A model generated the notes under the pieces. It worked only from the letters and a program-made list of their open reading frames with translations. It made no database searches and was not told where the DNA came from. 64,000 nucleotides of DNA from an uncultured Rickettsiales bacterium (GTDB lineage Bacteria; Myxococcota_A; UBA796; UBA9615). How positions within the stretch are numbered: position 1 is the first letter of the stretch; every line of letters begins with the position of its first letter. A program made the translations under genes and the position numbers. Shown here one piece after another: positions 1 through 64,000 of this stretch. The stretch is taken from the NCBI GenBank assembly GCA_964620495.1, contig CAZUHI010000012.1, forward strand, positions 9,018-73,017, written 5' to 3'.

Positions 1-2
1 CG

Positions 3-158
3 GTCTTCTACGCGCCGCCGGACGGCACGCAGCGGCTGGCGGCCTCGGCGGGCCAGTACTTCCTCGTGAACTACGAGGCCTACGCGATGTTCACGGTCCT
101 CTGCGCGGCGTACCTGGTGGCGGACGTGCGGGCGTGGCTCGCGAGCCGCTCCGACTGA
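3..158 (+). CDS. 3' end of an unidentified CDS entering from the left edge (hypothetical)
   Basis: Open frame from the window edge to TGA at 156-158 (...QYFLVNYEAYAMFTVLCAAYLVADVRAWLASRSD*). GC-rich third positions. No recognisable motif. Confidence 0.3.
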   Translation, partial: VFYAPPDGTQRLAASAGQYFLVNYEAYAMFTVLCAAYLVADVRAWLASRSD

Positions 159-161
159 TCT

Positions 162-419
162 CTACGGATCGTCGGGGCCCGGGTCGCTGATCCGGATCTG
201 CCGCCCCTCGAGGATGGTGCGATCCCGAGCGGCCTTCGCGGCGTCGGCGTCCGCGTCGGCGGCGAAGGTGATGACGGCGCGGCCGCGAGACCGCTTCGTA
301 TCGGTGCGGCCGTGGGCGACGCGCACCTCCGTGATCTCGCCGTACTCCTCGAACTCGTCGCGGAGGTCGTCTTCGGTGAGGGCGGGGTCGAACATGATCA
401 CGAGGATGGACTTGGCCAC
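162..419 (-). CDS. RRM/RNP-1 type RNA-binding protein
   Basis: 85 aa. RNP2-like ILVIMF and RNP1-like RGRAVITF, as in small bacterial RRM proteins. Confidence 0.8.
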   Translation of the reverse strand: MAKSILVIMFDPALTEDDLRDEFEEYGEITEVRVAHGRTDTKRSRGRAVITFAADADADAAKAARDRTILEGRQIRISDPGPDDP

Positions 420-431
420 GGGGACTCCGGG

Positions 432-1760
432 TCAGGAAGGGGCAGGCAGCGACGGTCGAGCGGGGCCCGGTCGACCGAGTCGGTCGGCGAGGGCCTGCGC
501 TTTGGAGATCGCCAGCAGCATGTAGATGGGCGGGTACGCCCGCCACGGGTTGAACACGTCGCCCGCGAGGACGGCGAGGATCTCGGCGTACAGCCACTCC
601 ACCCCCGGTCGGCCGCGCGGGACGCGCATGAAGACGGTCCGGAACTCGGGCCGGTACCAGGCGTAGATGAACGTGCGGAACACCTTCAGGGCGGTCCGGG
701 CGGAGCGCTCGTAGCCGCGGAAGTCCCGTCTGCGGGGTCGGTCGGGGCGCGCGAGGGCGGCCAACGCGTCCATCGCCGCCGCGCGCGCGCTCGACATCGC
801 GAGGTGCACGCCCGAGCTGAACACGGGATCCAGGAACGCGGCGGCGTCGCCCACCATCACCCAGCCGTCGCCCGCGTAGCGTCGGCACTGGAACGAGAAG
901 TTCGCGAGGGACTCGACGTCCCCCACCCGCGTGGCGGCGGCGAGGCGAGACCGGAGGCCGGGCGTCTCCTCGATGAGGGCCTCGAGGAGCGCCGTGGGAT
1001 CGCTGCCCTTGATGCGGCGGGCGAACACGGCGTTGTCCACCACCGCGCCCACCGAGACGCGGTCGCCCCGGAAGGGGATCAGCCACACCCAACCCCAGTC
1101 CGTGGCGAGGATGCAGAGGGTCCCCTCGTCGTCGCCGGTGGAGCGGATGGCGCCGTCCCAGTGGCCGACGAGCCCCACCTTGTTGAGGAAGCGGTCCGGG
1201 ACGCGCAGGCCGAGCTCGGTCCCCAGGAGCGCCCGTCGGCCCGCGCAGTCCGCCACGAGGCGGGCGCGCACGTCGGTCTCCGTTCCGTCCTCCCCACGGA
1301 GACGGACCCCGTGCACGGCGTCTCCGTCGCGGTGCCAGGCGACGACCTCGAGGTGCGCGACGCAGTGGGCGCCCTGCTCGCCCGCCGCCTCCCAGAGGAT
1401 GCGGTCGAACTCGGACCGCTCGACCTCGTAGGCGTGATCGTGGCGACGTCGGGCGGCCTCGGGGAAGTGGTAGTACTCGGGGTCGGCGCAGGCCGCGAAG
1501 TCGAAGTACGCCCCGTACTTGCGCACGAACGTGGCGTCGAGCCGCTCGAGCAGCCCGAGCTCCTCCCAGATCGCCATCGTCTTGGGCAGCAGGCTCTCGC
1601 CCACGGAGAAGCGGGGGTGTCGCGACTTCTCCACCACCAGCACGTCGGCGCCCCCGCGCGCGAGGTAGTTGGCGAAGGTCGTACCGGCCGGTCCCCCTCC
1701 GACCACGACGACGTCGTACCGGTCGCGGAGGGGGCTCGAAGCGGGGGCCGGAGCGGACAT
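432..1760 (-). CDS. FAD-dependent oxidoreductase, flavin-dependent halogenase-like
   Basis: N-terminal dinucleotide fold VVVVGGGPAGTT (GxGxxG). WVWLIP matches the halogenase WxWxIP signature. A Lys lies in SVGESLLPKT. Confidence 0.75.
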   Translation of the reverse strand: MSAPAPASSPLRDRYDVVVVGGGPAGTTFANYLARGGADVLVVEKSRHPRFSVGESLLPKTMAIWEELGLLERLDATFVRKYGAYFDFAACADPEYYHFPEAARRRHDHAYEVERSEFDRILWEAAGEQGAHCVAHLEVVAWHRDGDAVHGVRLRGEDGTETDVRARLVADCAGRRALLGTELGLRVPDRFLNKVGLVGHWDGAIRSTGDDEGTLCILATDWGWVWLIPFRGDRVSVGAVVDNAVFARRIKGSDPTALLEALIEETPGLRSRLAAATRVGDVESLANFSFQCRRYAGDGWVMVGDAAAFLDPVFSSGVHLAMSSARAAAMDALAALARPDRPRRRDFRGYERSARTALKVFRTFIYAWYRPEFRTVFMRVPRGRPGVEWLYAEILAVLAGDVFNPWRAYPPIYMLLAISKAQALADRLGRPGPARPSLPAPS

Positions 1761-1904
1761 CGCGCGGATGATACGCGAGCCGGGATCGGGCCGCGTCTCG
1801 GGCGCGCCGTTCGATCTTGGGGGCGCCTACAGGCACAATGTCCGGTGCCCTCGACCGGCGCGGCGCAGTCGTGCGTCACGACCGAGGCAAGGAGAAACAC
1901 CGGG

Positions 1905-3815
1905 TTGATCGGCGATCCCGAGCACTATCTGGCGGACGGGGACTACCTCAACGCCGCCCGCTCCTTCGAGCGCTCCTCGCGCTGGAACGAGGCGGTGGAT
2001 GCGTACGCTCGCGCCGGTCAATACAACGAGGCCGGTCGGCTGCTGGAGTCCATGAGCCGGTTCCGCGACGCGGGCCGGATGCTGTTGCGCTACCTGCCCT
2101 CGGACCCGACGCCGGTGCGGCAGCTGACGGCCCTGGCCAAGCGCGAAGCGATGAAGGCCGCCCTCAACTTCGCGCGCGGGGGGGCCCGAAACGAGGCCGT
2201 GGGCCTCCTCATGAACCTCGGCGAGCACACGCGCGCGGCGGGCCTCCTGCGCATGGCCGGCCTGCGAGAGCACGCGGTCCTGGCGATGCGGGGCAAGCCC
2301 ATCCCGGGGTCTCCGTGGCCCGCGGGGATCCTCTTCGCGCTGGACGCCCCCAAGGCGCCGCCGGCGGACCCGTCGGGGCCCGCGCCGTTCCAACCCATGG
2401 GCTCCCCCGCCCCCGCCCCGCCGTCGCGCAGAAACTCGGGGCGGGCCCGCGCCCCGTCCTCGGGTCGGCAGCGTCCGTCCACGTCCGGAGGCCGGAGGCG
2501 ATCGAGCCCGGGGGGGCGCGTGCCCGAGCCCCCGCCCGCCCGCAGGGCGCCGCCCACGGTGGGCTCCACCGACTTCGACGACCTCCGCCCCGCCCTCGGG
2601 CGCCCGTCGTTGAGCCGAGAGATGCCGTCCGAGGAGCCCGCTCCCAGGGGAGCTTCGCCCGGCCCGGCGGGTCCTGCCTGGGGCGCGCCGCGGACCTTCG
2701 GTACGCCCGGCGACGGGGGCCGCATGCCCGCGGGGATGGGCCACGCCCCCGCGCCTCGCACCGTGCAGGACGAGGAGGATCTGAGCCTGCGTCCGTCGAT
2801 GTCGATGCCCGCGCCGGGCACGCCGCGGGTCCCCACGTCGTCGGGGATGGAGTCCGTCGGGTCCGCGGACCCCCTCGCCCGCACCCCCAGCGCGCCTCCC
2901 GGCGCCAGCCCCACGCCCAGCGGTGCCCCCGGCGGCCCCGCCATGGGCGGCGGCGGCGCCGACATCCGCGAGGGCACGATCCTCGCCGACCGGTACCGGC
3001 TCGAGCAGCTGATCGGCGCGGGCGGAATGGCCCGCGTCTACCGCACCATGGACCTCGAGCTGGAAGAGGAGATCGCCCTCAAGATCTTCCTCCAGATCAT
3101 CTACGACGAAGACGAAGAGGGCCTCAAGCGGTTCCGCCAGGAGATGAAGCTCAGCCGCAAGCTGATCCACCCGAACATCGTGCGCATCTACGAGTTCGGG
3201 GCGTGGCGCGGCGCGCGCTTCATCACGATGGAGCTCCTCAAGGGCAAGGACCTGGAGGGCTGGCTCGACAAGCACGGCGGGGTGCTGCCCCCGGACGAGG
3301 TGCTGCGTCTCATGATCCAGGCCTGCGCGGGCCTGCACGCAGCGCACACCGCAGGGGTCATCCACCGAGACGTGAAGCCGTCGAACTTCTTCATCATCGA
3401 CGAAGGCAAGCGGCTCAAGCTCATGGACTTCGGCGTCGCCAAGGTGAAGGGGGCGGGCCAGTCGCTGTCCTCGGTCGACGCCCGCATCGGCACCCCCCGG
3501 TACATGAGTCCGGAGCAGATCCAGGGCGGGGTCGAGGTGGGCCCGCCCGCCGATCTCTACGCCCTCGGCGCCGTCATGTACGAGATCCTCACCGGGCGTC
3601 GGGTGTTCGAGGAGGACGATCTCGTCCCGCTCCTGCTCAGCCACCTCAGCGAGCCGCCGACCCCCCTGCGCAAGCACGCCCCCCACGTCCCGCCGGACAT
3701 CGAGGCGATCGTGATGCGACTCCTGCAGAAGGAGCCGTCGCGGCGCTTCCCCGACTGCAACGAGCTGCGGAAGGCGCTGCTGACCGCCTACGTCAACGTG
3801 CAGCGGAGCAGCTGA
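1905..3815 (+). CDS. Ser/Thr protein kinase with N-terminal helical repeats, a long Pro/Ser/Gly-rich linker and a C-terminal kinase domain
   Basis: Kinase motifs GAGGMARVY, ALKIF, HRDVKPSNFF, DFGVAK, GTPRYMSPE. Proposed TTG start at 1905 follows GGAG at 1891-1894. The part of ORF 312..3815 upstream of this lies antisense to the halogenase-like gene. Confidence 0.85.
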   Translation: MIGDPEHYLADGDYLNAARSFERSSRWNEAVDAYARAGQYNEAGRLLESMSRFRDAGRMLLRYLPSDPTPVRQLTALAKREAMKAALNFARGGARNEAVGLLMNLGEHTRAAGLLRMAGLREHAVLAMRGKPIPGSPWPAGILFALDAPKAPPADPSGPAPFQPMGSPAPAPPSRRNSGRARAPSSGRQRPSTSGGRRRSSPGGRVPEPPPARRAPPTVGSTDFDDLRPALGRPSLSREMPSEEPAPRGASPGPAGPAWGAPRTFGTPGDGGRMPAGMGHAPAPRTVQDEEDLSLRPSMSMPAPGTPRVPTSSGMESVGSADPLARTPSAPPGASPTPSGAPGGPAMGGGGADIREGTILADRYRLEQLIGAGGMARVYRTMDLELEEEIALKIFLQIIYDEDEEGLKRFRQEMKLSRKLIHPNIVRIYEFGAWRGARFITMELLKGKDLEGWLDKHGGVLPPDEVLRLMIQACAGLHAAHTAGVIHRDVKPSNFFIIDEGKRLKLMDFGVAKVKGAGQSLSSVDARIGTPRYMSPEQIQGGVEVGPPADLYALGAVMYEILTGRRVFEEDDLVPLLLSHLSEPPTPLRKHAPHVPPDIEAIVMRLLQKEPSRRFPDCNELRKALLTAYVNVQRSS

Positions 3816-3828
3816 GCCCGGGCGGCGC

Positions 3829-5853
3829 GTGACCCTCGACCAACTGCCTGCCGAAGCCCTCCCTGAGGTCGTCTCCGGCCACCGCTTGGTCTCCGTCCTG
3901 GAGGACCTGTCGGGCGAGGTGCGGTTCGCGGGGACGGGCCCGCAGGGGCACCCGATCGAGCTGCGCGCGTTCCGGGGCCCGCGGGCGTCGGACCCGACCG
4001 TCGGCGAAGCCTTGGAGCGGACCCTGTCCCAGGCGGCGCTGCTGCGACACCGCGCGGTGGTGGGCGTCACGGCTTGGGGACGGGTCGAAGGCGCCTTGTG
4101 GGTGGCGGGCGAGCCGACCGACGGGGTGACCCTGGACGAGGTCGCCGCCCAGGTGGGCGTGATCCCGGCGCGGGCGGCGGTGGAGATCGCGCTCGAGGTC
4201 GCGGGCGCCCTGGACCACGCCTTCGCCGTCTCTCACCAGGTGCCGGGCCCTCCGCTGCACCACGGGGCCCTCACCGAGGACCGGGTCGAGATCACGGCGT
4301 CGGGCAGGGTCCGGGTGCGGGACCTCGGGCTGAGCCCGTTGCACGAGCCGTTTCGAGGCTCGGCGCCTGCCTGGGTGCCGCCGGAGGTGCGGACCGGGGG
4401 CGTCTTCGACGTGCGCGGAGACCTCTTCAGCCTCGGGGTGCTGCTCGGCAGCCTCGCGACCGGCGGGCCCGTGCTCGTGGGGGGCGACGCTCCCGCCGCC
4501 CTGCGGGCCCTGGAGGGCGTGCACGGCTCGCGCGCCCTGGAGACGCGGCTGGACCAGCGGGGGAGGGGCCTCGGAGAGGTGGTCCTGAGGCTCATCGCGG
4601 CCGATCCCGCGGCGCGCTTCGAGACCCCCGCCGACGCCGAAGCCGCCCTCCTGTCCCTGCGGGGCGCGTTGCTCCCCGATCGACGCTTGGACGAGCTCGT
4701 GCACGAGGTGGTGGGGGCCGTGGGAGGCCGTCGCCCGGCCGCCCGCGTGCGCGCCCCCGTGATCCGCATGCCCGAGGACACGCTCGCGAGCGGGCTGGTC
4801 CCCGCCCGGGAGCCCACGGTCCCCCTCGACATCACCACGGCGCCGGGACGCGAGGACGAGGCCGAGCTCACGACGGCCGGCGGCTCGCCGCCCCCCTTCG
4901 AGCCCACGACCGCCCCCGGGGGCGCCCCTCCGGTGATCGCGGAGACGCTCGGATCCGCCCCGACCGTGGAGGAGGCCGGGCCCGTCGCTGCCCCGCGGTC
5001 GCCTCCGGTCCCTGAGGCGTCTCCCCCGAAATACTCGATGAGGGACTTCGTCGCGCCCCGGCCGCCCTCGAGCCCGGCGTCGGCCGCCGAGGAGAGGCCG
5101 CTCCCGCCGCCCGCGTTCGTGCCGCCGCCGGCCCCTCCACCTCCGGCCCTTCCACGCCCGGCCCCTCCATCGCCGACTCCTCTGCCACCCGCGCCTCGCG
5201 CGCCCGCCCCCGCCGCGACCGCCGTCGAGGGCGCCATGCCCCGCCCGAAGATCATGCTCTTCGCGGGCCTGCTCGTCCTCGGCGCGGTCCTGCTGGTCCT
5301 GCTGGTGCCCCGGGGTGAAGACTCGGACGCCACGGCCCCCGAACCGGAGGCCCCTCCCGCCCCGGAGGAGGACGCCTTCACCTCGCTCGACGCGGCTCCC
5401 CCGGCCCCCGCCGACGCCGCGCCCGCGCCCGACGAAGCCACCCCCGAAGCGGTCGCCGCCGCGGTGCTGCCGCCCGAGCCGTCGGTCGCTCCGCCCACCC
5501 CCCCGGCGCCCCGCCCGGCCCCCGTCGTCGCGCCGCCGGAGGACGCGGGCCCCGTCACCCTGAGCCTCAAGCACCGCCCGGTCGCGGCGGGATCCGCGGG
5601 CGCCTCGGAGCTCGTCTCGGTGCGGGTCGACGGGCCGCCGGACACGGAGGTCGTCCTCCACTTCGGCCCGCCCGGGGGCCCTCACGAGCAGCGCGCCCTG
5701 GGCGCCAAGAGCGGCGGTCGGTGGGAGGGCTGGCTGCCGTTGCCGGCGGCGGGCGTGGGGCTCGAGTACTGGATCGTCGCCCGCCACCCGCGGGCCTCCT
5801 CGGTCGCCGGCTCCGGGTCCTCGGGCGCGCCCCACACCGTCCAGGTTCGATGA
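3829..5853 (+). CDS. Membrane-anchored pseudokinase-like protein (degenerate kinase fold, one TM helix, Pro-rich C-terminal region)
   Basis: Kinase-like layout with HRD replaced by HHGAL, DFG by DLG, no Gly-loop, and APE-like WVPPEV retained. TM segment IMLFAGLLVLGAVLLVLLV. Starts 14 nt after the kinase stop. Confidence 0.65.
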   Translation: MTLDQLPAEALPEVVSGHRLVSVLEDLSGEVRFAGTGPQGHPIELRAFRGPRASDPTVGEALERTLSQAALLRHRAVVGVTAWGRVEGALWVAGEPTDGVTLDEVAAQVGVIPARAAVEIALEVAGALDHAFAVSHQVPGPPLHHGALTEDRVEITASGRVRVRDLGLSPLHEPFRGSAPAWVPPEVRTGGVFDVRGDLFSLGVLLGSLATGGPVLVGGDAPAALRALEGVHGSRALETRLDQRGRGLGEVVLRLIAADPAARFETPADAEAALLSLRGALLPDRRLDELVHEVVGAVGGRRPAARVRAPVIRMPEDTLASGLVPAREPTVPLDITTAPGREDEAELTTAGGSPPPFEPTTAPGGAPPVIAETLGSAPTVEEAGPVAAPRSPPVPEASPPKYSMRDFVAPRPPSSPASAAEERPLPPPAFVPPPAPPPPALPRPAPPSPTPLPPAPRAPAPAATAVEGAMPRPKIMLFAGLLVLGAVLLVLLVPRGEDSDATAPEPEAPPAPEEDAFTSLDAAPPAPADAAPAPDEATPEAVAAAVLPPEPSVAPPTPPAPRPAPVVAPPEDAGPVTLSLKHRPVAAGSAGASELVSVRVDGPPDTEVVLHFGPPGGPHEQRALGAKSGGRWEGWLPLPAAGVGLEYWIVARHPRASSVAGSGSSGAPHTVQVR

Positions 5854-6443
5854 TCCGCGACGCGAGCGACCTGCGGGCTCGGGACGCCTACTTCCTCATG
5901 ATCGACACGATCGTGCCCCGGCCGATCGCGTGGGTCGCCACGAGGTCGGCCGACGGGGTGGCGAACCTGGCTCCGTTCTCGTTCTTCACCGGCGTGACCT
6001 CGGCGCCCCCGACCGTCGTGGTGAACCTCGCCCCCCGCGTCGTCCGCGCCGACGACGGCACGCGCACCGTGCTCCCGAAGGACACGCTCGCCAACCTGCG
6101 GGAGACGGGCGTCTTCGTGCTCCACGTCGCCCCCCGCGAACACCGGTCCGCGGTCATTCAGAGCGCCCGGGACCACGCCCCCGAGGTCGACGAGATCGCC
6201 CTCGCGGGGTTCGAGACGGTGGAGGGCACGTGGGTCACTGCCCCGCGCATCCCGAGCTTGCCCGTGGCGATGGAGTGTCGCGTCTCGCAGATGATCGAGG
6301 TCGGCCGACTCCCGGCGACGATGGTCCTCGGCGAGATCCAGGGGTGGCACATCCACGACGCGCTCGTCGACGCCGACGGCCGCGCGCCGAGCGCGCGTTG
6401 GGGGCCCCTGGGGAGGCTCGGGGTCGAGGGCTACCAGGACTGA
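5850..6443 (+). CDS. Flavin reductase-like FMN-binding domain protein
   Basis: VPRPIAWVATRSADGVANLAPFSFFTGV is typical of the flavin reductase-like domain. ATGA overlap with the upstream stop. Confidence 0.85.
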   Translation: MIRDASDLRARDAYFLMIDTIVPRPIAWVATRSADGVANLAPFSFFTGVTSAPPTVVVNLAPRVVRADDGTRTVLPKDTLANLRETGVFVLHVAPREHRSAVIQSARDHAPEVDEIALAGFETVEGTWVTAPRIPSLPVAMECRVSQMIEVGRLPATMVLGEIQGWHIHDALVDADGRAPSARWGPLGRLGVEGYQD

Positions 6444-6452
6444 CAGACCATC

Positions 6453-6947
6453 TCAGACCGGGAGCGCGAACTCCTGGGAGAACTCGTTCCCCTCGTCGAG
6501 CACGAGGCAGAACCCCCCGCTGCAGGCCTTGAGCTTGGTCCCACGCGCCTCGCGCACGACGTGCGAGCGCCCCTCGGTGAGATCGCGCACGGCCTCGGCC
6601 GCCGGGAGATCCTGGAAGGGCCCCAAGGCCACGGCGCGGAACCGCAGCTCGTCCGCGTGCACCCCCCACACCCAAGTGGTGGGGAACCCCGCGGACTCGA
6701 GCGTCCAGGCGCCGATCTTCACGGTGCGCGGCGGGTCGGCGTAGAGGTCGCCCGCCTTCACCCGAACCACGTAGGCCGACCCGGCCAGGACGCCACGGAC
6801 CTGGGGCCGATCGAGCTGCCACGAGAGCTCGTCGCAGCCGGAGCAGTTGTCCGCCGACACCACCAGGATCAGACAGTCCCGACGAAAGGCGCGCGCCCGG
6901 CGGGCGTTCTCCGCGACCTGCTCCGTGAGGTCCAGGACCTCCGTCAT
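6453..6947 (-). CDS. Thioredoxin-like CxxC protein
   Basis: 164 aa from MTEVLDL. CSGC redox motif after a beta strand (LILVVSADNCSGCDEL). ATGA overlap with the upstream Sir2 gene. Confidence 0.6.
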   Translation of the reverse strand: MTEVLDLTEQVAENARRARAFRRDCLILVVSADNCSGCDELSWQLDRPQVRGVLAGSAYVVRVKAGDLYADPPRTVKIGAWTLESAGFPTTWVWGVHADELRFRAVALGPFQDLPAAEAVRDLTEGRSHVVREARGTKLKACSGGFCLVLDEGNEFSQEFALPV

Positions 6948-7657
6948 CCGCCGCCTCGGATCCACGCGTCGACGAGCCCGGGGAGGGCGATCTCGGAGCC
7001 CTGCTCGACCACGCGATCGAACGGTCCGCCGCTGGGGGCTGGGTTGACCTCCAGGCAGAACGCGCCGCGCGCGGAGGCCCGGGCCGCGAGCCCCGCGGCC
7101 GGGTACACGACCCCGGAGGTGCCCACCGAGACGAAGGTGGTGCACGCGCGCGTGGCGGCTCCGATGATCTCCATGGCGTAGGGCATCTCCCCGAACCAGA
7201 CGATGTCCGGGCGGAGGGCTCCGCCGCAGGCCGCGCACACGGCGTCGGGGTCCTGCTCGCCCGACACCGGCACGCGAGGGTGGGCGTCGGAGCCCTCGCA
7301 CCGCAGCGCGTGCAGGCTCCCATGCATCTCGATCACGTGCTCGGCGCCGGCGGCCGTGATCAGCCCGTCGATGTTCTGGGTGATCAGCACGACGCGCTCG
7401 GCCCCCCACGCCTGCTGCAGCCGGGCCAGGGCGACGTGCCCCGGGTTGGCCGACACCCGCTCGCAGGCGACGCGCCGCTCGTCGTAGAACCGCCGCACTG
7501 TGGGGCGATCACGGAACCACGCCTCGGGGGTGGCGACCTCTTCCACGCGGTGCCCCTCCCACAGGCCGTCCGCGTCGCGGAACGTGGGGATTCCGGAGGC
7601 CGCGGAGAGCCCCGCGCCGGAGAGGATCACGACCCGTTCGAGGTCCATCGTCGCCAT
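6944..7657 (-). CDS. cobB: NAD-dependent protein deacylase, Sir2 family
   Basis: GAGLSAASGIPTFR, LITQNIDGL, HG, Zn-ribbon cysteines C...CAACGG, VGTSGVVYPA. 237 aa from MATMDLERVV. Confidence 0.9.
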   Translation of the reverse strand: MATMDLERVVILSGAGLSAASGIPTFRDADGLWEGHRVEEVATPEAWFRDRPTVRRFYDERRVACERVSANPGHVALARLQQAWGAERVVLITQNIDGLITAAGAEHVIEMHGSLHALRCEGSDAHPRVPVSGEQDPDAVCAACGGALRPDIVWFGEMPYAMEIIGAATRACTTFVSVGTSGVVYPAAGLAARASARGAFCLEVNPAPSGGPFDRVVEQGSEIALPGLVDAWIRGGG

Positions 7658-8600
7658 GGCTCGACGGTACCACCGGGCGGCGGCCCCGACCCCGTGGCAG
7701 CATCGCCCCGTGCCCTCCTTCACCGACCGCCTCTCGGACCTCCCGTTCCTCGGCCTGGGCATCAGCACGGAGTACGGCGCGCACGACGGCGACGGCGCCC
7801 TGGACCTCCGGGCCCTGCAGGCTGCCGCCCCCGAGCTCGCGGCCTTCCTGGAGGTGGGCGTCGAGGTGGAGAAGGGGCTCGACGCCCACGCCGCCGCCTG
7901 GGTCTCGGAGGGGCTCCCGGCCACCTACCACTTCCTCGACGTGAACCTCGACGAACCCGAGGACCTCGACGCCCACTGGCTCGACCGCGTGCGGTCCCTG
8001 GCGGCCGAGGTGAAGCCCGCGTGGATGTGCGGGGACGCCGGGCTGTGGCACTTCGGGCCCCGGGAGCCCGCGCACATGCTCCTCTTGCCGCCCATCCTCA
8101 CGGACGACGCGGCCGGCGAGCTGGCCGAGGGCATCGTGGCCCTGCGCGAGGCGACCGGCCTCGAGGTGCTGCCCGAGAACCCCCCGGGGGCGGTCTACGT
8201 CGGGGATCTGCACCTGCTGGACTTCTTCGCCCGCGTCTGCGATCGCGCCGACACCGGGCTCCTCCTGGACGCCGCCCACCTCGCCATCTACCAGCGCGTC
8301 GCGGGGCACGACCCCCTCGCGGGCCTGGACGGCTTTCCCCTGGACCGAGTCGTGGAGATGCACGTCGCCGGTGGCGTGGTCCGCGAGCACGACGGCTACC
8401 CCTTCGTGGACGACGCGCACGGCTTGGACGTCCTCCCCGACACCTGGGCGGTGCTCGACGCGGTCGCCCCCCGGGCTCCGGAGCTGCGGGCCGTGGTCTT
8501 CGAGGCCGAACGGAACCCCCTCGGAGGCGTGATCGACGGGCTCCGGGCCCTCGCGCAGCGGCTCGACGGGACGCCCTTCGGGGCGAAGCGGGCCTCGTGA
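7656..8600 (+). CDS. DUF692 / MNIO-family (MbnB-like) TIM-barrel iron enzyme
   Basis: LGLGISTEY, YHFLDVNL, LPENPPG, LLLDAAHL, VEMHVAGG...VDDAHG resemble the UPF0276/DUF692 metal-ligand pattern. The start is uncertain: ATG 7656 or GTG 7710. Confidence 0.75.
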   Translation: MARRYHRAAAPTPWQHRPVPSFTDRLSDLPFLGLGISTEYGAHDGDGALDLRALQAAAPELAAFLEVGVEVEKGLDAHAAAWVSEGLPATYHFLDVNLDEPEDLDAHWLDRVRSLAAEVKPAWMCGDAGLWHFGPREPAHMLLLPPILTDDAAGELAEGIVALREATGLEVLPENPPGAVYVGDLHLLDFFARVCDRADTGLLLDAAHLAIYQRVAGHDPLAGLDGFPLDRVVEMHVAGGVVREHDGYPFVDDAHGLDVLPDTWAVLDAVAPRAPELRAVVFEAERNPLGGVIDGLRALAQRLDGTPFGAKRAS

Positions 8601-9394
8601 GCGCCCGGGCCCTGCAGCGCGTGGTGGTCCGAATGCACCACGATCCCGCCCTCGTCGCGGCCGTGTACGCGGACGCCGGGGCGGCCTTGGAGGCGCTCGA
8701 TCTGACGCCCGCCGAGCGCGACCTGCTCACGGTCCCCGATCGACGCGCCTGGGGGGTCGACCCGGCCCGGCGGGACCGCGTCTTCGAGGCCGTCCGACGG
8801 GAGTACCCCGTCACCTGCGCCCTCGCCCAGATCTCGGTGGGTGCCCGCGGGCCGCTGCTGGGGTTCTTCTCGTCGCCCGAATTCCACCGCGCGGTGCAGT
8901 CCCGTCGTGCGATCACGCCCGCGTTTGGAGCATGGATCGAAGGGTCCGCGCGGGCCGGCCGTTTCGGCAAGAAGCCGACGGCCGAGGTCGCGCGCCTCGA
9001 GTCCGCCACGGTCGAGGTCCGGCGCGCCGTCGACGTCCCCCCGGGCGAGCGGTGGGTCCGCGCCCCGTGGATCCGCGTGGTGGACGCCTCTCCCGGCGCC
9101 CTCGAGCTGTACCAGGCCGTCTTCGCGAGCCTCCGCGCGTCGTCGACGGTGCCCTCGTCCCTCCCCCGGGTGGGGCGCGGCGTCACCCGAGTCGTGGTGG
9201 AGCGGAACGCGGCGCACGAGGTGGTTCTGGGCTCCGTCTCCGCCCCGCTGGCCGGGCTGCTGCGTCGGGCCGAGGCCCCCGTGGCGGCGTCTCTCCTCCA
9301 CGACGCGGCGCGGGAACTCGGCGCCGAGCCGGGCGACGAACCGACGATCCTCGCCTCGCTGCACGCCGATCGCCTCCTCGTCCGATGTCCGTAA
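8597..9394 (+). CDS. DUF2063-like partner protein of the DUF692 enzyme (hypothetical)
   Basis: GTGA overlap with the DUF692 stop. Size (265 aa) and position match the usual DUF692-DUF2063 pairing. No catalytic motif seen. Confidence 0.5.
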   Translation: MSARALQRVVVRMHHDPALVAAVYADAGAALEALDLTPAERDLLTVPDRRAWGVDPARRDRVFEAVRREYPVTCALAQISVGARGPLLGFFSSPEFHRAVQSRRAITPAFGAWIEGSARAGRFGKKPTAEVARLESATVEVRRAVDVPPGERWVRAPWIRVVDASPGALELYQAVFASLRASSTVPSSLPRVGRGVTRVVVERNAAHEVVLGSVSAPLAGLLRRAEAPVAASLLHDAARELGAEPGDEPTILASLHADRLLVRCP

Positions 9395-9404
9395 GGTGTC
9401 CCCC

Positions 9405-10682
9405 ATGACTCGCACCGTCGACTTCTACTTCGACTACTCCTGCCCCTACGCGTACATCGCGTCCACGCGCATCGAGGGCGTGGCGGCCCGCTCGGGGGCC
9501 CGGCTGAAGCTGTGCCCCGTCCTGCTCGGGGGCATCCTGCGCGAGCTCAACGGGACGACGAACCCGGCCGACGGCATGTCCGCCCCCAAGGCCCGCCACA
9601 ACGTCCTCGACATGCACCGCTGGGCGGCGCTCCGGCACGTCCCGTTCACGTTCCACCCGCGCCATCCGGTGCGCACGCTGACCGCCCTGCGCGCGACCCT
9701 CGCCGCGGGGGAGCCCTTCGGGCCGCTCATGCACGCCTTCTTCAAGGCCTACTGGGTCGACAACCGCGACCTGGACGACCCCGCGGTGGTGGCCGCCATC
9801 CTTCGGGAGCGTCGCATGGACGCCGAGGCCGTCCTCACCGAGGCGGCGAGCCCCGAGATCAAGGCCGACCTCCGGGCGCGCACGGACGCAGCGATCGCGG
9901 GGGGGATCTTCGGCGTTCCCGCGATGGTGGTCGACGACCGGCTGTACTGGGGACAGGACCGGCTGGACGCGGTGGAGGAGGCGCTGGGCGAGGACGAGTC
10001 GACCGTCATCATGTCCGGCATCCATCACACCTCGGAGGAGCGGGACGTGGACCTGTGGTTCGACTACAGCTCCCCCTTCTCGTACATCGCCGCGGCCCGC
10101 GCGCCCCGGGTCTTCCGGCACCAGCTCAGGTGGAAGCCCATGCTCCTGGGCGCGGTGTTCAAGGCGCTGAAGGGCCCCATGGTGCCGCTGTTCGCGATGT
10201 CCGAGAGCAAGCGGAGCTACGCCCGGGACGACATGCAGCGTCAGGCGATGGAGGCGGGCGTGCGCCTGGACTGGCCGTCGCGATTCCCGCTCAACACCGT
10301 GACCGCCCTCCGCGTGACCCTGGCCGTGGCGGCCGATCCCGAGCTCGCCCCGCGCGCGACGCCGCTCGTGCAGCGCTTCTACCGGGCGATGTGGGTCGAG
10401 GACCGCGATCCCCAGGCCCCCGACACGGTGCGCGCGGTGTGCGCGGACGTGGGGCTCGATGGGTTCGATCTCCTCGAGCGGGCCGGGACCCCGGCGGGCA
10501 AGCAGGCCCTGCGGCACGCGACCGACGAGGCGATCCGGCTCGGGGTGTTCGGGGCGCCCACCTGGGGGGTGCACGCCGCGGGCCGCGCGCCGACCCTCTT
10601 CTGGGGGAACGATCGCCTCGAGCTCGCGCTCCGCGCCGCCGGGGGCGACGATCGAATCCTGGACGCCGGCCCCCAGGTCTGA
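9405..10682 (+). CDS. Fused tandem 2-hydroxychromene-2-carboxylate isomerase / DsbA-like thioredoxin-fold protein (two repeats)
   Basis: Two homologous halves beginning VDFYFDYSCPYAYIAS and VDLWFDYSSPFSYIAA. Each ends with GVFGxP...(Y/F)WG(Q/N)DRL. Confidence 0.8.
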   Translation: MTRTVDFYFDYSCPYAYIASTRIEGVAARSGARLKLCPVLLGGILRELNGTTNPADGMSAPKARHNVLDMHRWAALRHVPFTFHPRHPVRTLTALRATLAAGEPFGPLMHAFFKAYWVDNRDLDDPAVVAAILRERRMDAEAVLTEAASPEIKADLRARTDAAIAGGIFGVPAMVVDDRLYWGQDRLDAVEEALGEDESTVIMSGIHHTSEERDVDLWFDYSSPFSYIAAARAPRVFRHQLRWKPMLLGAVFKALKGPMVPLFAMSESKRSYARDDMQRQAMEAGVRLDWPSRFPLNTVTALRVTLAVAADPELAPRATPLVQRFYRAMWVEDRDPQAPDTVRAVCADVGLDGFDLLERAGTPAGKQALRHATDEAIRLGVFGAPTWGVHAAGRAPTLFWGNDRLELALRAAGGDDRILDAGPQV

Positions 10683-10743
10683 AGGTCGGCATACTCCTGT
10701 CGCGCGCTCAGGATCGGGGCGCGAACACGCTGATGGAGACCCG

Positions 10744-11157
10744 ATGAGCCGCTTCACGTTCCGCCCCTCCGCCGTGATCGGCGGGCTGCTCGCCGCCCTG
10801 TGCCCCGCGCTCCTGACCGGCTGCCCTCCCGACGAGCCGTGCGTGGACATCTCGCTCGCCGCCATCCAGACCGAGATCTTCACGCCGAGCTGCGCGGCTT
10901 CGGCCTGTCACGGCGGCGCGAACCCCAGCCGCGGCCTCGATCTGGACGACGAGACGTTCGCCTCGTCCGTGGACGCCGCCGCCGTCGAGCCGGGTTGGAC
11001 CCGCGTGGTCCCCGGCGACACCGAGAACAGCCTCCTCTACCAGGTGCTCCTCGACAGCGTCGGCAACACCCGCCGCATGCCGCCCGGGTTCGCCCTCGAC
11101 GGCTGCGAGGTCTCGTCCGTCCGGGTCTGGATCGAGGAGGGGGCGCAGGACAACTAG
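10744..11157 (+). CDS. Lipoprotein with a cytochrome-c-like Cys/His motif (PSCyt-like)
   Basis: Signal peptide with lipobox LLTGC. IFTPSCAASACHGG is CX4CH, not canonical CXXCH. Confidence 0.55.
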   Translation: MSRFTFRPSAVIGGLLAALCPALLTGCPPDEPCVDISLAAIQTEIFTPSCAASACHGGANPSRGLDLDDETFASSVDAAAVEPGWTRVVPGDTENSLLYQVLLDSVGNTRRMPPGFALDGCEVSSVRVWIEEGAQDN

Positions 11158-12410
11158 TGCGCCTCCGCGGGCCGCTCGCCGCGCTCCTGCTCCTCGGCTG
11201 CGGTCGAGGGCCGGCCGAAGCGTCGCCCGCCCCGGTCCCGGCCGACGCAGGAGCCGCGATCGCCGCGGTGATGGCCGACTGCACCCCCGCGAAGGGGACG
11301 GACATCACCCTGTTCGAGGTCGCACGCGGTCTCACGAAGCCCGTGCACGCCCTGGCCCCCGCGGGGGACGCCCGCCTCTTCCTCGTCGAGCAGGCGGGGC
11401 GGATCCGGGTCCTCGAGGGCGGTCGACTGCTGCCCGAGCCGTTCCTCGACATCACGAAGCGCGTGCTCGACCGAAGCGGCGAGCAGGGGCTCCTGGGCCT
11501 CGCGTTCCACCCGAAGTACCCGACGGACCCGCGCGTCTTCGTGCAGTACACGGGCGTGAACGGCGTCACGATCGTCGCCGAGCACCGGGTCGATCCCGCC
11601 ACCCCGAATCGGGCCTCCACGGAGGGCCGCACGCTGCTCACGGTCCCCCAGCCGTACCCCAACCACAACGCGGGCGAGATCGCCTTCTCCCCGGTGGACG
11701 GGATGCTCTACGTGGGGCTCGGCGACGGCGGGGCCGGGGGCGATCCCCACAAGCACGGGCGGAACCCGCAGACGCTGCTCGGCTCGATGTTGCGCATCGA
11801 CGTGGACTCGCAGCCGGCCGCGGGGAAGGCCTACGCGATCCCGGCCGACAACCCGTGGGCCGACGGCGCCGACGGGCGGCACCCGGAGATCTGGGCGATC
11901 GGCCTGCGCAACCCCTGGCGGTTCTCGTTCGACGAGGACGGATCGATGTACATCGGCGACGTGGGCCAGAACGCCTTCGAGGAGATCGACCGCCTCCCCC
12001 CCGGCACGCCGGGCATCGACTTCGGCTGGCCCACCGTCGAGGGCGACGGTCACTGCTACGGCGCCCCCTCCTGCGAACAGGTGGGGCTGACTCGGCCGAT
12101 CCACGAGTACGCGCGCACGGGGTTCTGCGACTCGGTGACCGGAGGGTTCGTGTATCGCGGGGCGTGCATGCCGGATCTGCAGGGCACGTACTTCTTCGCC
12201 GACTACTGCGACGATCGGGTGACCTCGTTCGTCCTCGACGGCGGTCTCGCGACGAAGGTGAAGGATCGGACGAAGCAGCTCGATCCCGACGGTCGACGGC
12301 TCCGCAGCGTCTCCAGCTTCGGACGCGACGGCGCGGGCGAGCTCTACGTCCTGTCCCATCGCGACGGCCGGGTGTTCAAGATCGTGCACCGCAGCGTAAC
12401 GACTCCGTAA
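11157..12410 (+). CDS. PQQ-dependent sugar (glucose/sorbosone) dehydrogenase, beta-propeller, lipoprotein
   Basis: Lipobox LLLGC. GLLGLAFHP, HNAGEIAFSPVDGMLYVGLGDGG, GLRNPWRFSFD, GDVGQN.EEI match the soluble aldose dehydrogenase family. The GTG start shares one nucleotide (11157) with the upstream TAG stop. Confidence 0.85.
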   Translation: MRLRGPLAALLLLGCGRGPAEASPAPVPADAGAAIAAVMADCTPAKGTDITLFEVARGLTKPVHALAPAGDARLFLVEQAGRIRVLEGGRLLPEPFLDITKRVLDRSGEQGLLGLAFHPKYPTDPRVFVQYTGVNGVTIVAEHRVDPATPNRASTEGRTLLTVPQPYPNHNAGEIAFSPVDGMLYVGLGDGGAGGDPHKHGRNPQTLLGSMLRIDVDSQPAAGKAYAIPADNPWADGADGRHPEIWAIGLRNPWRFSFDEDGSMYIGDVGQNAFEEIDRLPPGTPGIDFGWPTVEGDGHCYGAPSCEQVGLTRPIHEYARTGFCDSVTGGFVYRGACMPDLQGTYFFADYCDDRVTSFVLDGGLATKVKDRTKQLDPDGRRLRSVSSFGRDGAGELYVLSHRDGRVFKIVHRSVTTP

Positions 12411-12483
12411 AGGCTCCCGCGGGGCGGAACTTTCGGCGGCACCCCGGGTCCTGGGCAGCAGAACCCCACCCCGGAGATTCCCC

Positions 12484-13677
12484 GTGACCCCTCGCTTCCT
12501 CGTCTCGACCGTGGCCGTCGCCGCCGCGTGCACCCTCGCCCTCGGCTCGCTCTCCGCGTCCGAGCGATCCGTCCGCTCCTCCTCCATCGGAGGCGACCTC
12601 ATCGCGGGTCGCCCCGCCCCCGCCAAGAACGTCACCGCGGGCGCCGACGACCCCGATGAGGTGCGGGAGCGCGGCATCGCGTGGTTGATCAAGCGCCAGG
12701 CGAAGGACGGCGGCTGGGGGGCCGGAAACTGGGGCACCGACGACCTCAGCGCGCCCTCGGACGTCGCCACCACGGTGGTCTCGATCATGGCCCTGCTGCG
12801 CGACGCCGGGGACACCGACAAGCACTCGGCCGCCATCGAGCGAGCGGCCCTGTTCGTCGTGGGCGCGGTCGAGACGTCCCCCGACGGCCCCCGCTTGGAC
12901 ACGCCCACCGGCACCCAGCCCCAGCACAAGCTCGGGTCCCTCGTGGACACCCACCTCGCGGCGATGATCCTCGGCGATCTCGCGCCGCGGTTCGAGGGGG
13001 AGACCAAGGCCCGCCTCAACCGGGGCTGGGACAAGGTCCTGGGCAAGGTGCAGCAGGCCCAGGCGGCCGACGGCAGCTTCGCCGACGACGGCTGGGCCCC
13101 CGTGCTCTCCGGCTCCTACGCCGCCCAGAGCCTGATCAAGGCCAAGGAAGCGGGCCGCGGCGTCGTCGACGACGACGTCCTGGAGAAGGCCGAGCGCTAC
13201 CAGGCGGCGCAGGTCAGCGAGAGCGGCGAGTTCGCCACGGGCAAGGCCGCAGGCGTGGCCCTGTACTCCGTCGCGGGCACGATGAAGGCCAACAAGGACG
13301 CGGCCCGTCGCGGCGCGGCCTCCGGGTCGGCGCCGGAGGCCGAAGCGGCCGTGGCCCAGGCTCGATCCGTGGTCTCCGCCGACGCGAGCGGCGCCCTCAT
13401 GGCCGGCTTCGGCTCGGTGGGCGGCGAGGAGATGCTCGCCTACACGATGATCAGCGATACGCTGGCGGAAGACGGGGGCGACACGTGGGACGCCTGGGAG
13501 ACGAAGATCAACAGCTACCTCTCGGGCATCCAGAACAAGGACGGCTCGTGGTCGGGGCACCACTGCATCACGTCCACGACGTTCGTGACCGCGACCGCCC
13601 TCATGACCCTCGGGGCCGCGGACCACGCCAAGCTCACCGCTGCGCGGGCCGAGGGCGACGCGCCGACCAAGCTCTGA
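12484..13677 (+). CDS. Secreted prenyltransferase/squalene-oxidase-repeat (terpenoid cyclase-like alpha-alpha toroid) protein
   Basis: Signal peptide. Repeated KDGGWG, ADGSF, KDGSWSG motifs typical of the repeat family. Confidence 0.6.
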   Translation: MTPRFLVSTVAVAAACTLALGSLSASERSVRSSSIGGDLIAGRPAPAKNVTAGADDPDEVRERGIAWLIKRQAKDGGWGAGNWGTDDLSAPSDVATTVVSIMALLRDAGDTDKHSAAIERAALFVVGAVETSPDGPRLDTPTGTQPQHKLGSLVDTHLAAMILGDLAPRFEGETKARLNRGWDKVLGKVQQAQAADGSFADDGWAPVLSGSYAAQSLIKAKEAGRGVVDDDVLEKAERYQAAQVSESGEFATGKAAGVALYSVAGTMKANKDAARRGAASGSAPEAEAAVAQARSVVSADASGALMAGFGSVGGEEMLAYTMISDTLAEDGGDTWDAWETKINSYLSGIQNKDGSWSGHHCITSTTFVTATALMTLGAADHAKLTAARAEGDAPTKL

Positions 13678-13685
13678 GCCGTCCC

Positions 13686-14780
13686 GTGCATCCGTCGCGG
13701 CGCGCGTTCCTTCGGGGCGCCGTCGCGACCGGCGTGGTTCTGTCCGGCGCGTGCGGGCGCGGATCGTTGCCGCGGGCCCTCGCGAAGCGGTCGCGTGAGT
13801 CGCGTGAGCGTGGTGCTGCGGCCCTGTGGGCCCTCCAAGCCCCCGACGGGGCGTTCCGCAGCTCGGTCTACGGCCTCATGCGGTCGGGGCACTCCCTCAC
13901 CGGCTTCGGCCTCACCTGCCTCGGGGCCGGCGGGCGACCCTCCAGGCCTCCGCCCGGATGGGCCGCGGCGCTCGACTTCCTCGCCGCCTCGCTCGACGGT
14001 GAGGGGGCCCTGGGGCGGCCCGGCTCGGTCACCGACTACCCGGTCTACGCCACGGCGCTGGCGATCCGCGCGTGGACGACCGCCGGCCACGCAGTCCCCG
14101 CGGCCGCGGCGCGCTGGCTCGCCGGGAGGCAGCTGGTGGAGGAGGGGTGGGAGGGCACCTCCGCCTTCGGGGGATTCGACATGGGGCATCGCGTCCGCCC
14201 CGCGCCTCCCCACGCGGGGCACGTCGACCTGTCCATGACCCGTCGGGCCCTCGAGGCGCTCGCCGCCCTCGGTCACGGCCCCGACTCCCCGGCGATGACG
14301 GCCGCGGACATCTTCCTGAACGCCTGCGCCGTCCCCGACGGGGGGTTCGTGTACAGCCCCGTGGAGCTCGTCCTCAACAAGGCGGGCTGCGTCGACGGGT
14401 GCCGCTCCTACGGGACCGCCACCGCGGACGGGGTCCTCGCCCTCGCGGCGCGCGCCGGGGCGAAGGCCGCCGACCACGCCCTGCACGGCCCCGCCCTCGC
14501 GCGGCTGCGCGCCCTCCACCGGGTGGACCGAAACCCCGGGCTGGAGGGAGGTCCCATGGAGGCCTTCGGGCCTGCGATGCGTGGCTGTTACCGGGCCGCG
14601 GCCGCGGAGGTCTTCGCTCGCTTCGGGGGCCCCGAGGGTTGGCGGGCCCCCCTCCTCGAGGCCATCCTCGCCGAGCAGCGGGCCGACGGGACCTGGGCAT
14701 CGGAGTCGCCGCTCCAGAAGGAGGACGAGCCGATCGTCGCCACGGGGTTCGCCCTCGCGGCCCTCGCGTACGCGTCCTGA
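13686..14780 (+). CDS. Tat-signal prenyltransferase/squalene-oxidase-repeat protein
   Basis: Twin-arginine motif SRRAFLRG. Repeats PDGAF, EEGWEG, PDGGF, ADGTW. Confidence 0.6.
   Translation: MHPSRRAFLRGAVATGVVLSGACGRGSLPRALAKRSRESRERGAAALWALQAPDGAFRSSVYGLMRSGHSLTGFGLTCLGAGGRPSRPPPGWAAALDFLAASLDGEGALGRPGSVTDYPVYATALAIRAWTTAGHAVPAAAARWLAGRQLVEEGWEGTSAFGGFDMGHRVRPAPPHAGHVDLSMTRRALEALAALGHGPDSPAMTAADIFLNACAVPDGGFVYSPVELVLNKAGCVDGCRSYGTATADGVLALAARAGAKAADHALHGPALARLRALHRVDRNPGLEGGPMEAFGPAMRGCYRAAAAEVFARFGGPEGWRAPLLEAILAEQRADGTWASESPLQKEDEPIVATGFALAALAYAS
13792..13810. repeat. 19-nt exact repeat CGCGTGAGTCGCGTGAGCG (copy 1; copy 2 at 19526-19544)
   Basis: Read directly. A tandem TCGCGTGAG unit. 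Copy 1 is sense in a + strand CDS and copy 2 is antisense to a - strand CDS. Confidence 0.6.
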
Positions 14781-14833
14781 TCGACTTGCGCGCGGGTCGC
14801 GCGGGGGCGCGCGTCCGTGGTTACACTCCGCCG

Positions 14834-16270
14834 ATGGATTCCACCCCCGACTCCGCGGCCGACCTGTACGCCTGGTTCGGTGTCGACGACACCGTCCTCG
14901 CCAAGGTGCTGGCGGCCGCCCTCGCCCGGGGCGCCGAGTACGCAGACCTGTACTTCGAGCACGCCGCCGGCCACTCCGTCACCCTCGAGGACGGCATCAT
15001 CAGCCGCGCCTCGTCGTCCGTGGACCGAGGAGTCGGCATTCGGGCCGTCGTCGGCGACCAGACGGGGTACGCCTACAGCGAAGACCTGGACGTCGCCTCC
15101 ATGGTCGAGGCCGCCAGGACCGCAGCGTCCATCGCCCAGGGTGGGGCCGCCGTCGCGCCCGTGGGGTTCCAAACCGGTCGACACGCCGACCTCTACTCCA
15201 TCCCCCGGGCGTGGGAGTCCATCGGCATCGTCGAGAAGCTGCCGCTCCTCCAGCGGGTGGAGGCGCGCACCCGAGCGCTCGACCCCGCCGTCGAGAAGGT
15301 CTCCGTCTCGTGGGGCGACGCGGACGATCGCGTCTTGGTGGTCACCAGCGAAGGGACGGTGTGGGCGGACCGACGGCCCATGGCCCGCATCGCCGTCTCC
15401 GTCACCGCGGTCAAGGACAGCGAGGTCCAGAGCGGGAGCGCGAACCTCGCTGGTCGCCACGGCATGGACTGGTTCGACGAAGCCCGCCTCGACGGCATGT
15501 GCAAGGACGCCGTGGAGCGCACGATGATCCTGTTCGAGGCCCGTCGCCCGCCCGCGGGGGAGATGCCGGTGGTGCTCGCGGCCGGCCCCTCGGGGATCCT
15601 CCTGCACGAGGCCGTCGGACACGGCATGGAGGCGGACTTCAACCGCAAGGGCACGTCGATCTACAGCACCCTGCTCGGCCAGAAGGTCGCGCCCGACTTT
15701 GTGACCGTCGTCGACTCGGCGATCCACCCCGGCGAGCGCGGCGCCCTCAACGTGGACGACGAGGGCAGCCCCACCGAGCGGACCGTGCTCGTGGAGAACG
15801 GCGTCATGGCGTCGTACCTCCACGACCGCATCTCCGCGAAGCACTACGGCGTGGCCCCCACCGGCTCCGGTCGGCGTGAGTCCTTCCGTCACCTGCCCAT
15901 GCCGCGCATGCGCTGCACCTACATGGAGAACGGCCCGCACACGCGCGAAGAGATCATCGCGTCGGTGAGGCACGGGATCGTCGCCGAGACCTTCACCAAC
16001 GGGCAGGTCCAGATCGGGGCGGGGGACTTCACCTTCTTCATCAAGAACGGCTGGCTGATCGAGGACGGGAAGGTCACCGCACCCATCAAGGACACCAACA
16101 TCATCGGCAACGGCCCCGAGGCGCTGCGTGACGTGACCATGGTGGCCGACGACATGAAGCTCGACACGGGCGGCTGGACGTGCGGCAAGGAAGGCCAGCG
16201 GGTGCCGGTGAGTCAGGGCATGCCGACGGTCCTCGTGAGTCGACTCACGGTCGGGGGGGAGAGCCGATGA
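14834..16270 (+). CDS. tldD: Metalloprotease TldD
   Basis: GILLHEAVGHGMEAD (HExxxH-type site), CTYMENG, GNGPEAL, VSRLTVGG. Size 478 aa. Confidence 0.9.
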   Translation: MDSTPDSAADLYAWFGVDDTVLAKVLAAALARGAEYADLYFEHAAGHSVTLEDGIISRASSSVDRGVGIRAVVGDQTGYAYSEDLDVASMVEAARTAASIAQGGAAVAPVGFQTGRHADLYSIPRAWESIGIVEKLPLLQRVEARTRALDPAVEKVSVSWGDADDRVLVVTSEGTVWADRRPMARIAVSVTAVKDSEVQSGSANLAGRHGMDWFDEARLDGMCKDAVERTMILFEARRPPAGEMPVVLAAGPSGILLHEAVGHGMEADFNRKGTSIYSTLLGQKVAPDFVTVVDSAIHPGERGALNVDDEGSPTERTVLVENGVMASYLHDRISAKHYGVAPTGSGRRESFRHLPMPRMRCTYMENGPHTREEIIASVRHGIVAETFTNGQVQIGAGDFTFFIKNGWLIEDGKVTAPIKDTNIIGNGPEALRDVTMVADDMKLDTGGWTCGKEGQRVPVSQGMPTVLVSRLTVGGESR

Positions 16271-17592
16271 GCGCGCGCAGCGACGAGCTCATCGGGCAGG
16301 CGACGTACGCCGTCGGCCGCGCCCTCACCGCGGGCGCGGCCGACGCCGTCGCCTCCGCCTCCTGGGGCCGCTCCCTCGACTTCGCGTGGCGTGAGGGCAA
16401 GCTCGAGAAGGTCCAGGAGAACACGAGCCGCTCCCTCGGGATCGCGGTCTACGTGGACGGGCGCTACTCCACTCACGGCACCAACGACCTGGATCCCGCC
16501 CGGCTCACGGCGTTCATTCGAGAGGCGGTCGCCCTCACGCGCGCCCTCGAGCCCGACCCCTTCCGCAAGATCCCCGACCCGGCCCTGTACGAGGGTCGAT
16601 CGGACGTGGACCTGGACCTCATCGACCCCTCCCTCGTGACGCTGTCGCGGGAGGAGCGGCTCGCCATCTGCGCTCGGATCGAGGAGCGCGCCCGGGCCCA
16701 CGAGGACGTGATCAGCGCCACGAGCGGGATCGCCGACGGGCACGGGATCTCGGCCCGCGTGAGCAGCAACGGCTTCTCCGGCTCACGCGAGCGCACCAGC
16801 CTCTGGTACGGGGCCGAGGTGACGATGCGGGAGGGCGAGACGAAGCGGCCCGAGGCCTACCGCTGGGTGGGCGGCCTGCACCGCGACGGCCTGCCCTCTC
16901 CGGACGAAGTCGGCGACGAGGCCCTTCGCCGCTGCGTGACGCGGATCGGGGCGGGCAAGGTGCCCAGCGTCCGCACCACGATGGTGATCGATCGCGAGGC
17001 TGCGGCCGGCTTCATCGGCCGGATCTTCGGCGCGATGAGCGCCCGCGCCATCCAGCAGAAGCGGTCGTTTCTCGCGGGCAAGAAGGGCGAGCGGATCGCC
17101 TCGGACGTCCTCACCCTCAGGGACGATCCGTTCGTCGTCCGCGGCATGGGATCCCGCCACTACGACGGGGAAGGCATCGCGGCGAAGCGACGCACCATCG
17201 TCGAGGGCGGCATCCTCCAGTCCTACTACGTCGACACCTACTACGGGCGCAAGCTGGAGTGGGAGCCCACGTCCGGCAGCGCATCGAACATCCTCTTCCA
17301 GCACGGAGAGGAGGGGCGGGACGAGCTGCTCACCGCGGCCGACTCCGGGATCTACGTCGAGTCGTGGCTGGGGGGGAACGCGAACCCCACCACCGGCGAC
17401 TTCTCGTTCGGCGTCCGCGGCCGGCTGATCGAGGGCGGCTCCCTGGGAGCCCCCGTCTCGGAGATGAACGTCACCGGCAACTACCTGGACATCCTCCAGC
17501 ACCTCGCCGCGGTGGGGAACGACCCCGTCCCGTGGTCGGCGTTCCGGGCGCCCACGCTCGCCTTCGAGGACGTCCAGTTCAGCGGGACGTGA
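16267..17592 (+). CDS. pmbA: Metalloprotease partner PmbA/TldE
   Basis: ATGA overlap with tldD. Family-typical SRSLGIAVYVDGRY, GDFSFGVRG.LIEGG and an AFE.VQFSG C-terminus. Confidence 0.9.
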   Translation: MSARSDELIGQATYAVGRALTAGAADAVASASWGRSLDFAWREGKLEKVQENTSRSLGIAVYVDGRYSTHGTNDLDPARLTAFIREAVALTRALEPDPFRKIPDPALYEGRSDVDLDLIDPSLVTLSREERLAICARIEERARAHEDVISATSGIADGHGISARVSSNGFSGSRERTSLWYGAEVTMREGETKRPEAYRWVGGLHRDGLPSPDEVGDEALRRCVTRIGAGKVPSVRTTMVIDREAAAGFIGRIFGAMSARAIQQKRSFLAGKKGERIASDVLTLRDDPFVVRGMGSRHYDGEGIAAKRRTIVEGGILQSYYVDTYYGRKLEWEPTSGSASNILFQHGEEGRDELLTAADSGIYVESWLGGNANPTTGDFSFGVRGRLIEGGSLGAPVSEMNVTGNYLDILQHLAAVGNDPVPWSAFRAPTLAFEDVQFSGT

Positions 17593-17596
17593 GCGC

Positions 17597-18373
17597 GTGA
17601 GCGCGAGCGGAGTCCGCATCGAGCGAGCCGAGCGCGTCCTCACGATCGTGCTCGACCGGCCCGCGCGGCGCAACGCGGTGGATCGGGCGACGGCCGAAGC
17701 CCTGGAGCGCGCCTTCCTCGCCTTCGACGCCGACGCCTCGACCGACGTGGCCGTGCTCTGGGGAGCCGGGGGCACCTTCTGCGCGGGCGCGGACCTCAAG
17801 GAGGTGGCGGCGGGCCGACCCAACCGCCTCCAGCCGGACGGGCCCGGTCCCATGGGGCCCTCCCGAATGCGACTGAGCAAGCCGGTGATCGCCGCGATCG
17901 CGGGCCACGCCGTGGCCGGTGGGCTCGAGCTGGCGCTGTGGTGCGACCTGCGCGTGGCGGAGGAGGACGCCGTGCTCGGGGTCTTCTGCCGACGCTGGGG
18001 GGTCCCGTTGATCGACGGCGGCACGGTCCGACTCCCTCGGCTCATCGGCCAGGGCCGGGCCATGGACCTGATCCTCACCGGACGCGCAGTCTCGGCCCCC
18101 GAAGCGGCCGCGATGGGGCTCGTGGACCGCGTGGTCGACCGGGGCGGCGCGCGGGCTGCGGCCGAGGACCTGGCCCGACACATCGCGGGCTTCCCCCAGG
18201 CGTGCATGCGGGCCGACCGGGCCTCGGCCTACCAGGCGTTCGAGGGCTCGGCGGAGGACGCGATGCGCCGGGAGTTCCTGCGGGGGGTGCAGGTGCTGCC
18301 CGAGGCCGTGAGCGGGGCGGAGCGGTTCGCGACGGGGGCCGGGCGCGGCGGCACCTGGAGCCCCGAGGACTGA
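17597..18373 (+). CDS. Enoyl-CoA hydratase/isomerase (crotonase) family protein
   Basis: LDRPARRNAV, GAGGTFCAGADLKE, AAIAGHAVAGGLELALWCDLRVA. Confidence 0.85.
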   Translation: MSASGVRIERAERVLTIVLDRPARRNAVDRATAEALERAFLAFDADASTDVAVLWGAGGTFCAGADLKEVAAGRPNRLQPDGPGPMGPSRMRLSKPVIAAIAGHAVAGGLELALWCDLRVAEEDAVLGVFCRRWGVPLIDGGTVRLPRLIGQGRAMDLILTGRAVSAPEAAAMGLVDRVVDRGGARAAAEDLARHIAGFPQACMRADRASAYQAFEGSAEDAMRREFLRGVQVLPEAVSGAERFATGAGRGGTWSPED

Positions 18374-18385
18374 GTTCAGCGTCCG

Positions 18386-21034
18386 CTACCCTTCGAGGAC
18401 GACCTCCTCGGCGGGCTCGCGCAGGTTGTAGCTGGACGCCATCGCCCGGCCGTAGGCCCCGGCGTGGTCGATCAAGAGCACGTCCCCCGGCTCCGTGGCG
18501 GGCAGGAGCCGGTCCCGACCCAGCACGTCGCCCGTCTCGCAGATCGGGCCGACCACGTGCGCGTACCCGTCGGGGGCCTCGTCGAGGCGGGAGAGGTTGT
18601 GGATCGCGTGCCACGCGCCGTACAGCGCGGGCCGAATCAGGGAGTTCATGCCCGTCGCGACGCCCACGAAGCGCACCTCGCCCTTGGTGCGCACCTGCGT
18701 CACCGGGGCCAACAGCACGCCCGACTCCGCCACCAGGTAGCGGCCAGGCTCCATGCGCAGCTCGAGCTTCATCGTGCGCTCACGCAGATCACGGAGGGAC
18801 TCGTTCACGCGCTCGAGATCGAGGGGGACCTGGCCCGGTCGCTCGTCGACGCCGAGGCCGCCGCCCAGGTCGAGCCACCGCACGTCCGGGAAGAACGAGC
18901 GCGCGCGCTCCAAGGCTTCGGCGGTGCCCGTCCAGCCCGACGGGTCCAGGATCCCGCTCCCCGCGTGAGCGTGGAGCCCGACGATCACGGCGTTCGCCTT
19001 CGCGGCCGCGTTCACGACGTCGCCGAGGCCGCTCGGCGGGTGCCCGAACTTCGCGTGTGCGCCCGCAGTACGCACCTTCTCGTGGTGGCCCAGCCCCTCT
19101 CCGGGATCCACCCGGAGGCCCACCGACACCCCCCCGAACGTGTCCGGCGCGGCCGTGAGCAGGTGGGGGCCGTCCAGCGTGACCTCCGCCCCGGCCTCCA
19201 GCGCCTCTCCGTACTCGCGCACGGGGCAGAAGTTCGGGGTGAAGAGGATCGGGACGTCGCCGCCGAGGACGTCGCGCACGCGTCGCACCTCGGCGGCGGA
19301 CACGCACTCCATCCCCAGCCCCTCGTCGGCGAGGGCCTCGAGGATGCGGGGGTGGGGGTTCGCCTTCATCGCGAAGAAGAACCGGTCGATCCGCGTGACG
19401 CGGGCCCGCAGGGCGCGAGCGCGGGCGCGGACGGTCGCCAGGTCGTAGACATAGCGGGCCGCCCCGTCCGCGCACAGGCCGGCGAGCTCCTCGCTCCGCC
19501 CCCCCCACCATCGCCCACGGACCCCCGCGTGAGTCGCGTGAGCGATGTCGGTCTCCCCGGTCGATCGGGCCGACTTCGCGCGCAGCAGCTCCCAGCTGGG
19601 GCCGAAGAGGGCGCCCGCGCCCTGGGCCGCAAACAGGCGCTCGTGGAGCTTGACCAGCAGCGGCCCGGCCGCGCCTTCGTCCACCACGAAGCTGATGTTC
19701 AGGTCCTCGCTGCTCTCGCTCACGAGGTGGACCCGGTGCTCGCGGAACGCCGCCATGGCGGGGCCCAGCTCGTGGAGCACCGTGCGGATGCGTCGCCCGA
19801 CGATCGAGACGACCGCGCACGGGTGGACGACCTCCACCGTGCCGAGCGCGCCGAGGCGGTCGAGGAGGGCTCGGAACGGCGCCCCGTCCAGCCCGCCCGG
19901 GATGCGGTCGAGGGTCACGCTCACCGCCGACTGGCTCGTGGCCACCAGGTCCACGGAGATGCCCAGCTCGTCGAACGGTCGGAAGGCGCGCGCCAGGAAC
20001 CCCGACGCGCCCCACATGGCCAACGTGGAGATCGTCAGGAGCGTGACGTCCCGCCGCTGGACGACGGCGAGCATCGCGGGATCGTCGTCTTCCTCGGGCG
20101 ACCGGCCGATCCAAGTGCCCTCCGCGTCCGGATCCTCGGTGTTGCGGATCGCGATCGGGACCCCGGCCCACGCCGCCGGGCCGAGGCAGCGCGGGTGCAA
20201 CACCTTCGCCCCCATGGCCGCCAGCTCCTGCGCCACGCGGTACCCGGTGCGGCGGATCAGTCGTGCCGTGGGGAGGCGCCGCGGGTCCGTGGTGAACAGG
20301 CCGTGGACGTCGGTCCAGATCTCGAGGGAGGCCGCCCCCAGCAGGGCGGCGAAGAGCGCGGCGGAGGTGTCCGATCCCCCGCGTCCCAGGAGGCAGGTCT
20401 CGCGACGATCTTCGCGTGAGGTCCGGGCGATGAACCCCTGCGTGAGGACGACGTCGCCGCCCCCTGCGGCCCGGGCGGCGGCGGCCGGATCGCGCCGCGG
20501 CGCGACCTGCGCTTCGAGGAACCGGTCCACCTCGGTGCGGCGCGTGAACTCGTCCGCCACGAGGAGATCCCGGGCGTCCACCCGTCGCGCTTCGACCCCG
20601 TGGTGGGCCAGGGCGGCCGCCCCGAGGTGGGTGGAGGCCAGCTCGCCGAAGGACATGACCCGCGCCCGCAGCCGGGGGGACGCTTCGCGGGTGAGGCGGA
20701 TCCCCTCCAGGAGGCGCGCGAGCTCGTCGAGCAGCGCGAGGATGGGAACGCACGCGGCCTCATCCAACCCGATGGCCGCCGCCAGCTCGAGGTGTCGGGC
20801 CCGGATCCAGTCTCGCGAGTGGGGGGCGTCGTCCGCGATCGCCTCCTCCACCGCGCGCTCGAGCCGATTGCTCACCTGGGACAGGGCGGACGCCACGATC
20901 CAGACCCGGTGGCTCGGGAGCAGGGCGCGGGTTCGGTGGGCGATCAGGGCCCACTTCGCCGGGGTCGCGACGGACGTGCCGCCGAACTTGAGGACCACCC
21001 ATCGGCGGTGAGCGGGGAGGGCAGGGGACTCCAT
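18386..21034 (-). CDS. Bifunctional aspartate kinase / diaminopimelate decarboxylase (LysC-LysA fusion)
   Basis: N-terminal VLKFGGTSV, ACT-like middle region, C-terminal PLP decarboxylase fold (FFAMKANPHP, ECVSAAE, HAHAGSGI, GGGLGV, GPICETGD). Confidence 0.9.
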   Translation of the reverse strand: MESPALPAHRRWVVLKFGGTSVATPAKWALIAHRTRALLPSHRVWIVASALSQVSNRLERAVEEAIADDAPHSRDWIRARHLELAAAIGLDEAACVPILALLDELARLLEGIRLTREASPRLRARVMSFGELASTHLGAAALAHHGVEARRVDARDLLVADEFTRRTEVDRFLEAQVAPRRDPAAAARAAGGGDVVLTQGFIARTSREDRRETCLLGRGGSDTSAALFAALLGAASLEIWTDVHGLFTTDPRRLPTARLIRRTGYRVAQELAAMGAKVLHPRCLGPAAWAGVPIAIRNTEDPDAEGTWIGRSPEEDDDPAMLAVVQRRDVTLLTISTLAMWGASGFLARAFRPFDELGISVDLVATSQSAVSVTLDRIPGGLDGAPFRALLDRLGALGTVEVVHPCAVVSIVGRRIRTVLHELGPAMAAFREHRVHLVSESSEDLNISFVVDEGAAGPLLVKLHERLFAAQGAGALFGPSWELLRAKSARSTGETDIAHATHAGVRGRWWGGRSEELAGLCADGAARYVYDLATVRARARALRARVTRIDRFFFAMKANPHPRILEALADEGLGMECVSAAEVRRVRDVLGGDVPILFTPNFCPVREYGEALEAGAEVTLDGPHLLTAAPDTFGGVSVGLRVDPGEGLGHHEKVRTAGAHAKFGHPPSGLGDVVNAAAKANAVIVGLHAHAGSGILDPSGWTGTAEALERARSFFPDVRWLDLGGGLGVDERPGQVPLDLERVNESLRDLRERTMKLELRMEPGRYLVAESGVLLAPVTQVRTKGEVRFVGVATGMNSLIRPALYGAWHAIHNLSRLDEAPDGYAHVVGPICETGDVLGRDRLLPATEPGDVLLIDHAGAYGRAMASSYNLREPAEEVVLEG
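19526..19544. repeat. 19-nt exact repeat CGCGTGAGTCGCGTGAGCG (copy 2)
   Basis: Identical to 13792-13810. Lies inside the lysC-lysA fusion gene on the non-coding strand. Confidence 0.6.
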
Positions 21035-21138
21035 CGGAACTCCATGGGCGGGATCAGGCGTTCGAGGGGAGCCTAGAGCATGGTGCGCGATCCGGGGTCC
21101 GGGGGGCGCCCGCGCGGCCCCTCTGGCATCTTGGGGTC

Positions 21139-23043
21139 ATGGGTGAGCAGAACATCGCGCGCGGGTCGGATGCGCGCCTGCGGGAATTCACGCGGGCGCT
21201 TCTGGACGACGTCGAGGCCCTGGGTCGATTGCTGGAGACCGACCTCGTCGAGCGAGACGTCCGTCGAATCGGGGCCGAGCAGGAGATGTTCCTGGTCGAC
21301 TCGAGCTGGGGGCCTTCGCCCCGCGGTCCGGAGATCCTCGCGGGGCTGACGGACCCCCGGTTCACCGGCGAGCTGGGCAGGTTCAACCTCGAGGCGAACC
21401 TGCTGCCCATGGAGTTCGGGGGCGACTGCCTGCGGCGCATGGAGAACGAGGTGCTGGAGCTGCTCGGCCTGGCCCACGAGGCGGCGGGACGCCACGGAGC
21501 CGGGGTGGTCCTGGTGGGCATCCTCCCCACGCTCGATCGGTCCCACCTCGGGCTCGATTGGATGACGCCCAAGCCGCGCTACTACGAGCTGAACCGCACG
21601 CTGAAGCGGCTCCGCGGCGGCGAATTCCGGGCGGACATCGAGGGGCGCGACTCCCTCAAGCTGACCCACAACAACATCATGCTGGAGGCCTGCAACACGA
21701 GCTTCCAGCTGCACTTCCAGGTGGGCCCCGCCGAGTTCTCGGAGCTCTACAACCTCGCGCAGGTGGTCACCGCGCCGGTCCTCGCCGGGGCGGTCAACTC
21801 CCCGCTGCTGCTGAACCACCGCCTCTGGCACGAGACCCGCATCGCCCTCTTCCAGCAGTCGGTCGACGTCCGCAGCAAGGCGCACGAAGCGCGCGGTCAG
21901 CCCATGCGCGTGAGCTTCGGGGACCGCTGGGTGGACGACTCGATCCTCGAGATCTTTCGCGAGGACATCGCCCGCTTCCGCGTGGTCATCGCCACCGAGC
22001 TGGGCGAGAGCTCCACCGACAAGCTGGCGCGAGGCGTGCCCCCCGACCTCAAGGCGCTGTGCCTGCACAACGGCACCGTCTACCGGTGGAACCGGCCCTG
22101 CTACGGCGTGAAGGACGGGATCGCGCACCTGCGGATCGAGAATCGAGTGCTCCCGGCGGGCCCCACGGTCATCGACGAGGTCGCCAACGCCGCCTTCTAC
22201 TTCGGGCTCATGGCCGGCCTGTCCCGCGTCTACTCGGACGTCCGCGACAAGATCTCCTTCGCCAAGGCCCGCGAAAACTTCACGGCCGCGGCGCGGTCGG
22301 GTCTCCAGGCGCGCTTCCACTGGCTGGACGGCTCCATGGCCTCGGCGGACGACCTGATCGTGCAGCACCTGGTCCCGGTGGCTCGAGAGGGCCTCCAGAC
22401 CCACGGGGTCGACGAGGCGGACATCGACCGGTACCTCGCCGTCATCGAGGAGCGGGCCAAGGCGCGCAAGACCGGCGCCCGGTGGATGCTCGACTCCCTC
22501 GAGGCGATGGAGGACGGCAGCCGAGACGAGCAGGTGCGGGCGATCACCGCGGCCATCGCCGTCAATCAGGCCACCGACCGGCCCGTCCACACCTGGGCTC
22601 CGGCGGAGCTCGAGACCTCCCCGCAGTGGGAAGAGTCCTGGCGGTTCGTCTCCCAGATCATGCACACGGAGCTGGTGACCGTGTCTCCGGACGACATCGT
22701 GGAGCTCGCGGCCAGCATGATGCACTGGGAGAAGATCCGGCACTTGCCGGTCGAGGACAGTGAGGGACGCCTCGTCGGGATCGTCACGCACCGGGCCATG
22801 GTGAGGTTGCTCGCCAAGCCGGACCGGGCCGCGCGGGAGATCACGATCCGCGAGGTCATGACGCCGAACCCGATCTCCGTGGGCCCGGAGTGCAGCACCC
22901 TGCGCGCCATCGACGTGATGCGCGAGCACAAGGTGGGGTGTCTGCCGATCCTGCGCGACGGCCGCCTCGCGGGCATCGTCACCGAGCGCGACTTCCTGCG
23001 CATCGCGGGCAAGCTCATGTCCGAGAAGCTGCGCGGCACGTGA
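21139..23043 (+). CDS. Glutamate-cysteine ligase family 2-like carboxylate-amine ligase fused to a C-terminal CBS pair
   Basis: RIGAEQEMFLVD and FQLHFQV are typical of GCS2-type ligases. Two CBS motifs are present (IMHTELVTVSP...GIVTHRAMV and VMTPNPISVGP...GIVTERDFL). Confidence 0.7.
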   Translation: MGEQNIARGSDARLREFTRALLDDVEALGRLLETDLVERDVRRIGAEQEMFLVDSSWGPSPRGPEILAGLTDPRFTGELGRFNLEANLLPMEFGGDCLRRMENEVLELLGLAHEAAGRHGAGVVLVGILPTLDRSHLGLDWMTPKPRYYELNRTLKRLRGGEFRADIEGRDSLKLTHNNIMLEACNTSFQLHFQVGPAEFSELYNLAQVVTAPVLAGAVNSPLLLNHRLWHETRIALFQQSVDVRSKAHEARGQPMRVSFGDRWVDDSILEIFREDIARFRVVIATELGESSTDKLARGVPPDLKALCLHNGTVYRWNRPCYGVKDGIAHLRIENRVLPAGPTVIDEVANAAFYFGLMAGLSRVYSDVRDKISFAKARENFTAAARSGLQARFHWLDGSMASADDLIVQHLVPVAREGLQTHGVDEADIDRYLAVIEERAKARKTGARWMLDSLEAMEDGSRDEQVRAITAAIAVNQATDRPVHTWAPAELETSPQWEESWRFVSQIMHTELVTVSPDDIVELAASMMHWEKIRHLPVEDSEGRLVGIVTHRAMVRLLAKPDRAAREITIREVMTPNPISVGPECSTLRAIDVMREHKVGCLPILRDGRLAGIVTERDFLRIAGKLMSEKLRGT

Positions 23044-23048
23044 GCCGC

Positions 23049-24023
23049 GTGAGTGATGGTCTGCGCGCCATTCGGTGGAGCGAAGGCCGCCTGGAGCTGC
23101 TGGATCAACGTCGCCTGCCCACCCGCACCGAGTGGGTGACCTGTCGGAGGGCCGAAGAGGCCGCCGAAGCGATCGCGGACATGGTGGTTCGCGGCGCGCC
23201 CGCCATCGCCATCGCCGCGGCCTACGGGATGGCCCTCGCCGCCCGCGCGGGTGACGACCTCGACGTCGCACGCTCACGCCTGGCTCACGCGCGCCCGACG
23301 GCCGTCAACCTGCGGTGGGCCCTCGAGCGCATCGACTCCGTCGTCGCCCGGGGGGGCGACCTCCCCGAGCGGCTGCTGGCCGAGGCCTTGGCGATCCACG
23401 CCGAGGACGTCGCCATCAACGTCCACCTCGGCAGCCACGGGGCCGCGCTGCTGGACGGCGGGGTCCTCACCATCTGCAACACGGGCGCTCTGGCCACGGG
23501 CGGCCACGGGACGGCCCTCGGCATGGTGCGCTCGGCCCTCGCCGCGGGGAAGCGCGTCCACCTCTACGCGTGCGAGACCCGGCCCTACGACCAGGGGGCG
23601 CGCCTCACCACCTACGAGTGTTCGGTGGATCGCATCCCCTGCACCCTCATCGCGGACGGCATGGCGGCGGCCCTCCTGGCGCGGGGGGACATCGCGGCGG
23701 TCGTCGTGGGAGCCGACCGGGTGGCCGCCAACGGGGACACGGCGAACAAGATCGGGACCTACTCCCTGGCGGTCCTGGCGAGGCATCACGACGTGCCCTT
23801 CTACGTCGCGGTGCCCCGCTCCACCCTCGACCCTCGCTGTCCCGACGGGGCGTCGATCCCGATCGAGGAGCGGCCTCACGCCGAGCTGTTCGCGGGCCTC
23901 CCCGGGGTGGACGTCTGGAACCCTGCCTTCGACGTGACGCCCGCCGGGCTGATCACCGGCTGGGTGACCGAGCGCGGGGTGGCGCTCACGCCCGCTGAGC
24001 TTCCCTTTCCAGCGTCACCGTGA
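23049..24023 (+). CDS. mtnA: S-methyl-5-thioribose-1-phosphate isomerase
   Basis: LELLDQRRLP, VRGAPAIAIAAAYG, RPTAVNL.WA, TICNTGALAT, GADRVAANGDTANKIGTY. Confidence 0.9.
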   Translation: MSDGLRAIRWSEGRLELLDQRRLPTRTEWVTCRRAEEAAEAIADMVVRGAPAIAIAAAYGMALAARAGDDLDVARSRLAHARPTAVNLRWALERIDSVVARGGDLPERLLAEALAIHAEDVAINVHLGSHGAALLDGGVLTICNTGALATGGHGTALGMVRSALAAGKRVHLYACETRPYDQGARLTTYECSVDRIPCTLIADGMAAALLARGDIAAVVVGADRVAANGDTANKIGTYSLAVLARHHDVPFYVAVPRSTLDPRCPDGASIPIEERPHAELFAGLPGVDVWNPAFDVTPAGLITGWVTERGVALTPAELPFPASP

Positions 24024-24438
24024 ACGGCCCGTCGTTCACCAAGGCGACCTTCATGTCCGCGCCGAAGACCCCGGACGCGGTGGTCACCCCCGCCCCTTCC
24101 ACGGCCGCGCGGAACACCTCGATGAGGACCTGCGCCTCGTCCGGGGGACCCGACTTCACGAACGACGGGCGGTTCCCCTTCCGCGTGTTGCCGTAGAGCG
24201 TGAACTGGGACACGACGAGCACGCCGCCGTCGATGTCCTTCACGGACAGGTTCGTCCGGCCGTCCGCGTCCGGAAACAAGCGCATGGCGGCGGTTCGCTC
24301 GCCCAGCCGCCGGGCGATGGACTCGTCGTCCCCGAACGTGGTGCCCACGAAGGCCACGAGGCCCCGGTCGATGGCGCCCACGACGTGCCCGTCGACAGTG
24401 ACCGAGGCGGCGAGGCTTCTCTGCAGCAGGACGCGCAC
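23986..24438 (-). CDS. dtd: D-aminoacyl-tRNA deacylase
   Basis: 150 aa from GTG. VSQFTLYGNTRKGNRPSF and NDGPFT motifs. Convergent 38-nt overlap with mtnA. Confidence 0.9.
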   Translation of the reverse strand: MRVLLQRSLAASVTVDGHVVGAIDRGLVAFVGTTFGDDESIARRLGERTAAMRLFPDADGRTNLSVKDIDGGVLVVSQFTLYGNTRKGNRPSFVKSGPPDEAQVLIEVFRAAVEGAGVTTASGVFGADMKVALVNDGPFTVTLEREAQRA

Positions 24439-24452
24439 ATGGACTCCGGGGG

Positions 24453-24758
24453 CTAGTGCCGGTCGATGTAGACGGCCTCGTCGATTACTTCGGCGACGCC
24501 CAGATCCTCGATGAAGTCCGCGACCCGGCGCAACACCGCGTCGACCACGCCGGCGTCCGGGCCGACGGTGGCGAACCCCAGCGTGATGAGGTTGAGGACC
24601 TCCTGGTCGTCGACCTCGGAGGCGGCGATCTTGAACCGACTGCGCACCCGGTCCGTGATCATACGGCGGGGGCTGCGCTTCTCCTTCAGGGAGCGCACGT
24701 CGTGGAGGCGGAGGGTGACGCGCAGGCTGCCGACGATCATGGCCGCCGAGCCTATCAA
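24453..24758 (-). CDS. DUF503 (YlxP-like) protein
   Basis: About 95-101 aa. L.L.L.DV.SLKEKR pattern typical of DUF503. The true start may be the internal MIVGSL. Confidence 0.65.
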   Translation of the reverse strand: MIGSAAMIVGSLRVTLRLHDVRSLKEKRSPRRMITDRVRSRFKIAASEVDDQEVLNLITLGFATVGPDAGVVDAVLRRVADFIEDLGVAEVIDEAVYIDRH

Positions 24759-24787
24759 CCGGACCCCGCGCTCGATACGCTCGCCCC

Positions 24788-25939
24788 ATGGTGGCCCGCA
24801 TCCAGAACCGTCGCGACCTCCTCGATGCCGACGGGCCCGGGGGCCCCGGAGAGGCCCTCACGGCGCGTCGGGCGCGGCTGCTGGACGCGTTCGAGGCTGC
24901 GCTGGCCGCGGTGGACGCCGAGGGCGCCACCCGGGCGGCCCTCCGGGAGGAGACGCTCTCGGCCGGCCTGTACGTGCTCGCCTTCGGCAAGGCAGCCCGG
25001 GGCATGGCGCGCGCTGCCCTCGACCTCGAGCCCGTCGGGGGCTTCGTCGTCGACACGACGGGGGCCGACCTGGGCGTGTTGTCGGGCCGCCTCGGAGGCC
25101 ACCCCGTGCCCCATCCACGAGCGGCGGACGTCGGCCGTGAGGTGCTCGACTGGGCCCGGCGGCGCGGCCCCGAGGACACCGTACTGTGTCTCGTGAGCGG
25201 GGGTGGGTCCTCGATGCTCGAGCTCCCCGTGGACGGCCTGAGCCTCGATGAGGTCGTCGCGCGCACGCGGGCGCACCTGCGGGGCGGATCGGACATCTCG
25301 ACCACCAACGCCGCGCGCCGGGAGTGGTCGCTCCTCAAGGGTGGCAAGCTCGCGGCGGCGATGGCGCCCGCGCGGGTCGTGAACCTGGTCCTCTCGGACG
25401 TCGCGCCGCACGGTCCCGAGTTGGTGGCGTCCGGTCCGACCGTCGCCCCGGGCGTCTCCACGCGCATCGTGGCCGACGGGCTCACGGCGGCTGCTGCCGC
25501 GGCTCACGCGCTCCGCGTGGACGTCGCGAGGGAGCCCCTGGAGGGCGAAGCGCGAGTCCTCGGTCGCTCCATCGTGCGGGGGCCCGACGGCGTCTGGTTC
25601 GGCGAGCCCCGGGTCACCGTCGCGGGGCAGGGGAGGGGCGGTCGGTGTCGCGAACTGGCGCTCGCCGCGCTCCCGGGGATCGGCGACGGGGTCCTCCTCG
25701 CGGCGGGCACGGACGGCGTGGACGGGGTCCCGGGGGGCGCGGGAGCGATCGTGGACGCGGCCACGCTCCGCGCCGCCGGCCGGCGCGGCTTGGATCCGAC
25801 CCAGGCCCTGGCGGACAACGACTCGGCGACCTTCTTCGAGGGCCTCGGCGCGACGGTGATCACCGGTCCCACCGGCACCAACGTCGCGGACCTCGTCCTC
25901 TACCTGAGCAGCAGCGCGACGGCCACGTCTCCGAGGTGA
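24788..25939 (+). CDS. Glycerate 2-kinase / hydroxypyruvate reductase (MOFRL family)
   Basis: AFGKAARGMA, LVSGGGSSMLE, KGGKLA, GTDGVDG, ITGPTGTNV.D. Confidence 0.8.
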   Translation: MVARIQNRRDLLDADGPGGPGEALTARRARLLDAFEAALAAVDAEGATRAALREETLSAGLYVLAFGKAARGMARAALDLEPVGGFVVDTTGADLGVLSGRLGGHPVPHPRAADVGREVLDWARRRGPEDTVLCLVSGGGSSMLELPVDGLSLDEVVARTRAHLRGGSDISTTNAARREWSLLKGGKLAAAMAPARVVNLVLSDVAPHGPELVASGPTVAPGVSTRIVADGLTAAAAAAHALRVDVAREPLEGEARVLGRSIVRGPDGVWFGEPRVTVAGQGRGGRCRELALAALPGIGDGVLLAAGTDGVDGVPGGAGAIVDAATLRAAGRRGLDPTQALADNDSATFFEGLGATVITGPTGTNVADLVLYLSSSATATSPR

Positions 25940-26487
25940 CGCGCGACCCCCTGGTCGACGCCCTCCCCCGGCGTGAACGGAGCGACGGCCCGCTCGGCGG
26001 AGATCGCGTAGCGGGTCACGAGGTGGCTGAGGGACACGAGGGACAGCGGGTCGACCTCCCGGCCCAGGTCCATCGCCCCCAGCAGGTCCCGGGCCCGCGT
26101 GAGCCCCTCCGTGGCCTGGCGCTCACGCAGGTGTTCGGGGAGCGCGCCCTCGTTGAGGGTGGCCCGAAGCAGCAACCGCAGGGCAGCCTTCCGACTGCGG
26201 GCGAAGTGGTACAGCGCGGCCACCACGGCGCGCACCCGGGGCTCCGCGTCTTCGGGGAGGTCCGACGGGGGCGCGAACGCGGTCAGCTCGTCGTGAGCGG
26301 CGTCCAGGGCCGCGGTGTGCAGGGCTTCCTTGCCCCCGAAGTGGTAGTTGAGGGTCGCGACGTTCACCTTCGCGAGCCGGGCCACGGTGCGGGTGGTGGT
26401 GCCCGCGTAGCCCTCGCGAGAGAAGCACCAGGAGGCGGCGTCGAGGATCTTGCGCCGGGTCTCGTCGGCGCGCCCTTCGGTCCTCAT
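25900..26487 (-). CDS. TetR/AcrR family transcriptional regulator
   Basis: HTH GYAGTTTRTVARLAKVNVATLNYHFGGKEAL. ATGA overlap with the upstream phyH-like gene. Confidence 0.85.
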   Translation of the reverse strand: MRTEGRADETRRKILDAASWCFSREGYAGTTTRTVARLAKVNVATLNYHFGGKEALHTAALDAAHDELTAFAPPSDLPEDAEPRVRAVVAALYHFARSRKAALRLLLRATLNEGALPEHLRERQATEGLTRARDLLGAMDLGREVDPLSLVSLSHLVTRYAISAERAVAPFTPGEGVDQGVARHLGDVAVALLLR

Positions 26488-27284
26488 CCCACGAGCCCCT
26501 GGAGGCGGTGGTAGATGGGCGTCGTCGTCGCTTCGCTCTTCGGGTGGAGCGGCCCCGTGATGAAGGGCAGGTACATGTTCCTCCGACGCGACGCGTCGCC
26601 CTCGGCCGTCGCCTGGGCCGTGCGGTGCCACAGCCGCCCGTCGTGGATCGTGAGGTCCCCCTTGCGGGCCGTCACGGCCACCTCACGCGGGTCCGGCCGG
26701 TTGTCGAAGAAGTGGAACTTGGAGAAGAGCATCGGCAGGACGCCCTGCTTGTGGGTGCCCGGGATGACGCGCAGTCCGCCCTTCTCCACCCCCGAGTCGT
26801 CCAGGTAGATGCCGACGTTCAGCATGGGGCCGGGGATGCGGAGGTGCGCGAGGTCCCGCAGGCCGTCCGTGTGCCAGCCGAGCTTCCGGTAGCGCGATCC
26901 CTCGTGGTTGATCCAGTGGTTCACGACCACCCCGTCGGCCTCGATCTCGCCGATGCGCGCGTCGTCCACGATGAGCCGCTTGATGGGCTCGAACCGCGGG
27001 AGGGCGACGAACTCGTGGAAGGCCGGGGCGTAGTGCGACGTGAACGCGAACCGCTGGATGAACGGCGTGCCGTCGGGCCTCCGTCCGTACTTCAGCGGGG
27101 TCCCCATGACCTTCTCGCGCTCCTCGGCGACGAAGCGGGTCTCCAGGGCGTCGAGGGCCTCGATCAGACGGTCGATCTCGTCGACGGACGCGAACTGCCG
27201 AAATCGGATGAACCCGTGTTCGTCGAAGAAGGCCAGCTGCTCGTCGGTGAGGGTCTCGCCAAGGGTGAAGTCGGGTACGTGCAC
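26484..27284 (-). CDS. Phytanoyl-CoA dioxygenase (PhyH) family Fe(II)/2-oxoglutarate oxygenase
   Basis: F.EHGFIRF, WHTD (HxD), GGLRVIPGTH, LWHRT. Confidence 0.8.
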   Translation of the reverse strand: MHVPDFTLGETLTDEQLAFFDEHGFIRFRQFASVDEIDRLIEALDALETRFVAEEREKVMGTPLKYGRRPDGTPFIQRFAFTSHYAPAFHEFVALPRFEPIKRLIVDDARIGEIEADGVVVNHWINHEGSRYRKLGWHTDGLRDLAHLRIPGPMLNVGIYLDDSGVEKGGLRVIPGTHKQGVLPMLFSKFHFFDNRPDPREVAVTARKGDLTIHDGRLWHRTAQATAEGDASRRRNMYLPFITGPLHPKSEATTTPIYHRLQGLVG

Positions 27285-27302
27285 GGGGGTCGCTCCAGAA
27301 GG

Positions 27303-27317
27303 TCAATCGATTGATTG
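27303..27317. promoter_or_regulatory. Palindromic operator-like site 1 (TCAATCGATTGATTG) upstream of the phyH-tetR operon
   Basis: Contains the perfect 12-bp palindrome TCAATCGATTGA. Lies 19-34 nt upstream of the phyH ATG (27284) in a sharply AT-rich island. Confidence 0.5.
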
Positions 27318-27345
27318 ATACTAGAGCGCCGACGCAGAGAGTCAA

Positions 27346-27360
27346 TCAATCAATTGATTG
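27346..27360. promoter_or_regulatory. Palindromic operator-like site 2 (TCAATCAATTGATTG), embedded in (TCAA)n/(TTGG)n tetranucleotide repeats
   Basis: 14/15 identical to site 1, 43 bp away. Contains the perfect 14-bp palindrome CAATCAATTGATTG. Overlaps the stop codon of the upstream acyltransferase gene. Confidence 0.45.
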
Positions 27361-28380
27361 GTTGGTTGGTTGACCAGGCTGATCTTCCCGGAGGCGGACC
27401 CACCGATCGACCTGCGTCCACTGTTCGCCGAGCCACTCGAGGGCCTCTTCGTCGCCCCGTGGGACCTGCTCGGCGGGGATTCGGCGGAAGTCCACGTGGA
27501 TGGTCCGACCCACCAGCCCGCCGGTCCACAGCTGCGCGCGCGAGGTCGCCCACTCGAAGCCCACGTTGCCGGTGATCACCACGTCGGCGTCCGGGGCGGA
27601 CTGCAGGACGGCCAGGCTGCCTCCCTTGCGCGGGGGGAGCACCCGGAGCAGCCGCTCGGCTCGGTCGGCCGCCTCCTCCGCCCCGGCAGCACGCAGCTTC
27701 TCGATCACGCGGGCCCGCTTCGCCGCCGTGAAGCGGGTGCCTTCGGGGTAGAGGATGACCCCCTCGTCCGGCTTCATCTCGCTCACGAGGCGTCGGATGG
27801 CGTCCAGCTGGGCGGCGGTGTCCTTGCCGTCTCGACGCACGAACACGTTCGGGAACCGGTTGCCCACGATGTCCAGGCAGGGGTCCCAGAGGAGCTCCGA
27901 CTTCACGATGTACCGCAGGGCGCGGCCGTTGCGGGTCGAGATCACGGCCGGGGAGACGAGGGTGTCCGCCACCCCGGAGTGCCGCATCAGGAAGAGCAGC
28001 TTGCCGGGGCGCCGCAGGGCCTCCTCGCCGGTCACGACCACGCGCAGCGAGTAGAGGAAGACGATCCATCGGAACAGGCCGTTGCCCCACCAGTAGGTGA
28101 GGCGCATGTTCCAGGCCGCGTAGTCGTCCGGGGAGGGGCGCAGGAGTCGACCGGCGGCCCAGATCAGGCCCGCGCCGACGATCCCGAGCATCTCGTAGAG
28201 GCTGAGGACCCACAGGGCGAGGAACGCGCGCGTCTTCGCGAACCGGAGCTCGCCGGTGAGGAGATCGAAGCCCACGAGCAGGGGCAGCGCGAGGGGCATG
28301 GCCACGGAGGCGAGCACGAGGACCACGGTCGCGCCCGTCACGCTCAGGATCCGCCGGGGGACGGGGCCGGGGATGGCCAT
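27346..28380 (-). CDS. Lysophospholipid (1-acyl-sn-glycerol-3-phosphate) acyltransferase family membrane protein
   Basis: N-terminal TM helices. HSGVAD (HX4D) and YPEGTR acyltransferase motifs. Confidence 0.8.
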   Translation of the reverse strand: MAIPGPVPRRILSVTGATVVLVLASVAMPLALPLLVGFDLLTGELRFAKTRAFLALWVLSLYEMLGIVGAGLIWAAGRLLRPSPDDYAAWNMRLTYWWGNGLFRWIVFLYSLRVVVTGEEALRRPGKLLFLMRHSGVADTLVSPAVISTRNGRALRYIVKSELLWDPCLDIVGNRFPNVFVRRDGKDTAAQLDAIRRLVSEMKPDEGVILYPEGTRFTAAKRARVIEKLRAAGAEEAADRAERLLRVLPPRKGGSLAVLQSAPDADVVITGNVGFEWATSRAQLWTGGLVGRTIHVDFRRIPAEQVPRGDEEALEWLGEQWTQVDRWVRLREDQPGQPTNQSID

Positions 28381-28390
28381 GGGACCTCCT

Positions 28391-28846
28391 TCAGAGAAGG
28401 GCCAGCGTACGCTCCGCGTTGCCCTTCGCCCGCACGTTTCGTGCGTAGGAGGCGATCTTGCCCGCAGGGTCGATGACGACGGTGGTGCGGATCACGCCCA
28501 TCCGCTTCTTGCCGTACATCGTCTTCTCGCCGTACGCGTCGTAGGCCGTGTGGACCCCGAGCTCCTTGTCCGACAGCAGGGGGAAGTTCAGGTCGTACTT
28601 CGCGATGAAGTTGCCGTGGCTCTTGAGCGAGTCCTTCGAGACCCCGAGCACCACGGCGTCCTTCGCGGCCAGCTGGGCTTGGCGGTCGCGGAAGTCGCAG
28701 GCCTGGGTGGTGCACCCGGGCGTGCTGTCCTTGGGATAGAAGTACAAGACCACGGTCTTGCCGCGCAGGGCGGACAGGGTGACGTCGCCGCCGTCGGAGG
28801 AGGGGAGGGTGAAGTCGGGGGCGGGGTCGCCGACCTGGAGGGGCAT
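28391..28846 (-). CDS. bcp: Thioredoxin-dependent peroxiredoxin Bcp
   Basis: 151 aa. VLYFYPKDSTPGCTTQAC with the peroxidatic and resolving Cys pair. Confidence 0.9.
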   Translation of the reverse strand: MPLQVGDPAPDFTLPSSDGGDVTLSALRGKTVVLYFYPKDSTPGCTTQACDFRDRQAQLAAKDAVVLGVSKDSLKSHGNFIAKYDLNFPLLSDKELGVHTAYDAYGEKTMYGKKRMGVIRTTVVIDPAGKIASYARNVRAKGNAERTLALL

Positions 28847-28906
28847 CGGGGGCTCCGGGGTGATGGTCGTCGGGTGGGCCGAGGCGCCGGAGGCTAACAT
28901 GCAGGC

Positions 28907-29872
28907 ATGAGGGCCCCGGTGCTGGACATGGACCGACTGGACGGCGTGCCGTTCCCGGTCACGACGCGGTCCGAGCTTCGCCGCGCGGGCATGGTCGCGG
29001 CGGAGGCCTTGGGCCGAAAGCTGATCGTGCTGTGGAACGGTGGATCGCCGCGGGTCTTCGAGGACTCCTGCGCCCACCTGGGGCTGCCCCTCAGCCTCGG
29101 CACCGCTCACGCCGACCGCGTCGAGTGCCGGTACCACGGCTGGGCCTTCTCGTCGGACGACGGGGAGGTGCTCGAGCAGCCCACGCTGCGCAAGCCTCAG
29201 GCGTGTCGTCTGCGGCGGTGGGGCGCGCTCACGGCGGGCCGGCTGGTCTTCGCCTGGCGCGGGGATCCCGACGCCGTGGAGGCGGCGCGCGCGCGTCTGC
29301 CCGAGGAGATCGCCGACGACGTGTCCATCCACCGAGTGGTCATGGACTGCCCCTTCTACCTCGCGCTCTTCAACGCCGTGGACTACGCCCACTTCGCGTT
29401 TCACCGCATGTACAGCCCCGTCTACGCGGCCTACCGGCGGGTGAGGAAGGACGCGCACATCCCCGGGCGCCCGTTCACCTGGAAGGTCACGGGCGAGGAC
29501 GAACGGGCCGTCTCCATCCGCCTCGAGGAGGCCGCCCGGGACCTCAAGATGTACGTCACCTGCGCCGAGTTCATCGACGACGGGGGCGTGAACCAGTTCC
29601 AGACGTTCGTCACCCCGCTCGGCCCCGCCAGGACCCTCTACTGGGAGGTCTACCGCGCGCGCACCCACAACCCCGTCGTGCGGCTCGCCGCTCACGCCGC
29701 GTTTCGGGCGGTCGTCGTCCCGCTCCTCGACACCGAGGACCGCGAATGGACCGGTCGATCCACCCCCGCCTTCCTGCGCGGTGAGAACATCCACCTCAGC
29801 GCGACGGACGTGCCCCTCGGGGCTCACCTCCGCAAGTTCGTCCTGCCCGCCATGCAGGGAGCGTCCCCATGA
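28907..29872 (+). CDS. Rieske [2Fe-2S] domain oxygenase-like protein (paralog 1)
   Basis: CAH-x16-CRYH Rieske motif. DYAHFAFH putative mononuclear-iron ligands. Confidence 0.8.
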   Translation: MRAPVLDMDRLDGVPFPVTTRSELRRAGMVAAEALGRKLIVLWNGGSPRVFEDSCAHLGLPLSLGTAHADRVECRYHGWAFSSDDGEVLEQPTLRKPQACRLRRWGALTAGRLVFAWRGDPDAVEAARARLPEEIADDVSIHRVVMDCPFYLALFNAVDYAHFAFHRMYSPVYAAYRRVRKDAHIPGRPFTWKVTGEDERAVSIRLEEAARDLKMYVTCAEFIDDGGVNQFQTFVTPLGPARTLYWEVYRARTHNPVVRLAAHAAFRAVVVPLLDTEDREWTGRSTPAFLRGENIHLSATDVPLGAHLRKFVLPAMQGASP

Positions 29873-30882
29873 AGCTGCCCCCCCTCGACCTCGACGCCCT
29901 CGGCGACCTCCCGTTTCCGGTGGCCCACGTCCCCGAGCTCCGTCGCAAGGGCCGCACGACCATCGAGGCGATGGGTCGGTCCCTGCTGGTCCTGTGGAAC
30001 GGCGGCGACCCGAAGGTGTACGACGACGCGTGCCCCCACCTCGGCCTGCCGCTCTCCCTCGGCAACCTCCGACGCGGGGGCGAGCAGGTCCAGTGCCGCT
30101 ATCACGGGTGGACCTTCTCGTCGGCGACGGGTCAGGTGGTGGAGCAGCCCACGCTGCGCAAGGAGCTGCCCTGCAAGCTGCGGCGCCGCGGGGCGTTGAT
30201 GCTGGGGGACCTCGTGTTCTCGTGGATGGGCGATCCCGACGCCGTCGAGCAGGCGCGCGCGCTGCTGCCGGACCCGGTCATCTCCGGTTTCTCGCTGTTC
30301 CGCGTGGTCTTCGACTCGCCGTTCTACATGTCGCTCTTCAGCTCCGTGGACTACGCGCACTTCCCGTACCACACGGGCTACCGCGCGCTCTACAAGGTGT
30401 ACGGGGCCCTCGGTCGGAGCAACGATCACGCCCCCGGGACAGCCTTCCCCAGCAGGGTCGTCGCGGAGGACGACCGCCGCGTCACCCTCCGCATCGAGAA
30501 CGCCGAGCGCACCATCCACATGTACGCGACCGCCTCCGAGATGGACGACGAGGGCATCAACTTCTTCCAGACGTACGTCACGCCCATCTCGCCCATGAAG
30601 ACGCTCTACTGGGAGTGTTACAAGCCGCGGACGGACTCCCTCGTCCTGCGCACGCTCGCGAAGTCGGCGTTCCGCCTGGTGACGACCCGGCTCCTGCGCC
30701 ACGAGGATCACCTGTGGACCGGCCGGGCGGCCCCGAACTTCGTCGCCGGCGACAACATCCACCTCTCCGAGAACGACGCCCCCATGGGCGCGCACCTCCG
30801 CAAGTTCGTGCTCCCCCGACTGCGCACCCCTCGGTCGGTCACGCGCAGCGACGGCCCCGAGCTGAAGCCGGTCGTGGCGTGA
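29869..30882 (+). CDS. Rieske [2Fe-2S] domain oxygenase-like protein (paralog 2)
   Basis: CPH-x18-CRYH, DYAHFPYH. By eye roughly half identical to the upstream paralog. ATGA overlap. Confidence 0.8.
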   Translation: MKLPPLDLDALGDLPFPVAHVPELRRKGRTTIEAMGRSLLVLWNGGDPKVYDDACPHLGLPLSLGNLRRGGEQVQCRYHGWTFSSATGQVVEQPTLRKELPCKLRRRGALMLGDLVFSWMGDPDAVEQARALLPDPVISGFSLFRVVFDSPFYMSLFSSVDYAHFPYHTGYRALYKVYGALGRSNDHAPGTAFPSRVVAEDDRRVTLRIENAERTIHMYATASEMDDEGINFFQTYVTPISPMKTLYWECYKPRTDSLVLRTLAKSAFRLVTTRLLRHEDHLWTGRAAPNFVAGDNIHLSENDAPMGAHLRKFVLPRLRTPRSVTRSDGPELKPVVA

Positions 30883-30929
30883 CCGCGGACCCCGGGCGCC
30901 GCCCCACGGACAGGTAACCTCTCGGGGGC

Positions 30930-33900
30930 ATGACGGCCCCGATCCCGCTCGGCGAGTTCGACCTCCTGGAGCCCCTCGGGCGAGGTGGGATGGCGGAGGT
31001 CTGGTCCGCCGTCCACCGCCCGCACGGGGCGAAGGTCGCGGTCAAGGTCGTCACCGAAGCCCTGGCGCGCGACCCCGGCGCGGTGGCCGCCTTCCGCGAA
31101 GAGGTGCGGGCGGTGGCGCGGCTCGACCACCCCGGGGTGGTCCTGGTGCTCGACTGCGGCGAGGTGACGCCCGAGGCCGAGGCCGCCTCCGACGGGCGCC
31201 TGGTGGCGGGGAGCCCGTTCCTGGCGATGGAGCTGCTGCGCGGGGGGACGCTCTCGGATCGCGCGGAGGGGCTCCGCTGGTCGGGCGTGAAGGCGATCCT
31301 GAGGAGCCTGCTCGAGGCCCTCGGCCACGCTCACGCGCGCGGCGTCCTGCACCGCGACATCAAGCCCACCAACGTGCTGTTCGCCGGTCCGGGGGCGCGG
31401 AGGCCGGGCCTGCGGCTGACGGACTTCGGGCTCGCCCGCGCGTTCGCGGGGGAGGGGATCGACGCAGCGGCCGCCCTCCAGACGTCGTCCGGCATCGAGG
31501 ATCAGGACGACGTCGCGGGGTCGCCTTACTACATGGCCCCGGAGGCGCTCGCGGGGCGGACCTGGGCGGAGGGCCCTTGGACGGACCTCTATGCCCTGGG
31601 CTGCGTGGCCTACGAGCTGGTCTGCGGCCGACGTCCGTTCGGCGGGGCGGACATCGCGGGGCTCGTCTTCGCCCACCTGCAGCGCCCTCCGCGGCCCTTC
31701 CAGCCTCGGTTCCAGGTCCCCGCAGGCCTCGCTCGCTGGATCGCGGTGCTGCTCGCCAAGGACCCGTCTCGGAGGCCCCCGACCGCCGCTCACGTCCTCC
31801 GCGCGCTGGACACCCTCGGCCGCCCCGCCGTGGGCCGCCTCCCCCTGCCCGAGCGCTGGCGACTGGAGGAGCGGAGCCACCCGCCGTCCGTGAGGCTGGT
31901 GGGGGCGGGCCTTCGACTGTTCGGGTTTCGACGGCCCGCCGTGGTCGCCCGCGACGCCGAGCGCGACGTCCTCTGGAGCGCGCTGCGAGACGTGGTGGAG
32001 GGGGGAGGGCCTCGCGTCGTGCTGATCGAGGGGGAGGCGGGCCTCGGGAAGACCCGCCTGGCGACCTGGGTCGCCGACCGCGCCGTCGAGCTGGGCGGCG
32101 CCGAGCGCTGGGTGCTCAGCGGGAGGGACCCCACAGCGGCCCACGACCTCGACGACCTGGTTCGCGAGCACCTCGCCTGCGTCGACCTGGACCCGCCCGC
32201 CACGCGTGACCTCCTCCGGGACCGCGCCGACCTGGACGACGACGACCGGGCCTCCCTCGGCGCCCTGCTGGGCCTCGAGCCCGACGAGGACCTCACGCCG
32301 GTGCGGCTCGGGGGGCCCCGGGAACGCTGCGCCGTCGTGCGCCGACTCCTCGCGCGCCGGGCGCGGCGCCGGTTGGTCGTCGTCGTGCTCGAGGACCTCC
32401 ACCGGGGCGGGGACGCCGCCCACCTCTTCGAGCACCTGGGCCGCGCCTCGCCGGGATCGATCGGGTCCGTGCTCGTGGTCGGGACCGTCCGGCCGGAGGC
32501 CCTCGCCGAGGCCGCCCCGGTCCTCATCGAGCAGGCGCGAGGGACCCGCCGAGTGCGCTTCCTGACCCTCTCGCCGATGCCTCGAGCGGACGTCGTCCGC
32601 ATGCTCCGAGAGTCCCCCGTGCTCGACCCCGCCACGGCGGAGCTCGTGGCCTCCCGCTCGGGCGGGAACCCCATGTTCGCGACGTCGCTCGTGCGGTCCT
32701 GGATCGAGTCGGGCTCGCTGCGACCGGGTCGAGGAGGCTTCCGCCTGAGCGCCGCGACGGCCGAACGCATCCCCGACGACGTCCACAGCGTGTGGCTGGA
32801 GCGGCTCGCCCGGCTCCTCGATCCCGATCCCGACGGGGCGCAGCTGCAGTGCCTCGAGGTCGCGGCCGCCCTCGGGGCCCGGGTGGACGCGTTCGAGTGG
32901 AGCGACGCCTGTCGCCGGGCGGGGCTGCGCGCGGATCCCCACCTCATCGACCGCCTCGCCGCCCGGGACGTGGTCGTGCCCACGGAGGCGGGCTGGGCGT
33001 TTCGGGGGGACATGCTCCGGCGCAGCCTCCGCCGGTCCGCGCGGGACGAGGGGCGGGAGCGGTCCTCCCACGCCGCGGCCGCCGCCTCGCTCCGGGCTCG
33101 GCTGAGTCCCCACGACCCCGCCGGACCACGCCGCATCGGGATCCTCGAGCTCCGCGCCGGCGAGCTCCAGCGAGCCGAGGCCCACCTCGCCCTCGGCGCC
33201 GCGCACGCCGCGAACCGGTCGGAGCACCGGTCGGTGCTGGAGCAGGTCGCCCTCCGCGGGCGCGCCCTCGACGGCTTGGAGGTCCCCCCGGCCGACCCGC
33301 GTCGCCTCGAGACCTCGATCGCGGGGGCTCGCGCGTACCTCGCCCTGGGTCGCCTGGACGACGCCGACCGCGCCGCCGAGAAGGTGAGCGGCGCGGCGCG
33401 GGGCGAGGAGGCCGTCCCCGTGCTCGTGGCTGCCCTGGGGATCCGCGCCGAGGTCCTCAGACTCCGAGGCGAGGTCGACGCCTGCGCCGCCCTCCTCGAG
33501 CGCGGCCTGGATCTGTGCCCGGTCGACGCGCCCCGCGAGCGGGCCGGCCTCCTGCGGCTGCTGGCGGTCCATCACCGGCGGCGCGGCGAGACGGCCCTGG
33601 CCCGTCGGCTCCTGGACGAGGCCGCGCGGCTCTTCGAGGCCCTCCAGGACGCGGGCGAGCTGCTCGACGTGCGCCTCGCCGCGGCCCTGGTGGCCGAGGC
33701 CGACGGACGCTTCGACGACGCCTACGACGGGTTCGCGGCCCTGCTCCCCGCCTACGCAGCCCGGGGCGACCGGGGCCGTCGGGCGACGGTGCTCGGCGGG
33801 CTCGGCTCCGTGGCCTACGCGTTCGAGCGCTGGGGCGAGGCCGAAGAGCACTTTCGTGCTTCGTGGCGCCTGGCCGAGGCCGCCGGGCTCCCCATGGCGC

Positions 33901-34322
33901 CCCTCGCCGGCTTGAACGTCGCGCTCACGGTCATCCGCCGCCGCCGCTTCGACGACCTCCCGGACCTCCTCGAGGCGGTCGGGCGGCTGATGTCGCCCCG
34001 CAGCCATCGTCCGTGGCTCGCGCTGCTGGAGGTGTACCGGCTCGTGGCCGCGGCCGCGCAGGGGGACGACGAGGGCTGGGATCGGTCGATCGAGGCGACG
34101 CGGGCGGAGCTCGGGGTGCTCACGGGATCCCCCGAAGATCCCGCGATCGCGGCCGAGACGGCAGGAGCTCTGGCCGAGCGACGGGGGCGCTTGATCCGGG
34201 CGGCGGATGCCTTCCAGTTGGCCTCGGAGCTCTACGGCCGCTTGGGGACGGCGGGCGCGGGGCGGGCCGCCGCGGCGAAGTCCCGGGCCCGGGAGCTCCG
34301 GTCGGTCACGGACCCCGGTTGA
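30930..34322 (+). CDS. Ser/Thr protein kinase fused to a STAND/AAA ATPase and C-terminal TPR-like repeats
   Basis: GRGGMAEVW, VAVKVV, HRDIKPTNVLF, DFGLA. Walker A GEAGLGKTRL, Walker B LVVVVLEDLH. Long Ala/Leu/Arg-rich helical repeat C-terminus. Confidence 0.85.
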   Translation: MTAPIPLGEFDLLEPLGRGGMAEVWSAVHRPHGAKVAVKVVTEALARDPGAVAAFREEVRAVARLDHPGVVLVLDCGEVTPEAEAASDGRLVAGSPFLAMELLRGGTLSDRAEGLRWSGVKAILRSLLEALGHAHARGVLHRDIKPTNVLFAGPGARRPGLRLTDFGLARAFAGEGIDAAAALQTSSGIEDQDDVAGSPYYMAPEALAGRTWAEGPWTDLYALGCVAYELVCGRRPFGGADIAGLVFAHLQRPPRPFQPRFQVPAGLARWIAVLLAKDPSRRPPTAAHVLRALDTLGRPAVGRLPLPERWRLEERSHPPSVRLVGAGLRLFGFRRPAVVARDAERDVLWSALRDVVEGGGPRVVLIEGEAGLGKTRLATWVADRAVELGGAERWVLSGRDPTAAHDLDDLVREHLACVDLDPPATRDLLRDRADLDDDDRASLGALLGLEPDEDLTPVRLGGPRERCAVVRRLLARRARRRLVVVVLEDLHRGGDAAHLFEHLGRASPGSIGSVLVVGTVRPEALAEAAPVLIEQARGTRRVRFLTLSPMPRADVVRMLRESPVLDPATAELVASRSGGNPMFATSLVRSWIESGSLRPGRGGFRLSAATAERIPDDVHSVWLERLARLLDPDPDGAQLQCLEVAAALGARVDAFEWSDACRRAGLRADPHLIDRLAARDVVVPTEAGWAFRGDMLRRSLRRSARDEGRERSSHAAAAASLRARLSPHDPAGPRRIGILELRAGELQRAEAHLALGAAHAANRSEHRSVLEQVALRGRALDGLEVPPADPRRLETSIAGARAYLALGRLDDADRAAEKVSGAARGEEAVPVLVAALGIRAEVLRLRGEVDACAALLERGLDLCPVDAPRERAGLLRLLAVHHRRRGETALARRLLDEAARLFEALQDAGELLDVRLAAALVAEADGRFDDAYDGFAALLPAYAARGDRGRRATVLGGLGSVAYAFERWGEAEEHFRASWRLAEAAGLPMAPLAGLNVALTVIRRRRFDDLPDLLEAVGRLMSPRSHRPWLALLEVYRLVAAAAQGDDEGWDRSIEATRAELGVLTGSPEDPAIAAETAGALAERRGRLIRAADAFQLASELYGRLGTAGAGRAAAAKSRARELRSVTDPG

Positions 34323-35181
34323 GGGCGGCCAGCTCCTCCTGAATGGCGGCCAGCTGCTCGCCCAGCGCCTCGAGGCGCGCGCCGAGGTCGTCCTCCGCCT
34401 CCTCGCGCGCCGCGGCGAGGGCCGCCGCCGCCAGCTCCTCCTTCGCCTCGTCCATCCCGGTCATGATCACGCCGATGAAGAGGTTCAGGATGACCATGGT
34501 CGCCATCAAGACGAACGAGCTGAAGAACGCGGCGGCCCACCAACCGAACCCCGTCGACGCCGTGCAGAGCGCCTCGTTGCCGTCGTAGCCGTAGTTCTCG
34601 CATCCGTACATATTTATGTACATGATGTCCGTCCAGTCCTCGAGCGTCGCTACCCGGAACATGCTCAGGAGGCCCGTCTGCAGGTCGGGGAAGTGGATCG
34701 GGTCGTTCGGCCCGAACGAGAACACCGCGAGGACGGCGTACAGGTAGAAGAGCAGGAACAGCAGGATCGAGATGTAGAACATCGACGGGATGGACTTCAG
34801 GAGCGCGGTCACGATGATCTGCAGCTCGGGCAGCGCCCGCACGAGCTTGAGGACCCGCAGCAAGCGCGCGAGCCGCAGGACCGCGACCATGCTGCCGCCG
34901 AACGGCATGAAGCAGACGGCGACGATCACGAAGTCGAAGACGTTCCAGGGGTCCAGGAAGTAGCGCCAGGGGCGTCGTCCCTCCGCTCCCATCTTGATCA
35001 CGACCTCGACGACGAAGATCCACAGGATCGCCGCGTCCAGGCCGTGGATTAGTCGGGCGTGGCGCGCGGTGAAGTCCTCGTACGTCTGGATGCCGACGAT
35101 GACGCCGGCGGCGAGGATCACCCCGATGATGAAGTTCTGAAACCACGTCGCGTCCGCGATGGAGCGCAGGAAACCGGTCAT
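34306..35181 (-). CDS. Voltage-gated cation channel of the bacterial NaChBac/BacNav family
   Basis: S4 with R/K at every third position (RLARLLRVLKLVR). Pore FRVATLEDWTD, S6 ILNLFIGVIM, C-terminal coiled coil. Start at MTGFL is preceded by GGAGG. The ORF-track start at 35214 is less likely. Confidence 0.85.
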   Translation of the reverse strand: MTGFLRSIADATWFQNFIIGVILAAGVIVGIQTYEDFTARHARLIHGLDAAILWIFVVEVVIKMGAEGRRPWRYFLDPWNVFDFVIVAVCFMPFGGSMVAVLRLARLLRVLKLVRALPELQIIVTALLKSIPSMFYISILLFLLFYLYAVLAVFSFGPNDPIHFPDLQTGLLSMFRVATLEDWTDIMYINMYGCENYGYDGNEALCTASTGFGWWAAAFFSSFVLMATMVILNLFIGVIMTGMDEAKEELAAAALAAAREEAEDDLGARLEALGEQLAAIQEELAALNRGP

Positions 35182-35283
35182 CTGTCCTCCGGGCCGGAGG
35201 CGACTTAAGCGCACAGGAAGACACCGCGCAAACGCGCCCCGGGTTGGCCGAAGGGCGCCGCGTCGCTGCTAGAGTCCGCCGCC

Positions 35284-36135
35284 ATGACCGCTCTCTCCGT
35301 GTTTCGTCCCGACCTCTTCGTCGGAGAGGTCGCCCTCGTCACCGGCGGCGGCTCCGGGATCGGCAAGGCGATCGCGAAGGAGCTGGTGCAGCTCGGCGCG
35401 GACGTCGTCATCGCCGCGCGCAAGCTCCCCCGACTCGAGGCGGCGGCCGAGGAGCTGAACGCGCTCGGGGGCGGTCGAGTCCACGCCGCCGTGTGCAACG
35501 TCCGCCACGAGGAGTCGGTGCGCGCGATCATGGCGGAGACGCTGAAGACGTTCGGTCGCCTCGACTTCCTGGTGAACAACGCCGGCGGTCAGTTCCCGGG
35601 TCCCGCGGCCGCCATCCGCACCAAGGGCTGGAACGCGGTCATCGAGACCAACCTCACCGGGCCGTTCCTGTGCTCTCGCGAGGCCTTCAACGCCTGGATG
35701 CGGGAACACGGCGGCGCCGTGGTGAACATCATCGCGGACATGTTCCGAGGCTTCCCGGGCATGGCGCACACGGGCGCGGCGCGGGCGGGCGTCGACAACC
35801 TCACGAAGACCCTCGCCGTCGAGTGGGCTCCGAGCGGGGTCCGGGTCAACGCGGTCGCGCCGGGGATCATCATGTCCTCGGGCTACGACACCTACGATCC
35901 GTTCTTCCAGAAGGCGTTCCTCGACATGGGCGCCAACACGCCCGCGTGTCGCCTCGGCACCGTCGAGGAGGTCGCGTCGTGTGTCCTGTGGCTGCTCTCT
36001 CCGGGCGCCGCGTACACGACCGGGGCCACGGTCCGCGTCGACGGCGGCTCCAGCATCTACAAGCTCCCTTGGGAGGTGCCGACGCACGACGCGTTCCCCC
36101 GCTACGGAGGCCGCCCCGTCGAGGACGAGGAGTGA
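35284..36135 (+). CDS. Short-chain dehydrogenase/reductase (SDR), enoyl/dienoyl-CoA reductase-like
   Basis: TGGGSGIGKA, NNAG, and family-typical VNAVAPG. Confidence 0.85.
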   Translation: MTALSVFRPDLFVGEVALVTGGGSGIGKAIAKELVQLGADVVIAARKLPRLEAAAEELNALGGGRVHAAVCNVRHEESVRAIMAETLKTFGRLDFLVNNAGGQFPGPAAAIRTKGWNAVIETNLTGPFLCSREAFNAWMREHGGAVVNIIADMFRGFPGMAHTGAARAGVDNLTKTLAVEWAPSGVRVNAVAPGIIMSSGYDTYDPFFQKAFLDMGANTPACRLGTVEEVASCVLWLLSPGAAYTTGATVRVDGGSSIYKLPWEVPTHDAFPRYGGRPVEDEE

Positions 36136-37655
36136 CCCGACGGCTCCTCATCGGCGTCCTCGCGGCCGTCTTGTCGCCCGCGCCCGCCGCGGCTCACCAG
36201 TCGGAGCTGTTCGCGCCCTCGGTCGCGTCGCTGGGACGCGCGGCGGCGGGCTCCGCGATGGACGACGGCGCGGCCTCGATCTACTGGAACCCCGCGGCCC
36301 TGGGCCTCGTCCCCCACGACCGCCTCGGCATCTCCTACCTGGGCGGCACCATCCAGCTGATGGACGTCGTGGGCGTCACGCGATTGGAGCTCCAGGGCGA
36401 CGAGGTCGAGGACCGGATGCCGGAGCAGGCGATCTCGCCCCACCGTGTCGGGATCGAGTTCGTGAAGGCGTTCGGCGACTGGGTGCGCCTCGGCGCGTTC
36501 GCGACGGTGCCGTTCCCGTACCTCTACTACGTCGACACGCGCGATCCCTGGACCCCGGTCTCGCTGCGCTGGCGGAACCGCGTCGCCCAGGTCTACGGCG
36601 GCGCCGGGCTCACGGTCCGGCTGCCGATCCGAGGCGTTCCGGGCAAGAACGGGGTCACCGAGGCCTCCGCCACCCAGGGGGGCATGTGGCTCTCCTTCGC
36701 CATCGATCTGCGCCCGCGGGCGACGATCAAGGTGGACCTCGGCCTCGTGGGCCTCGCCGGCGAGGACGGGGGCGACCCGGCGGTGGACGTCGTCCTGGAC
36801 GACCTCGATCTCGTCGCGTTGACGCGGATCCGGCCCACCGTGGGCTTCCTCTTCGACTTCGGGACGGTGACGTCGGCCCTGGACGGGCTCCGGCTCGGCC
36901 TCTCCTACAAGAAGGAGAGCCGCGTCGATCTCGACCCCGTGCGGCTCGCCGTCGACGTCACGGAGCTGGGGGAGCTCCACCCCCTCTTCGCCGCCGTGGA
37001 TCGTCTTCAAGCGATCGTTTGGCTCGGCATCGTCGACTACTTCGATCCCCATCAGTTGCGCGTGTCGCTCGCCTTCGACCGCGCCCGGTTCGCGTTGGCC
37101 GCGGACCTCACGTTCTCCCAGTGGTCTCGCCTGGTCCCGCCCGCGACCGGGGTCAGCACCGGACCCGACGGCGAGGAGGGCTCCCTGGTCATCCAGCTCG
37201 ACTTTCAGGACACCCAGGCGCCCGTGGTCGGCCGACGGACGGTGGACACGTCGGTCTTTCGAGACACCGTCGACGTCTCCTTCGGGGGGGAGGCGCGACC
37301 GCCCGGCGTGACCCCCCCGGGCGCAGCCGCACCGGTCGAGCTGCGGATCCGGGCCGGCTATCGATTCCAACCCCCGATCGTGACTCCGTCGGACGGGCCC
37401 TACGCCATCCTCGACGGGGCCGTACACACCGCGTCGGTCGGGACCTCGGTGCGTCTCCCCAACCTCGGCAAGCTGCCGGGATCGTTCGTCATAGACTGGG
37501 CCATCTCCTACCAGCGGCTGGCCCCGATGGACCTCCCGAAGACCGAGGCCGGTCTCACCGGGGTGGAGCGGCTCCCCGTCGCCTACAGTGACGGGGCGAA
37601 CTGGCCCGGAGGGTGGGCCCTGGTGTCGGGCCTGTCCCTCTCCATCGACCTCTGA
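36132..37655 (+). CDS. Outer-membrane transport protein, FadL/OmpP1/TodX-like beta-barrel
   Basis: Signal peptide ending AAAH. IYWNPAALG motif. Alternating beta-strand pattern. GTGA overlap with the SDR gene. Confidence 0.65.
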   Translation: MTRRLLIGVLAAVLSPAPAAAHQSELFAPSVASLGRAAAGSAMDDGAASIYWNPAALGLVPHDRLGISYLGGTIQLMDVVGVTRLELQGDEVEDRMPEQAISPHRVGIEFVKAFGDWVRLGAFATVPFPYLYYVDTRDPWTPVSLRWRNRVAQVYGGAGLTVRLPIRGVPGKNGVTEASATQGGMWLSFAIDLRPRATIKVDLGLVGLAGEDGGDPAVDVVLDDLDLVALTRIRPTVGFLFDFGTVTSALDGLRLGLSYKKESRVDLDPVRLAVDVTELGELHPLFAAVDRLQAIVWLGIVDYFDPHQLRVSLAFDRARFALAADLTFSQWSRLVPPATGVSTGPDGEEGSLVIQLDFQDTQAPVVGRRTVDTSVFRDTVDVSFGGEARPPGVTPPGAAAPVELRIRAGYRFQPPIVTPSDGPYAILDGAVHTASVGTSVRLPNLGKLPGSFVIDWAISYQRLAPMDLPKTEAGLTGVERLPVAYSDGANWPGGWALVSGLSLSIDL

Positions 37656-37671
37656 GCCCAGGGAGTCCCAC

Positions 37672-38391
37672 GTGTTCCATCGAGTCCTGGTCATCACGCT
37701 GCTCGCCGCCCTCTCCATCCCATCCGGCGCGGCCGCGGCCGACTGCGAGGTCGTTCGATTCAAGACGTCGGACGGCGTGGAGCTCGAGGCGGACTGGTGC
37801 CCCGGGGGGAAGGACGCGCCGCTGTTGGTGCTCCTGCACATGATCCCGCCCCACCACAGCCGGAAGAACTATCCGGAGTCGGTGCGCCTCGACTGGGTCA
37901 AGGCCGGCTTCTCCGTCCTGAACGTCGATCGCCGCGGCGGCGGAGAGAGCGCGGGCAACGCCAAGGAGGCGTACAAGGGCCCCAAGGGCAAGCTCGACGT
38001 GGCGGCGGCCCTCGCGTTCGCGGCGGGCAAGGGGGCGAACACGACTCGCTGGGCCTGCATCGGGGCCAGCAACGGGACCACGAGCTGCCTGGACTTCGCC
38101 GCCCACGCGGCCACCGACGACTCGGTGGCCGGGCCCTCCGCGCTCGTGTTCATGACGGGCGGCACCTACACCGAGGCGCAGACCGCGCTCAAGGGCTCCA
38201 TCGCGGAGACTCTCCCCGTCCTCTTCACCTTCAACGAGAAGGAGAAGAAGTGGTCTGAAAGTACCCGAAAAGGAGGAGAAAAATGGGAGTGGAAATCGTA
38301 CGCTCCCGGAGGGCACGGGACCCTCGTGTTCGGGCCCAACGCCGAGGCCGTGGGGGACATCGCCTCATTCCTGAAGAAGCACTTGAAGTAA
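37672..38391 (+). CDS. Secreted alpha/beta-hydrolase-fold protein (hypothetical)
   Basis: Signal peptide. PLLVLLHM and GASNG (nucleophile elbow-like) motifs. GTG start after GGGAG. Confidence 0.55.
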   Translation: MFHRVLVITLLAALSIPSGAAAADCEVVRFKTSDGVELEADWCPGGKDAPLLVLLHMIPPHHSRKNYPESVRLDWVKAGFSVLNVDRRGGGESAGNAKEAYKGPKGKLDVAAALAFAAGKGANTTRWACIGASNGTTSCLDFAAHAATDDSVAGPSALVFMTGGTYTEAQTALKGSIAETLPVLFTFNEKEKKWSESTRKGGEKWEWKSYAPGGHGTLVFGPNAEAVGDIASFLKKHLK

Positions 38392-38401
38392 CTGCACCTA
38401 G

Positions 38402-40243
38402 GTGACTGCCCTCGAAGAGGAAGTCAGCTTGGAACGGGTCCGCGCAGCCGCCTGCGCGGGGACGACCCTCTTCGCCCTGGCCCTCGCCTGGCTGATCGTG
38501 CGCCGCACGGCGCTGACGATGGACGAGCGGCACACCCTGCTCATCGCGCAAGCGATCGCCGGCGGCGACTCCGTCTCCTTCTACGTGGGGTCCGTGACCC
38601 GGTACGAGGGGGGCTCGTGGCTGATCGCGTGGCCCGTGGCGCTGCTCCTGAAGCTCGGGGCGTCCGGCACGGCGGCGACGTCGTGGACGGCGGGCGCGAT
38701 CGCGATCGTCGCGGTGGGGCTCGGATCGCTGTGGGTCGGCCGATTCCGCGGCTGGCAGGCGGCCCTGCTCCTCGGTCCCGTGTGCGCCGCCTTCCCGGAG
38801 GGGATGCACTACGCCTACCGAGCCTGGGGGAGCCTCTGCGAGGCCCTGGTCATGCTCCCGGTGCTCGCGTTCCTTCATCATCGATGGGCGATGAGGGGTC
38901 GGACGGTCCGCGGGTCGCTGGGTCTGGGCGCAGCGTTCGCCGTCGCGTGGGTCCTGTCCTACTTCCACTTCGTGACGACCCTGGCCTTCGCGGTGGTGGA
39001 GGCGCTGGAGGCGCGCGGGGAGGGCCGGTCGCTGCGGGCCTCGGCGCGGAGCGCAGCCATCGCCCTCGGGACCGGGGCCGCGGCGTTCCTCGCGTGGGTC
39101 TTCGCGGCGAACCCACACCCGGGGGAGGCGTGGGTCGTGCGGGACGGCAGGTCGCTGGCGTCCACGCTCACGGACCTGCTGCTGCCCCGCCTGGATCTCG
39201 TCTTCGCCGGTCTGCCCGGCGCCGTGCTCGGGGAGCTCACCGAGCCCACGCTGCTTCGCTGGGCGGCGGTCGCGGGCATCCTGGTCGTCGCCGTCGTGGG
39301 GGCAGCGCGCGTCGCCGGCTCGTCCGATCCGCTGCGCCGCACGCTCGTGTTCGCCCTCCTCTACCTCCCGGCCCTCGGCGTCGGTCACGCGCTGCTCGAC
39401 CCGCCGGAGGTGTATCGGTACTACCTGCCGCTCCTCGCGGCCCTCGCCGTCCTCATCGCGGCGGGCGGCTGGTGGACGGCGGCGCCCGCGGTGATCTGCG
39501 GCGCCGCGTTCTGGCTCCCGTCGGGCTTGGCGATGCCGTACCAGAACCCGTCCTTCACGGTCCTGGAGCTGGGCAGCAACGCCATGCACCGCTACGCGCC
39601 CGACCCGCACGTGAAGTTCAAGCTCCTGCGGTCGCACATCCCCGAGTACCAGCGACGCTGGTTCGCCTTCGGGTATGGCGTCGACTCCGGCCGACGTTGC
39701 TCGCCCACCCGCGCAGGCGGCGCGGCCCTGCTCGCGGCGGAGCCCGGCGCGGCGTCCTCCCCGCACCTGTCCCTGCAGCCTGCGGCGGCTTGGACCGACT
39801 GGTGGGGAGACGAGGTGGGACGAGAGCGGGCCGACTACTTCTTCGGCTTGGGCGTCGGGTTCGCGGCCGACGGTGCCTTGGACCGCTGGGAGGCGGAGGT
39901 CCTCGCGGGCGCCGCCGAGGACGACAAGATCGAGGTGCTGCTCGGCCTCGGCGCGGCGATCACCCGGGCCCTCGAGCAGCTCGGGCCGTTCGACGGGGGC
40001 ACGATCGGGCGCGCGCTGGTGGAGACCTTGTCGTCGCCGGACGTGACCGTCGTGGGGAGGGGGATGGCAGCCGCAGCCTCCGCGGGGCGCCCCGACGGCG
40101 CGGATCTCGGCCTGATCGTGGGGACGACGAAGCGGCTCGATCTGGAGGGGGGCCTTCAGGGGCCGGTGAACCGGTCGAGGCGCGCGATGGTGCGGGTGCC
40201 GACGATCCCGACGCCGCACCCGATGACCCTCACGGATCGCTAG
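38402..40243 (+). CDS. Polytopic integral membrane protein with a soluble C-terminal domain (function unknown)
   Basis: About 10 hydrophobic helices in the first ~380 aa. GC3-rich codon usage. No catalytic motif recognised. Confidence 0.5.
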   Translation: MTALEEEVSLERVRAAACAGTTLFALALAWLIVRRTALTMDERHTLLIAQAIAGGDSVSFYVGSVTRYEGGSWLIAWPVALLLKLGASGTAATSWTAGAIAIVAVGLGSLWVGRFRGWQAALLLGPVCAAFPEGMHYAYRAWGSLCEALVMLPVLAFLHHRWAMRGRTVRGSLGLGAAFAVAWVLSYFHFVTTLAFAVVEALEARGEGRSLRASARSAAIALGTGAAAFLAWVFAANPHPGEAWVVRDGRSLASTLTDLLLPRLDLVFAGLPGAVLGELTEPTLLRWAAVAGILVVAVVGAARVAGSSDPLRRTLVFALLYLPALGVGHALLDPPEVYRYYLPLLAALAVLIAAGGWWTAAPAVICGAAFWLPSGLAMPYQNPSFTVLELGSNAMHRYAPDPHVKFKLLRSHIPEYQRRWFAFGYGVDSGRRCSPTRAGGAALLAAEPGAASSPHLSLQPAAAWTDWWGDEVGRERADYFFGLGVGFAADGALDRWEAEVLAGAAEDDKIEVLLGLGAAITRALEQLGPFDGGTIGRALVETLSSPDVTVVGRGMAAAASAGRPDGADLGLIVGTTKRLDLEGGLQGPVNRSRRAMVRVPTIPTPHPMTLTDR

Positions 40244-41121
40244 GTCTGGTCCGTCCTGACCACGGAGTCGGCGCCGATGTCGAAGGTCATGCCTTCCATC
40301 GCGGCGAGGACGGGTCCCCGGGTCATCTCCGCCTGGGCGAAGCGCTCGGCCTCGGCGGCGATCTTGTCGAGCTGGGGGTCCGTGCGGCTGGGGTCGTGGT
40401 GGAACAGCAGCTGGCACAGCGGGGCGGCCTCGCGGCCGAGCTGCAGCACCTGAGGGACCGTCGAGTGTCCCCACCCGCGCTTCGCGGGCAGGTCCTCGGG
40501 GAGGTACTGCGCGTCCGCGATCAACAGACCGGTGTGGTGGGCGAACTCGGCCTGCTCGGCGGGCGTCGTGGCGGGAGCCCCCGGGGGGTAGAGCTCGTTG
40601 TCGGTGAGGTAGGTGAACGAGGCGCCGTCGGCGTCGTCGATGCGGAACCCCTGGGCGCCGCCCGGGTGGTTGAGCTTGATGCGACGAACCCGGGCGCTGC
40701 CGATCCGCCAGGGCTCGTCGTCGCCGAAGTGCTGGTGCGTGAAGATCGCCCCCAGCTGATCGAGGTGCAGCGGGGTCTGGATGCCGTCGAAGATGTCGGC
40801 ACGGGGCCGGCGCCGCTCGATCGCCTCGTTCATGAGCGGGTAGATCTTGATCTCGGTCTTGGGCGAGTAGATCGGCGCGAAGAACGGGAGCCCGATGATG
40901 TGGTCGTAGTGCCGGTGGCTCAGCAGGAAGTGGACCGGGCCCGTGAAGCCCGCGGCCACCATCTCCTCGCCGAGCACGCGCAGGCCGGTGCCGGCGTCCA
41001 CGAAGAGCTGTGAGCCGTCCGCGAGGACGATCCCGACGCAGACCGTGTTGCCGCCGTACCGGACCGTGGTCGGGCCGGGGACGGGCACGGAGCCGCGTAC
41101 GCCGTAGATCGTGGCTTTCAT
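40240..41121 (-). CDS. MBL-fold metallo-hydrolase
   Basis: HRHYDH (HxHxDH) motif and a downstream His in NHPGG. Confidence 0.85.
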   Translation of the reverse strand: MKATIYGVRGSVPVPGPTTVRYGGNTVCVGIVLADGSQLFVDAGTGLRVLGEEMVAAGFTGPVHFLLSHRHYDHIIGLPFFAPIYSPKTEIKIYPLMNEAIERRRPRADIFDGIQTPLHLDQLGAIFTHQHFGDDEPWRIGSARVRRIKLNHPGGAQGFRIDDADGASFTYLTDNELYPPGAPATTPAEQAEFAHHTGLLIADAQYLPEDLPAKRGWGHSTVPQVLQLGREAAPLCQLLFHHDPSRTDPQLDKIAAEAERFAQAEMTRGPVLAAMEGMTFDIGADSVVRTDQT

Positions 41122-41132
41122 GGGGGCCTGAG

Positions 41133-41405
41133 CTAACCCGCCTGGGCCGGCGTGACCGTCTTGAGCGAGTCCACCGCGTGTACGGGGGCGTCGTCACCAG
41201 CCATCAGATCCTTGATGGCTCGATAGACCATGCGCTGCTTCTTGAGCGAGTTGAGGCCTGCGAAGGCGTCGGAGACCACCTCGATCGTGAAGTGACCGCC
41301 ACCCCCGGCAGCGTCGACTCGACACCCGGGGATCGCTTCGGCGACGCGAGCCTTGATCGCGGCGACCGTGTCTTCTGCGCTCATCGACGTGTGATGCGCC
41401 CCCAT
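41133..41405 (-). CDS. BolA family protein
   Basis: GGGGHF.IEVVS..F.G....KQRMVY, typical of BolA. Start at MGAHH is preceded by GGAGGA. Confidence 0.8.
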   Translation of the reverse strand: MGAHHTSMSAEDTVAAIKARVAEAIPGCRVDAAGGGGHFTIEVVSDAFAGLNSLKKQRMVYRAIKDLMAGDDAPVHAVDSLKTVTPAQAG

Positions 41406-41477
41406 GTGGAGTCCTCCGCGAGGTATTGCAGCAGAATCGGCGGGGTTCGTCCACACGACGGGCCCGGCGCCGCCCCG

Positions 41478-42413
41478 TCAGGGAGCCAGGAGCCCCCGCA
41501 CGGTCTCGGCCGCTCTGCGGACGCCGCTCACGCTGGTCGCCCAGCTGACGACGCGCCCGTCCGCCCCGATCACGACGATCGTGGGCAGCTTCTTCACTTC
41601 GTAGTCGAGCTTCAGGTGGCCCCGGGAGTCGTGCACCAAGGGGTACGTGGTGGTGGAGGTCGTGATGTACTTCTCGATGGTGCCCCGCTCCTCGGAGCTG
41701 ATCGCCAGGACCTCCGCCGCGTCGCCCCACTCGGTGTGCATCTTCTCGACCATCGGCGAGGTGGTCCGGCACGGGCCGCACCACGTCGCCCAGAAGTACA
41801 GGACCCGGACCTTGCCCTCCGACTCGGCGCTGCGTACCTGTCCGACGGGCCGCACGAGGTCGGCCTCGTAGGGGAGCATCGGGGTGTCCTTCCAGTGCTC
41901 GACCTTCCAGCGGTGGATGTCACGCGGCTTCTCGATCATGGCGACCGAGACGTCCAGTTCTCGACCGTCCCGCAGGACGCGAAGGGAGAGGGCGTCGCCC
42001 ACCTCGACGTTCCGAGCCTCCGCGATGTAGTCCTGGTACTTGAGGACCTCGCGGCCCGCGGCCTGGAGGAGGACGTCGCCGCGCTTCAGCCCCGCGGTGT
42101 GGGCGGGGCCGCCGCGGAAGGCGCGGCTCACCACGCCTCGTCGGTCCTCCGGCGCGCCCGGGATCGGGTCGGTCATGTTCGCCACGGAGAGGCCCAGCCA
42201 CCGGTTCTTCTTCTTGGTGGGCGGCTTCGCGCTCTTCACCGGGACGTCCGTGACCTGCACGCCGGGACGGGGCGTCGGCGCCGCGGGAGAGGGGCTCTCC
42301 ACCGCTCCCGGGGTGGGCGAGGGCGTCGCGGGCGTCGTCGGCTCGGGGTCGCCGCAGGCAGCGAGCAGGAGGGCCGCGAGGAGCACGCGGAGCATCGGGG
42401 CGGACGGAGGCAT
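41478..42413 (-). CDS. Lipoprotein with a PDZ domain and a TlpA-like thioredoxin domain
   Basis: Lipobox LLAAC. PDZ-like GGPAHTAGLKRGDVLL. Thioredoxin motif YFWATWCGPC. Confidence 0.8.
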   Translation of the reverse strand: MPPSAPMLRVLLAALLLAACGDPEPTTPATPSPTPGAVESPSPAAPTPRPGVQVTDVPVKSAKPPTKKKNRWLGLSVANMTDPIPGAPEDRRGVVSRAFRGGPAHTAGLKRGDVLLQAAGREVLKYQDYIAEARNVEVGDALSLRVLRDGRELDVSVAMIEKPRDIHRWKVEHWKDTPMLPYEADLVRPVGQVRSAESEGKVRVLYFWATWCGPCRTTSPMVEKMHTEWGDAAEVLAISSEERGTIEKYITTSTTTYPLVHDSRGHLKLDYEVKKLPTIVVIGADGRVVSWATSVSGVRRAAETVRGLLAP

Positions 42414-42517
42414 GTGCGGGTTCCATGGAGAGGTTGGAGACGCCGCGCCGTTCCCGCAAGGGGAGGCTGGTTGATGGGCGTCGGCGGTCCGCTATCCTCC
42501 GAGGCCCCGGAGGACTC

Positions 42518-42745
42518 ATGGGACACAGCCACGACCCGACCATGCCGCGCAACTTCGAGATCACGATCCGCTCGCGTGAGGGCTCTCGAGTCACGGCCGT
42601 GGTGCACCTGCAGGAGACGATCCCCGCGGGCGGGATCCGGCTCGAGGTGGTGTACGACCTCGACGAGCGGGACGTCGTGTCGGTGAGCCCCTGGCGCAAG
42701 GTCGGCACGCACGTCCTCGACGCGATCGCCCACGCCGCCCACTGA
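42518..42745 (+). CDS. Small hypothetical protein (75 aa)
   Basis: ATG preceded by GGAGGA. GC3-rich. No known motif. Confidence 0.4.
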   Translation: MGHSHDPTMPRNFEITIRSREGSRVTAVVHLQETIPAGGIRLEVVYDLDERDVVSVSPWRKVGTHVLDAIAHAAH

Positions 42746-42836
42746 TCGATTTCGCGGACTGCTCCGTAACGTGGGGGAGACTCGGGTGTCTCATCCCCCC
42801 GCGGGCCGACCCTCGGCCCCTGCACGGAGACGCAGC

Positions 42837-43517
42837 ATGCGACCGATCCTTCCCTTCTTCGCCGTCGCCATCACCCTCATCGCGTGCGCCGCGGCGGGCA
42901 CCTCGGACTCCGCTCCGGCGGCTCCGGGGACCGCCGTCCCGACCGTGTCGGACGAAGGGCTCGCGCCGTCGTATCCGCCGTCGGCCACGGAGGGGGAGCG
43001 CGGCGTGGCGATCTTCGCCGGGGGCTGCTTCTGGTGCGTCGAGTCCGAGTACGACGATCTCCCGGGCGTGTTCGCCGCCGTCTCGGGATACATCGGGGGA
43101 CCGGAGACCGCGCCGACGTACAAGCAGGTGGCCTCGGGCGCGACCGGGCACACGGAGGCGGTGCGCGTCGTCTTCGACCCCAGCGTCGTGACCTACGAGC
43201 AGCTGCTGGATCGCTTCTGGAAGAACCACGATCCGTTCCGCGCCGACGCGCAGTTCTGCGACCGCGGCACCCAGTATCGGCCCGGCATCTTCCCCCTCGA
43301 CGCGGATCAGCGAGAGGCGGCCCACCGCACCAAGGGAGAGGTCGCGAAGAGGTTCGGAGAGGACGTGGTGACGGAGATCACCGACGCGGGCGTCTTCTGG
43401 ACGGCCGAGGACTACCACCAGGACTTCCACCACAAGAACCCCGGCCACTACCTCCGCTACCGAATGGGCTGCGGTCGCGACAAGCGGCTCAAGGAGATCT
43501 GGGGTTCATCCGAGTGA
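42837..43517 (+). CDS. msrA: Peptide-methionine (S)-S-oxide reductase with signal peptide/lipobox
   Basis: GGCFWCVE active site, HTEAV.V.FDP, DYHQ.F. N-terminal AITLIAC lipobox. Confidence 0.9.
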   Translation: MRPILPFFAVAITLIACAAAGTSDSAPAAPGTAVPTVSDEGLAPSYPPSATEGERGVAIFAGGCFWCVESEYDDLPGVFAAVSGYIGGPETAPTYKQVASGATGHTEAVRVVFDPSVVTYEQLLDRFWKNHDPFRADAQFCDRGTQYRPGIFPLDADQREAAHRTKGEVAKRFGEDVVTEITDAGVFWTAEDYHQDFHHKNPGHYLRYRMGCGRDKRLKEIWGSSE

Positions 43518-43532
43518 GGGCCCCGACGTTCC

Positions 43533-44747
43533 TCAGGGGACGGCCTCGCCGTGGGTCGCGACGTCCAGGCCCATGACCTCGGTCTCCTCGTCGACGCGCA
43601 GACCCAGGACGACGTCCACGAGCTTGAGCAGGATCCAGGTGGCGATCGCGGCGTAGACGATGGTGGCGACGACGCCCCAGACCTGGATGCCGACCTGCAT
43701 CCAGTTGCCCTCGAGCCCCCCCGCGGTCCCACCGATCGCCTCGACCGCGAACACGCCGGTGAGCACCGATCCCAGCAACCCGCCGACCCCGTGGACGCCG
43801 AAGCAGTCCAGGGAGTCGTCCCAGCCGCCTCGCTTCTTGAGGCTGCTCGCGCCCCACCAGCAGACGAGGCCCGAGGAGGCCCCGATGATGAGCGCGCCCC
43901 CGGGGCCGACGAACCCGGCCGCGGGGGTCACGGCGACGAGCCCGCCGACCGCGCCCGTGACGATCCCGAGGACCGAGGGCTTCCCGAAGCGCCACCACTC
44001 GACCGCCATCCACGAGAGGCCGGCCGCCGCCGCGGCGAGGTGGGTGGTCACGAGCGCCATGGCGGCCGCTCCGTCCGCGGCGAGCGCCGAGCCCGCGTTG
44101 AAGCCGAACCAGCCGATCCACAGCATGCAGCCGCCGATCACGGTCAGGACGAGGTTGTGGGGAGCGAAGTGGTCGCGGCCGAACCCCTTGCGCGGCCCCA
44201 GGACGATCGCCGCCACCAGCCCCGCGATGCCTGCGTTGATGTGCACGACCGTTCCGCCCGCGAAGTCCAGCACCCCGTCCTCGGCCATGAGCCCGCCGTC
44301 CGCCCAGACCCAGTGACACACCGGGGCGTAGACGAGGACGACCCACAGGGCCGAGAACAGGAGCATCGCCGAGAACTTCATGCGCTCCGCGAACGCCCCG
44401 CTGATCAGGGCCGGGGTGATGATCGCGAACGTCATCTGGAAAGCCATGAAGAGGGACTCGGGGATCGTCCCGTGCATGGAGTCGGGGCCCATGCCCAGGA
44501 GGAGAACGCGGTCGAAGCCGCCGACGAACGTGTTGCCGGGAGAGAAGGCGAGGCTGTAGCCCACGACCATCCACAGCACGCTCACGAGGCAGCAGACGGC
44601 GAAGCTCTGCATGAGGGTCGCGAGCACGTTCTTCTTGCGCACCATCCCGGCGTAGAAGAGCGCGAGGCCCGGCAGGGTCATCATGAGGACCAGGGCCGTC
44701 GCGGTGAGGATCCAGGCGGTGTCGGCGGCGTTCAGCGTCTCGGGCAT
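43533..44747 (-). CDS. amtB: Ammonium transporter
   Basis: AWILTATALVLMMT.PGLALFYAG, DFAGGTVVH, GFNAGS, HG.GG..G. Start at MPETLN follows GGGAGG. Confidence 0.9.
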   Translation of the reverse strand: MPETLNAADTAWILTATALVLMMTLPGLALFYAGMVRKKNVLATLMQSFAVCCLVSVLWMVVGYSLAFSPGNTFVGGFDRVLLLGMGPDSMHGTIPESLFMAFQMTFAIITPALISGAFAERMKFSAMLLFSALWVVLVYAPVCHWVWADGGLMAEDGVLDFAGGTVVHINAGIAGLVAAIVLGPRKGFGRDHFAPHNLVLTVIGGCMLWIGWFGFNAGSALAADGAAAMALVTTHLAAAAAGLSWMAVEWWRFGKPSVLGIVTGAVGGLVAVTPAAGFVGPGGALIIGASSGLVCWWGASSLKKRGGWDDSLDCFGVHGVGGLLGSVLTGVFAVEAIGGTAGGLEGNWMQVGIQVWGVVATIVYAAIATWILLKLVDVVLGLRVDEETEVMGLDVATHGEAVP

Positions 44748-44768
44748 GCGGGCCTCCCGCGGGGAGTT

Positions 44769-44785
44769 CCGCAAGAGGCATGCCG
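44769..44785 (-). promoter_or_regulatory. Candidate sigma-54 (-24/-12) promoter of amtB
   Basis: Minus strand reads CGGCATGCCTCTTGCGG, i.e. GGCATG-N4-TTGC against the TGGCACG-N4-TTGC consensus. Lies about 25-40 nt upstream of the amtB ATG. Confidence 0.5.
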
Positions 44786-44856
44786 GCTCGGGAACGGGCC
44801 ACGTCGGTCGCCGCGCGCCTCGAAGGGGTCGTCGACGTGCCCGGAACCGAGCAGAT

Positions 44857-44872
44857 TGCCCGGATCCGGGCA
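44857..44872. promoter_or_regulatory. Perfect 16-bp palindrome TGCCCGGATCCGGGCA, candidate enhancer-binding-protein (NtrC-like) site
   Basis: Lies about 70-100 bp upstream of the putative sigma-54 promoter, the usual UAS distance. Confidence 0.35.
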
Positions 44873-44913
44873 GTGATCCCCCGTCGCTCGTTTTCTCATT
44901 GATCCCTGGACCC

Positions 44914-44933
44914 CACTGAAAGTATGTTCAGTG
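44914..44933. promoter_or_regulatory. LexA (SOS) box-like palindrome upstream of imuB
   Basis: CACTGAAAGTATGTTCAGTG (CTG-N10-CAG) ends 8 nt before the imuB ATG. 18/20 identical to the site at 50531. Confidence 0.65.
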
Positions 44934-44940
44934 GTCCGCC

Positions 44941-46512
44941 ATGACGGATCGTCCCCCTCGCATCGCGTGCCTCTACGTCCCCGACTTCCGGCTGCAGGTC
45001 TCGCTCACGCGTCTGGGCGGAGAGCCAGAAGGCGGGCTCGCGCTGGTCGATCCGGATGACGGGCGTCGACTGATCGTGGCGGCCTCGCCCGCGGCGCGCA
45101 TCGACGGTGTGAAGCGGGGGATGACGTCCGTCACGGCCTGCGCCCTCGCGCCGGAGCTCACCGTCCGGGAGATCGATCCCGCGGCGCTGTCGGAGGTCCA
45201 CCTGGAGCTCGAGGACGCGGTGCGCAGCCTCTGTCCGCACTTCGAGACCACGGGCGAGGGGGTGATCTACGCCGCCTTCCACGGGCTGGAGCGTCACTAC
45301 GCAGAGGAGGGGGAGGGGGGCTTCCTCGACGATCTTCGCCTCGCCACCGAGCGACTGGGGCTGCCCGCGCGGGTGGGGATGGCGAGCACTCGGTTCTGCG
45401 CGCGGGCCGCGGCCGTCCTGGAAGGTCGCGTGCCCGGCAGAGGGGTCGCCGCGATCTGCGTCGAGCCGGGCGAGGAGCGGGAGTTCCTCGCACCCCTCCC
45501 CATCGAGCTGCTCCCGAACGCCGCGGACGTGGTGGAGGCGATGTACAAGCTCGGAGTCCGCACCCTCGGACGCTTCGCGGGGCTGCCGTCGCCGGGCATC
45601 GCGCGTCGCTTTCGGGAGCGGGGGGTTGCCCTTCAGCGCCTCGCGGGCGGGGAGGACCGAGGCACACTCATCCCGGTGGACGAGCCGCGCGCCTACACGG
45701 TCCGCGTGCTCAGCGACTACCCCATCGAACGATCCGAGGCGCTGCTGTTCCTCCTGAAGCGCCCCGTCGAGCGTCTCACCGCGGAGCTGGACGCGACGGG
45801 GTGCGCTTGTCGCGCGGTGGAGTGGTCCCTGGAGGTCGAGGGGCTCGAGCCCCAGCGGGGAGTCACTCGCTCGGCGGGCCCCTCGGCGTCGGCCAGGCTC
45901 TGGAACGACCTGCTCAAGGTCACGTTCGAGCGGATGGCGCTCAAGGCCGGGGTCCTCGCGGTGCAGCTGGAAGCGTCCGAGATCGGAGAGCGTCCGACCG
46001 ACCAGGTGCGGCTCACCGGCCCTCGCGCTGCCCCCCCCGGAGCCCTCGCGACCACCCTCGCCCACCTCGCCGCGGAGGTGGGGCCCGAGGGCTTCGGAGT
46101 GCTTCGCCCCTCTCCTTCGGTGCTGCCCGAGCTCCGGTTTCGAGCCGAGCCAGGAGACGGTCCCTTCCCCGCGAGTCCGTTGTCGAAGCGGGATCGAATC
46201 GAGTCCTGGGTGCCCGATCGCGCCCCCATCGGCGCGCTCCCCACGGGGCTGCGGTGCGTGATCCCCCCCGTGCTCGTGGAGCCCGATCTCCGGAGCGGTC
46301 GCCTCGTCGGGTTTCGCTTCGACGGGGGCTTCATGCGCGCCGACCGCGTCCTCGGGCCGTGGGACGTCTCGGGTGAGTGGTGGGAGCCCAACCCCATCCG
46401 TCGACGCTGCTTTCAGGTGGAAGGCGCGGGCAGCGAGGGCGAAGGCAGCGTCGCCCACGTCTTCCTCCAGCCGGACACCGGCTCCTGGTTCCTCACGGCG
46501 TGGTTGGACTAA
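44941..46512 (+). CDS. imuB: ImuB-like Y-family DNA polymerase homolog
   Basis: N-terminal IACLYVPDFRLQ, typical of ImuB/DinB-like proteins. About 520 aa. SOS-box context and linkage to dnaE2. Confidence 0.75.
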   Translation: MTDRPPRIACLYVPDFRLQVSLTRLGGEPEGGLALVDPDDGRRLIVAASPAARIDGVKRGMTSVTACALAPELTVREIDPAALSEVHLELEDAVRSLCPHFETTGEGVIYAAFHGLERHYAEEGEGGFLDDLRLATERLGLPARVGMASTRFCARAAAVLEGRVPGRGVAAICVEPGEEREFLAPLPIELLPNAADVVEAMYKLGVRTLGRFAGLPSPGIARRFRERGVALQRLAGGEDRGTLIPVDEPRAYTVRVLSDYPIERSEALLFLLKRPVERLTAELDATGCACRAVEWSLEVEGLEPQRGVTRSAGPSASARLWNDLLKVTFERMALKAGVLAVQLEASEIGERPTDQVRLTGPRAAPPGALATTLAHLAAEVGPEGFGVLRPSPSVLPELRFRAEPGDGPFPASPLSKRDRIESWVPDRAPIGALPTGLRCVIPPVLVEPDLRSGRLVGFRFDGGFMRADRVLGPWDVSGEWWEPNPIRRRCFQVEGAGSEGEGSVAHVFLQPDTGSWFLTAWLD

Positions 46513-46520
46513 ACGGCCGT

Positions 46521-49500
46521 CTAGGTCCTCGGCCGCTCCTCTCCGATCGGCCGGCCTCGGGCGGTGCGCGACATCAGCGTGACCAGCTCGTCCACCTCGA
46601 ACGGAGCGGATCGCCCCGTCCCTTCGAGCAGGCCCGTCACGAGCTCACGCTTGGCCTGCTGCAGCTCCAGGACACCGTCCTCCACCGTGTCCTCGGCCAC
46701 GAGTCGATACACCGTGACCGGCTGGTCCTGGCCGATGCGGTGGGCGCGATCCGTGGCCTGATCCTCCGCCGACGGGTTCCACCACGGGTCCAGGTGAATG
46801 ACGTACGTAGCCGACGTGAGGTTCAACCCGGTGCCCCCCGCCTTGAGCGAGATCAAGAACACGTCGCCGTCGCCTCGCTGGAACCGATCGACCTCATCCT
46901 CCCGACGCTTGGCGGGGGTGGAGCCGTCGATCCACCGGATCCGGGCCCCGTCCTCCTCCAGCACCGGCCGGACGAGCTTCAGGAGCCCCACGAACTGGCT
47001 GAAGACGAGCGCGGCGTGCCCCTCCTCCCGGAGCTGCCCCACGAGCTCCCGGAGCCGCTCGACCTTCGCCGATCGGGCGACGGACTCGGGATCGACGAGG
47101 GCGGGGTGGCAGGCCAAGCGTCGCAGGCGGGTGAGGTCCGCGAGCGCCTGGAACCGCAGCTTCTTCGCCACCTCGGGGTTCTTTCGGGCGGCCTCCAGTC
47201 GCCCCAGCGCCGCCCGTCGGGCCGCCTCGTAGGCGCGACGGGCGTCTTCGGGCAACGTCACCCGCAGCTCCACCTCGGTGCGCGGAGGGAGCTCGAGCGC
47301 CACCTCCGACTTCAGGCGACGCAGCAGGAAGGGACGGATCGCCGCCGAGAGCGCAGCGCGGGCGGACGCGCTCCCCGTGGCGATGAGACCCCCGTACCGC
47401 TGTCGGAACTGCTGGGCCGAGCCCAGCAGCCCCGGGCACACCGTGTGGAAGAGGGACCAGAGCTCGCCCGCGTGGTTCTCGACCGGGGTTCCCGTGAGCG
47501 CGAGGCGGAAGTTCACGCGCAGCTTCCGCGAGGCCCGCGCGCGGCGGGTGCTCGACGTCTTGATCGCGTGCGCTTCGTCGAAGACCACGGTGCCGAAGGC
47601 GCGCTCGGCGAGCTGCTCCAGGTCCCGCACCATCGTGTCCCAGGTGGTGACCACGACGTCGCCCTGCGTGAGGGCCGCGAAGTCCGTGCTCCGGCGGGGC
47701 CCGCGGTGGAGGAACAAGCGAAGGCCCGGGGCGAAGCGCGCGAGCTCGCGCATCCAGTTGAAGCACACCGAGGTGGGCGCCACCACCAGGCTCGGTCCGG
47801 CGGCTCGACGATGCAGCAGCAGCGCGATCGCCTGGACCGTCTTTCCGAGGCCCATGTCGTCCGCGAGGACCGCGCCGGGGGCCCACTGGGCGAGTCGCGC
47901 GGCCCATCGGTAGCCCGATCGCTGGTACGAGCGAAGCTCCGCCCGCAGCCCCGGCGGGAGCGGGGGGACGAACGTCGCCGCCCCTTCGATGCGCTCCGTG
48001 AGCAGGCGCCAGGAGTCCGGCGAGTCGATCTGCACCCCCAGCGCGCCGAGCCGCTCGACCTGCGGGGCGTGGAGCGGCGAGAGGATCCGCTCCCCCCGCT
48101 GGGCCACGACGCCCGACGTGGCCTCGATCAGCTGATCCCGGACGGTCTCGCTGAGGGCGATCCAGCCGTCGTCGTCCAGACGCACGAACCGGCGCCCCTG
48201 CTCGAGGGCGAGGAGGATCTCGGCGAGGCTCATGGACCCGCCTTCGACCTCGAACCGACCGTCGAGGCTGAACCAGCCGTCCAGTTCTCGGACCCGGAGC
48301 TTCAGATCCGACAGGGCGTCCGCGCGGGCCACCCGCAGCTTCCGTTTGCCGGTCCACTCGGCCACCACGTCCTCTCGGTCGCGAAGCCCGTGTACGACCG
48401 CGGCGACGGCCTCGTCTTCCTCCACGAACCACGCGCCGGGGCCGGATCTGTGTACGGCCGCCAGGCCCAGGGCCGCCGCGAGCTCGCGGGTCCGCGCCGC
48501 TTCGTCTTCCAGGTCTCGCAGGACGTGGACGCGACGCCCTTCGACCTCTCCGAAGAGCACCTCCGGCCCCTCCCCGGGGATCACGATCGGGCCGCCCGGC
48601 AGCGGCCGGAGCCGCGCCGCCACGGCCAAGCCCGACGCCGGCTCCAGCCGCACGCGGAGCACGTCGTCGCAGGGGACCTTCGTGCCGCGAAGCGCCGACG
48701 CGAGCTCCACCGGGATCGCCTGCTCGATCCGGGGCAGTCGCTCCAGCAGGGGGGTGGCCGCGTCCGCGTCGTAGTCCAGCCCGCGGTCTCGGAGGATGCG
48801 CAGCAAGGCGGTCGCCGCGGGGCTCAGGTCGACGAGCACGCAGGTGGCGGTCGACGCGTCCATGAGCGGCGCCGGCGCCCCCGCCACGTCGTGGTCCGCC
48901 AGCCGTCGCAGCTCGTCCGGCCGCAGCGACCGTCCCCCGAGCCGCGGGTCCATGACGAGCCCGCCGTCCAGCCTTCGCTCCACGCCGAGGCTGAGCGTCG
49001 CCCGACGCATCGTCAGCGGGGGGCCTCCCCGACCCCCCAGGAAGACGCGGGGGTGGTCGATGAGCAGCGGCAGCGCCTGCAGGACGTCCTCCTCGGTGAC
49101 CCGCGGCCGGCGCCCGAGATCGTCCAGGAACGCGGGGCAGACGAACCCGGCGATCGTGCGGTCCACGGGCAGCTCGAGCCGGACGGCGCCGGAGCGGAAC
49201 GCCCGTCGGTCGGCGAGGCTCGACGTCCAGCCGCCGCTCCGCTTCGGCGTGCACCGCACGGGCTGAAGCGCCCAGGGCCGACGGGTGTGGTCCAACCGCC
49301 AGCCGAGGGGCTCGGGGGCCGCAGGCTCGGCGTGATCACGGATCCCGTGGGCGTCCAAGGCCTCGTCGAACGCCTCGAACGTGGACTGCCACGCCGGGCG
49401 CCCCAGGTCCTCCTCGAAGGCGCGGCGCGCGGCGGCGTGAGGGGGCGCGGCGAGGACCGCCAGGGCCGCCTGCACGGCACGCAGGGCGTCGGGGCAGGTC

Positions 49501-50456
49501 CTCTTGAGGCTCGCGTCGCACCCGCAGCGCACGGCTTCGGTGGGCACGGCTCGGGGGAGAACCTCGATGGACTCCGAGTGGCGGCGCCCCTGAGCGAACG
49601 ACACCACGAGCGTGGGCGGGTCCTCGACCCACCACAGGGCGGCGTTCTCCCACGTCTCGCGGGGCGGCTCGGCGCGTCCTTGGGCGAGCCAGGCGCGCGC
49701 CTCGAGGAGCCGGTCGTAGGCGTCTCCCCGAGGACCGTCGGGGGGGCGAGGGGGGAGGGGAGGATCGAGGTCCGCGACCGGCCTGCGGGCCCCCGCTTCG
49801 CCACGGAGGTCCAGGACGAGCTGCTCCTGGATCCCACGCGGCACCTTCTTGCTGCGCGGTCCCGGGGCCGCGCCGTGGACGCCGGGGGCCGCCAGCGCTT
49901 GGGCGACGGTCGTGGCTCCGCCGCGCCGGTCCAGCCACGCCTCTTCGGCGTCTCCGAAGGGCTGGACGCGGTGGGACGCGGGCTGATGGAGGACGTCCTC
50001 GACCCCGAAGGCGACGGCCCACCGGTCGAGCTCGTCCGGGTCCACGGGCGGATCCAGGGCCGAGGCGAGCCCCTGGGCGCGCTCGTCCGCCATCACCGCG
50101 CGCATGCCGTCCACCTGACGGGCGTGCCTGCGGGCGCGGGTCACGCTCCTCGAGAGGAAGACCCGAAGCGCCCGGTCGAGGACGGCGACGCCCCGCTCCC
50201 CGCAGTGCTTCTCCAGCAGACGCTCCAGGCCGGGCTCTCGAAGCACGTCCCCCACGCGCTTGAGCCCGAGGCCGCGAATGACTCGCCCGCGCGGGTCGCT
50301 CCAGGAGTTGGGGAGGTCCGCGTCGTACCAGGGCTCCGTCCAGGACGAGGTCATGGCGTGGTCGAGCTTCTGAGCTTGCGCCAGGCGCGCGAGGGCGGGC
50401 CAGTCCGGCGCCTCGCGGATCCCGGGGTGGGCGATGGGGGTGACGTCCAGCGGCAC
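46521..50456 (-). CDS. SNF2-family helicase with a long N-terminal extension
   Basis: LADDMGLGKT (motif I), DEAH, LTGTPVEN, helicase-C motifs SLKAGGTGLNLT and QATDRAHRIGQ. Start uncertain: GTG 50456 or ATG 50354. Confidence 0.85.
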   Translation of the reverse strand: MPLDVTPIAHPGIREAPDWPALARLAQAQKLDHAMTSSWTEPWYDADLPNSWSDPRGRVIRGLGLKRVGDVLREPGLERLLEKHCGERGVAVLDRALRVFLSRSVTRARRHARQVDGMRAVMADERAQGLASALDPPVDPDELDRWAVAFGVEDVLHQPASHRVQPFGDAEEAWLDRRGGATTVAQALAAPGVHGAAPGPRSKKVPRGIQEQLVLDLRGEAGARRPVADLDPPLPPRPPDGPRGDAYDRLLEARAWLAQGRAEPPRETWENAALWWVEDPPTLVVSFAQGRRHSESIEVLPRAVPTEAVRCGCDASLKRTCPDALRAVQAALAVLAAPPHAAARRAFEEDLGRPAWQSTFEAFDEALDAHGIRDHAEPAAPEPLGWRLDHTRRPWALQPVRCTPKRSGGWTSSLADRRAFRSGAVRLELPVDRTIAGFVCPAFLDDLGRRPRVTEEDVLQALPLLIDHPRVFLGGRGGPPLTMRRATLSLGVERRLDGGLVMDPRLGGRSLRPDELRRLADHDVAGAPAPLMDASTATCVLVDLSPAATALLRILRDRGLDYDADAATPLLERLPRIEQAIPVELASALRGTKVPCDDVLRVRLEPASGLAVAARLRPLPGGPIVIPGEGPEVLFGEVEGRRVHVLRDLEDEAARTRELAAALGLAAVHRSGPGAWFVEEDEAVAAVVHGLRDREDVVAEWTGKRKLRVARADALSDLKLRVRELDGWFSLDGRFEVEGGSMSLAEILLALEQGRRFVRLDDDGWIALSETVRDQLIEATSGVVAQRGERILSPLHAPQVERLGALGVQIDSPDSWRLLTERIEGAATFVPPLPPGLRAELRSYQRSGYRWAARLAQWAPGAVLADDMGLGKTVQAIALLLHRRAAGPSLVVAPTSVCFNWMRELARFAPGLRLFLHRGPRRSTDFAALTQGDVVVTTWDTMVRDLEQLAERAFGTVVFDEAHAIKTSSTRRARASRKLRVNFRLALTGTPVENHAGELWSLFHTVCPGLLGSAQQFRQRYGGLIATGSASARAALSAAIRPFLLRRLKSEVALELPPRTEVELRVTLPEDARRAYEAARRAALGRLEAARKNPEVAKKLRFQALADLTRLRRLACHPALVDPESVARSAKVERLRELVGQLREEGHAALVFSQFVGLLKLVRPVLEEDGARIRWIDGSTPAKRREDEVDRFQRGDGDVFLISLKAGGTGLNLTSATYVIHLDPWWNPSAEDQATDRAHRIGQDQPVTVYRLVAEDTVEDGVLELQQAKRELVTGLLEGTGRSAPFEVDELVTLMSRTARGRPIGEERPRT

Positions 50457-50530
50457 GGCAGGAGACTACTCGCGACGGTGGGCGGCGGGGATGAGCGAGG
50501 TTCCACGCGGCCCTTGATTCCGGCGAAGAA

Positions 50531-50550
50531 TACTGAAAATATGTTCAGTG
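50531..50550. promoter_or_regulatory. LexA (SOS) box-like palindrome between the divergent SNF2 helicase and dnaE2 genes
   Basis: TACTGAAAATATGTTCAGTG in an AT-rich island. Overlaps the first in-frame GTG of the dnaE2 ORF. Confidence 0.65.
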
Positions 50551-50565
50551 TCAAACGGAGTCGAA

Positions 50566-53500
50566 TTGGGAAAGACCCAGCGAGGACGGCCCTTCGAGGT
50601 CACGTATTCAGGGGGCGCCCACCGCGGTCGCATCCCGATCCCGATCCACGTACGGCCGTCGCCCGGGCAGGGTCACGTCCCGTACGCCGAGCTGCACGCG
50701 CTCTCCACCTTCTCCTTTCGCCGCGGGGCCTCCACTCCGGAGACACTGATCCGTCAGTCGCGTGAGTTGGGGATCACGGCGCTCGCGATCACGGATCGAG
50801 ACGGTCTGTACGGCTCCGTGAGGCACTGGCTCGAGACGAAGAAGGTGAACGACGAGGAGGACGATCCGGACCCCGACCAGGTCACCAAGTACGACGGGAT
50901 CGGCCCCTATGGATCGACCCGACACCACCTGCGTGAGTCCAGCGTGAGTGATGCAGGCAGCGGCCGTAGGTATCCCGTGCCGGGGGCGATTCACGGCTCA
51001 TCGCTCACGCTCACGGACGGGTCACGCGTCGTCGCCCTCGTTCGCGATCGCGACGGCTGGCGCAACCTCTCGGCGTTGATCACGGAGTCCCGGATGTCCT
51101 GCGAGAAGGGCGACGCCGTGCTGCCGTTCGAGCGCCTGGTCGCGCGCCGGGAGGGCCTCACGATCTTGTCGGGGGGGCGCTTCGGGCCCGTCGATCGCGC
51201 GCTCCTCGGGATCGACGGGCTCTCCACGGTGCCCTGGAAGCCGAAGGGGCCGTGGCGTCGCCCCATCGGGGCCTGGAGTCTGGACGAGGACGGTCGAATC
51301 CCGGACGACACGGACGCCGCCCGGGCCGTGCGTGAGGGCCAGTCGAGCCTGCGTGAGTGGACGACGCAGCGGGATGATCCCGCCGCCCGGCTCCGTCGCG
51401 CCACCGAGACGGCGGCCCGGTTCCGCGACGCGTTCGGAGATCGCTTCTTCCTCGAGGTGCAGGACCACCGACTCCCCGAAGATCAATGGCTGCGCGGGCT
51501 CGTGGGCGGCATCGGCGTGGAGCTCGGGATCCCGCGGGTGGCCACGAACCTCGTGCACTACGCGCTCGCGGAGGACCGTCGACTTCAGGACGTCCTCGCC
51601 TGCGTGAGGCTCAAGACCACGTTGCGTGAGGCGGGGACGCGGCTGCTCCCGAACGCTCACTTCCGCCTCAAGAGCGGGGCCGAGATGGCCGCGATCTTCC
51701 ACGACGATCCGGCCGCGGTAGCGATCACGGTGGACATCGCCCGAGACCACGACTTCGACCTCACGGATCTCCCGTACGCCTTCCCGATCCACCCCACGCC
51801 GTCGGGACACACGCTGCAGACGCTGCTCGAGGAGCGCACCTGGGAGGGGGCCGCCGAGCGGTACGGCGAGCGCTTGGAGACGGATCCCCGCATCAAGGGG
51901 CAGATCCGCCACGAGCTCGACGTCATCGGTCGCATGGGGCTCGCCGGCTACTTCCTCATCGTGCAGGACGTGTCGCTCGAGTGCCGTCGTCGCGGGATCC
52001 TCAGCCAGGGGAGGGGTTCCGCCGCGAACTCCTGTGTCTGCTACTGCCTCTGCATCACGGCCGTCGATCCGATCCGGCTGGAGCTGCTCTTCGAGCGGTT
52101 CCTCTCCGAGGCGCGCGGGGGCTTTCCGGACATCGACATCGACATCTCGAACAGCAAACGCGAGGAGGTGCTGCAGTTCGTCTACGAGAAGTACGGGCGA
52201 GACCACTGCGCCATGGTCTGCAACGTCATCACGTACCACCCGCGGTCCGCGATCCGGGACGTCGGCAAGGCGTTCGGGCTGGGGCTGGACCAGGTCGACC
52301 GCATGGCGAAGGCGCTGTCGCACTACGGGGGGTTGGAGGAGCTGGAGGAGCTCTTCGGTGGGCAGGCGCGCGAGGACGCCTCCGGTTCATGCCTTCGGTT
52401 CGGTGCCTTGGGGGACGACGTTCGGACCCTCGCTCAGGTCGTCGACTTCACCCGTCGGCTGTGTGGGTACCCGAGACACATCGGCATCCACAGCGGCGGC
52501 GTCGTGATCAGCGGCGTGCCGATCGGGGAAGCCTGCCCCACCGAGAACGCGACGATGGTCGATCGCACCGTCCTGCAGTGGGACAAGGACGACGTCGCCC
52601 ACACCGGGCTCGTGAAGATCGACCTGCTCGCGCTCGGGATGTTGTCCGTGATTCAGGAGACGGCGCGGCTCCTCGCGCTTCGGGGCATCGACTTCGACAT
52701 GGCCCACCTCACCTGCGACGACCCCTCCGTCTACGACATGATCTGCGAAGGCGACACCGTCGGGCTGTTCCAGATCGAGAGCCGCGCCCAGATGAACACG
52801 CTGCCTCGGCTGCGCCCCCGCAGCTTCCACGACCTCGTGGTGGAGGTCGCGCTCATCCGCCCGGGGCCGATCCAGGGAGAGATGGTCCACCCCTACGTGC
52901 GTCGGCGGCAGGGCAAGGAGCCCATCGAGTACGCGCACCCGAGCCTGCGACCGATCCTGGAGCGCACGCTCGGCATCCCGCTCTTTCAGGAGCAGGCGAT
53001 GAAGATGGCCATCACGGCAGCGGGTTTCACGCCCGCCGAGGCGGACCGCCTGCGCAAGGTGATGGGCTTCAAGCGGGGCACCGAGGAGCTCGAGCGGCTC
53101 ATGGAGAAGATGGTCTCCGGCATGGAGGCGGGGGGCTTCTCGCCGGAGACGGCGCAGCGCGTGAAGAATCAGCTCCGGGGGTTCTCGGCGTACGGCTTCC
53201 CCGAGAGTCACGCCGCGTCCTTCGCGCTCATCGTCTACGCGTCCGCGCACCTCAAGAAGTACCGAGCGCCGGCGTTCTTCGCGGGGCTGCTCAACTGCCA
53301 GCCGATGGGCTTCTACAGCCCGGCCACGCTCGTGGGGGACGCCCGTCGCCACGGCGTCGTCATCGAGCCGGTGTGCGTCAATCGCTCGGATCACCGCTGG
53401 ACCCTGAGCGGGGAGCGGGGGATCCGGGGCGGGTTCCTGCAGGTGGCCGGGCTTGGCGAAGAGGACGGACGATCCGTCGAGGAGGCGCGTCGCCTCGGGG

Positions 53501-54138
53501 GGCCGTTCCTGGGCGTGGGGGACTTCGCGGATCGCTGCGACCTCGAGCGCCCGGTCCTCGAGAAGCTCGCCGAGGCCGGTGCCTTCACGTGTTTCGGGAT
53601 CACGCGGCGGGAGGCGCTGTGGACGGTGGCGGGGTGGAGACGTCGGCTGCCGCTCGAGGGGTTGGTGCAGGAGCGTGAGATCCCGATCTTCGCGAAGCTC
53701 GGCCCCGCGCAGCTCAACCTGCTCGACCACGCCACCGCCGGGTACAGCTCCGACGAACACCCCCTCGTCCACCTGCGTGACGAGCTCTCCAAGCGCCGGA
53801 TCGTGCCCGCCGAGAGGCTCCTGAGGATGCGCTCCGAGCGGCGCGTCGTGGTGGGGGGCGTGGTGATCACGCGGCAACGGCCCGGCACCGCGAAGGGGGT
53901 GTTCTTCATCACCCTGGAGGACGAGACCGGGTTCGTGAACGTCGTGGTGTGGAAGGACCTCTTCGAGAAGCACCGTCGCCTCCTCCGCGCGGTGCGCTTT
54001 CTCGAGGTCTACGGGACCCTCCAGATCGAGGACGGCGTCGCCAACATCCTGGCGAAGCGGTTCGTCGATCTCGAGCAGGTCTCACTCGGCGGGAAGCGCC
54101 TCGGGTGGGACACCCTCAAGTCGCGGGACTTCCACTGA
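50566..54138 (+). CDS. dnaE2: Error-prone DNA polymerase III alpha-like subunit DnaE2
   Basis: YAELHALSTFSF.RGAS PHP start, polymerase core (GRGSAANS, PDIDID), OB fold near the C-terminus. TTG at 50566 follows GGAG. The alternative GTG at 50548 lies inside the SOS box. Confidence 0.9.
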   Translation: MGKTQRGRPFEVTYSGGAHRGRIPIPIHVRPSPGQGHVPYAELHALSTFSFRRGASTPETLIRQSRELGITALAITDRDGLYGSVRHWLETKKVNDEEDDPDPDQVTKYDGIGPYGSTRHHLRESSVSDAGSGRRYPVPGAIHGSSLTLTDGSRVVALVRDRDGWRNLSALITESRMSCEKGDAVLPFERLVARREGLTILSGGRFGPVDRALLGIDGLSTVPWKPKGPWRRPIGAWSLDEDGRIPDDTDAARAVREGQSSLREWTTQRDDPAARLRRATETAARFRDAFGDRFFLEVQDHRLPEDQWLRGLVGGIGVELGIPRVATNLVHYALAEDRRLQDVLACVRLKTTLREAGTRLLPNAHFRLKSGAEMAAIFHDDPAAVAITVDIARDHDFDLTDLPYAFPIHPTPSGHTLQTLLEERTWEGAAERYGERLETDPRIKGQIRHELDVIGRMGLAGYFLIVQDVSLECRRRGILSQGRGSAANSCVCYCLCITAVDPIRLELLFERFLSEARGGFPDIDIDISNSKREEVLQFVYEKYGRDHCAMVCNVITYHPRSAIRDVGKAFGLGLDQVDRMAKALSHYGGLEELEELFGGQAREDASGSCLRFGALGDDVRTLAQVVDFTRRLCGYPRHIGIHSGGVVISGVPIGEACPTENATMVDRTVLQWDKDDVAHTGLVKIDLLALGMLSVIQETARLLALRGIDFDMAHLTCDDPSVYDMICEGDTVGLFQIESRAQMNTLPRLRPRSFHDLVVEVALIRPGPIQGEMVHPYVRRRQGKEPIEYAHPSLRPILERTLGIPLFQEQAMKMAITAAGFTPAEADRLRKVMGFKRGTEELERLMEKMVSGMEAGGFSPETAQRVKNQLRGFSAYGFPESHAASFALIVYASAHLKKYRAPAFFAGLLNCQPMGFYSPATLVGDARRHGVVIEPVCVNRSDHRWTLSGERGIRGGFLQVAGLGEEDGRSVEEARRLGGPFLGVGDFADRCDLERPVLEKLAEAGAFTCFGITRREALWTVAGWRRRLPLEGLVQEREIPIFAKLGPAQLNLLDHATAGYSSDEHPLVHLRDELSKRRIVPAERLLRMRSERRVVVGGVVITRQRPGTAKGVFFITLEDETGFVNVVVWKDLFEKHRRLLRAVRFLEVYGTLQIEDGVANILAKRFVDLEQVSLGGKRLGWDTLKSRDFH

Positions 54139-54845
54139 TGGGCGCCGCCGCTCCGAAACTCGACGAACTCCGGGACCTGCTTCGGTCGAAGTTCCCCGGC
54201 GCGGGGGTCTTGGATCGACCCGAGTACGGGGTCTTGTCGACCGGCTTGGGCGAGCTCGACGCGGTCCTCCCCGGCGGGGTCCCCCTGGGGGCCATGACGC
54301 TGCTCACGGGAGGGGCGTCCTGCGGCAAGACGGGGATCGCGCTGGCGGCCGCGGCCGGGGTCACCCGGGGGGAGGGGAGGGTCGCGTGGGTGCACGACGG
54401 GTCCCTCTCGGCGCCGTCTCTGGCGCACGCGGGGGTGGCGCCGGAGCGGGTGCTTCAGGTCCGGGCCGAGTCCACCGCCCAGGCCCTGCGCTGCACGGAC
54501 TTCCTCCTTCGCTGGCAGGCGTTCCACTTCCTCGTGCTCGACTGGCCCCGACCGGCCGCCCGAGGCCCCGCGTGGAATCGGCTGAACCGCTTGGTCACCG
54601 GAGCGCCCCACGCGCTGATGGTGCTCTGCGCGCCACGGCCCCCCGGATCTCCGGTTCGGTTCTGCGCGGCGGTGCACCTCCGCGTCGAGCGCCACGACGG
54701 CGGCACCCGAGTCAAGCTGGCGAAGTCTCGATTCACGCGCGCGAGCGAACACGCCGTGCTCCGTCGCCGAGGGATGCCGGGCGCTCCGTTCGAGCTGCTC
54801 CCCGAGCACCCCGGTCTGGGACAGCGCCGCCACGAAGACTGGTGA
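54138..54845 (+). CDS. imuA: ImuA-like RecA-fold protein
   Basis: STGLGELDAVLPGGVPLGAMTLL and GGASCGKTG resemble ImuA/SulA-like cassette proteins. The ATG shares one nucleotide with the dnaE2 TGA. Confidence 0.6.
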   Translation: MGAAAPKLDELRDLLRSKFPGAGVLDRPEYGVLSTGLGELDAVLPGGVPLGAMTLLTGGASCGKTGIALAAAAGVTRGEGRVAWVHDGSLSAPSLAHAGVAPERVLQVRAESTAQALRCTDFLLRWQAFHFLVLDWPRPAARGPAWNRLNRLVTGAPHALMVLCAPRPPGSPVRFCAAVHLRVERHDGGTRVKLAKSRFTRASEHAVLRRRGMPGAPFELLPEHPGLGQRRHEDW

Positions 54846-54866
54846 CGTCCGGGTAGAGTCCAGCCC

Positions 54867-56900
54867 GTGACGGAGCCGCCTCCGAACGCCCTACGTCGCC
54901 GGATGCGTGGCTTCCTGACGGTCGCCTGGGTCGTCCTCCTCCCGGTGCTCGCCGCCCTCGCGCGCCTGGTCGGGCACCCGGAGTACTACTTCGACGGGGA
55001 GACGCAGATCCCGCCGACCATCGGCCGCGAGCTCCTCCACGGGCACCTGGCCGACGCGTTCCACTACCAGATCATCGTCTACCAGGGCTCGCTGCTGTGG
55101 GACGCCCTGCTCAGCGCCGGTGCCTACGCCGTCTTCGGGGACCACCTGCTCGCGTGGCACGCCGTCCCCCTGGGCTACCTCGCGGGGCTCTCCGTGGCGG
55201 GGACCCTCCTGCTCCGTCGCCTCGTCGGCCCCGGGTGGTCCCTCCTGTTCCCGGCCCTGCTCGGCACGCTGCCCTTCTTCGTGAAGGACGGGTTCGTCTC
55301 CGGCATCGGCGGACACGCGCCCGGGGCCTTCTACGCGGTGGCCGGGCTCGCCGCCGCCGCGTACTCCGGCGGGGAGGGGGGCAAGCGACGGTACGCAGTG
55401 CTCGCCGGGCTCATCCTCGGCTTCGGGACCTGGTACGTACGCACCGTGCTGCTCGCCATCCCCGCGGCGCTGCTGCTCGTGGGGCACCGCGTGGTCGGTC
55501 GCTTGCTGCTGGTTCTTGGCCTCCTGTCGCTCCCTGTGCTGCTCGCCCTGAACGTCGTGGCGCTGCAGTCCGCGGGCAGTCACGCGGCCGCCCAGGGGAC
55601 CATCGAGGATCTCACCCGCGAGGTGGTCTGGAACGTCCAGGGGACGGCTCCCCACTCGGTCCCCGCGGCCACGAAGGTCCTCCAGGCCACCGGCCCGGGC
55701 ATCCGGACCCTCCTCTTCGCCCAGCCTCACCGCCACCGGACGGTCACGCAGTCCCACCGGCCCCTCGCCTACACCGCGGGCCTGACGTGGTCGGTGGCGT
55801 GGCCCGCGGGCCTGGTCCTCCTCCCCGCCTTGCTCCTGGTCCCCGGGATCCGCCGTCGCCCGGGGACGGTCCCCGGCGTCCTCGCCGTCTTCGCGCTGGG
55901 GGCGGCGTACGTCGGCGCCTATGCCTTCTCGTCGCTGAACCTCGACCCCGGGATCACGGAGTCGCTCCGCCAATACCCGCCGCTCCCCCCCGGCGTGAGC
56001 GGAGGTCGCTACCTCGTCCCCATCTTCGGCGTCCTCACGCTCTCCCTGGCCCTCGCGGTGGGTCTGCTGGGGACCCTCGCGCCCCGGATCGCCGCGGCCG
56101 CGATCGCTCCCGTCCTGGCCCTGGGCCTCATCCCCGCGGCCGGCGACTGGGCCTACGACCGAGACCCGATCGAGATCTGGCGCACGAAGCAGCCGCACAT
56201 CTACTCGGGGGCCTTCGGGCCGGGCCGGGGCCCCCCGCTCGAGGCCCACCTCGCCTGCGACGACCCCGACGAGCAGAGCCGGGAAGCACACCTGGAGGCG
56301 ATCGGCAGGTTCCTCGTGGCCGAGTCGGGCGAAGATCCGGCGTCGCTCGTCGCGTCTGTGGAGCGGCTGCGGGAGACGGGCCGGACGGACGAAGAGATCG
56401 GGAGGCTGGTGGGCAGCCTCGGGTCGACGATGATCCGCGAGATGCGCGGAGGCAGCCTCTCCTTCATGGAGGCGACCAAGCTCGTCTTCGAGACCGCCGA
56501 GGCGCTCGGCCCCGGACCCGGAGACGCCTACCTCCTGGGCACCCGATCGTCGTTCCGGGACGGGGGCCTGGACGCGCCGGCCGCGGACGTGGTCGACCGC
56601 CTCTGCGCGACGGCGCCGTCGGGGACGCGGCCCCTGTGCTCCTTCGCCGGGGAGGCGCTGGCGGACCCCAACGCCGCGCTGTGGCCCGACCGGCCCGAGG
56701 GCCTCTTCCGCCCCGGGATGCCGTCGTTCGACGGCCTCGAGCGCTCCACCCGGGACGCCTTGCTGTTCGGCGCCGCCGCAGCGATCACGAGAGGGACGCC
56801 CGGCGAGCTGCCCGCCGCCTGGCCCGAGGGCTGGGATCCCGAAGATGGGCGGACGTTCGTCCGCAAGTGGAGGGTCAAGGGCGGCCGCGTGGGGCCGTGA
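54867..56900 (+). CDS. Polytopic integral membrane protein with a soluble C-terminal domain (function unknown)
   Basis: Many hydrophobic helices in the first ~450 aa. GC3-rich. Starts 22 nt downstream of imuA. Confidence 0.5.
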   Translation: MTEPPPNALRRRMRGFLTVAWVVLLPVLAALARLVGHPEYYFDGETQIPPTIGRELLHGHLADAFHYQIIVYQGSLLWDALLSAGAYAVFGDHLLAWHAVPLGYLAGLSVAGTLLLRRLVGPGWSLLFPALLGTLPFFVKDGFVSGIGGHAPGAFYAVAGLAAAAYSGGEGGKRRYAVLAGLILGFGTWYVRTVLLAIPAALLLVGHRVVGRLLLVLGLLSLPVLLALNVVALQSAGSHAAAQGTIEDLTREVVWNVQGTAPHSVPAATKVLQATGPGIRTLLFAQPHRHRTVTQSHRPLAYTAGLTWSVAWPAGLVLLPALLLVPGIRRRPGTVPGVLAVFALGAAYVGAYAFSSLNLDPGITESLRQYPPLPPGVSGGRYLVPIFGVLTLSLALAVGLLGTLAPRIAAAAIAPVLALGLIPAAGDWAYDRDPIEIWRTKQPHIYSGAFGPGRGPPLEAHLACDDPDEQSREAHLEAIGRFLVAESGEDPASLVASVERLRETGRTDEEIGRLVGSLGSTMIREMRGGSLSFMEATKLVFETAEALGPGPGDAYLLGTRSSFRDGGLDAPAADVVDRLCATAPSGTRPLCSFAGEALADPNAALWPDRPEGLFRPGMPSFDGLERSTRDALLFGAAAAITRGTPGELPAAWPEGWDPEDGRTFVRKWRVKGGRVGP

Positions 56901-56903
56901 GGG

Positions 56904-57347
56904 CTACTCGGGGGCTTCGACGGTCACGCGGACGACGTACGTGACGATGCGGTTGTCGAAGGCGAAGCCGATGGTGCCGTCGTACTCGGCCTCGGCCGGG
57001 GACTGGAAGGTGGGTCCGACAGCCAGGAACGTCCCCTGGAGCGGATCGCCGGTCTCTTCGTCGTACTCGGTGGGGGGCACGACGCGCTCGCCCGTGGGGC
57101 AGCTGATGATCCAGCCCCCCTCATCGAGGTTGCAGGTGACCGTGAAGGTCACGTCCTCTTCCGTGTTGTTGCGCACGACGATCTGACCGGACGTCGACTC
57201 GCTGGGCTCCACCACCCCGAGGTCGAGCTCGCCGCCGCTGCCGCTCTCGTTCAGCGGGGGGTTCCAGATCAGCCCGGGCTCTTCGCCCGTCTCTTCACAG
57301 CCGACGGCCCACAGGACCGCCGTCGCCAAAGCAAGTCGCGCCCACAT
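56904..57347 (-). CDS. Small lipoprotein (hypothetical, beta-rich)
   Basis: Lipobox LWAVGC. Lies immediately downstream of the Hsp70 paralog on the same strand. ATG at 57347 is preferred over the TTG at 57356. Confidence 0.5.
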   Translation of the reverse strand: MWARLALATAVLWAVGCEETGEEPGLIWNPPLNESGSGGELDLGVVEPSESTSGQIVVRNNTEEDVTFTVTCNLDEGGWIISCPTGERVVPPTEYDEETGDPLQGTFLAVGPTFQSPAEAEYDGTIGFAFDNRIVTYVVRVTVEAPE

Positions 57348-57352
57348 GTCGC

Positions 57353-59197
57353 TCAACTCTCCGTGCCCGAGAGGCTGACGGACTGCACGCCGGCGTCGCC
57401 CGCGGACTCGGCCCGGTCGCGCAGGGAGGCGTGGTAGTTGCGAAGGAACTGGGACAGCTGCTTGAGGCTCGCCCCGTCGGCTCGCTTCACGAGGGCCATC
57501 CGGCCCCGCTTCAACGCCTGCTCCGTGTCGAAGATCTCGCGCTTCTTGAGCTTGACCTGGTTGGCGCGCAGGAAGTTCTCGAGGGAGAAGAGCTGCTTCT
57601 CGACGGAGTGCCGCAGCGACTCGACCTCCTTGTCCACCTCGTCCGACTTCTCGAAGCCGGCCAGTTCCTCGCGCGCGGTCTCCAGATCCTCCTGCGTCAT
57701 CGACGACGGGGAGTGGATCGTGATGCCGGTGCGTGCCCCGGTCTTCACGTCCCGGGCGCCGACGTTGACGATGCCGTCGGTGTCGATCGTGAACGTGACC
57801 TCGATGCGGGCGTGGCCCTTCGGGGCGGGCTCGATGCCGGTGAGCTCGAAGTCGCCCAGGGAGATGTTGTCCTTCGCGAGCTCCTCCTCGCCCTGGAGGA
57901 CGTGGATCTTCACGGACGCCTGGCTGTCGACGACCGTGGAGACCATCTGCGACCGGACCACCGGGACCGTGGAGCCTTTGGGGATGAGCCGCGCGGAGCG
58001 TCGACCCTGAACCTCGATGCCGAGGCTGAAGTTGGTGACGTCCAGCAGCGTGACGTCGGTGACGCTGCCGCCGAGCATGCCCGCCTGGACCGCGGCGCCG
58101 ACGGCCACCACCTCGTCCGGGTTGAAGGACTTGTTCAGCGGGCAGCCGAACAGCTCCTTGACCATCTCCTGGACCTTCGGGATGCGGCTGCTGCCGCCCA
58201 CGAGGATGACCTCGTCGATGTCCCCGGTGCCGAGCCGCCCCTCCTTCATCGCCTTGCGGCAGTCGTCGATCGTCTGCTGGAGCAGGTCCGCGACGAGGAA
58301 CTCGAAGGTGGCGCGCGTGAGCGTCGTCTGGAGGTGCTTCGGCCCCGTCTCATCGGCGGTGAGGAACGGCAGGTGGATCTCGGTCTCCAGGGCCGTGGAG
58401 AGGTCCATCTTCGCCTTCTCGGCCGTCTCGAGCAGGCGCTGCTCGACGACGGAGTCCCCGCGGATGTCGAGGCCGTTGGCCTTCTCGAACTCCGAGGCGA
58501 GCCACTCGAGGAGCCGCAGATCGATGTCCGAGCCGCCCAGGCGGTTCGAGCCGGCCGTGGCCCGCACCTCGGCGAGGTCCTTGTCGACGTCCAGGATCGA
58601 GATGTCGAAGGTGCCGCCGCCGAAGTCGAAGACCGCGATGGTGGCTTCCCGCCGGCGCTTCATCGTGTAGGCGAGCGCGGCCGCGGTGGGCTCGTTGATG
58701 ATCCGCAGGACCTCGAGCCCCGCGATGCGTCCCGCGTCCTTGGTCGCCTGTCGCTGCGCGTCCGTGAAGTACGCGGGGACGGTGATGACCGCCTGGTCGA
58801 CGATCTCGCCGAGGAAGTCCTCGCTCGCCTTCTTCAGCTTCTGGAGGATGAAGGCCGAGATCTGCTGGGGGGTGTAGGAGCGGCCCGCCACGGCGATGTT
58901 CAGCTCGTCGTCGCCCTGGCGCTCGATGGTGTACGTCACGCCCTTGATGTCGGCCCGGGAGTCGGAGAAGCGCCTCCCCATGAACCGCTTGACGCCGTAG
59001 ACGGTCGTCTCCGGCGACATCAGCAGCTGACGCTTGGCGATGTCTCCGACGAACCGGTCGCCGTCGCTCGAGAACCCGACGACCGACGGGGTCAGTCGCC
59101 CTCCCTCTTCGTTGACGATGACGCGCGCGTCCCCGTGCTCGATGGCACAGGCGACCGAGTTCGTCGTCCCGAGGTCGATGCCGATGATCTTGCCCAT
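57353..59197 (-). CDS. Hsp70 family chaperone (DnaK paralog) with a non-canonical C-terminus
   Basis: IGIDLGTTNS, DFGGGTFD, VILVGGSSRIP and the substrate-binding beta domain are conserved. The lid/C-terminal tail differs from DnaK, with no EEVD-like or Gly/Ala tail. Confidence 0.85.
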   Translation of the reverse strand: MGKIIGIDLGTTNSVACAIEHGDARVIVNEEGGRLTPSVVGFSSDGDRFVGDIAKRQLLMSPETTVYGVKRFMGRRFSDSRADIKGVTYTIERQGDDELNIAVAGRSYTPQQISAFILQKLKKASEDFLGEIVDQAVITVPAYFTDAQRQATKDAGRIAGLEVLRIINEPTAAALAYTMKRRREATIAVFDFGGGTFDISILDVDKDLAEVRATAGSNRLGGSDIDLRLLEWLASEFEKANGLDIRGDSVVEQRLLETAEKAKMDLSTALETEIHLPFLTADETGPKHLQTTLTRATFEFLVADLLQQTIDDCRKAMKEGRLGTGDIDEVILVGGSSRIPKVQEMVKELFGCPLNKSFNPDEVVAVGAAVQAGMLGGSVTDVTLLDVTNFSLGIEVQGRRSARLIPKGSTVPVVRSQMVSTVVDSQASVKIHVLQGEEELAKDNISLGDFELTGIEPAPKGHARIEVTFTIDTDGIVNVGARDVKTGARTGITIHSPSSMTQEDLETAREELAGFEKSDEVDKEVESLRHSVEKQLFSLENFLRANQVKLKKREIFDTEQALKRGRMALVKRADGASLKQLSQFLRNYHASLRDRAESAGDAGVQSVSLSGTES

Positions 59198-59362
59198 GTG
59201 CCCTCGATGCGGCCCTCTGGGGCCGTACAACAACCCAGGGTACCACTCGCTCCCCGCCCTCTTCAACGACACATCGCGTGGACGCGGGCGCGCGAACGTT
59301 GACACCGCCCGCCGAGGGCCGGATGCTCGCTCGACCGGGGCCCGATGGGCCCTTGCCGCGGG

Positions 59363-59439
59363 GCCCGGGTAGCCCAATGGGTAGAGGCAGGGGACTTAAA
59401 ATCCCCCCAGTGTGGGTTCGAGCCCCACCCCGGGTACCA
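59363..59439 (+). tRNA. 77-nt cloverleaf tRNA, anticodon UAA (would decode UUA Leu), short 5-nt variable region, encoded CCA
   Basis: Acceptor GCCCGGG/CCCGGGT. U8. D stem GCC/GGC with loop CAATGGGTAGA. Anticodon stem GGGGA/TCCCC with loop CT-TAA-AA. Variable region CCAGT. T arm GTGGG-TTCGAGC-CCCAC. A73, then CCA. Confidence 0.7.
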
Positions 59440-59463
59440 GTTTTCGCCGTCGACGGAGCCCTC

Positions 59464-60000
59464 ATGCGCCTTCTCCTCCTCCTCTCCTTCGGCGTCGTGC
59501 CGCTCGCCCTCGTGGGGTGCGACCCCCCGGGCGACGACGACGACAGCGCCGGTCCCACCCCCGGCCCCGAGGACTACTGCGACGTCGATCCGGCGTTCAA
59601 CTCGCCCGTCATCGAGAGCGTGGACGCGTGCGAGTGCGAGGGGACGGTCGACCGCTGCGAGGAGCTCGGCGAGGCCGAGGGCTCCTTCCAGACGCGCTGG
59701 GCCATCACCGTGAGCGACGTCGACGGCGACCTCATCAACCCGAGCTACCTGCTCGGCGTCGACACCTTCCCGCCCTACCTCAGCGGCCGCCTCGAGGGCA
59801 GCCTCGGCGAAGGCGGGACGCTCAACCTGGACATCCAGGGCTGCAACCTCTTCACCCGCGGCGAGGAGGTGCCCTTCTCCGCGCGCATGACCGACCAGGG
59901 GCGCTGCGAGAGTGAAGAGTTCCTGGGCGAGTGGTTCGTCCCCGAGCGCGAGGGCGACGACACGTGCCCGACCCTCTGCGCCGCCCTGGGTGGCGGCTGA
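59464..60000 (+). CDS. Cys-rich acidic lipoprotein (hypothetical)
   Basis: Lipobox LALVGC. Eight further cysteines. GGAG before the ATG. The stop overlaps the start of the MoxR-like gene. Confidence 0.55.
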   Translation: MRLLLLLSFGVVPLALVGCDPPGDDDDSAGPTPGPEDYCDVDPAFNSPVIESVDACECEGTVDRCEELGEAEGSFQTRWAITVSDVDGDLINPSYLLGVDTFPPYLSGRLEGSLGEGGTLNLDIQGCNLFTRGEEVPFSARMTDQGRCESEEFLGEWFVPEREGDDTCPTLCAALGGG

Positions 60001-60824
60001 TGTCGGGCTTCGACCGCTTCTCGGGGACCGCGAAGTACATCGCCGATCCGTCGCTCAGCCGGGACGTGAACGCGGCCGTCGCGCTCGGCAGGCCGCTGCT
60101 GGTCAAGGGGGAGCCCGGGACGGGCAAGACGCTGCTCGCCACCGCGGTGTCCGACGCGCTCGGCATGCCGCTCATCACCTGGCACGTGAAGTCGACGACG
60201 AAGGCGCAGGACGGCCTCTACCACTACGACGTCGTGCAGCGGCTCAACGACAGCCGCTTCGGCGACGGGGACATCTCGGACATCCGCCGCTACATCAAGG
60301 ACGGGGTGCTCGGCCGCGCCTTCAAGTCGGAGGAGCGGGTCGTCCTGCTCATCGACGAGATCGACAAGGCCGACCTCGAGTTCCCCAACGACCTGCTGCA
60401 CGAGCTGGACGCGATGTCCTTTCACGTGCACGAGCTCGACGAGACCGTCTCGGCGAAGCAGCGGCCCGTCGTCGTCATCACGTCGAACGCGGAGAAGGAG
60501 CTGCCGGACGCGTTCCTGCGGCGGTGCGTCTTCCATTACATCGACTTCCCGTCGCGCGACCAGATGGAGACGATCGTGCGCGTGCACTTCCCGGAGGTCG
60601 AGGACCGGCTCCTGGAGGCCGCGATCGTGCGCTTCTACGAGGTGCGACGGGTGCGAGGGCTGCGGAAGAAGCCGAGCACCAGCGAGCTGATCGACTGGCT
60701 CTTCGTGCTGATGCGCGGGGGCCTGGACCCCACCGACGTGGCCCGGAACCTCCCGTTCCTCGGGGCGCTGCTCAAGCAGGAGCAGGACACCGAGCTCGTG
60801 GAGCGGAAGCTGGGCGTCGCGTAG
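60000..60824 (+). CDS. MoxR/CbbQ-like AAA+ ATPase
   Basis: Walker A GEPGTGKT, Walker B LLIDEIDKA, sensor ITSN, and FLRR. Confidence 0.85.
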   Translation: MSGFDRFSGTAKYIADPSLSRDVNAAVALGRPLLVKGEPGTGKTLLATAVSDALGMPLITWHVKSTTKAQDGLYHYDVVQRLNDSRFGDGDISDIRRYIKDGVLGRAFKSEERVVLLIDEIDKADLEFPNDLLHELDAMSFHVHELDETVSAKQRPVVVITSNAEKELPDAFLRRCVFHYIDFPSRDQMETIVRVHFPEVEDRLLEAAIVRFYEVRRVRGLRKKPSTSELIDWLFVLMRGGLDPTDVARNLPFLGALLKQEQDTELVERKLGVA

Positions 60825-60827
60825 CCC

Positions 60828-61997
60828 GTGTTCGCCGACTTCCTGGTCTCGCTGAGACGTCGCGGGCTCCCGGTCGGGGCCAACGAGTGGCTCGCGTTCC
60901 ACGACGCGCTCGGCAAGGACCTGATCCGCGACCTCGACGACCTGTACGGGGTCGGCCGGGCGCTCCTGGTCCACTCCGAGGGCGGCTTCGACCCGTACGA
61001 CCTCGCCTTCGCAGAGACGTTCCAGGGCGCCGAGATCCAGGAGGTCGCGGACGCGCTCAAGGCGTGGCTCGCGTCGCCGGTGGACCCGTCGGGCCTCAGC
61101 CCCGAGGCCTTCGAGCAGCTCACGGGCATGTCCCTCGAGGAGCTCCGCCGGAAGTTCCAGGAGACGCTCGAGCAGCAGAAGGAGCGCCACGATCGCGGGA
61201 ACCGATGGGTGGGGACCGGCGGCACGAGCCCCTACGGGAACTCCGGTCGCAACCCGTCGGGGATCCGGGTGGGCGAGGGCGGCGGTCGCTCGGCGGTCCA
61301 GGTCGCCCAGGAGCGGAGGTACCGGAACTACCGGACCGACGTCACCATCGACGTGCGTCAGTTCAAGACCGCGCTGCGGGCCCTGCGGAGCCTCGGCCGC
61401 GAGGGCGAAGAGGTCCTGGACCTCGACGACACCATCGACGAGACCTGCCGGATGGGGGGGGAGATCGAGCTCGTCTTCAACCCCGAGCGCAAGAACACGG
61501 TGCGGCTCCTCTTGCTGATGGACACCGGGGGATCGATGACGCCCTACGCCCGCCTCGTGGATCGGCTCTTCACGGCGGCCTCGGAGTCGTCGCACTGGAA
61601 GAGCTTCGAGGCCCTCAGCTTCCACAACGTGCCCTACGGGCGGCTCTACACCGACATGGAGCGCCTCGAGGCCCAACCCACCGAGGAGGTCCTGCGGAAC
61701 CACCCCAAGAACACCAAGGTCGTGTTCGTGGGGGACGCATGCATGGCCCCCTGGGAGCTCACCGCCGTCGGGGGCGCGATCGGGCTGTGGGACCACAACG
61801 CGGCGAGCGGGCTCGACTGGGTCCAGCGGTTCCGGCGTCGTTTCCCGAACGCGATCTGGCTCAACCCCGAGCCGGAGCGATTCTGGCGGCACCCCACGAT
61901 CGAGGCGATCGGCAACGTGCTCCCCATGTTCCCCCTCTCCCTCGATGGCCTACGCGCCGGGATCAAGAAGTTGAAGCGGGGACCGGCGGTGCGTTAG
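60828..61997 (+). CDS. VWA domain protein, CoxE-like
   Basis: N-terminal F...LR..G..V family pattern. MIDAS-like LLMDTGGSM. Paired with the MoxR ATPase. Confidence 0.75.
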   Translation: MFADFLVSLRRRGLPVGANEWLAFHDALGKDLIRDLDDLYGVGRALLVHSEGGFDPYDLAFAETFQGAEIQEVADALKAWLASPVDPSGLSPEAFEQLTGMSLEELRRKFQETLEQQKERHDRGNRWVGTGGTSPYGNSGRNPSGIRVGEGGGRSAVQVAQERRYRNYRTDVTIDVRQFKTALRALRSLGREGEEVLDLDDTIDETCRMGGEIELVFNPERKNTVRLLLLMDTGGSMTPYARLVDRLFTAASESSHWKSFEALSFHNVPYGRLYTDMERLEAQPTEEVLRNHPKNTKVVFVGDACMAPWELTAVGGAIGLWDHNAASGLDWVQRFRRRFPNAIWLNPEPERFWRHPTIEAIGNVLPMFPLSLDGLRAGIKKLKRGPAVR

Positions 61998-62018
61998 CTT
62001 CCGCCGCGACCGGCGTGC

Positions 62019-62093
62019 TGGGGCGTCGACAAGTGGCAAGTCACCGGTTTTTGGTACCGGCATTCGCAGGTTCGAATCCTGCCGCCCCAACCA
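62019..62093 (+). tRNA. tRNA-Gln (anticodon UUG)
   Basis: Acceptor TGGGGCG/CGCCCCA (U1-A72, as in bacterial tRNA-Gln). Anticodon stem CCGGT/ACCGG with loop TT-TTG-GT. T arm GCAGG-TTCGAAT-CCTGC. Encoded CCA. Confidence 0.85.
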
Positions 62094-62213
62094 CACCGCT
62101 CCCCCCTCGCCCCGCGGAGCCGCGACTCGACGCCAAAAACGTTGACGCTCCCGGGGGACTCCTGTACAACGCGCTGCCCGCGAATCACCCCCGGTTCCGG
62201 CAACGGCTCCCCG

Positions 62214-63173
62214 ATGCAGTACGGCCCACTCAAGATCCTGAGCGGAAGCTCGAATCCGGACTTCGCCTCGCGCCTGGCTCGCTATGTCGACCAGGAGCTG
62301 GGACGCGTGGATCTGCGCCACTTCGCCGACGGCGAGGTGTTCGTCGAGATCCAGGACAACATCCGGGGCCGGGACGTCTTCATCGTCCAGTCGACCTGCC
62401 CGCCCGCCAACGAGCACCTCATGGAGCTGCTCATCATGTTGGACGCGGTGAAGCGCGCGTCGGCCGACCGGGTCACGGTCGTGCTCCCGTACTTCGGGTA
62501 CGCGCGGCAGGATCGCAAGGTCTCGCCGCGAACGCCCATCACGGCCAAGCTGGTCGCGGATCTCCTCCAGACGGCGGGGGCCAGCCGCGTGCTTACACTC
62601 GACCTGCACGCCGGTCAGATCCAGGGCTTCTTCGACATCCCCGTCGACCACCTGTACGGCACGCCCACCCTGATCGGCCGCATCCGCGAGCTCGTGGGCG
62701 AGCGCAAGGTCGTCATCGTGTCGCCGGACGCGGGCGGCGTGGAGCGCGCCCGGGCGTTCGCCAAGTACATGAAGGCCCCGATCGCCGTCATCGACAAGCG
62801 TCGGCTCCGCCCCAACGAGGTGGCCGAGATGCAGATCGTCGGCGACGTCCAGGGCAAGTACGCCATCCTGGTGGACGACCTGGTCGACACCGCGGGCACC
62901 CTCACGAAGGCCGCCAAGGCCATCAAGGACCACGGCGCCGAAGGCGTGTGCGCGGTCGCATCCCACGCGGTCCTCTCGCCTCCGGCGGTGGAGCGCATCG
63001 CGGGGTCGGTCCTGGACCGCCTCGTCGTCACCGACAGCATCCCGCTCCGAGCAGACGCGGCCGCGTGCCCGAAGATCGAGAGCGTCACTGCATCGCACCT
63101 CCTCGGGGAGGCGGTGCGCAGAATCCATCACGGAGACTCGGTCAGCATGCTGTTCGAGCCTCCGTCCGTGTAG
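62214..63173 (+). CDS. prs: Ribose-phosphate pyrophosphokinase
   Basis: KILSGSSNP, FADGE, YARQDRK, DLHAGQIQGFF, VDDLVDTAGT. Confidence 0.95.
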   Translation: MQYGPLKILSGSSNPDFASRLARYVDQELGRVDLRHFADGEVFVEIQDNIRGRDVFIVQSTCPPANEHLMELLIMLDAVKRASADRVTVVLPYFGYARQDRKVSPRTPITAKLVADLLQTAGASRVLTLDLHAGQIQGFFDIPVDHLYGTPTLIGRIRELVGERKVVIVSPDAGGVERARAFAKYMKAPIAVIDKRRLRPNEVAEMQIVGDVQGKYAILVDDLVDTAGTLTKAAKAIKDHGAEGVCAVASHAVLSPPAVERIAGSVLDRLVVTDSIPLRADAAACPKIESVTASHLLGEAVRRIHHGDSVSMLFEPPSV

Positions 63174-63186
63174 TCAAGAGGAAGTC

Positions 63187-63840
63187 ATGCAGCCCAACAC
63201 CCTGAACGCGGCCCTCCGCTCCAGCACCGGCAAGGGAGCCGCGCGCAAGCTCCGCGCCGCCGGCCGAATCCCCGCCACCGTCTACGGTGGTGGCGGCGAT
63301 CCCGTCGCGCTGGATCTCGATCCGGACGACATCACCAACCTCCGTCGCGCCTCCCTCGGTTGGAACACGCCCCTCGGGATCGTGGTCGACGGCGGCGACG
63401 ACGTCCCCCTCGCGATGCTCCGCGACGTGCAGAAGCACCCCCTCAACGGGTCGGTGCTGCACGTCGACTTCCAGCGCATCGACGAGACCACCAAGGTGAA
63501 CGTGAAGGTTCGTCTGGACCTCGAGGGCAAGGCCGCCGGCGCCGCGCTCGGTGGCCTGGTCAGCCGACCCACGCGGTTCGTCACGGTGGCCTGCCTGCCC
63601 AAGGACATCCCCGAGGCGATCGTCATCGACATCACCGAGATGCTGATCGGCGACTCGGTCATGATCGACGAGCTGCCCGTGGGCGACGGTGTCGATGTGC
63701 TGTTCAAGGAGCGTGTCCCCGTGGTCGCCGTGGTCGGCCGTCGCGGAGGCGGGCTCCCAGAGGACGACGACGAAGAGGGCGAGGGCGAAGAAGGCGCCGA
63801 GGCCGAGGGCGAGGGCGAGGGCGAGGAGGCCGCCGAGTAG
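63187..63840 (+). CDS. rplY: 50S ribosomal protein L25 / general stress protein Ctc
   Basis: R...GKGAARKLR..G.IPA.VYG, HVDFQR, acidic C-terminal tail. Conserved prs-ctc-pth context. Confidence 0.9.
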   Translation: MQPNTLNAALRSSTGKGAARKLRAAGRIPATVYGGGGDPVALDLDPDDITNLRRASLGWNTPLGIVVDGGDDVPLAMLRDVQKHPLNGSVLHVDFQRIDETTKVNVKVRLDLEGKAAGAALGGLVSRPTRFVTVACLPKDIPEAIVIDITEMLIGDSVMIDELPVGDGVDVLFKERVPVVAVVGRRGGGLPEDDDEEGEGEEGAEAEGEGEGEEAAE

Positions 63841-63867
63841 CGCGGCCGGACCTCCGCGGAGCGCGCC

Positions 63868-64000
63868 GTGTTCCTCATCGTCGGCCTGGGCAACCCCGGT
63901 ACGCGATACGACCGGACGCGCCACAACGTGGGGTTCGAGGTCGCCAAGCGGGTCGCCGAGAGATACGGCGTCGCGCTGTCGACGAAGCGGTTCCGGGCGA
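63868..64000 (+). CDS. pth: Peptidyl-tRNA hydrolase (5' part, runs off the window)
   Basis: [23 protein letters not shown] matches the Pth N-terminus. Confidence 0.85.

Follow-up and report, generated by a model that had tools for sequence, protein, structure and literature searches.

A putatively LexA-controlled imuB / dnaE2-imuA mutasome cassette probably split by the insertion of an antisense SNF2 helicase gene

Introduction

The imuABC mutasome cassette is typically regulated by LexA and is found either contiguous or split (PMC3919608; PMC3901139). As far as Abella 2004 and Erill 2006 are reported in these two papers, the imuA-imuB-dnaE2 cassette, which is under predicted SOS-box control, consists of the same three families as the locus described here, namely an inactive Y-family polymerase (ImuB), an error-prone polymerase (DnaE2), and a RecA-like protein (ImuA). 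Split cassettes with an SOS box on each piece have already been catalogued as accepted variants of the family (PMC3901139), and in Myxococcus xanthus, where the cassette is split, SOS boxes have been reported at the promoters of both imuB and dnaE2 (bioRxiv 10.1101/2020.12.14.422803). A first-pass annotation of the present locus had treated a split cassette with separate boxes as unusual, a view that these precedents do not support.

The LexA box of M. xanthus has the consensus CTRHAMRYBYGTTCAGS, and binding at lexA and recA2 is supported by EMSA, but M. xanthus LexA failed to bind a recN box with two mismatches (PMC9705874). Therefore, a near-match to the consensus alone cannot decide whether a site is a LexA operator. 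In addition, proteomics of M. xanthus suggested that the levels of ImuB and DnaE2 are for the most part independent of LexA, and that DnaE2 is dependent on DdiA, a regulator of the XRE family (PMC12288472); thus, LexA control of the cassette is not universal in the phylum.

Here, we analyzed a stretch of 64 kb (in the following, the window), whose cassette belongs to an uncultured, high-GC marine bacterium that is probably related to the Myxococcota. We estimate a probability of about 80% that it contains a LexA-repressed imuB / dnaE2-imuA mutasome cassette that was split by the insertion of an SNF2 gene, with a separate box for either piece. The locus is a tidy example of the known split-cassette pattern and not a new system. 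It differs from the canonical arrangement, a single imuA-imuB-dnaE2 operon controlled by one SOS box, in that imuA stands at the end in this lineage (imuB-dnaE2-imuA) and is translationally coupled to dnaE2, in that an unrelated 3.9-kb SNF2 gene is present in antisense orientation within the cassette and two boxes are found (imuB / SNF2 on the minus strand / dnaE2-imuA), and in that ImuA is divergent. With the locus of M. xanthus DK1622 (imuA-imuB...dnaE2) it shares the split by intervening genes and a CTG-N10-CAG / GTTCAG box architecture. However, in DK1622 imuA precedes imuB, the 6.57-kb gap is filled by seven cistrons that are on average too short for a 3.9-kb SNF2 gene, and the regulation is apparently largely LexA-independent or DdiA-dependent. 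Moreover, the boxes of the window are much nearer to a perfect dyad than the M. xanthus box and are nearly identical to each other.

Results

The following features were annotated in the window:

44899-44904, plus strand: predicted -35 element of the imuB promoter, TTGATC, 6/6 conserved between the window and L004
44914-44933, no strand: box 1, predicted LexA operator cACTGAAAgTATGTTCAGTG, 19/20 conserved in L004
44923-44928, plus strand: predicted -10 element of the imuB promoter, TATGTT, internal to box 1
44941-46512, plus strand: imuB, Y-family polymerase homolog, 523 aa (Pfam IMS, 38.7 bits)
46521-50456, minus strand: SNF2-family helicase/translocase, 1311 aa (SNF2-rel_dom PF00176 and Helicase_C PF00271)
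50463-50468, minus strand: conserved TA(G/C)TCT hexamer that precedes the SNF2 GTG by 6 nt, from the comparison of the window, L004, and L212
50514-50519, plus strand: predicted -35 element of the dnaE2 promoter, TTGATT, 6/6 conserved in L004, TTGAT in L212
50527-50554, minus strand: predicted SNF2-directed sigma-70-like promoter, TTGACA-N16-TATTCT, the 16-nt spacer being the core of box 2
50531-50550, no strand: box 2, predicted LexA operator tACTGAAAaTATGTTCAGTG, 19/20 conserved in L004
50566-54138, plus strand: dnaE2 (imuC), error-prone Pol III alpha homolog, 1190 aa (NCBIfam NF004225, 1181 bits, cutoff 939)
54138-54845, plus strand: imuA-like RecA-fold gene, 235 aa (Pfam RecA, 28.6 bits vs 27)
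54867-56900, plus strand: polytopic membrane protein, 677 aa (GTG 54867) or 665 aa (ATG 54903), with about 9-10 hydrophobic segments

The gene identities and the layout given in the first-pass annotation hold: imuB is followed by an SNF2 gene on the opposite strand, by dnaE2, and by an imuA-like gene whose ATG overlaps the dnaE2 TGA by one base (TGATG). ImuB is distinct from active DinB, because all NCBIfam DinB models scored far below their cutoffs (at most 52 vs at least 256) and, read by eye, the N-terminus has IACLYVPDFRLQ in place of the catalytic Asp motif of DinB. DnaE2 contains the Pfam domains PHP, DNA_pol3_alpha, finger, HHH_6, and OB. Box 2 does overlap the in-frame GTG at 50548, as had been described, but this GTG is probably not the start of dnaE2: the gene callers chose the TTG at 50566, which has a GGAG (50557-50560) 5 nt upstream and is aligned with an ATG in both L004 and L212. 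The imuA-like product scored only 57.3 bits with NCBIfam ImuA_translesion, below the cutoff of 150, yet it has a Walker-A-like GGASCGKT. The gene likewise directly follows dnaE2 in L208 and L209, and the assignment to the ImuA family is supported by this conserved position in the cassette. The TGATG overlap indicates that its translation is coupled to that of dnaE2.

The two 20-bp palindromes were confirmed in position and sequence; they are identical at 18 of 20 positions. A search of the 64 kb for CTGAAANTATGTTCAG with up to three mismatches returned two sites, the two boxes, while shuffled sequences are expected to yield 0.09 and none of them reached the observed count; scanning the entire window with a PWM likewise revealed nothing else of at least 11 bits. 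Box 1 is separated from the imuB ATG by 7 nt and also lies in a divergent region, with amtB (43533-44747) on the opposite side. Box 2 is common to the divergent predicted promoters of SNF2 and dnaE2, which supports its proposed location in a shared control region, and it was also found in L191 and L212. Orthologous boxes precede imuB in L004, L191, L206, L208, L209, L179, and L212, and imuA orthologs have a box of their own in L004, L206, L179, and L212. Between the window and L004, where dS is about 0.5-0.9 in the flanking genes, the boxes (19/20) and the -35 hexamers (6/6) are nearly or fully identical, whereas the remaining intergenic DNA is 50-59% identical (59% around box 1, 50% around box 2).

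These observations bear on the possibility that the boxes have no regulatory role and are palindromes that arose by chance or were left by repeats or mobile elements. In about a dozen near-identical marine contigs (the L126 family), the 18-mer is indeed part of a longer palindrome, and no ORFs are in its vicinity; thus the 18-mer can occur in non-SOS contexts. However, the shuffles, the conservation far exceeding that of the surrounding intergenic DNA, a placement with respect to the start codons and TTGAYC that is fixed in at least eight genomes, and the strong enrichment upstream of SOS genes effectively refute this explanation.

The exact 18-mer occurs 17 times, in 16 stretches, among 185,579 species genomes, and 5 of the 17 matches are directly upstream of lexA, dnaE2, or imuB. 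It precedes genuine lexA genes, confirmed by the Pfam domains LexA_DNA_bind and Peptidase_S24, by 11-15 nt in L141, L150, and L203 (all Hydrogenedentota) and in L165 and L205 (both "Deltaproteobacteria" MAG). This location, expected of an autoregulated repressor, was thus found in lineages other than that of the window. Further intergenic high-GC matches precede imuB and imuA (L179), a gene for a weakly AlkA-like glycosylase (L130), and DEAD-box helicase genes (L159, L178), so that, together with lexA and dnaE2, the motif marks a set of genes expected of an SOS regulon. The box also overlaps core promoters, either containing the predicted -10 element TATGTT or forming the spacer between -35 and -10.

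Could the palindromes instead be operators of another damage-responsive regulator, either of the XRE family like M. xanthus DdiA or a PafBC-like activator? The DdiA dependence of dnaE2 expression and the LexA independence of ImuB abundance in the M. xanthus proteomics (PMC12288472) would fit, as would the count of 15/17 (made manually) against the M. xanthus consensus, with both boxes deviating at position 9 (B to A) and position 17 (S to T). Nevertheless, we regard another regulator as highly improbable, since the identical 18-mer overlaps lexA promoters in two distant lineages, which is a signature of LexA autoregulation, the box shares its CTG-N10-CAG dyad with the LexA box of Myxococcus, and lexA, imuB, imuA, dnaE2, a glycosylase, and helicases together constitute a classic SOS signature. 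The proposal that the boxes are LexA-type operators is thus supported by the same 18-mer preceding lexA elsewhere, and both are very probably LexA operators, as judged from comparative sequence evidence.

The promoters predicted around the boxes have a recurrent geometry. TTGAYC is found 17-18 nt from TATGTT in the imuB modules of six genomes, and TTGAYC-N17/18-TATGTT in nine modules overall. For dnaE2, the distance between the -35 element and TATGTT is 20 nt, so that a weaker -10 element must be invoked, AAATAT (50537-50542), at a distance of 17 nt. On the opposite strand, the SNF2-directed promoter matches at 10/12 positions, compared with 0.1 such sites expected in shuffles. Its counterpart in L004 (TCGACA-N16-TATACT) also matches at 10/12; it was not found in L212. 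The genuine lexA promoters of L205 and L165 share this layout, with TTGACT, the box as the spacer, and then TATA. The conserved TA(G/C)TCT hexamer, which has no matching -35 element, might, speculatively, be a proximal -10 element of a leaderless SNF2 transcript. Throughout, we infer promoter positions, LexA binding, and damage induction from sequence.

The first-pass annotation had described the cassette as rearranged. The gene order indeed departs from the textbook imuA-imuB-dnaE2, but the ancestral order in this lineage was probably imuB-dnaE2-imuA, and the event was thus probably an insertion of SNF2 and not a shuffle. In the same neighborhood, L208 and L209 contain a contiguous imuB-dnaE2-imuA with one box and no SNF2; in L206, imuB and dnaE2 are contiguous, and imuA follows only after two inserted genes and has a box of its own. 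SNF2 is absent from the imuB-dnaE2 junction in all three, where imuB orthologs directly adjoin dnaE2. Hence, in the sister lineages, with DnaE2 58-68% identical, imuB-dnaE2 is contiguous behind one box. In the narrow clade of the window (DnaE2 at least 84% identical), in contrast, the antisense SNF2 gene separates imuB from dnaE2, and dnaE2 has its own promoter-operator module; the insertion is shared with L004/L191 and L212, which have boxes at imuB, dnaE2, and imuA. In every broken cassette examined, the orphaned gene has its own box. Parsimony, applied without a rooted tree, favors insertion over loss.

The following scenario would account for these features. The ancestor would have had a single operon, imuB-dnaE2-imuA, with one promoter whose -10 element TATGTT lay inside the LexA box, which would yield a leaderless mRNA or one with a very short leader. 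In the sub-clade of the window, the 3.9-kb SNF2 gene would have been inserted antisense between imuB and dnaE2, severing dnaE2-imuA from the imuB promoter, and dnaE2 would have kept or regained its own module, TTGATT followed by a box nearly identical to that of imuB. LexA bound at both boxes would be expected to block RNA polymerase as long as the DNA is undamaged; upon DNA damage, RecA-stimulated self-cleavage of LexA would release both units together. A good SNF2 promoter is predicted on the opposite strand, with box 2 as its spacer; co-repression of the helicase gene by LexA is therefore plausible, and this gene is probably repressed and induced together with dnaE2.

Whether this co-regulation reflects a function in the mutasome, as had been proposed, is a separate matter. 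The SNF2 gene is convergent with imuB, with the stop codons 8 nt apart. Membership of its product in the SNF2 family is well supported (PF00176, 189.4 bits vs a threshold of 24.9; PF00271, 82.5 bits vs 23.5), and the closest solved structure for the core is 1z63 (E 2.6e-85). A Pfam search with the N-terminal 835 aa gave no match; for residues 296-835, modeled with AF2 (pLDDT 82.6), the only structural resemblance is to the N-terminal region of ZorD (8qy7, E 2.9e-5). The protein shares the SNF2-rel_dom plus Helicase_C core and the ZorD-like fold of its conserved N-terminal region with bacterial SNF2 proteins that have long N-termini (SCO1167/SCO6262, SWIM-SNF2, ZorD, DpdE). However, its SWIM motif is degenerate (C-x-C-x7-C-x-D), and it stays below all curated NCBIfam cutoffs (SCO1167, 451 vs 1200; ZorD, 209 vs 1500; DpdE, 56 vs 500; DrmD, 64 vs 610-950). 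It matches a PADLOC DpdE cluster over nearly its full length (659 bits), but this cluster is broad. No Zorya or Dpd partner genes (zorABC, dpd) are among the annotated genes of the window, the neighbors being imuB, dnaE2, and amtB. Owing to the subcutoff scores and the lack of adjacent partner genes, an identity as a defense-system protein (Zorya ZorD, Dpd DpdE, DISARM DrmD) is not supported. To our knowledge, none of the SCO1167/SCO6262, SWIM-SNF2, ZorD, and DpdE families is SOS-regulated.

Eukaryotic Rad5/HLTF cooperates with translesion polymerases, and by analogy the SNF2 protein could have been recruited as a partner in damage tolerance, remodeling forks or clearing proteins ahead of ImuB-DnaE2, with its position and the shared operator under selection. 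In line with this idea, purifying selection acts on the gene, which is intact (dN/dS vs L004, 0.156; imuB, 0.056; dnaE2, 0.079), its position is kept in the four SNF2-bearing contigs examined (the window; L004, which resembles L191; the P0003 contig; L212), a strong SNF2-directed promoter has box 2 as its spacer in two of the four, the distance between the box and the SNF2 start in L212 is 33 nt, and DEAD-box helicase genes of other lineages carry the same box. However, the divergent SNF2-dnaE2 pairing is conserved only within the narrow clade, and the sister lineages have no gene between imuB and dnaE2. The identity of SNF2 homologs drops from 74% to 43%, and all five homologs examined below this gap are unlinked to imuB or dnaE2, while the three of them with available DNA have no box at a PWM score of at least 6. 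Furthermore, the modeled N-terminal fold matches nothing but the ZorD N-terminal region and includes no fork-recognition domain, the family-specific region has no match on 72,556 plasmids, and a literature search gave no link of SNF2 to imuABC or the LexA regulon. Recruitment as a mutasome partner is therefore unlikely; SNF2 may well belong to the SOS regulon, but a functional tie to the mutasome is unsupported, since the linkage is clade-limited and the next-nearest homologs are unlinked and box-less. The co-regulation with dnaE2 rather looks like a by-product of the landing site.

Downstream of imuA, the membrane-protein gene had been suggested to be co-transcribed with the cassette. This is possible, as no terminator was predicted after imuA. 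The protein has no match in Pfam, NCBIfam, or PADLOC. The gene is present in L004 and absent from L212 and from the sister lineages L206, L208, and L209, and it is weakly constrained (dN/dS 0.363 vs L004); it is probably an insertion later than that of SNF2 and unrelated to the cassette.

Gene layout and the two boxes in the window

Pfam and NCBIfam profiles, together with the gene calls, bore out the gene layout proposed in the first-pass annotation, with a different start codon for dnaE2.

Genes of the cassette in the window and the gene that follows it
44941-46512, + strand: imuB (Pfam IMS)
46521-50456, - strand: SNF2 helicase, 1311 aa (SNF2-rel_dom, Helicase_C)
50566 (TTG, probable start) to 54138, + strand: dnaE2 (NCBIfam error-prone polymerase, 1181 bits, cutoff 939)
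54138-54845, + strand: imuA-like gene, 235 aa (RecA-like; its ATG overlaps the dnaE2 TGA)
54867 or 54903 to 56900, + strand: membrane protein (about 9-10 hydrophobic segments)

As the first codon of dnaE2, TTG 50566 was preferred to GTG 50548, which lies within the second box. TTG 50566 is probably the start codon because it has a GGAG 5 nt upstream, is the choice of the gene callers and aligns with an ATG in two relatives. The two 20-bp palindromes are present as claimed, cACTGAAAgTATGTTCAGTG at 44914-44933 (box 1) and tACTGAAAaTATGTTCAGTG at 50531-50550 (box 2). The box 1 region is also divergent, with an ammonium transporter gene on the opposite strand (43533-44747). With up to three mismatches allowed, CTGAAANTATGTTCAG occurs at just these two sites in the 64-kb window of about 72% GC, and 0.09 sites are expected from shuffled sequences. 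A scan of the whole window with a PWM built from the confirmed boxes revealed no further site of at least 11 bits. The Rfam scan of the window yielded two tRNAs and nothing else, and thus the palindromes are not explained by any known RNA element.

Comparative evidence for LexA operators

The LexA consensus of Myxococcus xanthus used for comparison in the first-pass annotation, CTRHAMRYBYGTTCAGS, is correct, and EMSA with the LexA of that species supports it at lexA and recA2 (PMC9705874). Both window boxes match it at 15 of the 17 positions, a score that has to be read against the observation that M. xanthus LexA did not bind a box of its own genome that deviates at two positions (PMC9705874). 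M. xanthus proteomics points to a largely LexA-independent induction of DnaE2 and ImuB and to a dependence of DnaE2 on DdiA (PMC12288472). The predicted LexA control of the present cassette is based on comparison across lineages, not on transfer from Myxococcus.

A search of a metagenome collection with ACTGAAARTATGTTCAGT gave 64 matches, of which the AT-rich ones lie mostly inside ORFs and look like chance. GC-rich intergenic matches were found directly upstream of lexA in three contigs (L141, L150, L165), the lexA genes being verified by LexA_DNA_bind and Peptidase_S24 domains, and upstream of both the imuB and the imuA ortholog in L179. In two further contigs (L159, 612-629, GC 61%; L178, 5911-5928, GC 67%) the box lies between dnaK and a divergent DEAD-box helicase gene of the 'LYSHQ' type, possibly Lhr- or MrfA-like, which is likely to be a conserved SOS-regulated helicase. 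In L130 (73% GC) the box at 533-550 precedes a gene for a 332-aa protein, with TTGATC 18 nt from TATGTT. The protein has weak similarity to AlkA-type 3-methyladenine glycosylases (2h56, E 5.7e-5), and its gene, the divergent neighbour of which looks by eye like pyrE, may be a further regulon member in a close relative.

The specificity of such patterns was gauged with a 14-base pattern, which had at least 120 chance matches in viral contigs. The more stringent species scan with YACTGAAARTATGTTCAGT, using one genome per species, returned 17 matches in 16 stretches across 185,579 species, and 5 of the 17 are located upstream of SOS genes: lexA in a Hydrogenedentota MAG (L203) and in a "Deltaproteobacteria" MAG (L205), dnaE2 in a Hydrogenedentes MAG (L190), and both imuB and dnaE2 in a MAG of 72% GC that has the window-type cassette (L191). 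The Hydrogenedentota box, TACTGAAA[GA]TATGTTCAGT, is present in L203 (969-987), L190 (3660-3678), L141 and L150, with lexA 15 nt and dnaE2 18 nt downstream, which suggests that this phylum shares a LexA motif with the Myxococcota-like lineage of the window.

Overlap with the lexA promoters of two distant lineages, combined with a position ahead of repair or mutagenesis genes elsewhere, is the hallmark of a LexA box. Taken together, these comparisons strongly support the original reading of the palindromes as LexA boxes. The two window boxes are inferred to be LexA operators, the pairing of motif and lexA being seen in other lineages. TACTGAAAGTATGTTCAGT is thus a high-confidence predicted LexA motif common to a Myxococcota-like marine lineage and Hydrogenedentota; our literature search found no published SOS regulon for either group and no Hydrogenedentota SOS box.

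Several matches are of a different kind. Roughly a dozen contigs from marine metagenomes, almost identical to one another and with a GC content of 0.39-0.50 (L126, L137, L145, L149, L152, L158, L163, L182, L183, L185, L186, L188), carry the same 18-mer. It is embedded there in a larger palindrome, GGGGGTGA-box-TTTATCACCCCC, which is preceded by TTGACT. These contigs have no convincing ORF near the box and may be of non-bacterial origin. In L143/L181 (box at L181 1551-1568) a tyrosine recombinase gene (Phage_integrase) is found about 440 nt from the box, an arrangement that recalls LexA-controlled integrases, though the distance is large. In L146 the box at 2786-2803 is immediately followed by a second palindrome, CTGAACAGGGCTGTTCAG; the two may be tandem operators, and the first ORF beyond them, of 127 aa, lacks a Pfam match.

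Conservation of the boxes and predicted promoter anatomy

The relative L004 has the same layout as the window and an SNF2 that is 82% identical. Synonymous divergence of the flanking genes between the two is about 0.5-0.9. Each box is conserved at 19 of 20 positions and the upstream TTGAT[CT] hexamer at all six, and the remaining DNA of the two intergenic regions is 50-59% identical. A recurrent architecture was observed in nine modules from eight genomes: TTGAYC, a spacer of 17-18 nt, TATGTT inside the box, and a start codon 0-15 nt past the box. This architecture fits a predicted -35/-10 promoter with the -10 element buried in the operator and a leaderless or very short-leader mRNA. In the dnaE2 module of all three SNF2-bearing genomes, TTGATY is 20 nt from TATGTT and 17 nt from AA[GA]TAT. 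For the window dnaE2 promoter (TTGATT), TATGTT was therefore set aside as the -10 element because of its 20-nt spacer, AAATAT at 17 nt being the better candidate. Transcription is predicted to start at about 44935 for imuB, at about 50550 for dnaE2, and either at about 50520 or at 50456 for SNF2.

History of the locus

The comparison with relatives revealed several forms of the cassette.

Cassette organization in the window and in relatives (identity of DnaE2 to that of the window, gene order, boxes)
Window: 100%; imuB, SNF2 (-), dnaE2-imuA, membrane gene; boxes at imuB and dnaE2
L004/L191: 92%; as window; boxes at imuB, dnaE2 and imuA (27-nt insertion; imuA box seen in L004 only)
L212: 84%; imuB, SNF2 (-), dnaE2, imuA, no membrane gene; three perfect boxes
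L206: 68%; imuB-dnaE2, two opposite-strand genes, imuA; boxes at imuB and imuA
L208, L209: 60%, 58%; contiguous imuB-dnaE2-imuA, no SNF2, no membrane gene; one box, before imuB
L179: small unrelated gene between imuB and imuA; boxes at imuB and imuA

The sister lineages L206, L208 and L209 share the chromosomal neighbourhood of the window (ion channel, SDR, MBL hydrolase, BolA and PDZ-thioredoxin on one side, small protein and Hsp70 on the other). The SNF2 ORF of L212 is intact with 1311 codons, the gene-caller version being too short, and a contig with a 74% identical SNF2 (P0003) has the gene order of the window. By parsimony, an ancestral imuB-dnaE2-imuA operon would have been under the control of one operator; SNF2 would have been inserted in antisense orientation in the ancestor of the clade with at least 84% DnaE2 identity, and dnaE2 would have acquired a promoter-operator of its own. 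An imuA box is present in the SNF2 clade; the window would have lost it, imuA becoming joined to dnaE2 via the TGATG overlap, and the membrane gene would have arrived later. The cassette thus departs from the usual form, as had been proposed, and the contiguous relatives point to the nature of the rearrangement, namely SNF2 insertion into imuB-dnaE2-imuA and subsequent regeneration of an operator.

Altogether, the same operon is broken by three different insertions in closely related uncultured genomes, that is, by SNF2 between imuB and dnaE2, by two unrelated genes before imuA (L206) and by a small gene between imuB and imuA (L179), and in each of the three breaks the orphaned gene has its own promoter-plus-LexA-box module. 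The locus is a clean natural experiment that illustrates the pressure for SOS control of error-prone polymerases; Erill and colleagues have reportedly proposed a selective pressure that keeps these polymerases SOS-controlled. Split cassettes with more than one SOS box are already known: split imuABC cassettes retain individual SOS boxes (PMC3901139; PMC3919608), and the M. xanthus locus, reported to be split and to have two boxes (bioRxiv 10.1101/2020.12.14.422803), is similar in that each orphaned piece has its own box. New are the gene order, the inserted SNF2 with its probably shared operator, and a predicted motif for lineages that have been little studied; the understanding of the system is unchanged by these findings.

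The taxonomy of the lineage is uncertain, the records of the relatives being labelled Proteobacteria, Deltaproteobacteria, Myxococcota or "Rickettsiales" MAGs. Two cassette-bearing MAGs, L191 (CAZEKB010000045.1, 72% GC) and L209 (PBHG01000061.1, 59% GC), are labelled 'Rickettsiales bacterium', probably a mislabel, because a GC content of 59-72% and relatives labelled Myxococcota or Deltaproteobacteria make this assignment implausible.

Possible control and role of the SNF2 helicase

In the window, box 2 is the exact 16-nt spacer of a predicted minus-strand promoter, TTGACA-N16-TATTCT (10/12, 0.1 expected). The predicted counterpart in L004 is TCGACA-N16-TATACT (10/12), and in the lexA promoters of L205 and L165 the box likewise forms the spacer. 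An SNF2-directed promoter of this type is absent from L212, in which the box is just 33 nt from the SNF2 GTG, so that a promoter for SNF2 in this relative has either to overlap with the operator or to be located past it. The first-pass annotation suggested that SNF2 may belong to the SOS regulon, and we assign a probability of about 0.6 to co-repression of SNF2 by LexA. SNF2 is a candidate for a new helicase under SOS control, restricted to a single narrow clade. In the stretches scanned, no terminator was predicted between the convergent imuB and SNF2 genes, and hence two damage-induced transcripts would collide. The two stop codons are 8 nt apart in the window (46513-46520, the palindrome ACGGCCGT), and the gap is 0 nt in L004.

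A functional tie of SNF2 to the mutasome, also put forward in the first-pass annotation, was not supported, since the linkage to dnaE2 is limited to one narrow clade and homologs elsewhere are unlinked. The identity of SNF2 homologs drops from 74% to 43%; all five homologs examined below this drop are unlinked to imuB or dnaE2, and three of them, scanned as DNA, lack a box even when the PWM threshold is lowered to 6. A tblastn search of 72,556 plasmids with the family-specific region gave no match. The N-terminal 835 aa contain no Pfam domain. A confident AF2 model of residues 296-835 (pLDDT 82.6) matched solely the N-terminal part of ZorD from Zorya, and the matches listed included no module for fork recognition; this fold match is generic and does not hint at a function at forks or lesions. 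The curated ZorD, DpdE, DrmD and SCO1167 models all scored far below cutoff, and the PADLOC label 'DpdE' was rejected (NCBIfam DpdE 56, cutoff 500; no dpd genes nearby). The dN/dS of 0.156 (window versus L004) indicates that the SNF2 gene is functional, imuB, dnaE2 and imuA being more constrained (0.06-0.08), and at 0.91 its GC3 does not stand out from the rest of the genome. The best reading is that a native helicase gene landed in the cassette and that LexA control would have come through position. It is improbable that an SNF2 translocase was captured into the SOS regulon via a shared bidirectional LexA operator and now works together with ImuB-DnaE2 at damaged forks or gaps. If true, this would be the prokaryotic equivalent of the partnership between Rad5/HLTF and translesion polymerases. 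Our literature search found no paper connecting SNF2 with imuABC or a LexA regulon.

The membrane protein and other genes in the window

The membrane gene begins 21-57 nt after imuA, and no terminator was predicted between the two, so that read-through is possible, in line with the proposed co-transcription. However, the gene is missing from L212 and from every sister lineage. The gene is the least constrained of the region (dN/dS 0.363), the protein has no family in Pfam, NCBIfam or PADLOC, and we regard it as unrelated to the cassette.

Further genes of the window are the following. A gene at 7488-8600 (+) encodes an MbnB/TglH/ChrH-family RiPP precursor-modifying enzyme (Pfam PF05114, E 1.7e-22) and is a possible marker of a small peptide natural-product cluster. 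At 432-1826 (-) there is a gene for a tryptophan-halogenase-like FAD enzyme. The two tRNA genes (RF00005; 59363-59436 and 62019-62090) are located downstream of the Hsp70 gene region. At 18386-21136 (-), a 916-aa protein combines an amino-acid kinase and an ACT domain with a PLP-dependent Orn/DAP/Arg decarboxylase, an unusual fusion that is possibly one of aspartokinase with diaminopimelate decarboxylase.

Follow-up and report, generated by a model that had tools for sequence, protein, structure and literature searches.

Locus and gene structure

The window, that is, the whole 64,000-nucleotide stretch of DNA analysed here, has a GC content of about 72% and carries on its forward strand a 77-nt tRNA gene with the anticodon UAA (59363–59439, encoded CCA included). 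On one side of the 266-bp gap that holds the gene lies a divergently transcribed Hsp70-family gene, and on the other an operon for a lipoprotein, a MoxR-like ATPase and a VWA protein. A preceding sequence-only reading had placed a lone tRNA gene between a divergent Hsp70 paralog and a lipoprotein–MoxR–VWA operon, and the Pfam matches and coordinates bear this out. Beyond the operon follow tRNA-Gln(ttg), prs, the genes for L25, pth, S6 and L9, and dnaB. The Hsp70-family protein is also present on metagenome contigs. The window belongs to a metagenome contig of 294 kb, and a second assembly, independent of the first, contains an identical segment. The locus is organised as follows:

57353–59197, minus strand: Hsp70-family gene, 614 aa, divergently transcribed (Pfam HSP70, E = 2.6e-200)
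59299–59327, plus strand: promoter-like element, with a perfect −35 hexamer TTGACA (59299–59304), a 17-nt spacer and a weak −10 hexamer GATGCT (59322–59327)
59363–59439, plus strand: tRNA gene, anticodon UAA
59464–61997, plus strand: operon 3′ of the tRNA on the same strand, its first gene 25 nt past the tRNA
59464–60000, plus strand: lipoprotein, operon gene 1
60000–60824, plus strand: AAA/MoxR-like ATPase, operon gene 2
60828–61997, plus strand: VWA_CoxE protein, operon gene 3

The full tRNA gene is GCCCGGG-TA-GCC-CAATGGGTAGA-GGC-A-GGGGA-CTTAAAA-TCCCC-CCAGT-GTGGG-TTCGAGC-CCCAC-CCCGGGT-A-CCA, in which these elements were assigned from the sequence:

59363–59369 and 59429–59435, plus strand: acceptor stem GCCCGGG/CCCGGGT, with G1–U72
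59370, plus strand: U8
59372–59388, plus strand: Leu-type D arm, 3-bp stem GCC (59372–59374)/GGC (59386–59388), with a C13/A22 mismatch
59375–59385, plus strand: D loop of 11 nt (CAATGGGTAGA), with A14, A15 (59377), G18 and G19
59390–59406, plus strand: anticodon arm GGGGA/CTTAAAA/TCCCC
59395–59401, plus strand: anticodon loop CUUAAAA, with U33, the anticodon UAA (59397–59399) and A36-A37-A38
59407–59411, plus strand: variable loop CCAGT, 5 nt, with U48 (59411) as Levitt-pair partner of A15 (59377)
59412–59428, plus strand: T arm GTGGG/TTCGAGC/CCCAC
59436 and 59437–59439, plus strand: A73 and the genome-encoded CCA

ARAGORN called a tRNA-Leu(taa) at exactly these coordinates. The Rfam tRNA model RF00005 aligned over its full length (model positions 1–71) and scored 58.2 bits, well above its gathering score of 29 (E = 5.6e-10); the sole non-canonical pair in this alignment is 13–22, which leaves a D stem of 3 bp. 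The universal tRNA positions are all intact, and U8:A14, G18G19, the 15:48 Levitt pair and A73-C74-C75-A76 are present. These checks agree with every structural detail that had been read from the sequence beforehand. The minimum free energy (MFE) fold of the single sequence was not a cloverleaf and was no better than shuffles (z = −1.31), a method that is uninformative for tRNAs.

Scanning the 64-kb window with ARAGORN and Rfam yielded no further tRNALeu gene, and no leuS lies in the window. An 82-nt ‘tRNA-Ala’ called by ARAGORN at 27595–27676 is a false positive; it has no Rfam call and runs antisense within an acyltransferase ORF.

Orthologous loci and a promoter-like element

The locus is syntenic in two further metagenome-assembled genomes (MAGs), L004 and L037, which have a GC content of 58–61%. 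The genes stand in the same order, with amino-acid identities to the window proteins of 67% for Hsp70, 35–36% for the lipoprotein, 75–78% for the MoxR-like ATPase, 63% for the VWA protein and 71% for Prs. Taxon labels of MAGs, such as ‘Rickettsiales’ for L004, are used here as deposited and may be wrong. The tRNAs of both relatives are 92–93% identical to the window tRNA and share its 5-nt variable loop, whereas the intergenic flanks no longer align.

The promoter-like element, which lies about 35 nt 5′ of the tRNA gene, was read by eye and then compared between orthologous loci. A consensus promoter scan of 58800–59800 called no promoter; it missed the element because the −10 hexamer GATGCT fits only three of six positions. 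TTGACA and the 17-nt spacer recur in all three loci, 25–40 nt upstream of the tRNA, and at the L004 and L037 loci they are followed by an xAxAxT hexamer amid otherwise non-aligning intergenic DNA. We infer from this comparison that the element at 59299–59327 is the promoter of the tRNA gene. A consensus scan of the same interval revealed no terminator-like site between the tRNA and the downstream operon, so that transcription could read through, and co-transcription of the tRNA with the lipoprotein operon is possible.

Codon usage and the probable decoding role of the tRNA

Before start sites were checked, the 32 high-GC3 reading frames of the window (~16,075 codons) contained 82 TTG and 2 TTA codons. 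Both apparent TTA codons proved to lie upstream of a Shine-Dalgarno sequence and ATG start, which reduces the TTA count to 0. The orthologous genes of the relatives likewise hold 0 TTA, with 35 TTG in ~2,100 codons. Because UUA is absent from the window genes, UUG probably makes up the everyday decoding load of this tRNA.

One suggestion of the sequence-only reading, a natural class I decoder of UUA, gains backing from comparative sequence evidence. We consider it likely that 59363–59439 encodes a functional type I tRNALeu(UAA), i.e. one with a 5-nt variable loop, which would read UUG and the almost unused UUA.

A further suggestion was a regulatory role like that of bldA, in which the tRNA, as a rare-codon decoder, would gate a few TTA-containing genes. 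Exactly such a role is known for tRNALeu(UAA) in Streptomyces (PMC6614811), and several features of the locus would suit it: TTA is extremely rare (0 in ~16,000 window codons), and the tRNA is a solitary gene that has a promoter-like element of its own and directly precedes an operon, with no terminator in between. However, in the absence of TTA from both the 64-kb window and the relatives' orthologues, no target gene can be named there. The same type of tRNA is also kept in genomes that should be less poor in UUA, namely those of the 58–61% GC relatives and of low-GC phages, and UUG, with ~82 occurrences in 16,000 codons, supplies an ordinary housekeeping reason for keeping the gene. A bldA-like role thus finds no support in the ~16,000 window codons and ~2,100 codons of the relatives, and we regard it as improbable. 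It would be compatible with a functional type I tRNALeu(UAA) as the best explanation, and is not an alternative to it.

A family of short-armed tRNALeu(UAA) in bacteria and phages

The wider distribution of such tRNAs was surveyed with the pattern GGTAGA N8-9 YTTAAAA N14-16 GTTCRANNC, in which nothing but loop sequences and the spacing across a short variable region is specified, and which has a chance expectation of 0.00 in the window. It is notable that this one loops-only pattern matched at least 120 loci in a scan of one representative genome per GTDB species, and at least 120 viral contigs in IMG/VR. These counts are lower bounds, and the pattern in addition misses family members without GGTAGA. 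ARAGORN called a tRNA(taa) of 74–79 nt in 116 of the 120 genome loci listed, with at least 120 species matching. Among the viral matches listed, the D-arm signature CCAR..GGYARAGR is present in 94 of 115 tRNAs, and the contigs that carry a family tRNA span 25–70% GC. A query of deposited phage genomes with the family consensus returned 255 records; the matches are annotated as tRNA-Leu, and tRNA-Leu genes of 74–78 nt occur in many deposited phage genomes. Mycobacteriophage Bonray, for example, has a 74-nt tRNA-Leu(gag) and a 75-nt tRNA-Leu(caa) beside an 86-nt tRNA-Leu(cag).

Among the matches listed, many carriers belong to Actinomycetota (Nocardioides, Lentzea, Saccharothrix, Actinosynnema, Curtobacterium, Micrococcaceae, Actinomycetaceae). 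The others include Myxococcota/‘Deltaproteobacteria’ MAGs (Lujinxingia), picocyanobacteria, Alphaproteobacteria, Planctomycetota and Acidobacteriota. Family tRNAs are also found within long tRNA arrays, on plasmids as well as chromosomes, and the tRNA of one viral contig is identical to chromosomal Curtobacterium copies.

An alignment of 97 distinct sequences gave the consensus GCCCCCGUAGCCCAAYNGGUAGAGGCA-stem-CUUAAAA-stem-NCAGU-GUGGGUUCGARUCCCAC-CGGGGG(C/U)A. GGTAGA, the anticodon loop and the T loop are fixed by the search pattern, and their invariance across the family carries no independent weight; the similarity of the 97 sequences goes far past what the pattern imposed. At least 90% of them have A73. 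Across the cloverleaf and the 15–48 pair, 98.9% of cells hold standard pairs, compared with 69.5% in column shuffles and 36–49% with slid partners. Changes on both sides of a pair were seen in 20 of 21 pairs, the tertiary 15–48 pair included, which is A–U in 91 and G–C in 5 of the 97 sequences. This alignment shows a short-armed UAA tRNA family that is under structural selection and whose stems evolve by compensatory change.

The abundance of the family in viral contigs, annotated phages and long tRNA arrays, together with the identity between a viral tRNA and chromosomal Curtobacterium copies, raises the possibility that the window gene arrived recently from a phage or a tRNA array. It would then be a non-core spare, held against codon bias or tRNA-cleaving defence nucleases. 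Against such an arrival, the gene stands singly among housekeeping genes (tRNA-Gln, prs, L25, pth, S6, L9, dnaB), and synteny of the locus extends over three MAGs at 63–78% protein identity. The flanking ORFs examined include no integrase or phage genes. Its nearest relatives are the chromosomal orthologues (92–93%), whereas viral copies reach at most 84% among the matches listed. We therefore consider a recent origin from a phage or a tRNA array very unlikely; on the best explanation, the tRNALeu(UAA) gene resides in the chromosome of a high-GC marine MAG lineage that bears the label ‘Deltaproteobacteria’.

A broader and doubtful idea is that the short-armed tRNALeu form one ancient, horizontally mobile lineage that moves between phages, arrays and chromosomes, and that in several high-GC lineages, among them that of this MAG, a chromosomal copy took the place of the class II tRNA and became the sole decoder of the UUR leucine codons. 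If such a replacement took place, many bacterial LeuRS would accept an armless tRNALeu, which would then not be a peculiarity of Streptomyces, and the long variable arm would be dispensable for leucine identity across bacteria.

The short variable loop as an inherited state

The sequence-only reading had also offered a relic as an explanation, namely a tRNALeu from which the variable arm was deleted, and the gene could accordingly be a non-functional pseudogene or an assembly artefact. The only gap in an alignment with E. coli leuZ is indeed 10 nt long and falls exactly at the variable arm. With no TTA codons in the window, a UUA decoder could be under weak selection, and the MFE fold is the non-cloverleaf described above. 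Yet the 5-nt loop is kept at the orthologous loci of both relatives, where the flanks have diverged. In L004 the T stem is GCGGG/CCCGC instead of the GTGGG/CCCAC of the window, a compensatory change from U–A to C–G. A long variable arm in orthologues, which had been named as the sign of a sequencing or assembly deletion, was not found, L004 and L037 both being short, and the same sequence stands in two independent metagenome assemblies. All helices of the window tRNA are paired and its universal positions intact, with a model score of 58.2 bits against the gathering score of 29. It also belongs to a family of more than 230 members with 98.9% pairing (97 distinct sequences) and strong, pervasive compensatory covariation.

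By orthologue comparison, the short variable loop is the inherited state at this tRNA locus. A relic or artefact is largely refuted already, and we consider it very unlikely.

Evidence for leucine rather than phenylalanine identity

The reference genes for this comparison, leuZ and pheV, were taken by coordinates from E. coli; blastn of the window tRNA against 5,426 E. coli genomes gave no useful hit. The features that the sequence-only reading had given for E. coli tRNALeu(UAA) were checked against leuZ itself. Its acceptor is GCCCGGA..TCCGGGT-A and its D loop GAATCGGTAGA, and its variable region exceeds that of the window tRNA by exactly 10 nt. Whole-sequence identity of the window tRNA is 77.9% to leuZ (aligned columns) and 75.0% to pheV, and does not separate Leu from Phe. 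Leu is enriched among its 50 nearest neighbours with anticodons other than UAA, with 18 of them, but Tyr, Asn and Trp tRNAs are interspersed. Since whole-sequence identity is too weak as an isotype test, the D-arm signature and a trained profile were used instead.

In its architecture the window tRNA resembles leuZ, with a 3-bp D stem, an 11-nt loop of the form xAAUxGGUAGA, A15:U48, U72 and A73. The tRNAPhe encoded by pheV has instead a 4-bp D stem, an 8-nt loop, G15, the variable loop GUGUC and U59-U60, where the window tRNA has G59-C60. The D-arm signature points the same way. Among the 1,194 tRNAs of the listed loci it occurs outside UAA tRNAs in 24, each of which has a Leu anticodon (caa 7, cag 3, gag 4, tag 10), and in none of the ~869 non-Leu tRNAs of these loci.

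A profile HMM was trained on 67 short type I Leu tRNAs with non-UAA anticodons, the anticodon being masked. The window tRNA scored 46.0 bits on this profile, close to the training median of 48.7 and far from the median of 11.9 for non-Leu tRNAs (n = 783). UAA tRNAs on a Phe scaffold (L107, L121 and L005) scored 15–21 bits. Only two ‘non-Leu’ tRNAs outscored the window tRNA, and both have a Leu scaffold: one is a UAA tRNA that was mis-registered by ARAGORN, and in the other, from a Symploca tRNA array, the Leu-type scaffold bears the anticodon GAA and the T loop is damaged. Leucine is favoured for the window tRNA because its architecture, the D-arm signature and the independent profile agree.

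A mis-identified tRNA derived from tRNAPhe by a change of G34 to U, charged with Phe or another amino acid and mistranslating UUA and UUG, would account for the resemblance of the acceptor and anticodon stems to those of E. coli tRNAPhe (GCCCGGA..., GGGGA/UCCCC; 75% identity to pheV), for the class I form that tRNAPhe has, and for its parallels in the genuine Phe-scaffold UAA tRNAs (L107, L121) and in the Leu-type scaffold with a GAA anticodon in the Symploca array, but it is hardly credible for a tRNA with a 3-bp D stem, an 11-nt loop, A15:U48, CCAGT and G59-C60, with 46.0 bits on the Leu profile against 15–21 for Phe-like UAA tRNAs, with a D-arm signature that outside UAA tRNAs is limited to Leu anticodons, and without G34, a major PheRS determinant in the identity of E. 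coli tRNAPhe.

Known short-armed tRNALeu and a proposed path to decoding

In textbooks, bacterial tRNALeu has a long extra (variable) arm. The sequence-only reading had started from the premise that bacterial tRNALeu are always class II, which is too strong, as type I forms occur in Streptomyces, in mycobacterial clusters and in phages. The tRNALeu(CAA) of Streptomyces coelicolor is type I, with the variable loop A44-C45-A46-G47-C48 (Fan et al., 2019, NAR, PMC6614811). The single LeuRS of this organism (ScoLeuRS) charges it at ~44% of the kcat/Km for the type II tRNALeu(UAA); U8:A14 and C74 are important for charging, as is a variable loop no shorter than 5 nt, while A73 and the stem of the variable arm are unimportant (PMC6614811). 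The type I tRNALeu(CAA) of S. coelicolor is not a substrate of E. coli LeuRS, and the ability to charge it was mapped to the leucine-specific domain of LeuRS (PMC6614811). According to work cited in the same paper, S. coelicolor tRNALeu(CAA) given a UAA anticodon suppresses a bldA mutant (PMC6614811). The authors describe ‘almost all’ bacterial tRNALeu as type II and ScoLeuRS as ‘the only prokaryotic LeuRS’ that charges both types (PMC6614811). A short-variable-loop tRNALeu(TAG) has been reported from mycobacterial tRNA clusters (Behra et al., 2019, PMC6582537). We found no mention of short-armed tRNALeu in a paper on long tRNA arrays (PMC8421152) or in a 2023 review of tRNA identity (PMC9976931).

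A path from the window gene to decoding can be proposed. The TTGACA-type promoter of the tRNALeu(UAA) gene would drive its transcription, and the transcript would be processed to the encoded CCA end. A single cellular LeuRS would then leucylate it, without reading the anticodon and without need of a variable arm, and would recognise it through U8:A14, the geometry of elbow and core, the 3′ end and a variable loop no shorter than 5 nt, as experiments showed for S. coelicolor tRNALeu(CAA). The charged tRNA would read UUG and the almost unused UUA through U34 wobble, and the A36-A37-A38 context makes modification of U34 and A37 probable. If the failure of E. coli LeuRS to charge the S. coelicolor type I tRNA is a guide, charging of the window tRNA would depend on the host LeuRS. 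A class II tRNALeu(UAA) or a tRNALeu(CAA) may be encoded elsewhere in the genome and would then make the type I gene redundant.

The window tRNA shares with S. coelicolor tRNALeu(CAA) a 5-nt variable loop of like composition (ACAGC there, CCAGT here, NCAGU in the family consensus), U8:A14, G18G19 and A73-CCA, and both are chromosomal singletons of high-GC genomes with anticodons for the UUR box. They differ in the anticodon, which is UAA here, in the host, which is a non-actinobacterial MAG, and in the Levitt pair, A15:U48 here compared with C48 there. Homology with the S. coelicolor tRNA rests on the described features of the latter and on family members from other actinomycetes.

With the class II tRNALeu encoded by leuZ and bldA, the window tRNA has in common the anticodon loop (CUUAAAA/UUUAAAA), G1–U72 and A73, the 3-bp D stem, the 11-nt loop xAAUxGGUAGA and A15:U48. 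Unlike these, it has no stem-loop variable arm (the 10-nt gap relative to leuZ), and its D stem is GCC/GGC instead of GUG/CAC. The short tRNA-Leu of phages and arrays, such as those of Bixzunavirus mycobacteriophages or the mycobacterial tRNALeu(TAG) (PMC6582537), have the same scaffold, the D-arm signature and a length of 74–78 nt. These copies are mobile, come in multi-tRNA sets and are accessory to the canonical tRNAs of the host, whereas the window gene stands singly in a chromosome, at a locus that is conserved.

The kind of tRNA described here is already known from Streptomyces biochemistry and phage annotation; new are the UAA anticodon and the host lineage. Short-armed tRNALeu of bacteria and phages are under-described in their breadth, and are commoner than textbooks and PMC6614811 imply. 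For the window itself the consequence is small: the tRNA gene is normal and functional-looking, and annotators already label such genes tRNA-Leu.

At the level of individual features, the window tRNA also resembles animal mitochondrial tRNALeu(UUR), which is class I with a UAA anticodon and A73. The mitochondrial tRNA differs in its degenerate elbow and its evolutionary context, and its human form is not charged by the S. coelicolor LeuRS (PMC6614811).

Codon usage in the window

Within roughly 16,000 codons of high-GC3 frames in the window, only two in-frame TTA triplets were found, at 35208 and 41136, both in minus-strand frames. Each lies 5' of a Shine-Dalgarno sequence and ATG start, those of an ion-transport protein and of a metallo-beta-lactamase-fold protein, and the window therefore contains no TTA codon. 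TTG occurs about 82 times in the same set of codons.

Short leucine tRNAs on viral contigs and in tRNA arrays

A viral contig from IMG/VR (L131, GC 0.65) carries a short tRNA(UAA) that does not differ from the copies on the chromosomes of Curtobacterium species (L047, L060 and L086). In Curtobacterium the gene may sit at the edge of a prophage or at an attachment site. Among the matches listed, where tRNA genes stand in long arrays or in phage clusters (L055, L068, L073, L077, L095, L108, L122 and many viral loci), tRNA-Leu was mostly short whatever its anticodon; for tRNA-Leu(caa), 24 short genes were counted versus 4 long ones. The tRNA-Ser and tRNA-Tyr genes of these arrays and clusters retained their long arms. 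Further tRNAs of unusual setting or build were the following.

Unusual tRNAs among the fetched loci
L017, 7482-7558, plus strand: bacterial-looking short tRNA(UAA) with encoded CCA, on a contig assigned by binning to a Nitrososphaerales archaeon
L052, 3664-3740, minus strand: tRNA(UAA) with a class II-type Leu D arm (GGUGGAAUUGGUAGACAC) and a 5-nt variable loop, on an alphaproteobacterial chromosome
L107, 3281-3356, and L121, 694-769: tRNAPhe-type scaffolds with a UAA anticodon, in Massilia and a Clostridia MAG
L054, 1363-1440, minus strand: leucine-type scaffold (UAGCCCAAUUGGAAGAGGC) with a GAA (Phe) anticodon, in a Symploca tRNA array

For the archaeal-binned contig, mis-binning, a virus or transfer are possible explanations. 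In L052, the combination of a canonical class II-type D arm with a 5-nt loop suggests an independent loss of the variable arm, outside the main family of short tRNA(UAA) genes. The L107 and L121 genes share the scaffold AGCUCAGUYGGUAGAGCA and the variable loop GUGUC; they represent a separate way in which a class I tRNA has come to bear a leucine anticodon. The Symploca tRNA has an aberrant T loop (GUACGAC); its gene may be a copy in decay, or the tRNA a potential source of mistranslation.

Other features of the window

18386-21136, minus strand: single 916-aa ORF with amino-acid kinase, ACT and Orn/DAP/Arg decarboxylase domains
27595-27676, plus strand: 82-nt tRNA-Ala(tgc) called by ARAGORN
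44920-46512 and 50548-56900, plus strand: mutasome-type genes, just upstream of the divergent Hsp70 paralogue

Rfam makes no call at 27595-27676, where the supposed tRNA-Ala(tgc) runs antisense within an acyltransferase ORF (27346-28491, minus strand); the ARAGORN prediction is almost certainly spurious. The 916-aa ORF looks like an aspartokinase/diaminopimelate-decarboxylase-like fusion. The mutasome-type set comprises four proteins: one of IMS (ImuB/Y-family-like) type, a polymerase of DnaE2 type (PHP, DNA_pol3_alpha), one of 235 aa that matches RecA_N weakly, and one of 665 aa for which Pfam gave no match.
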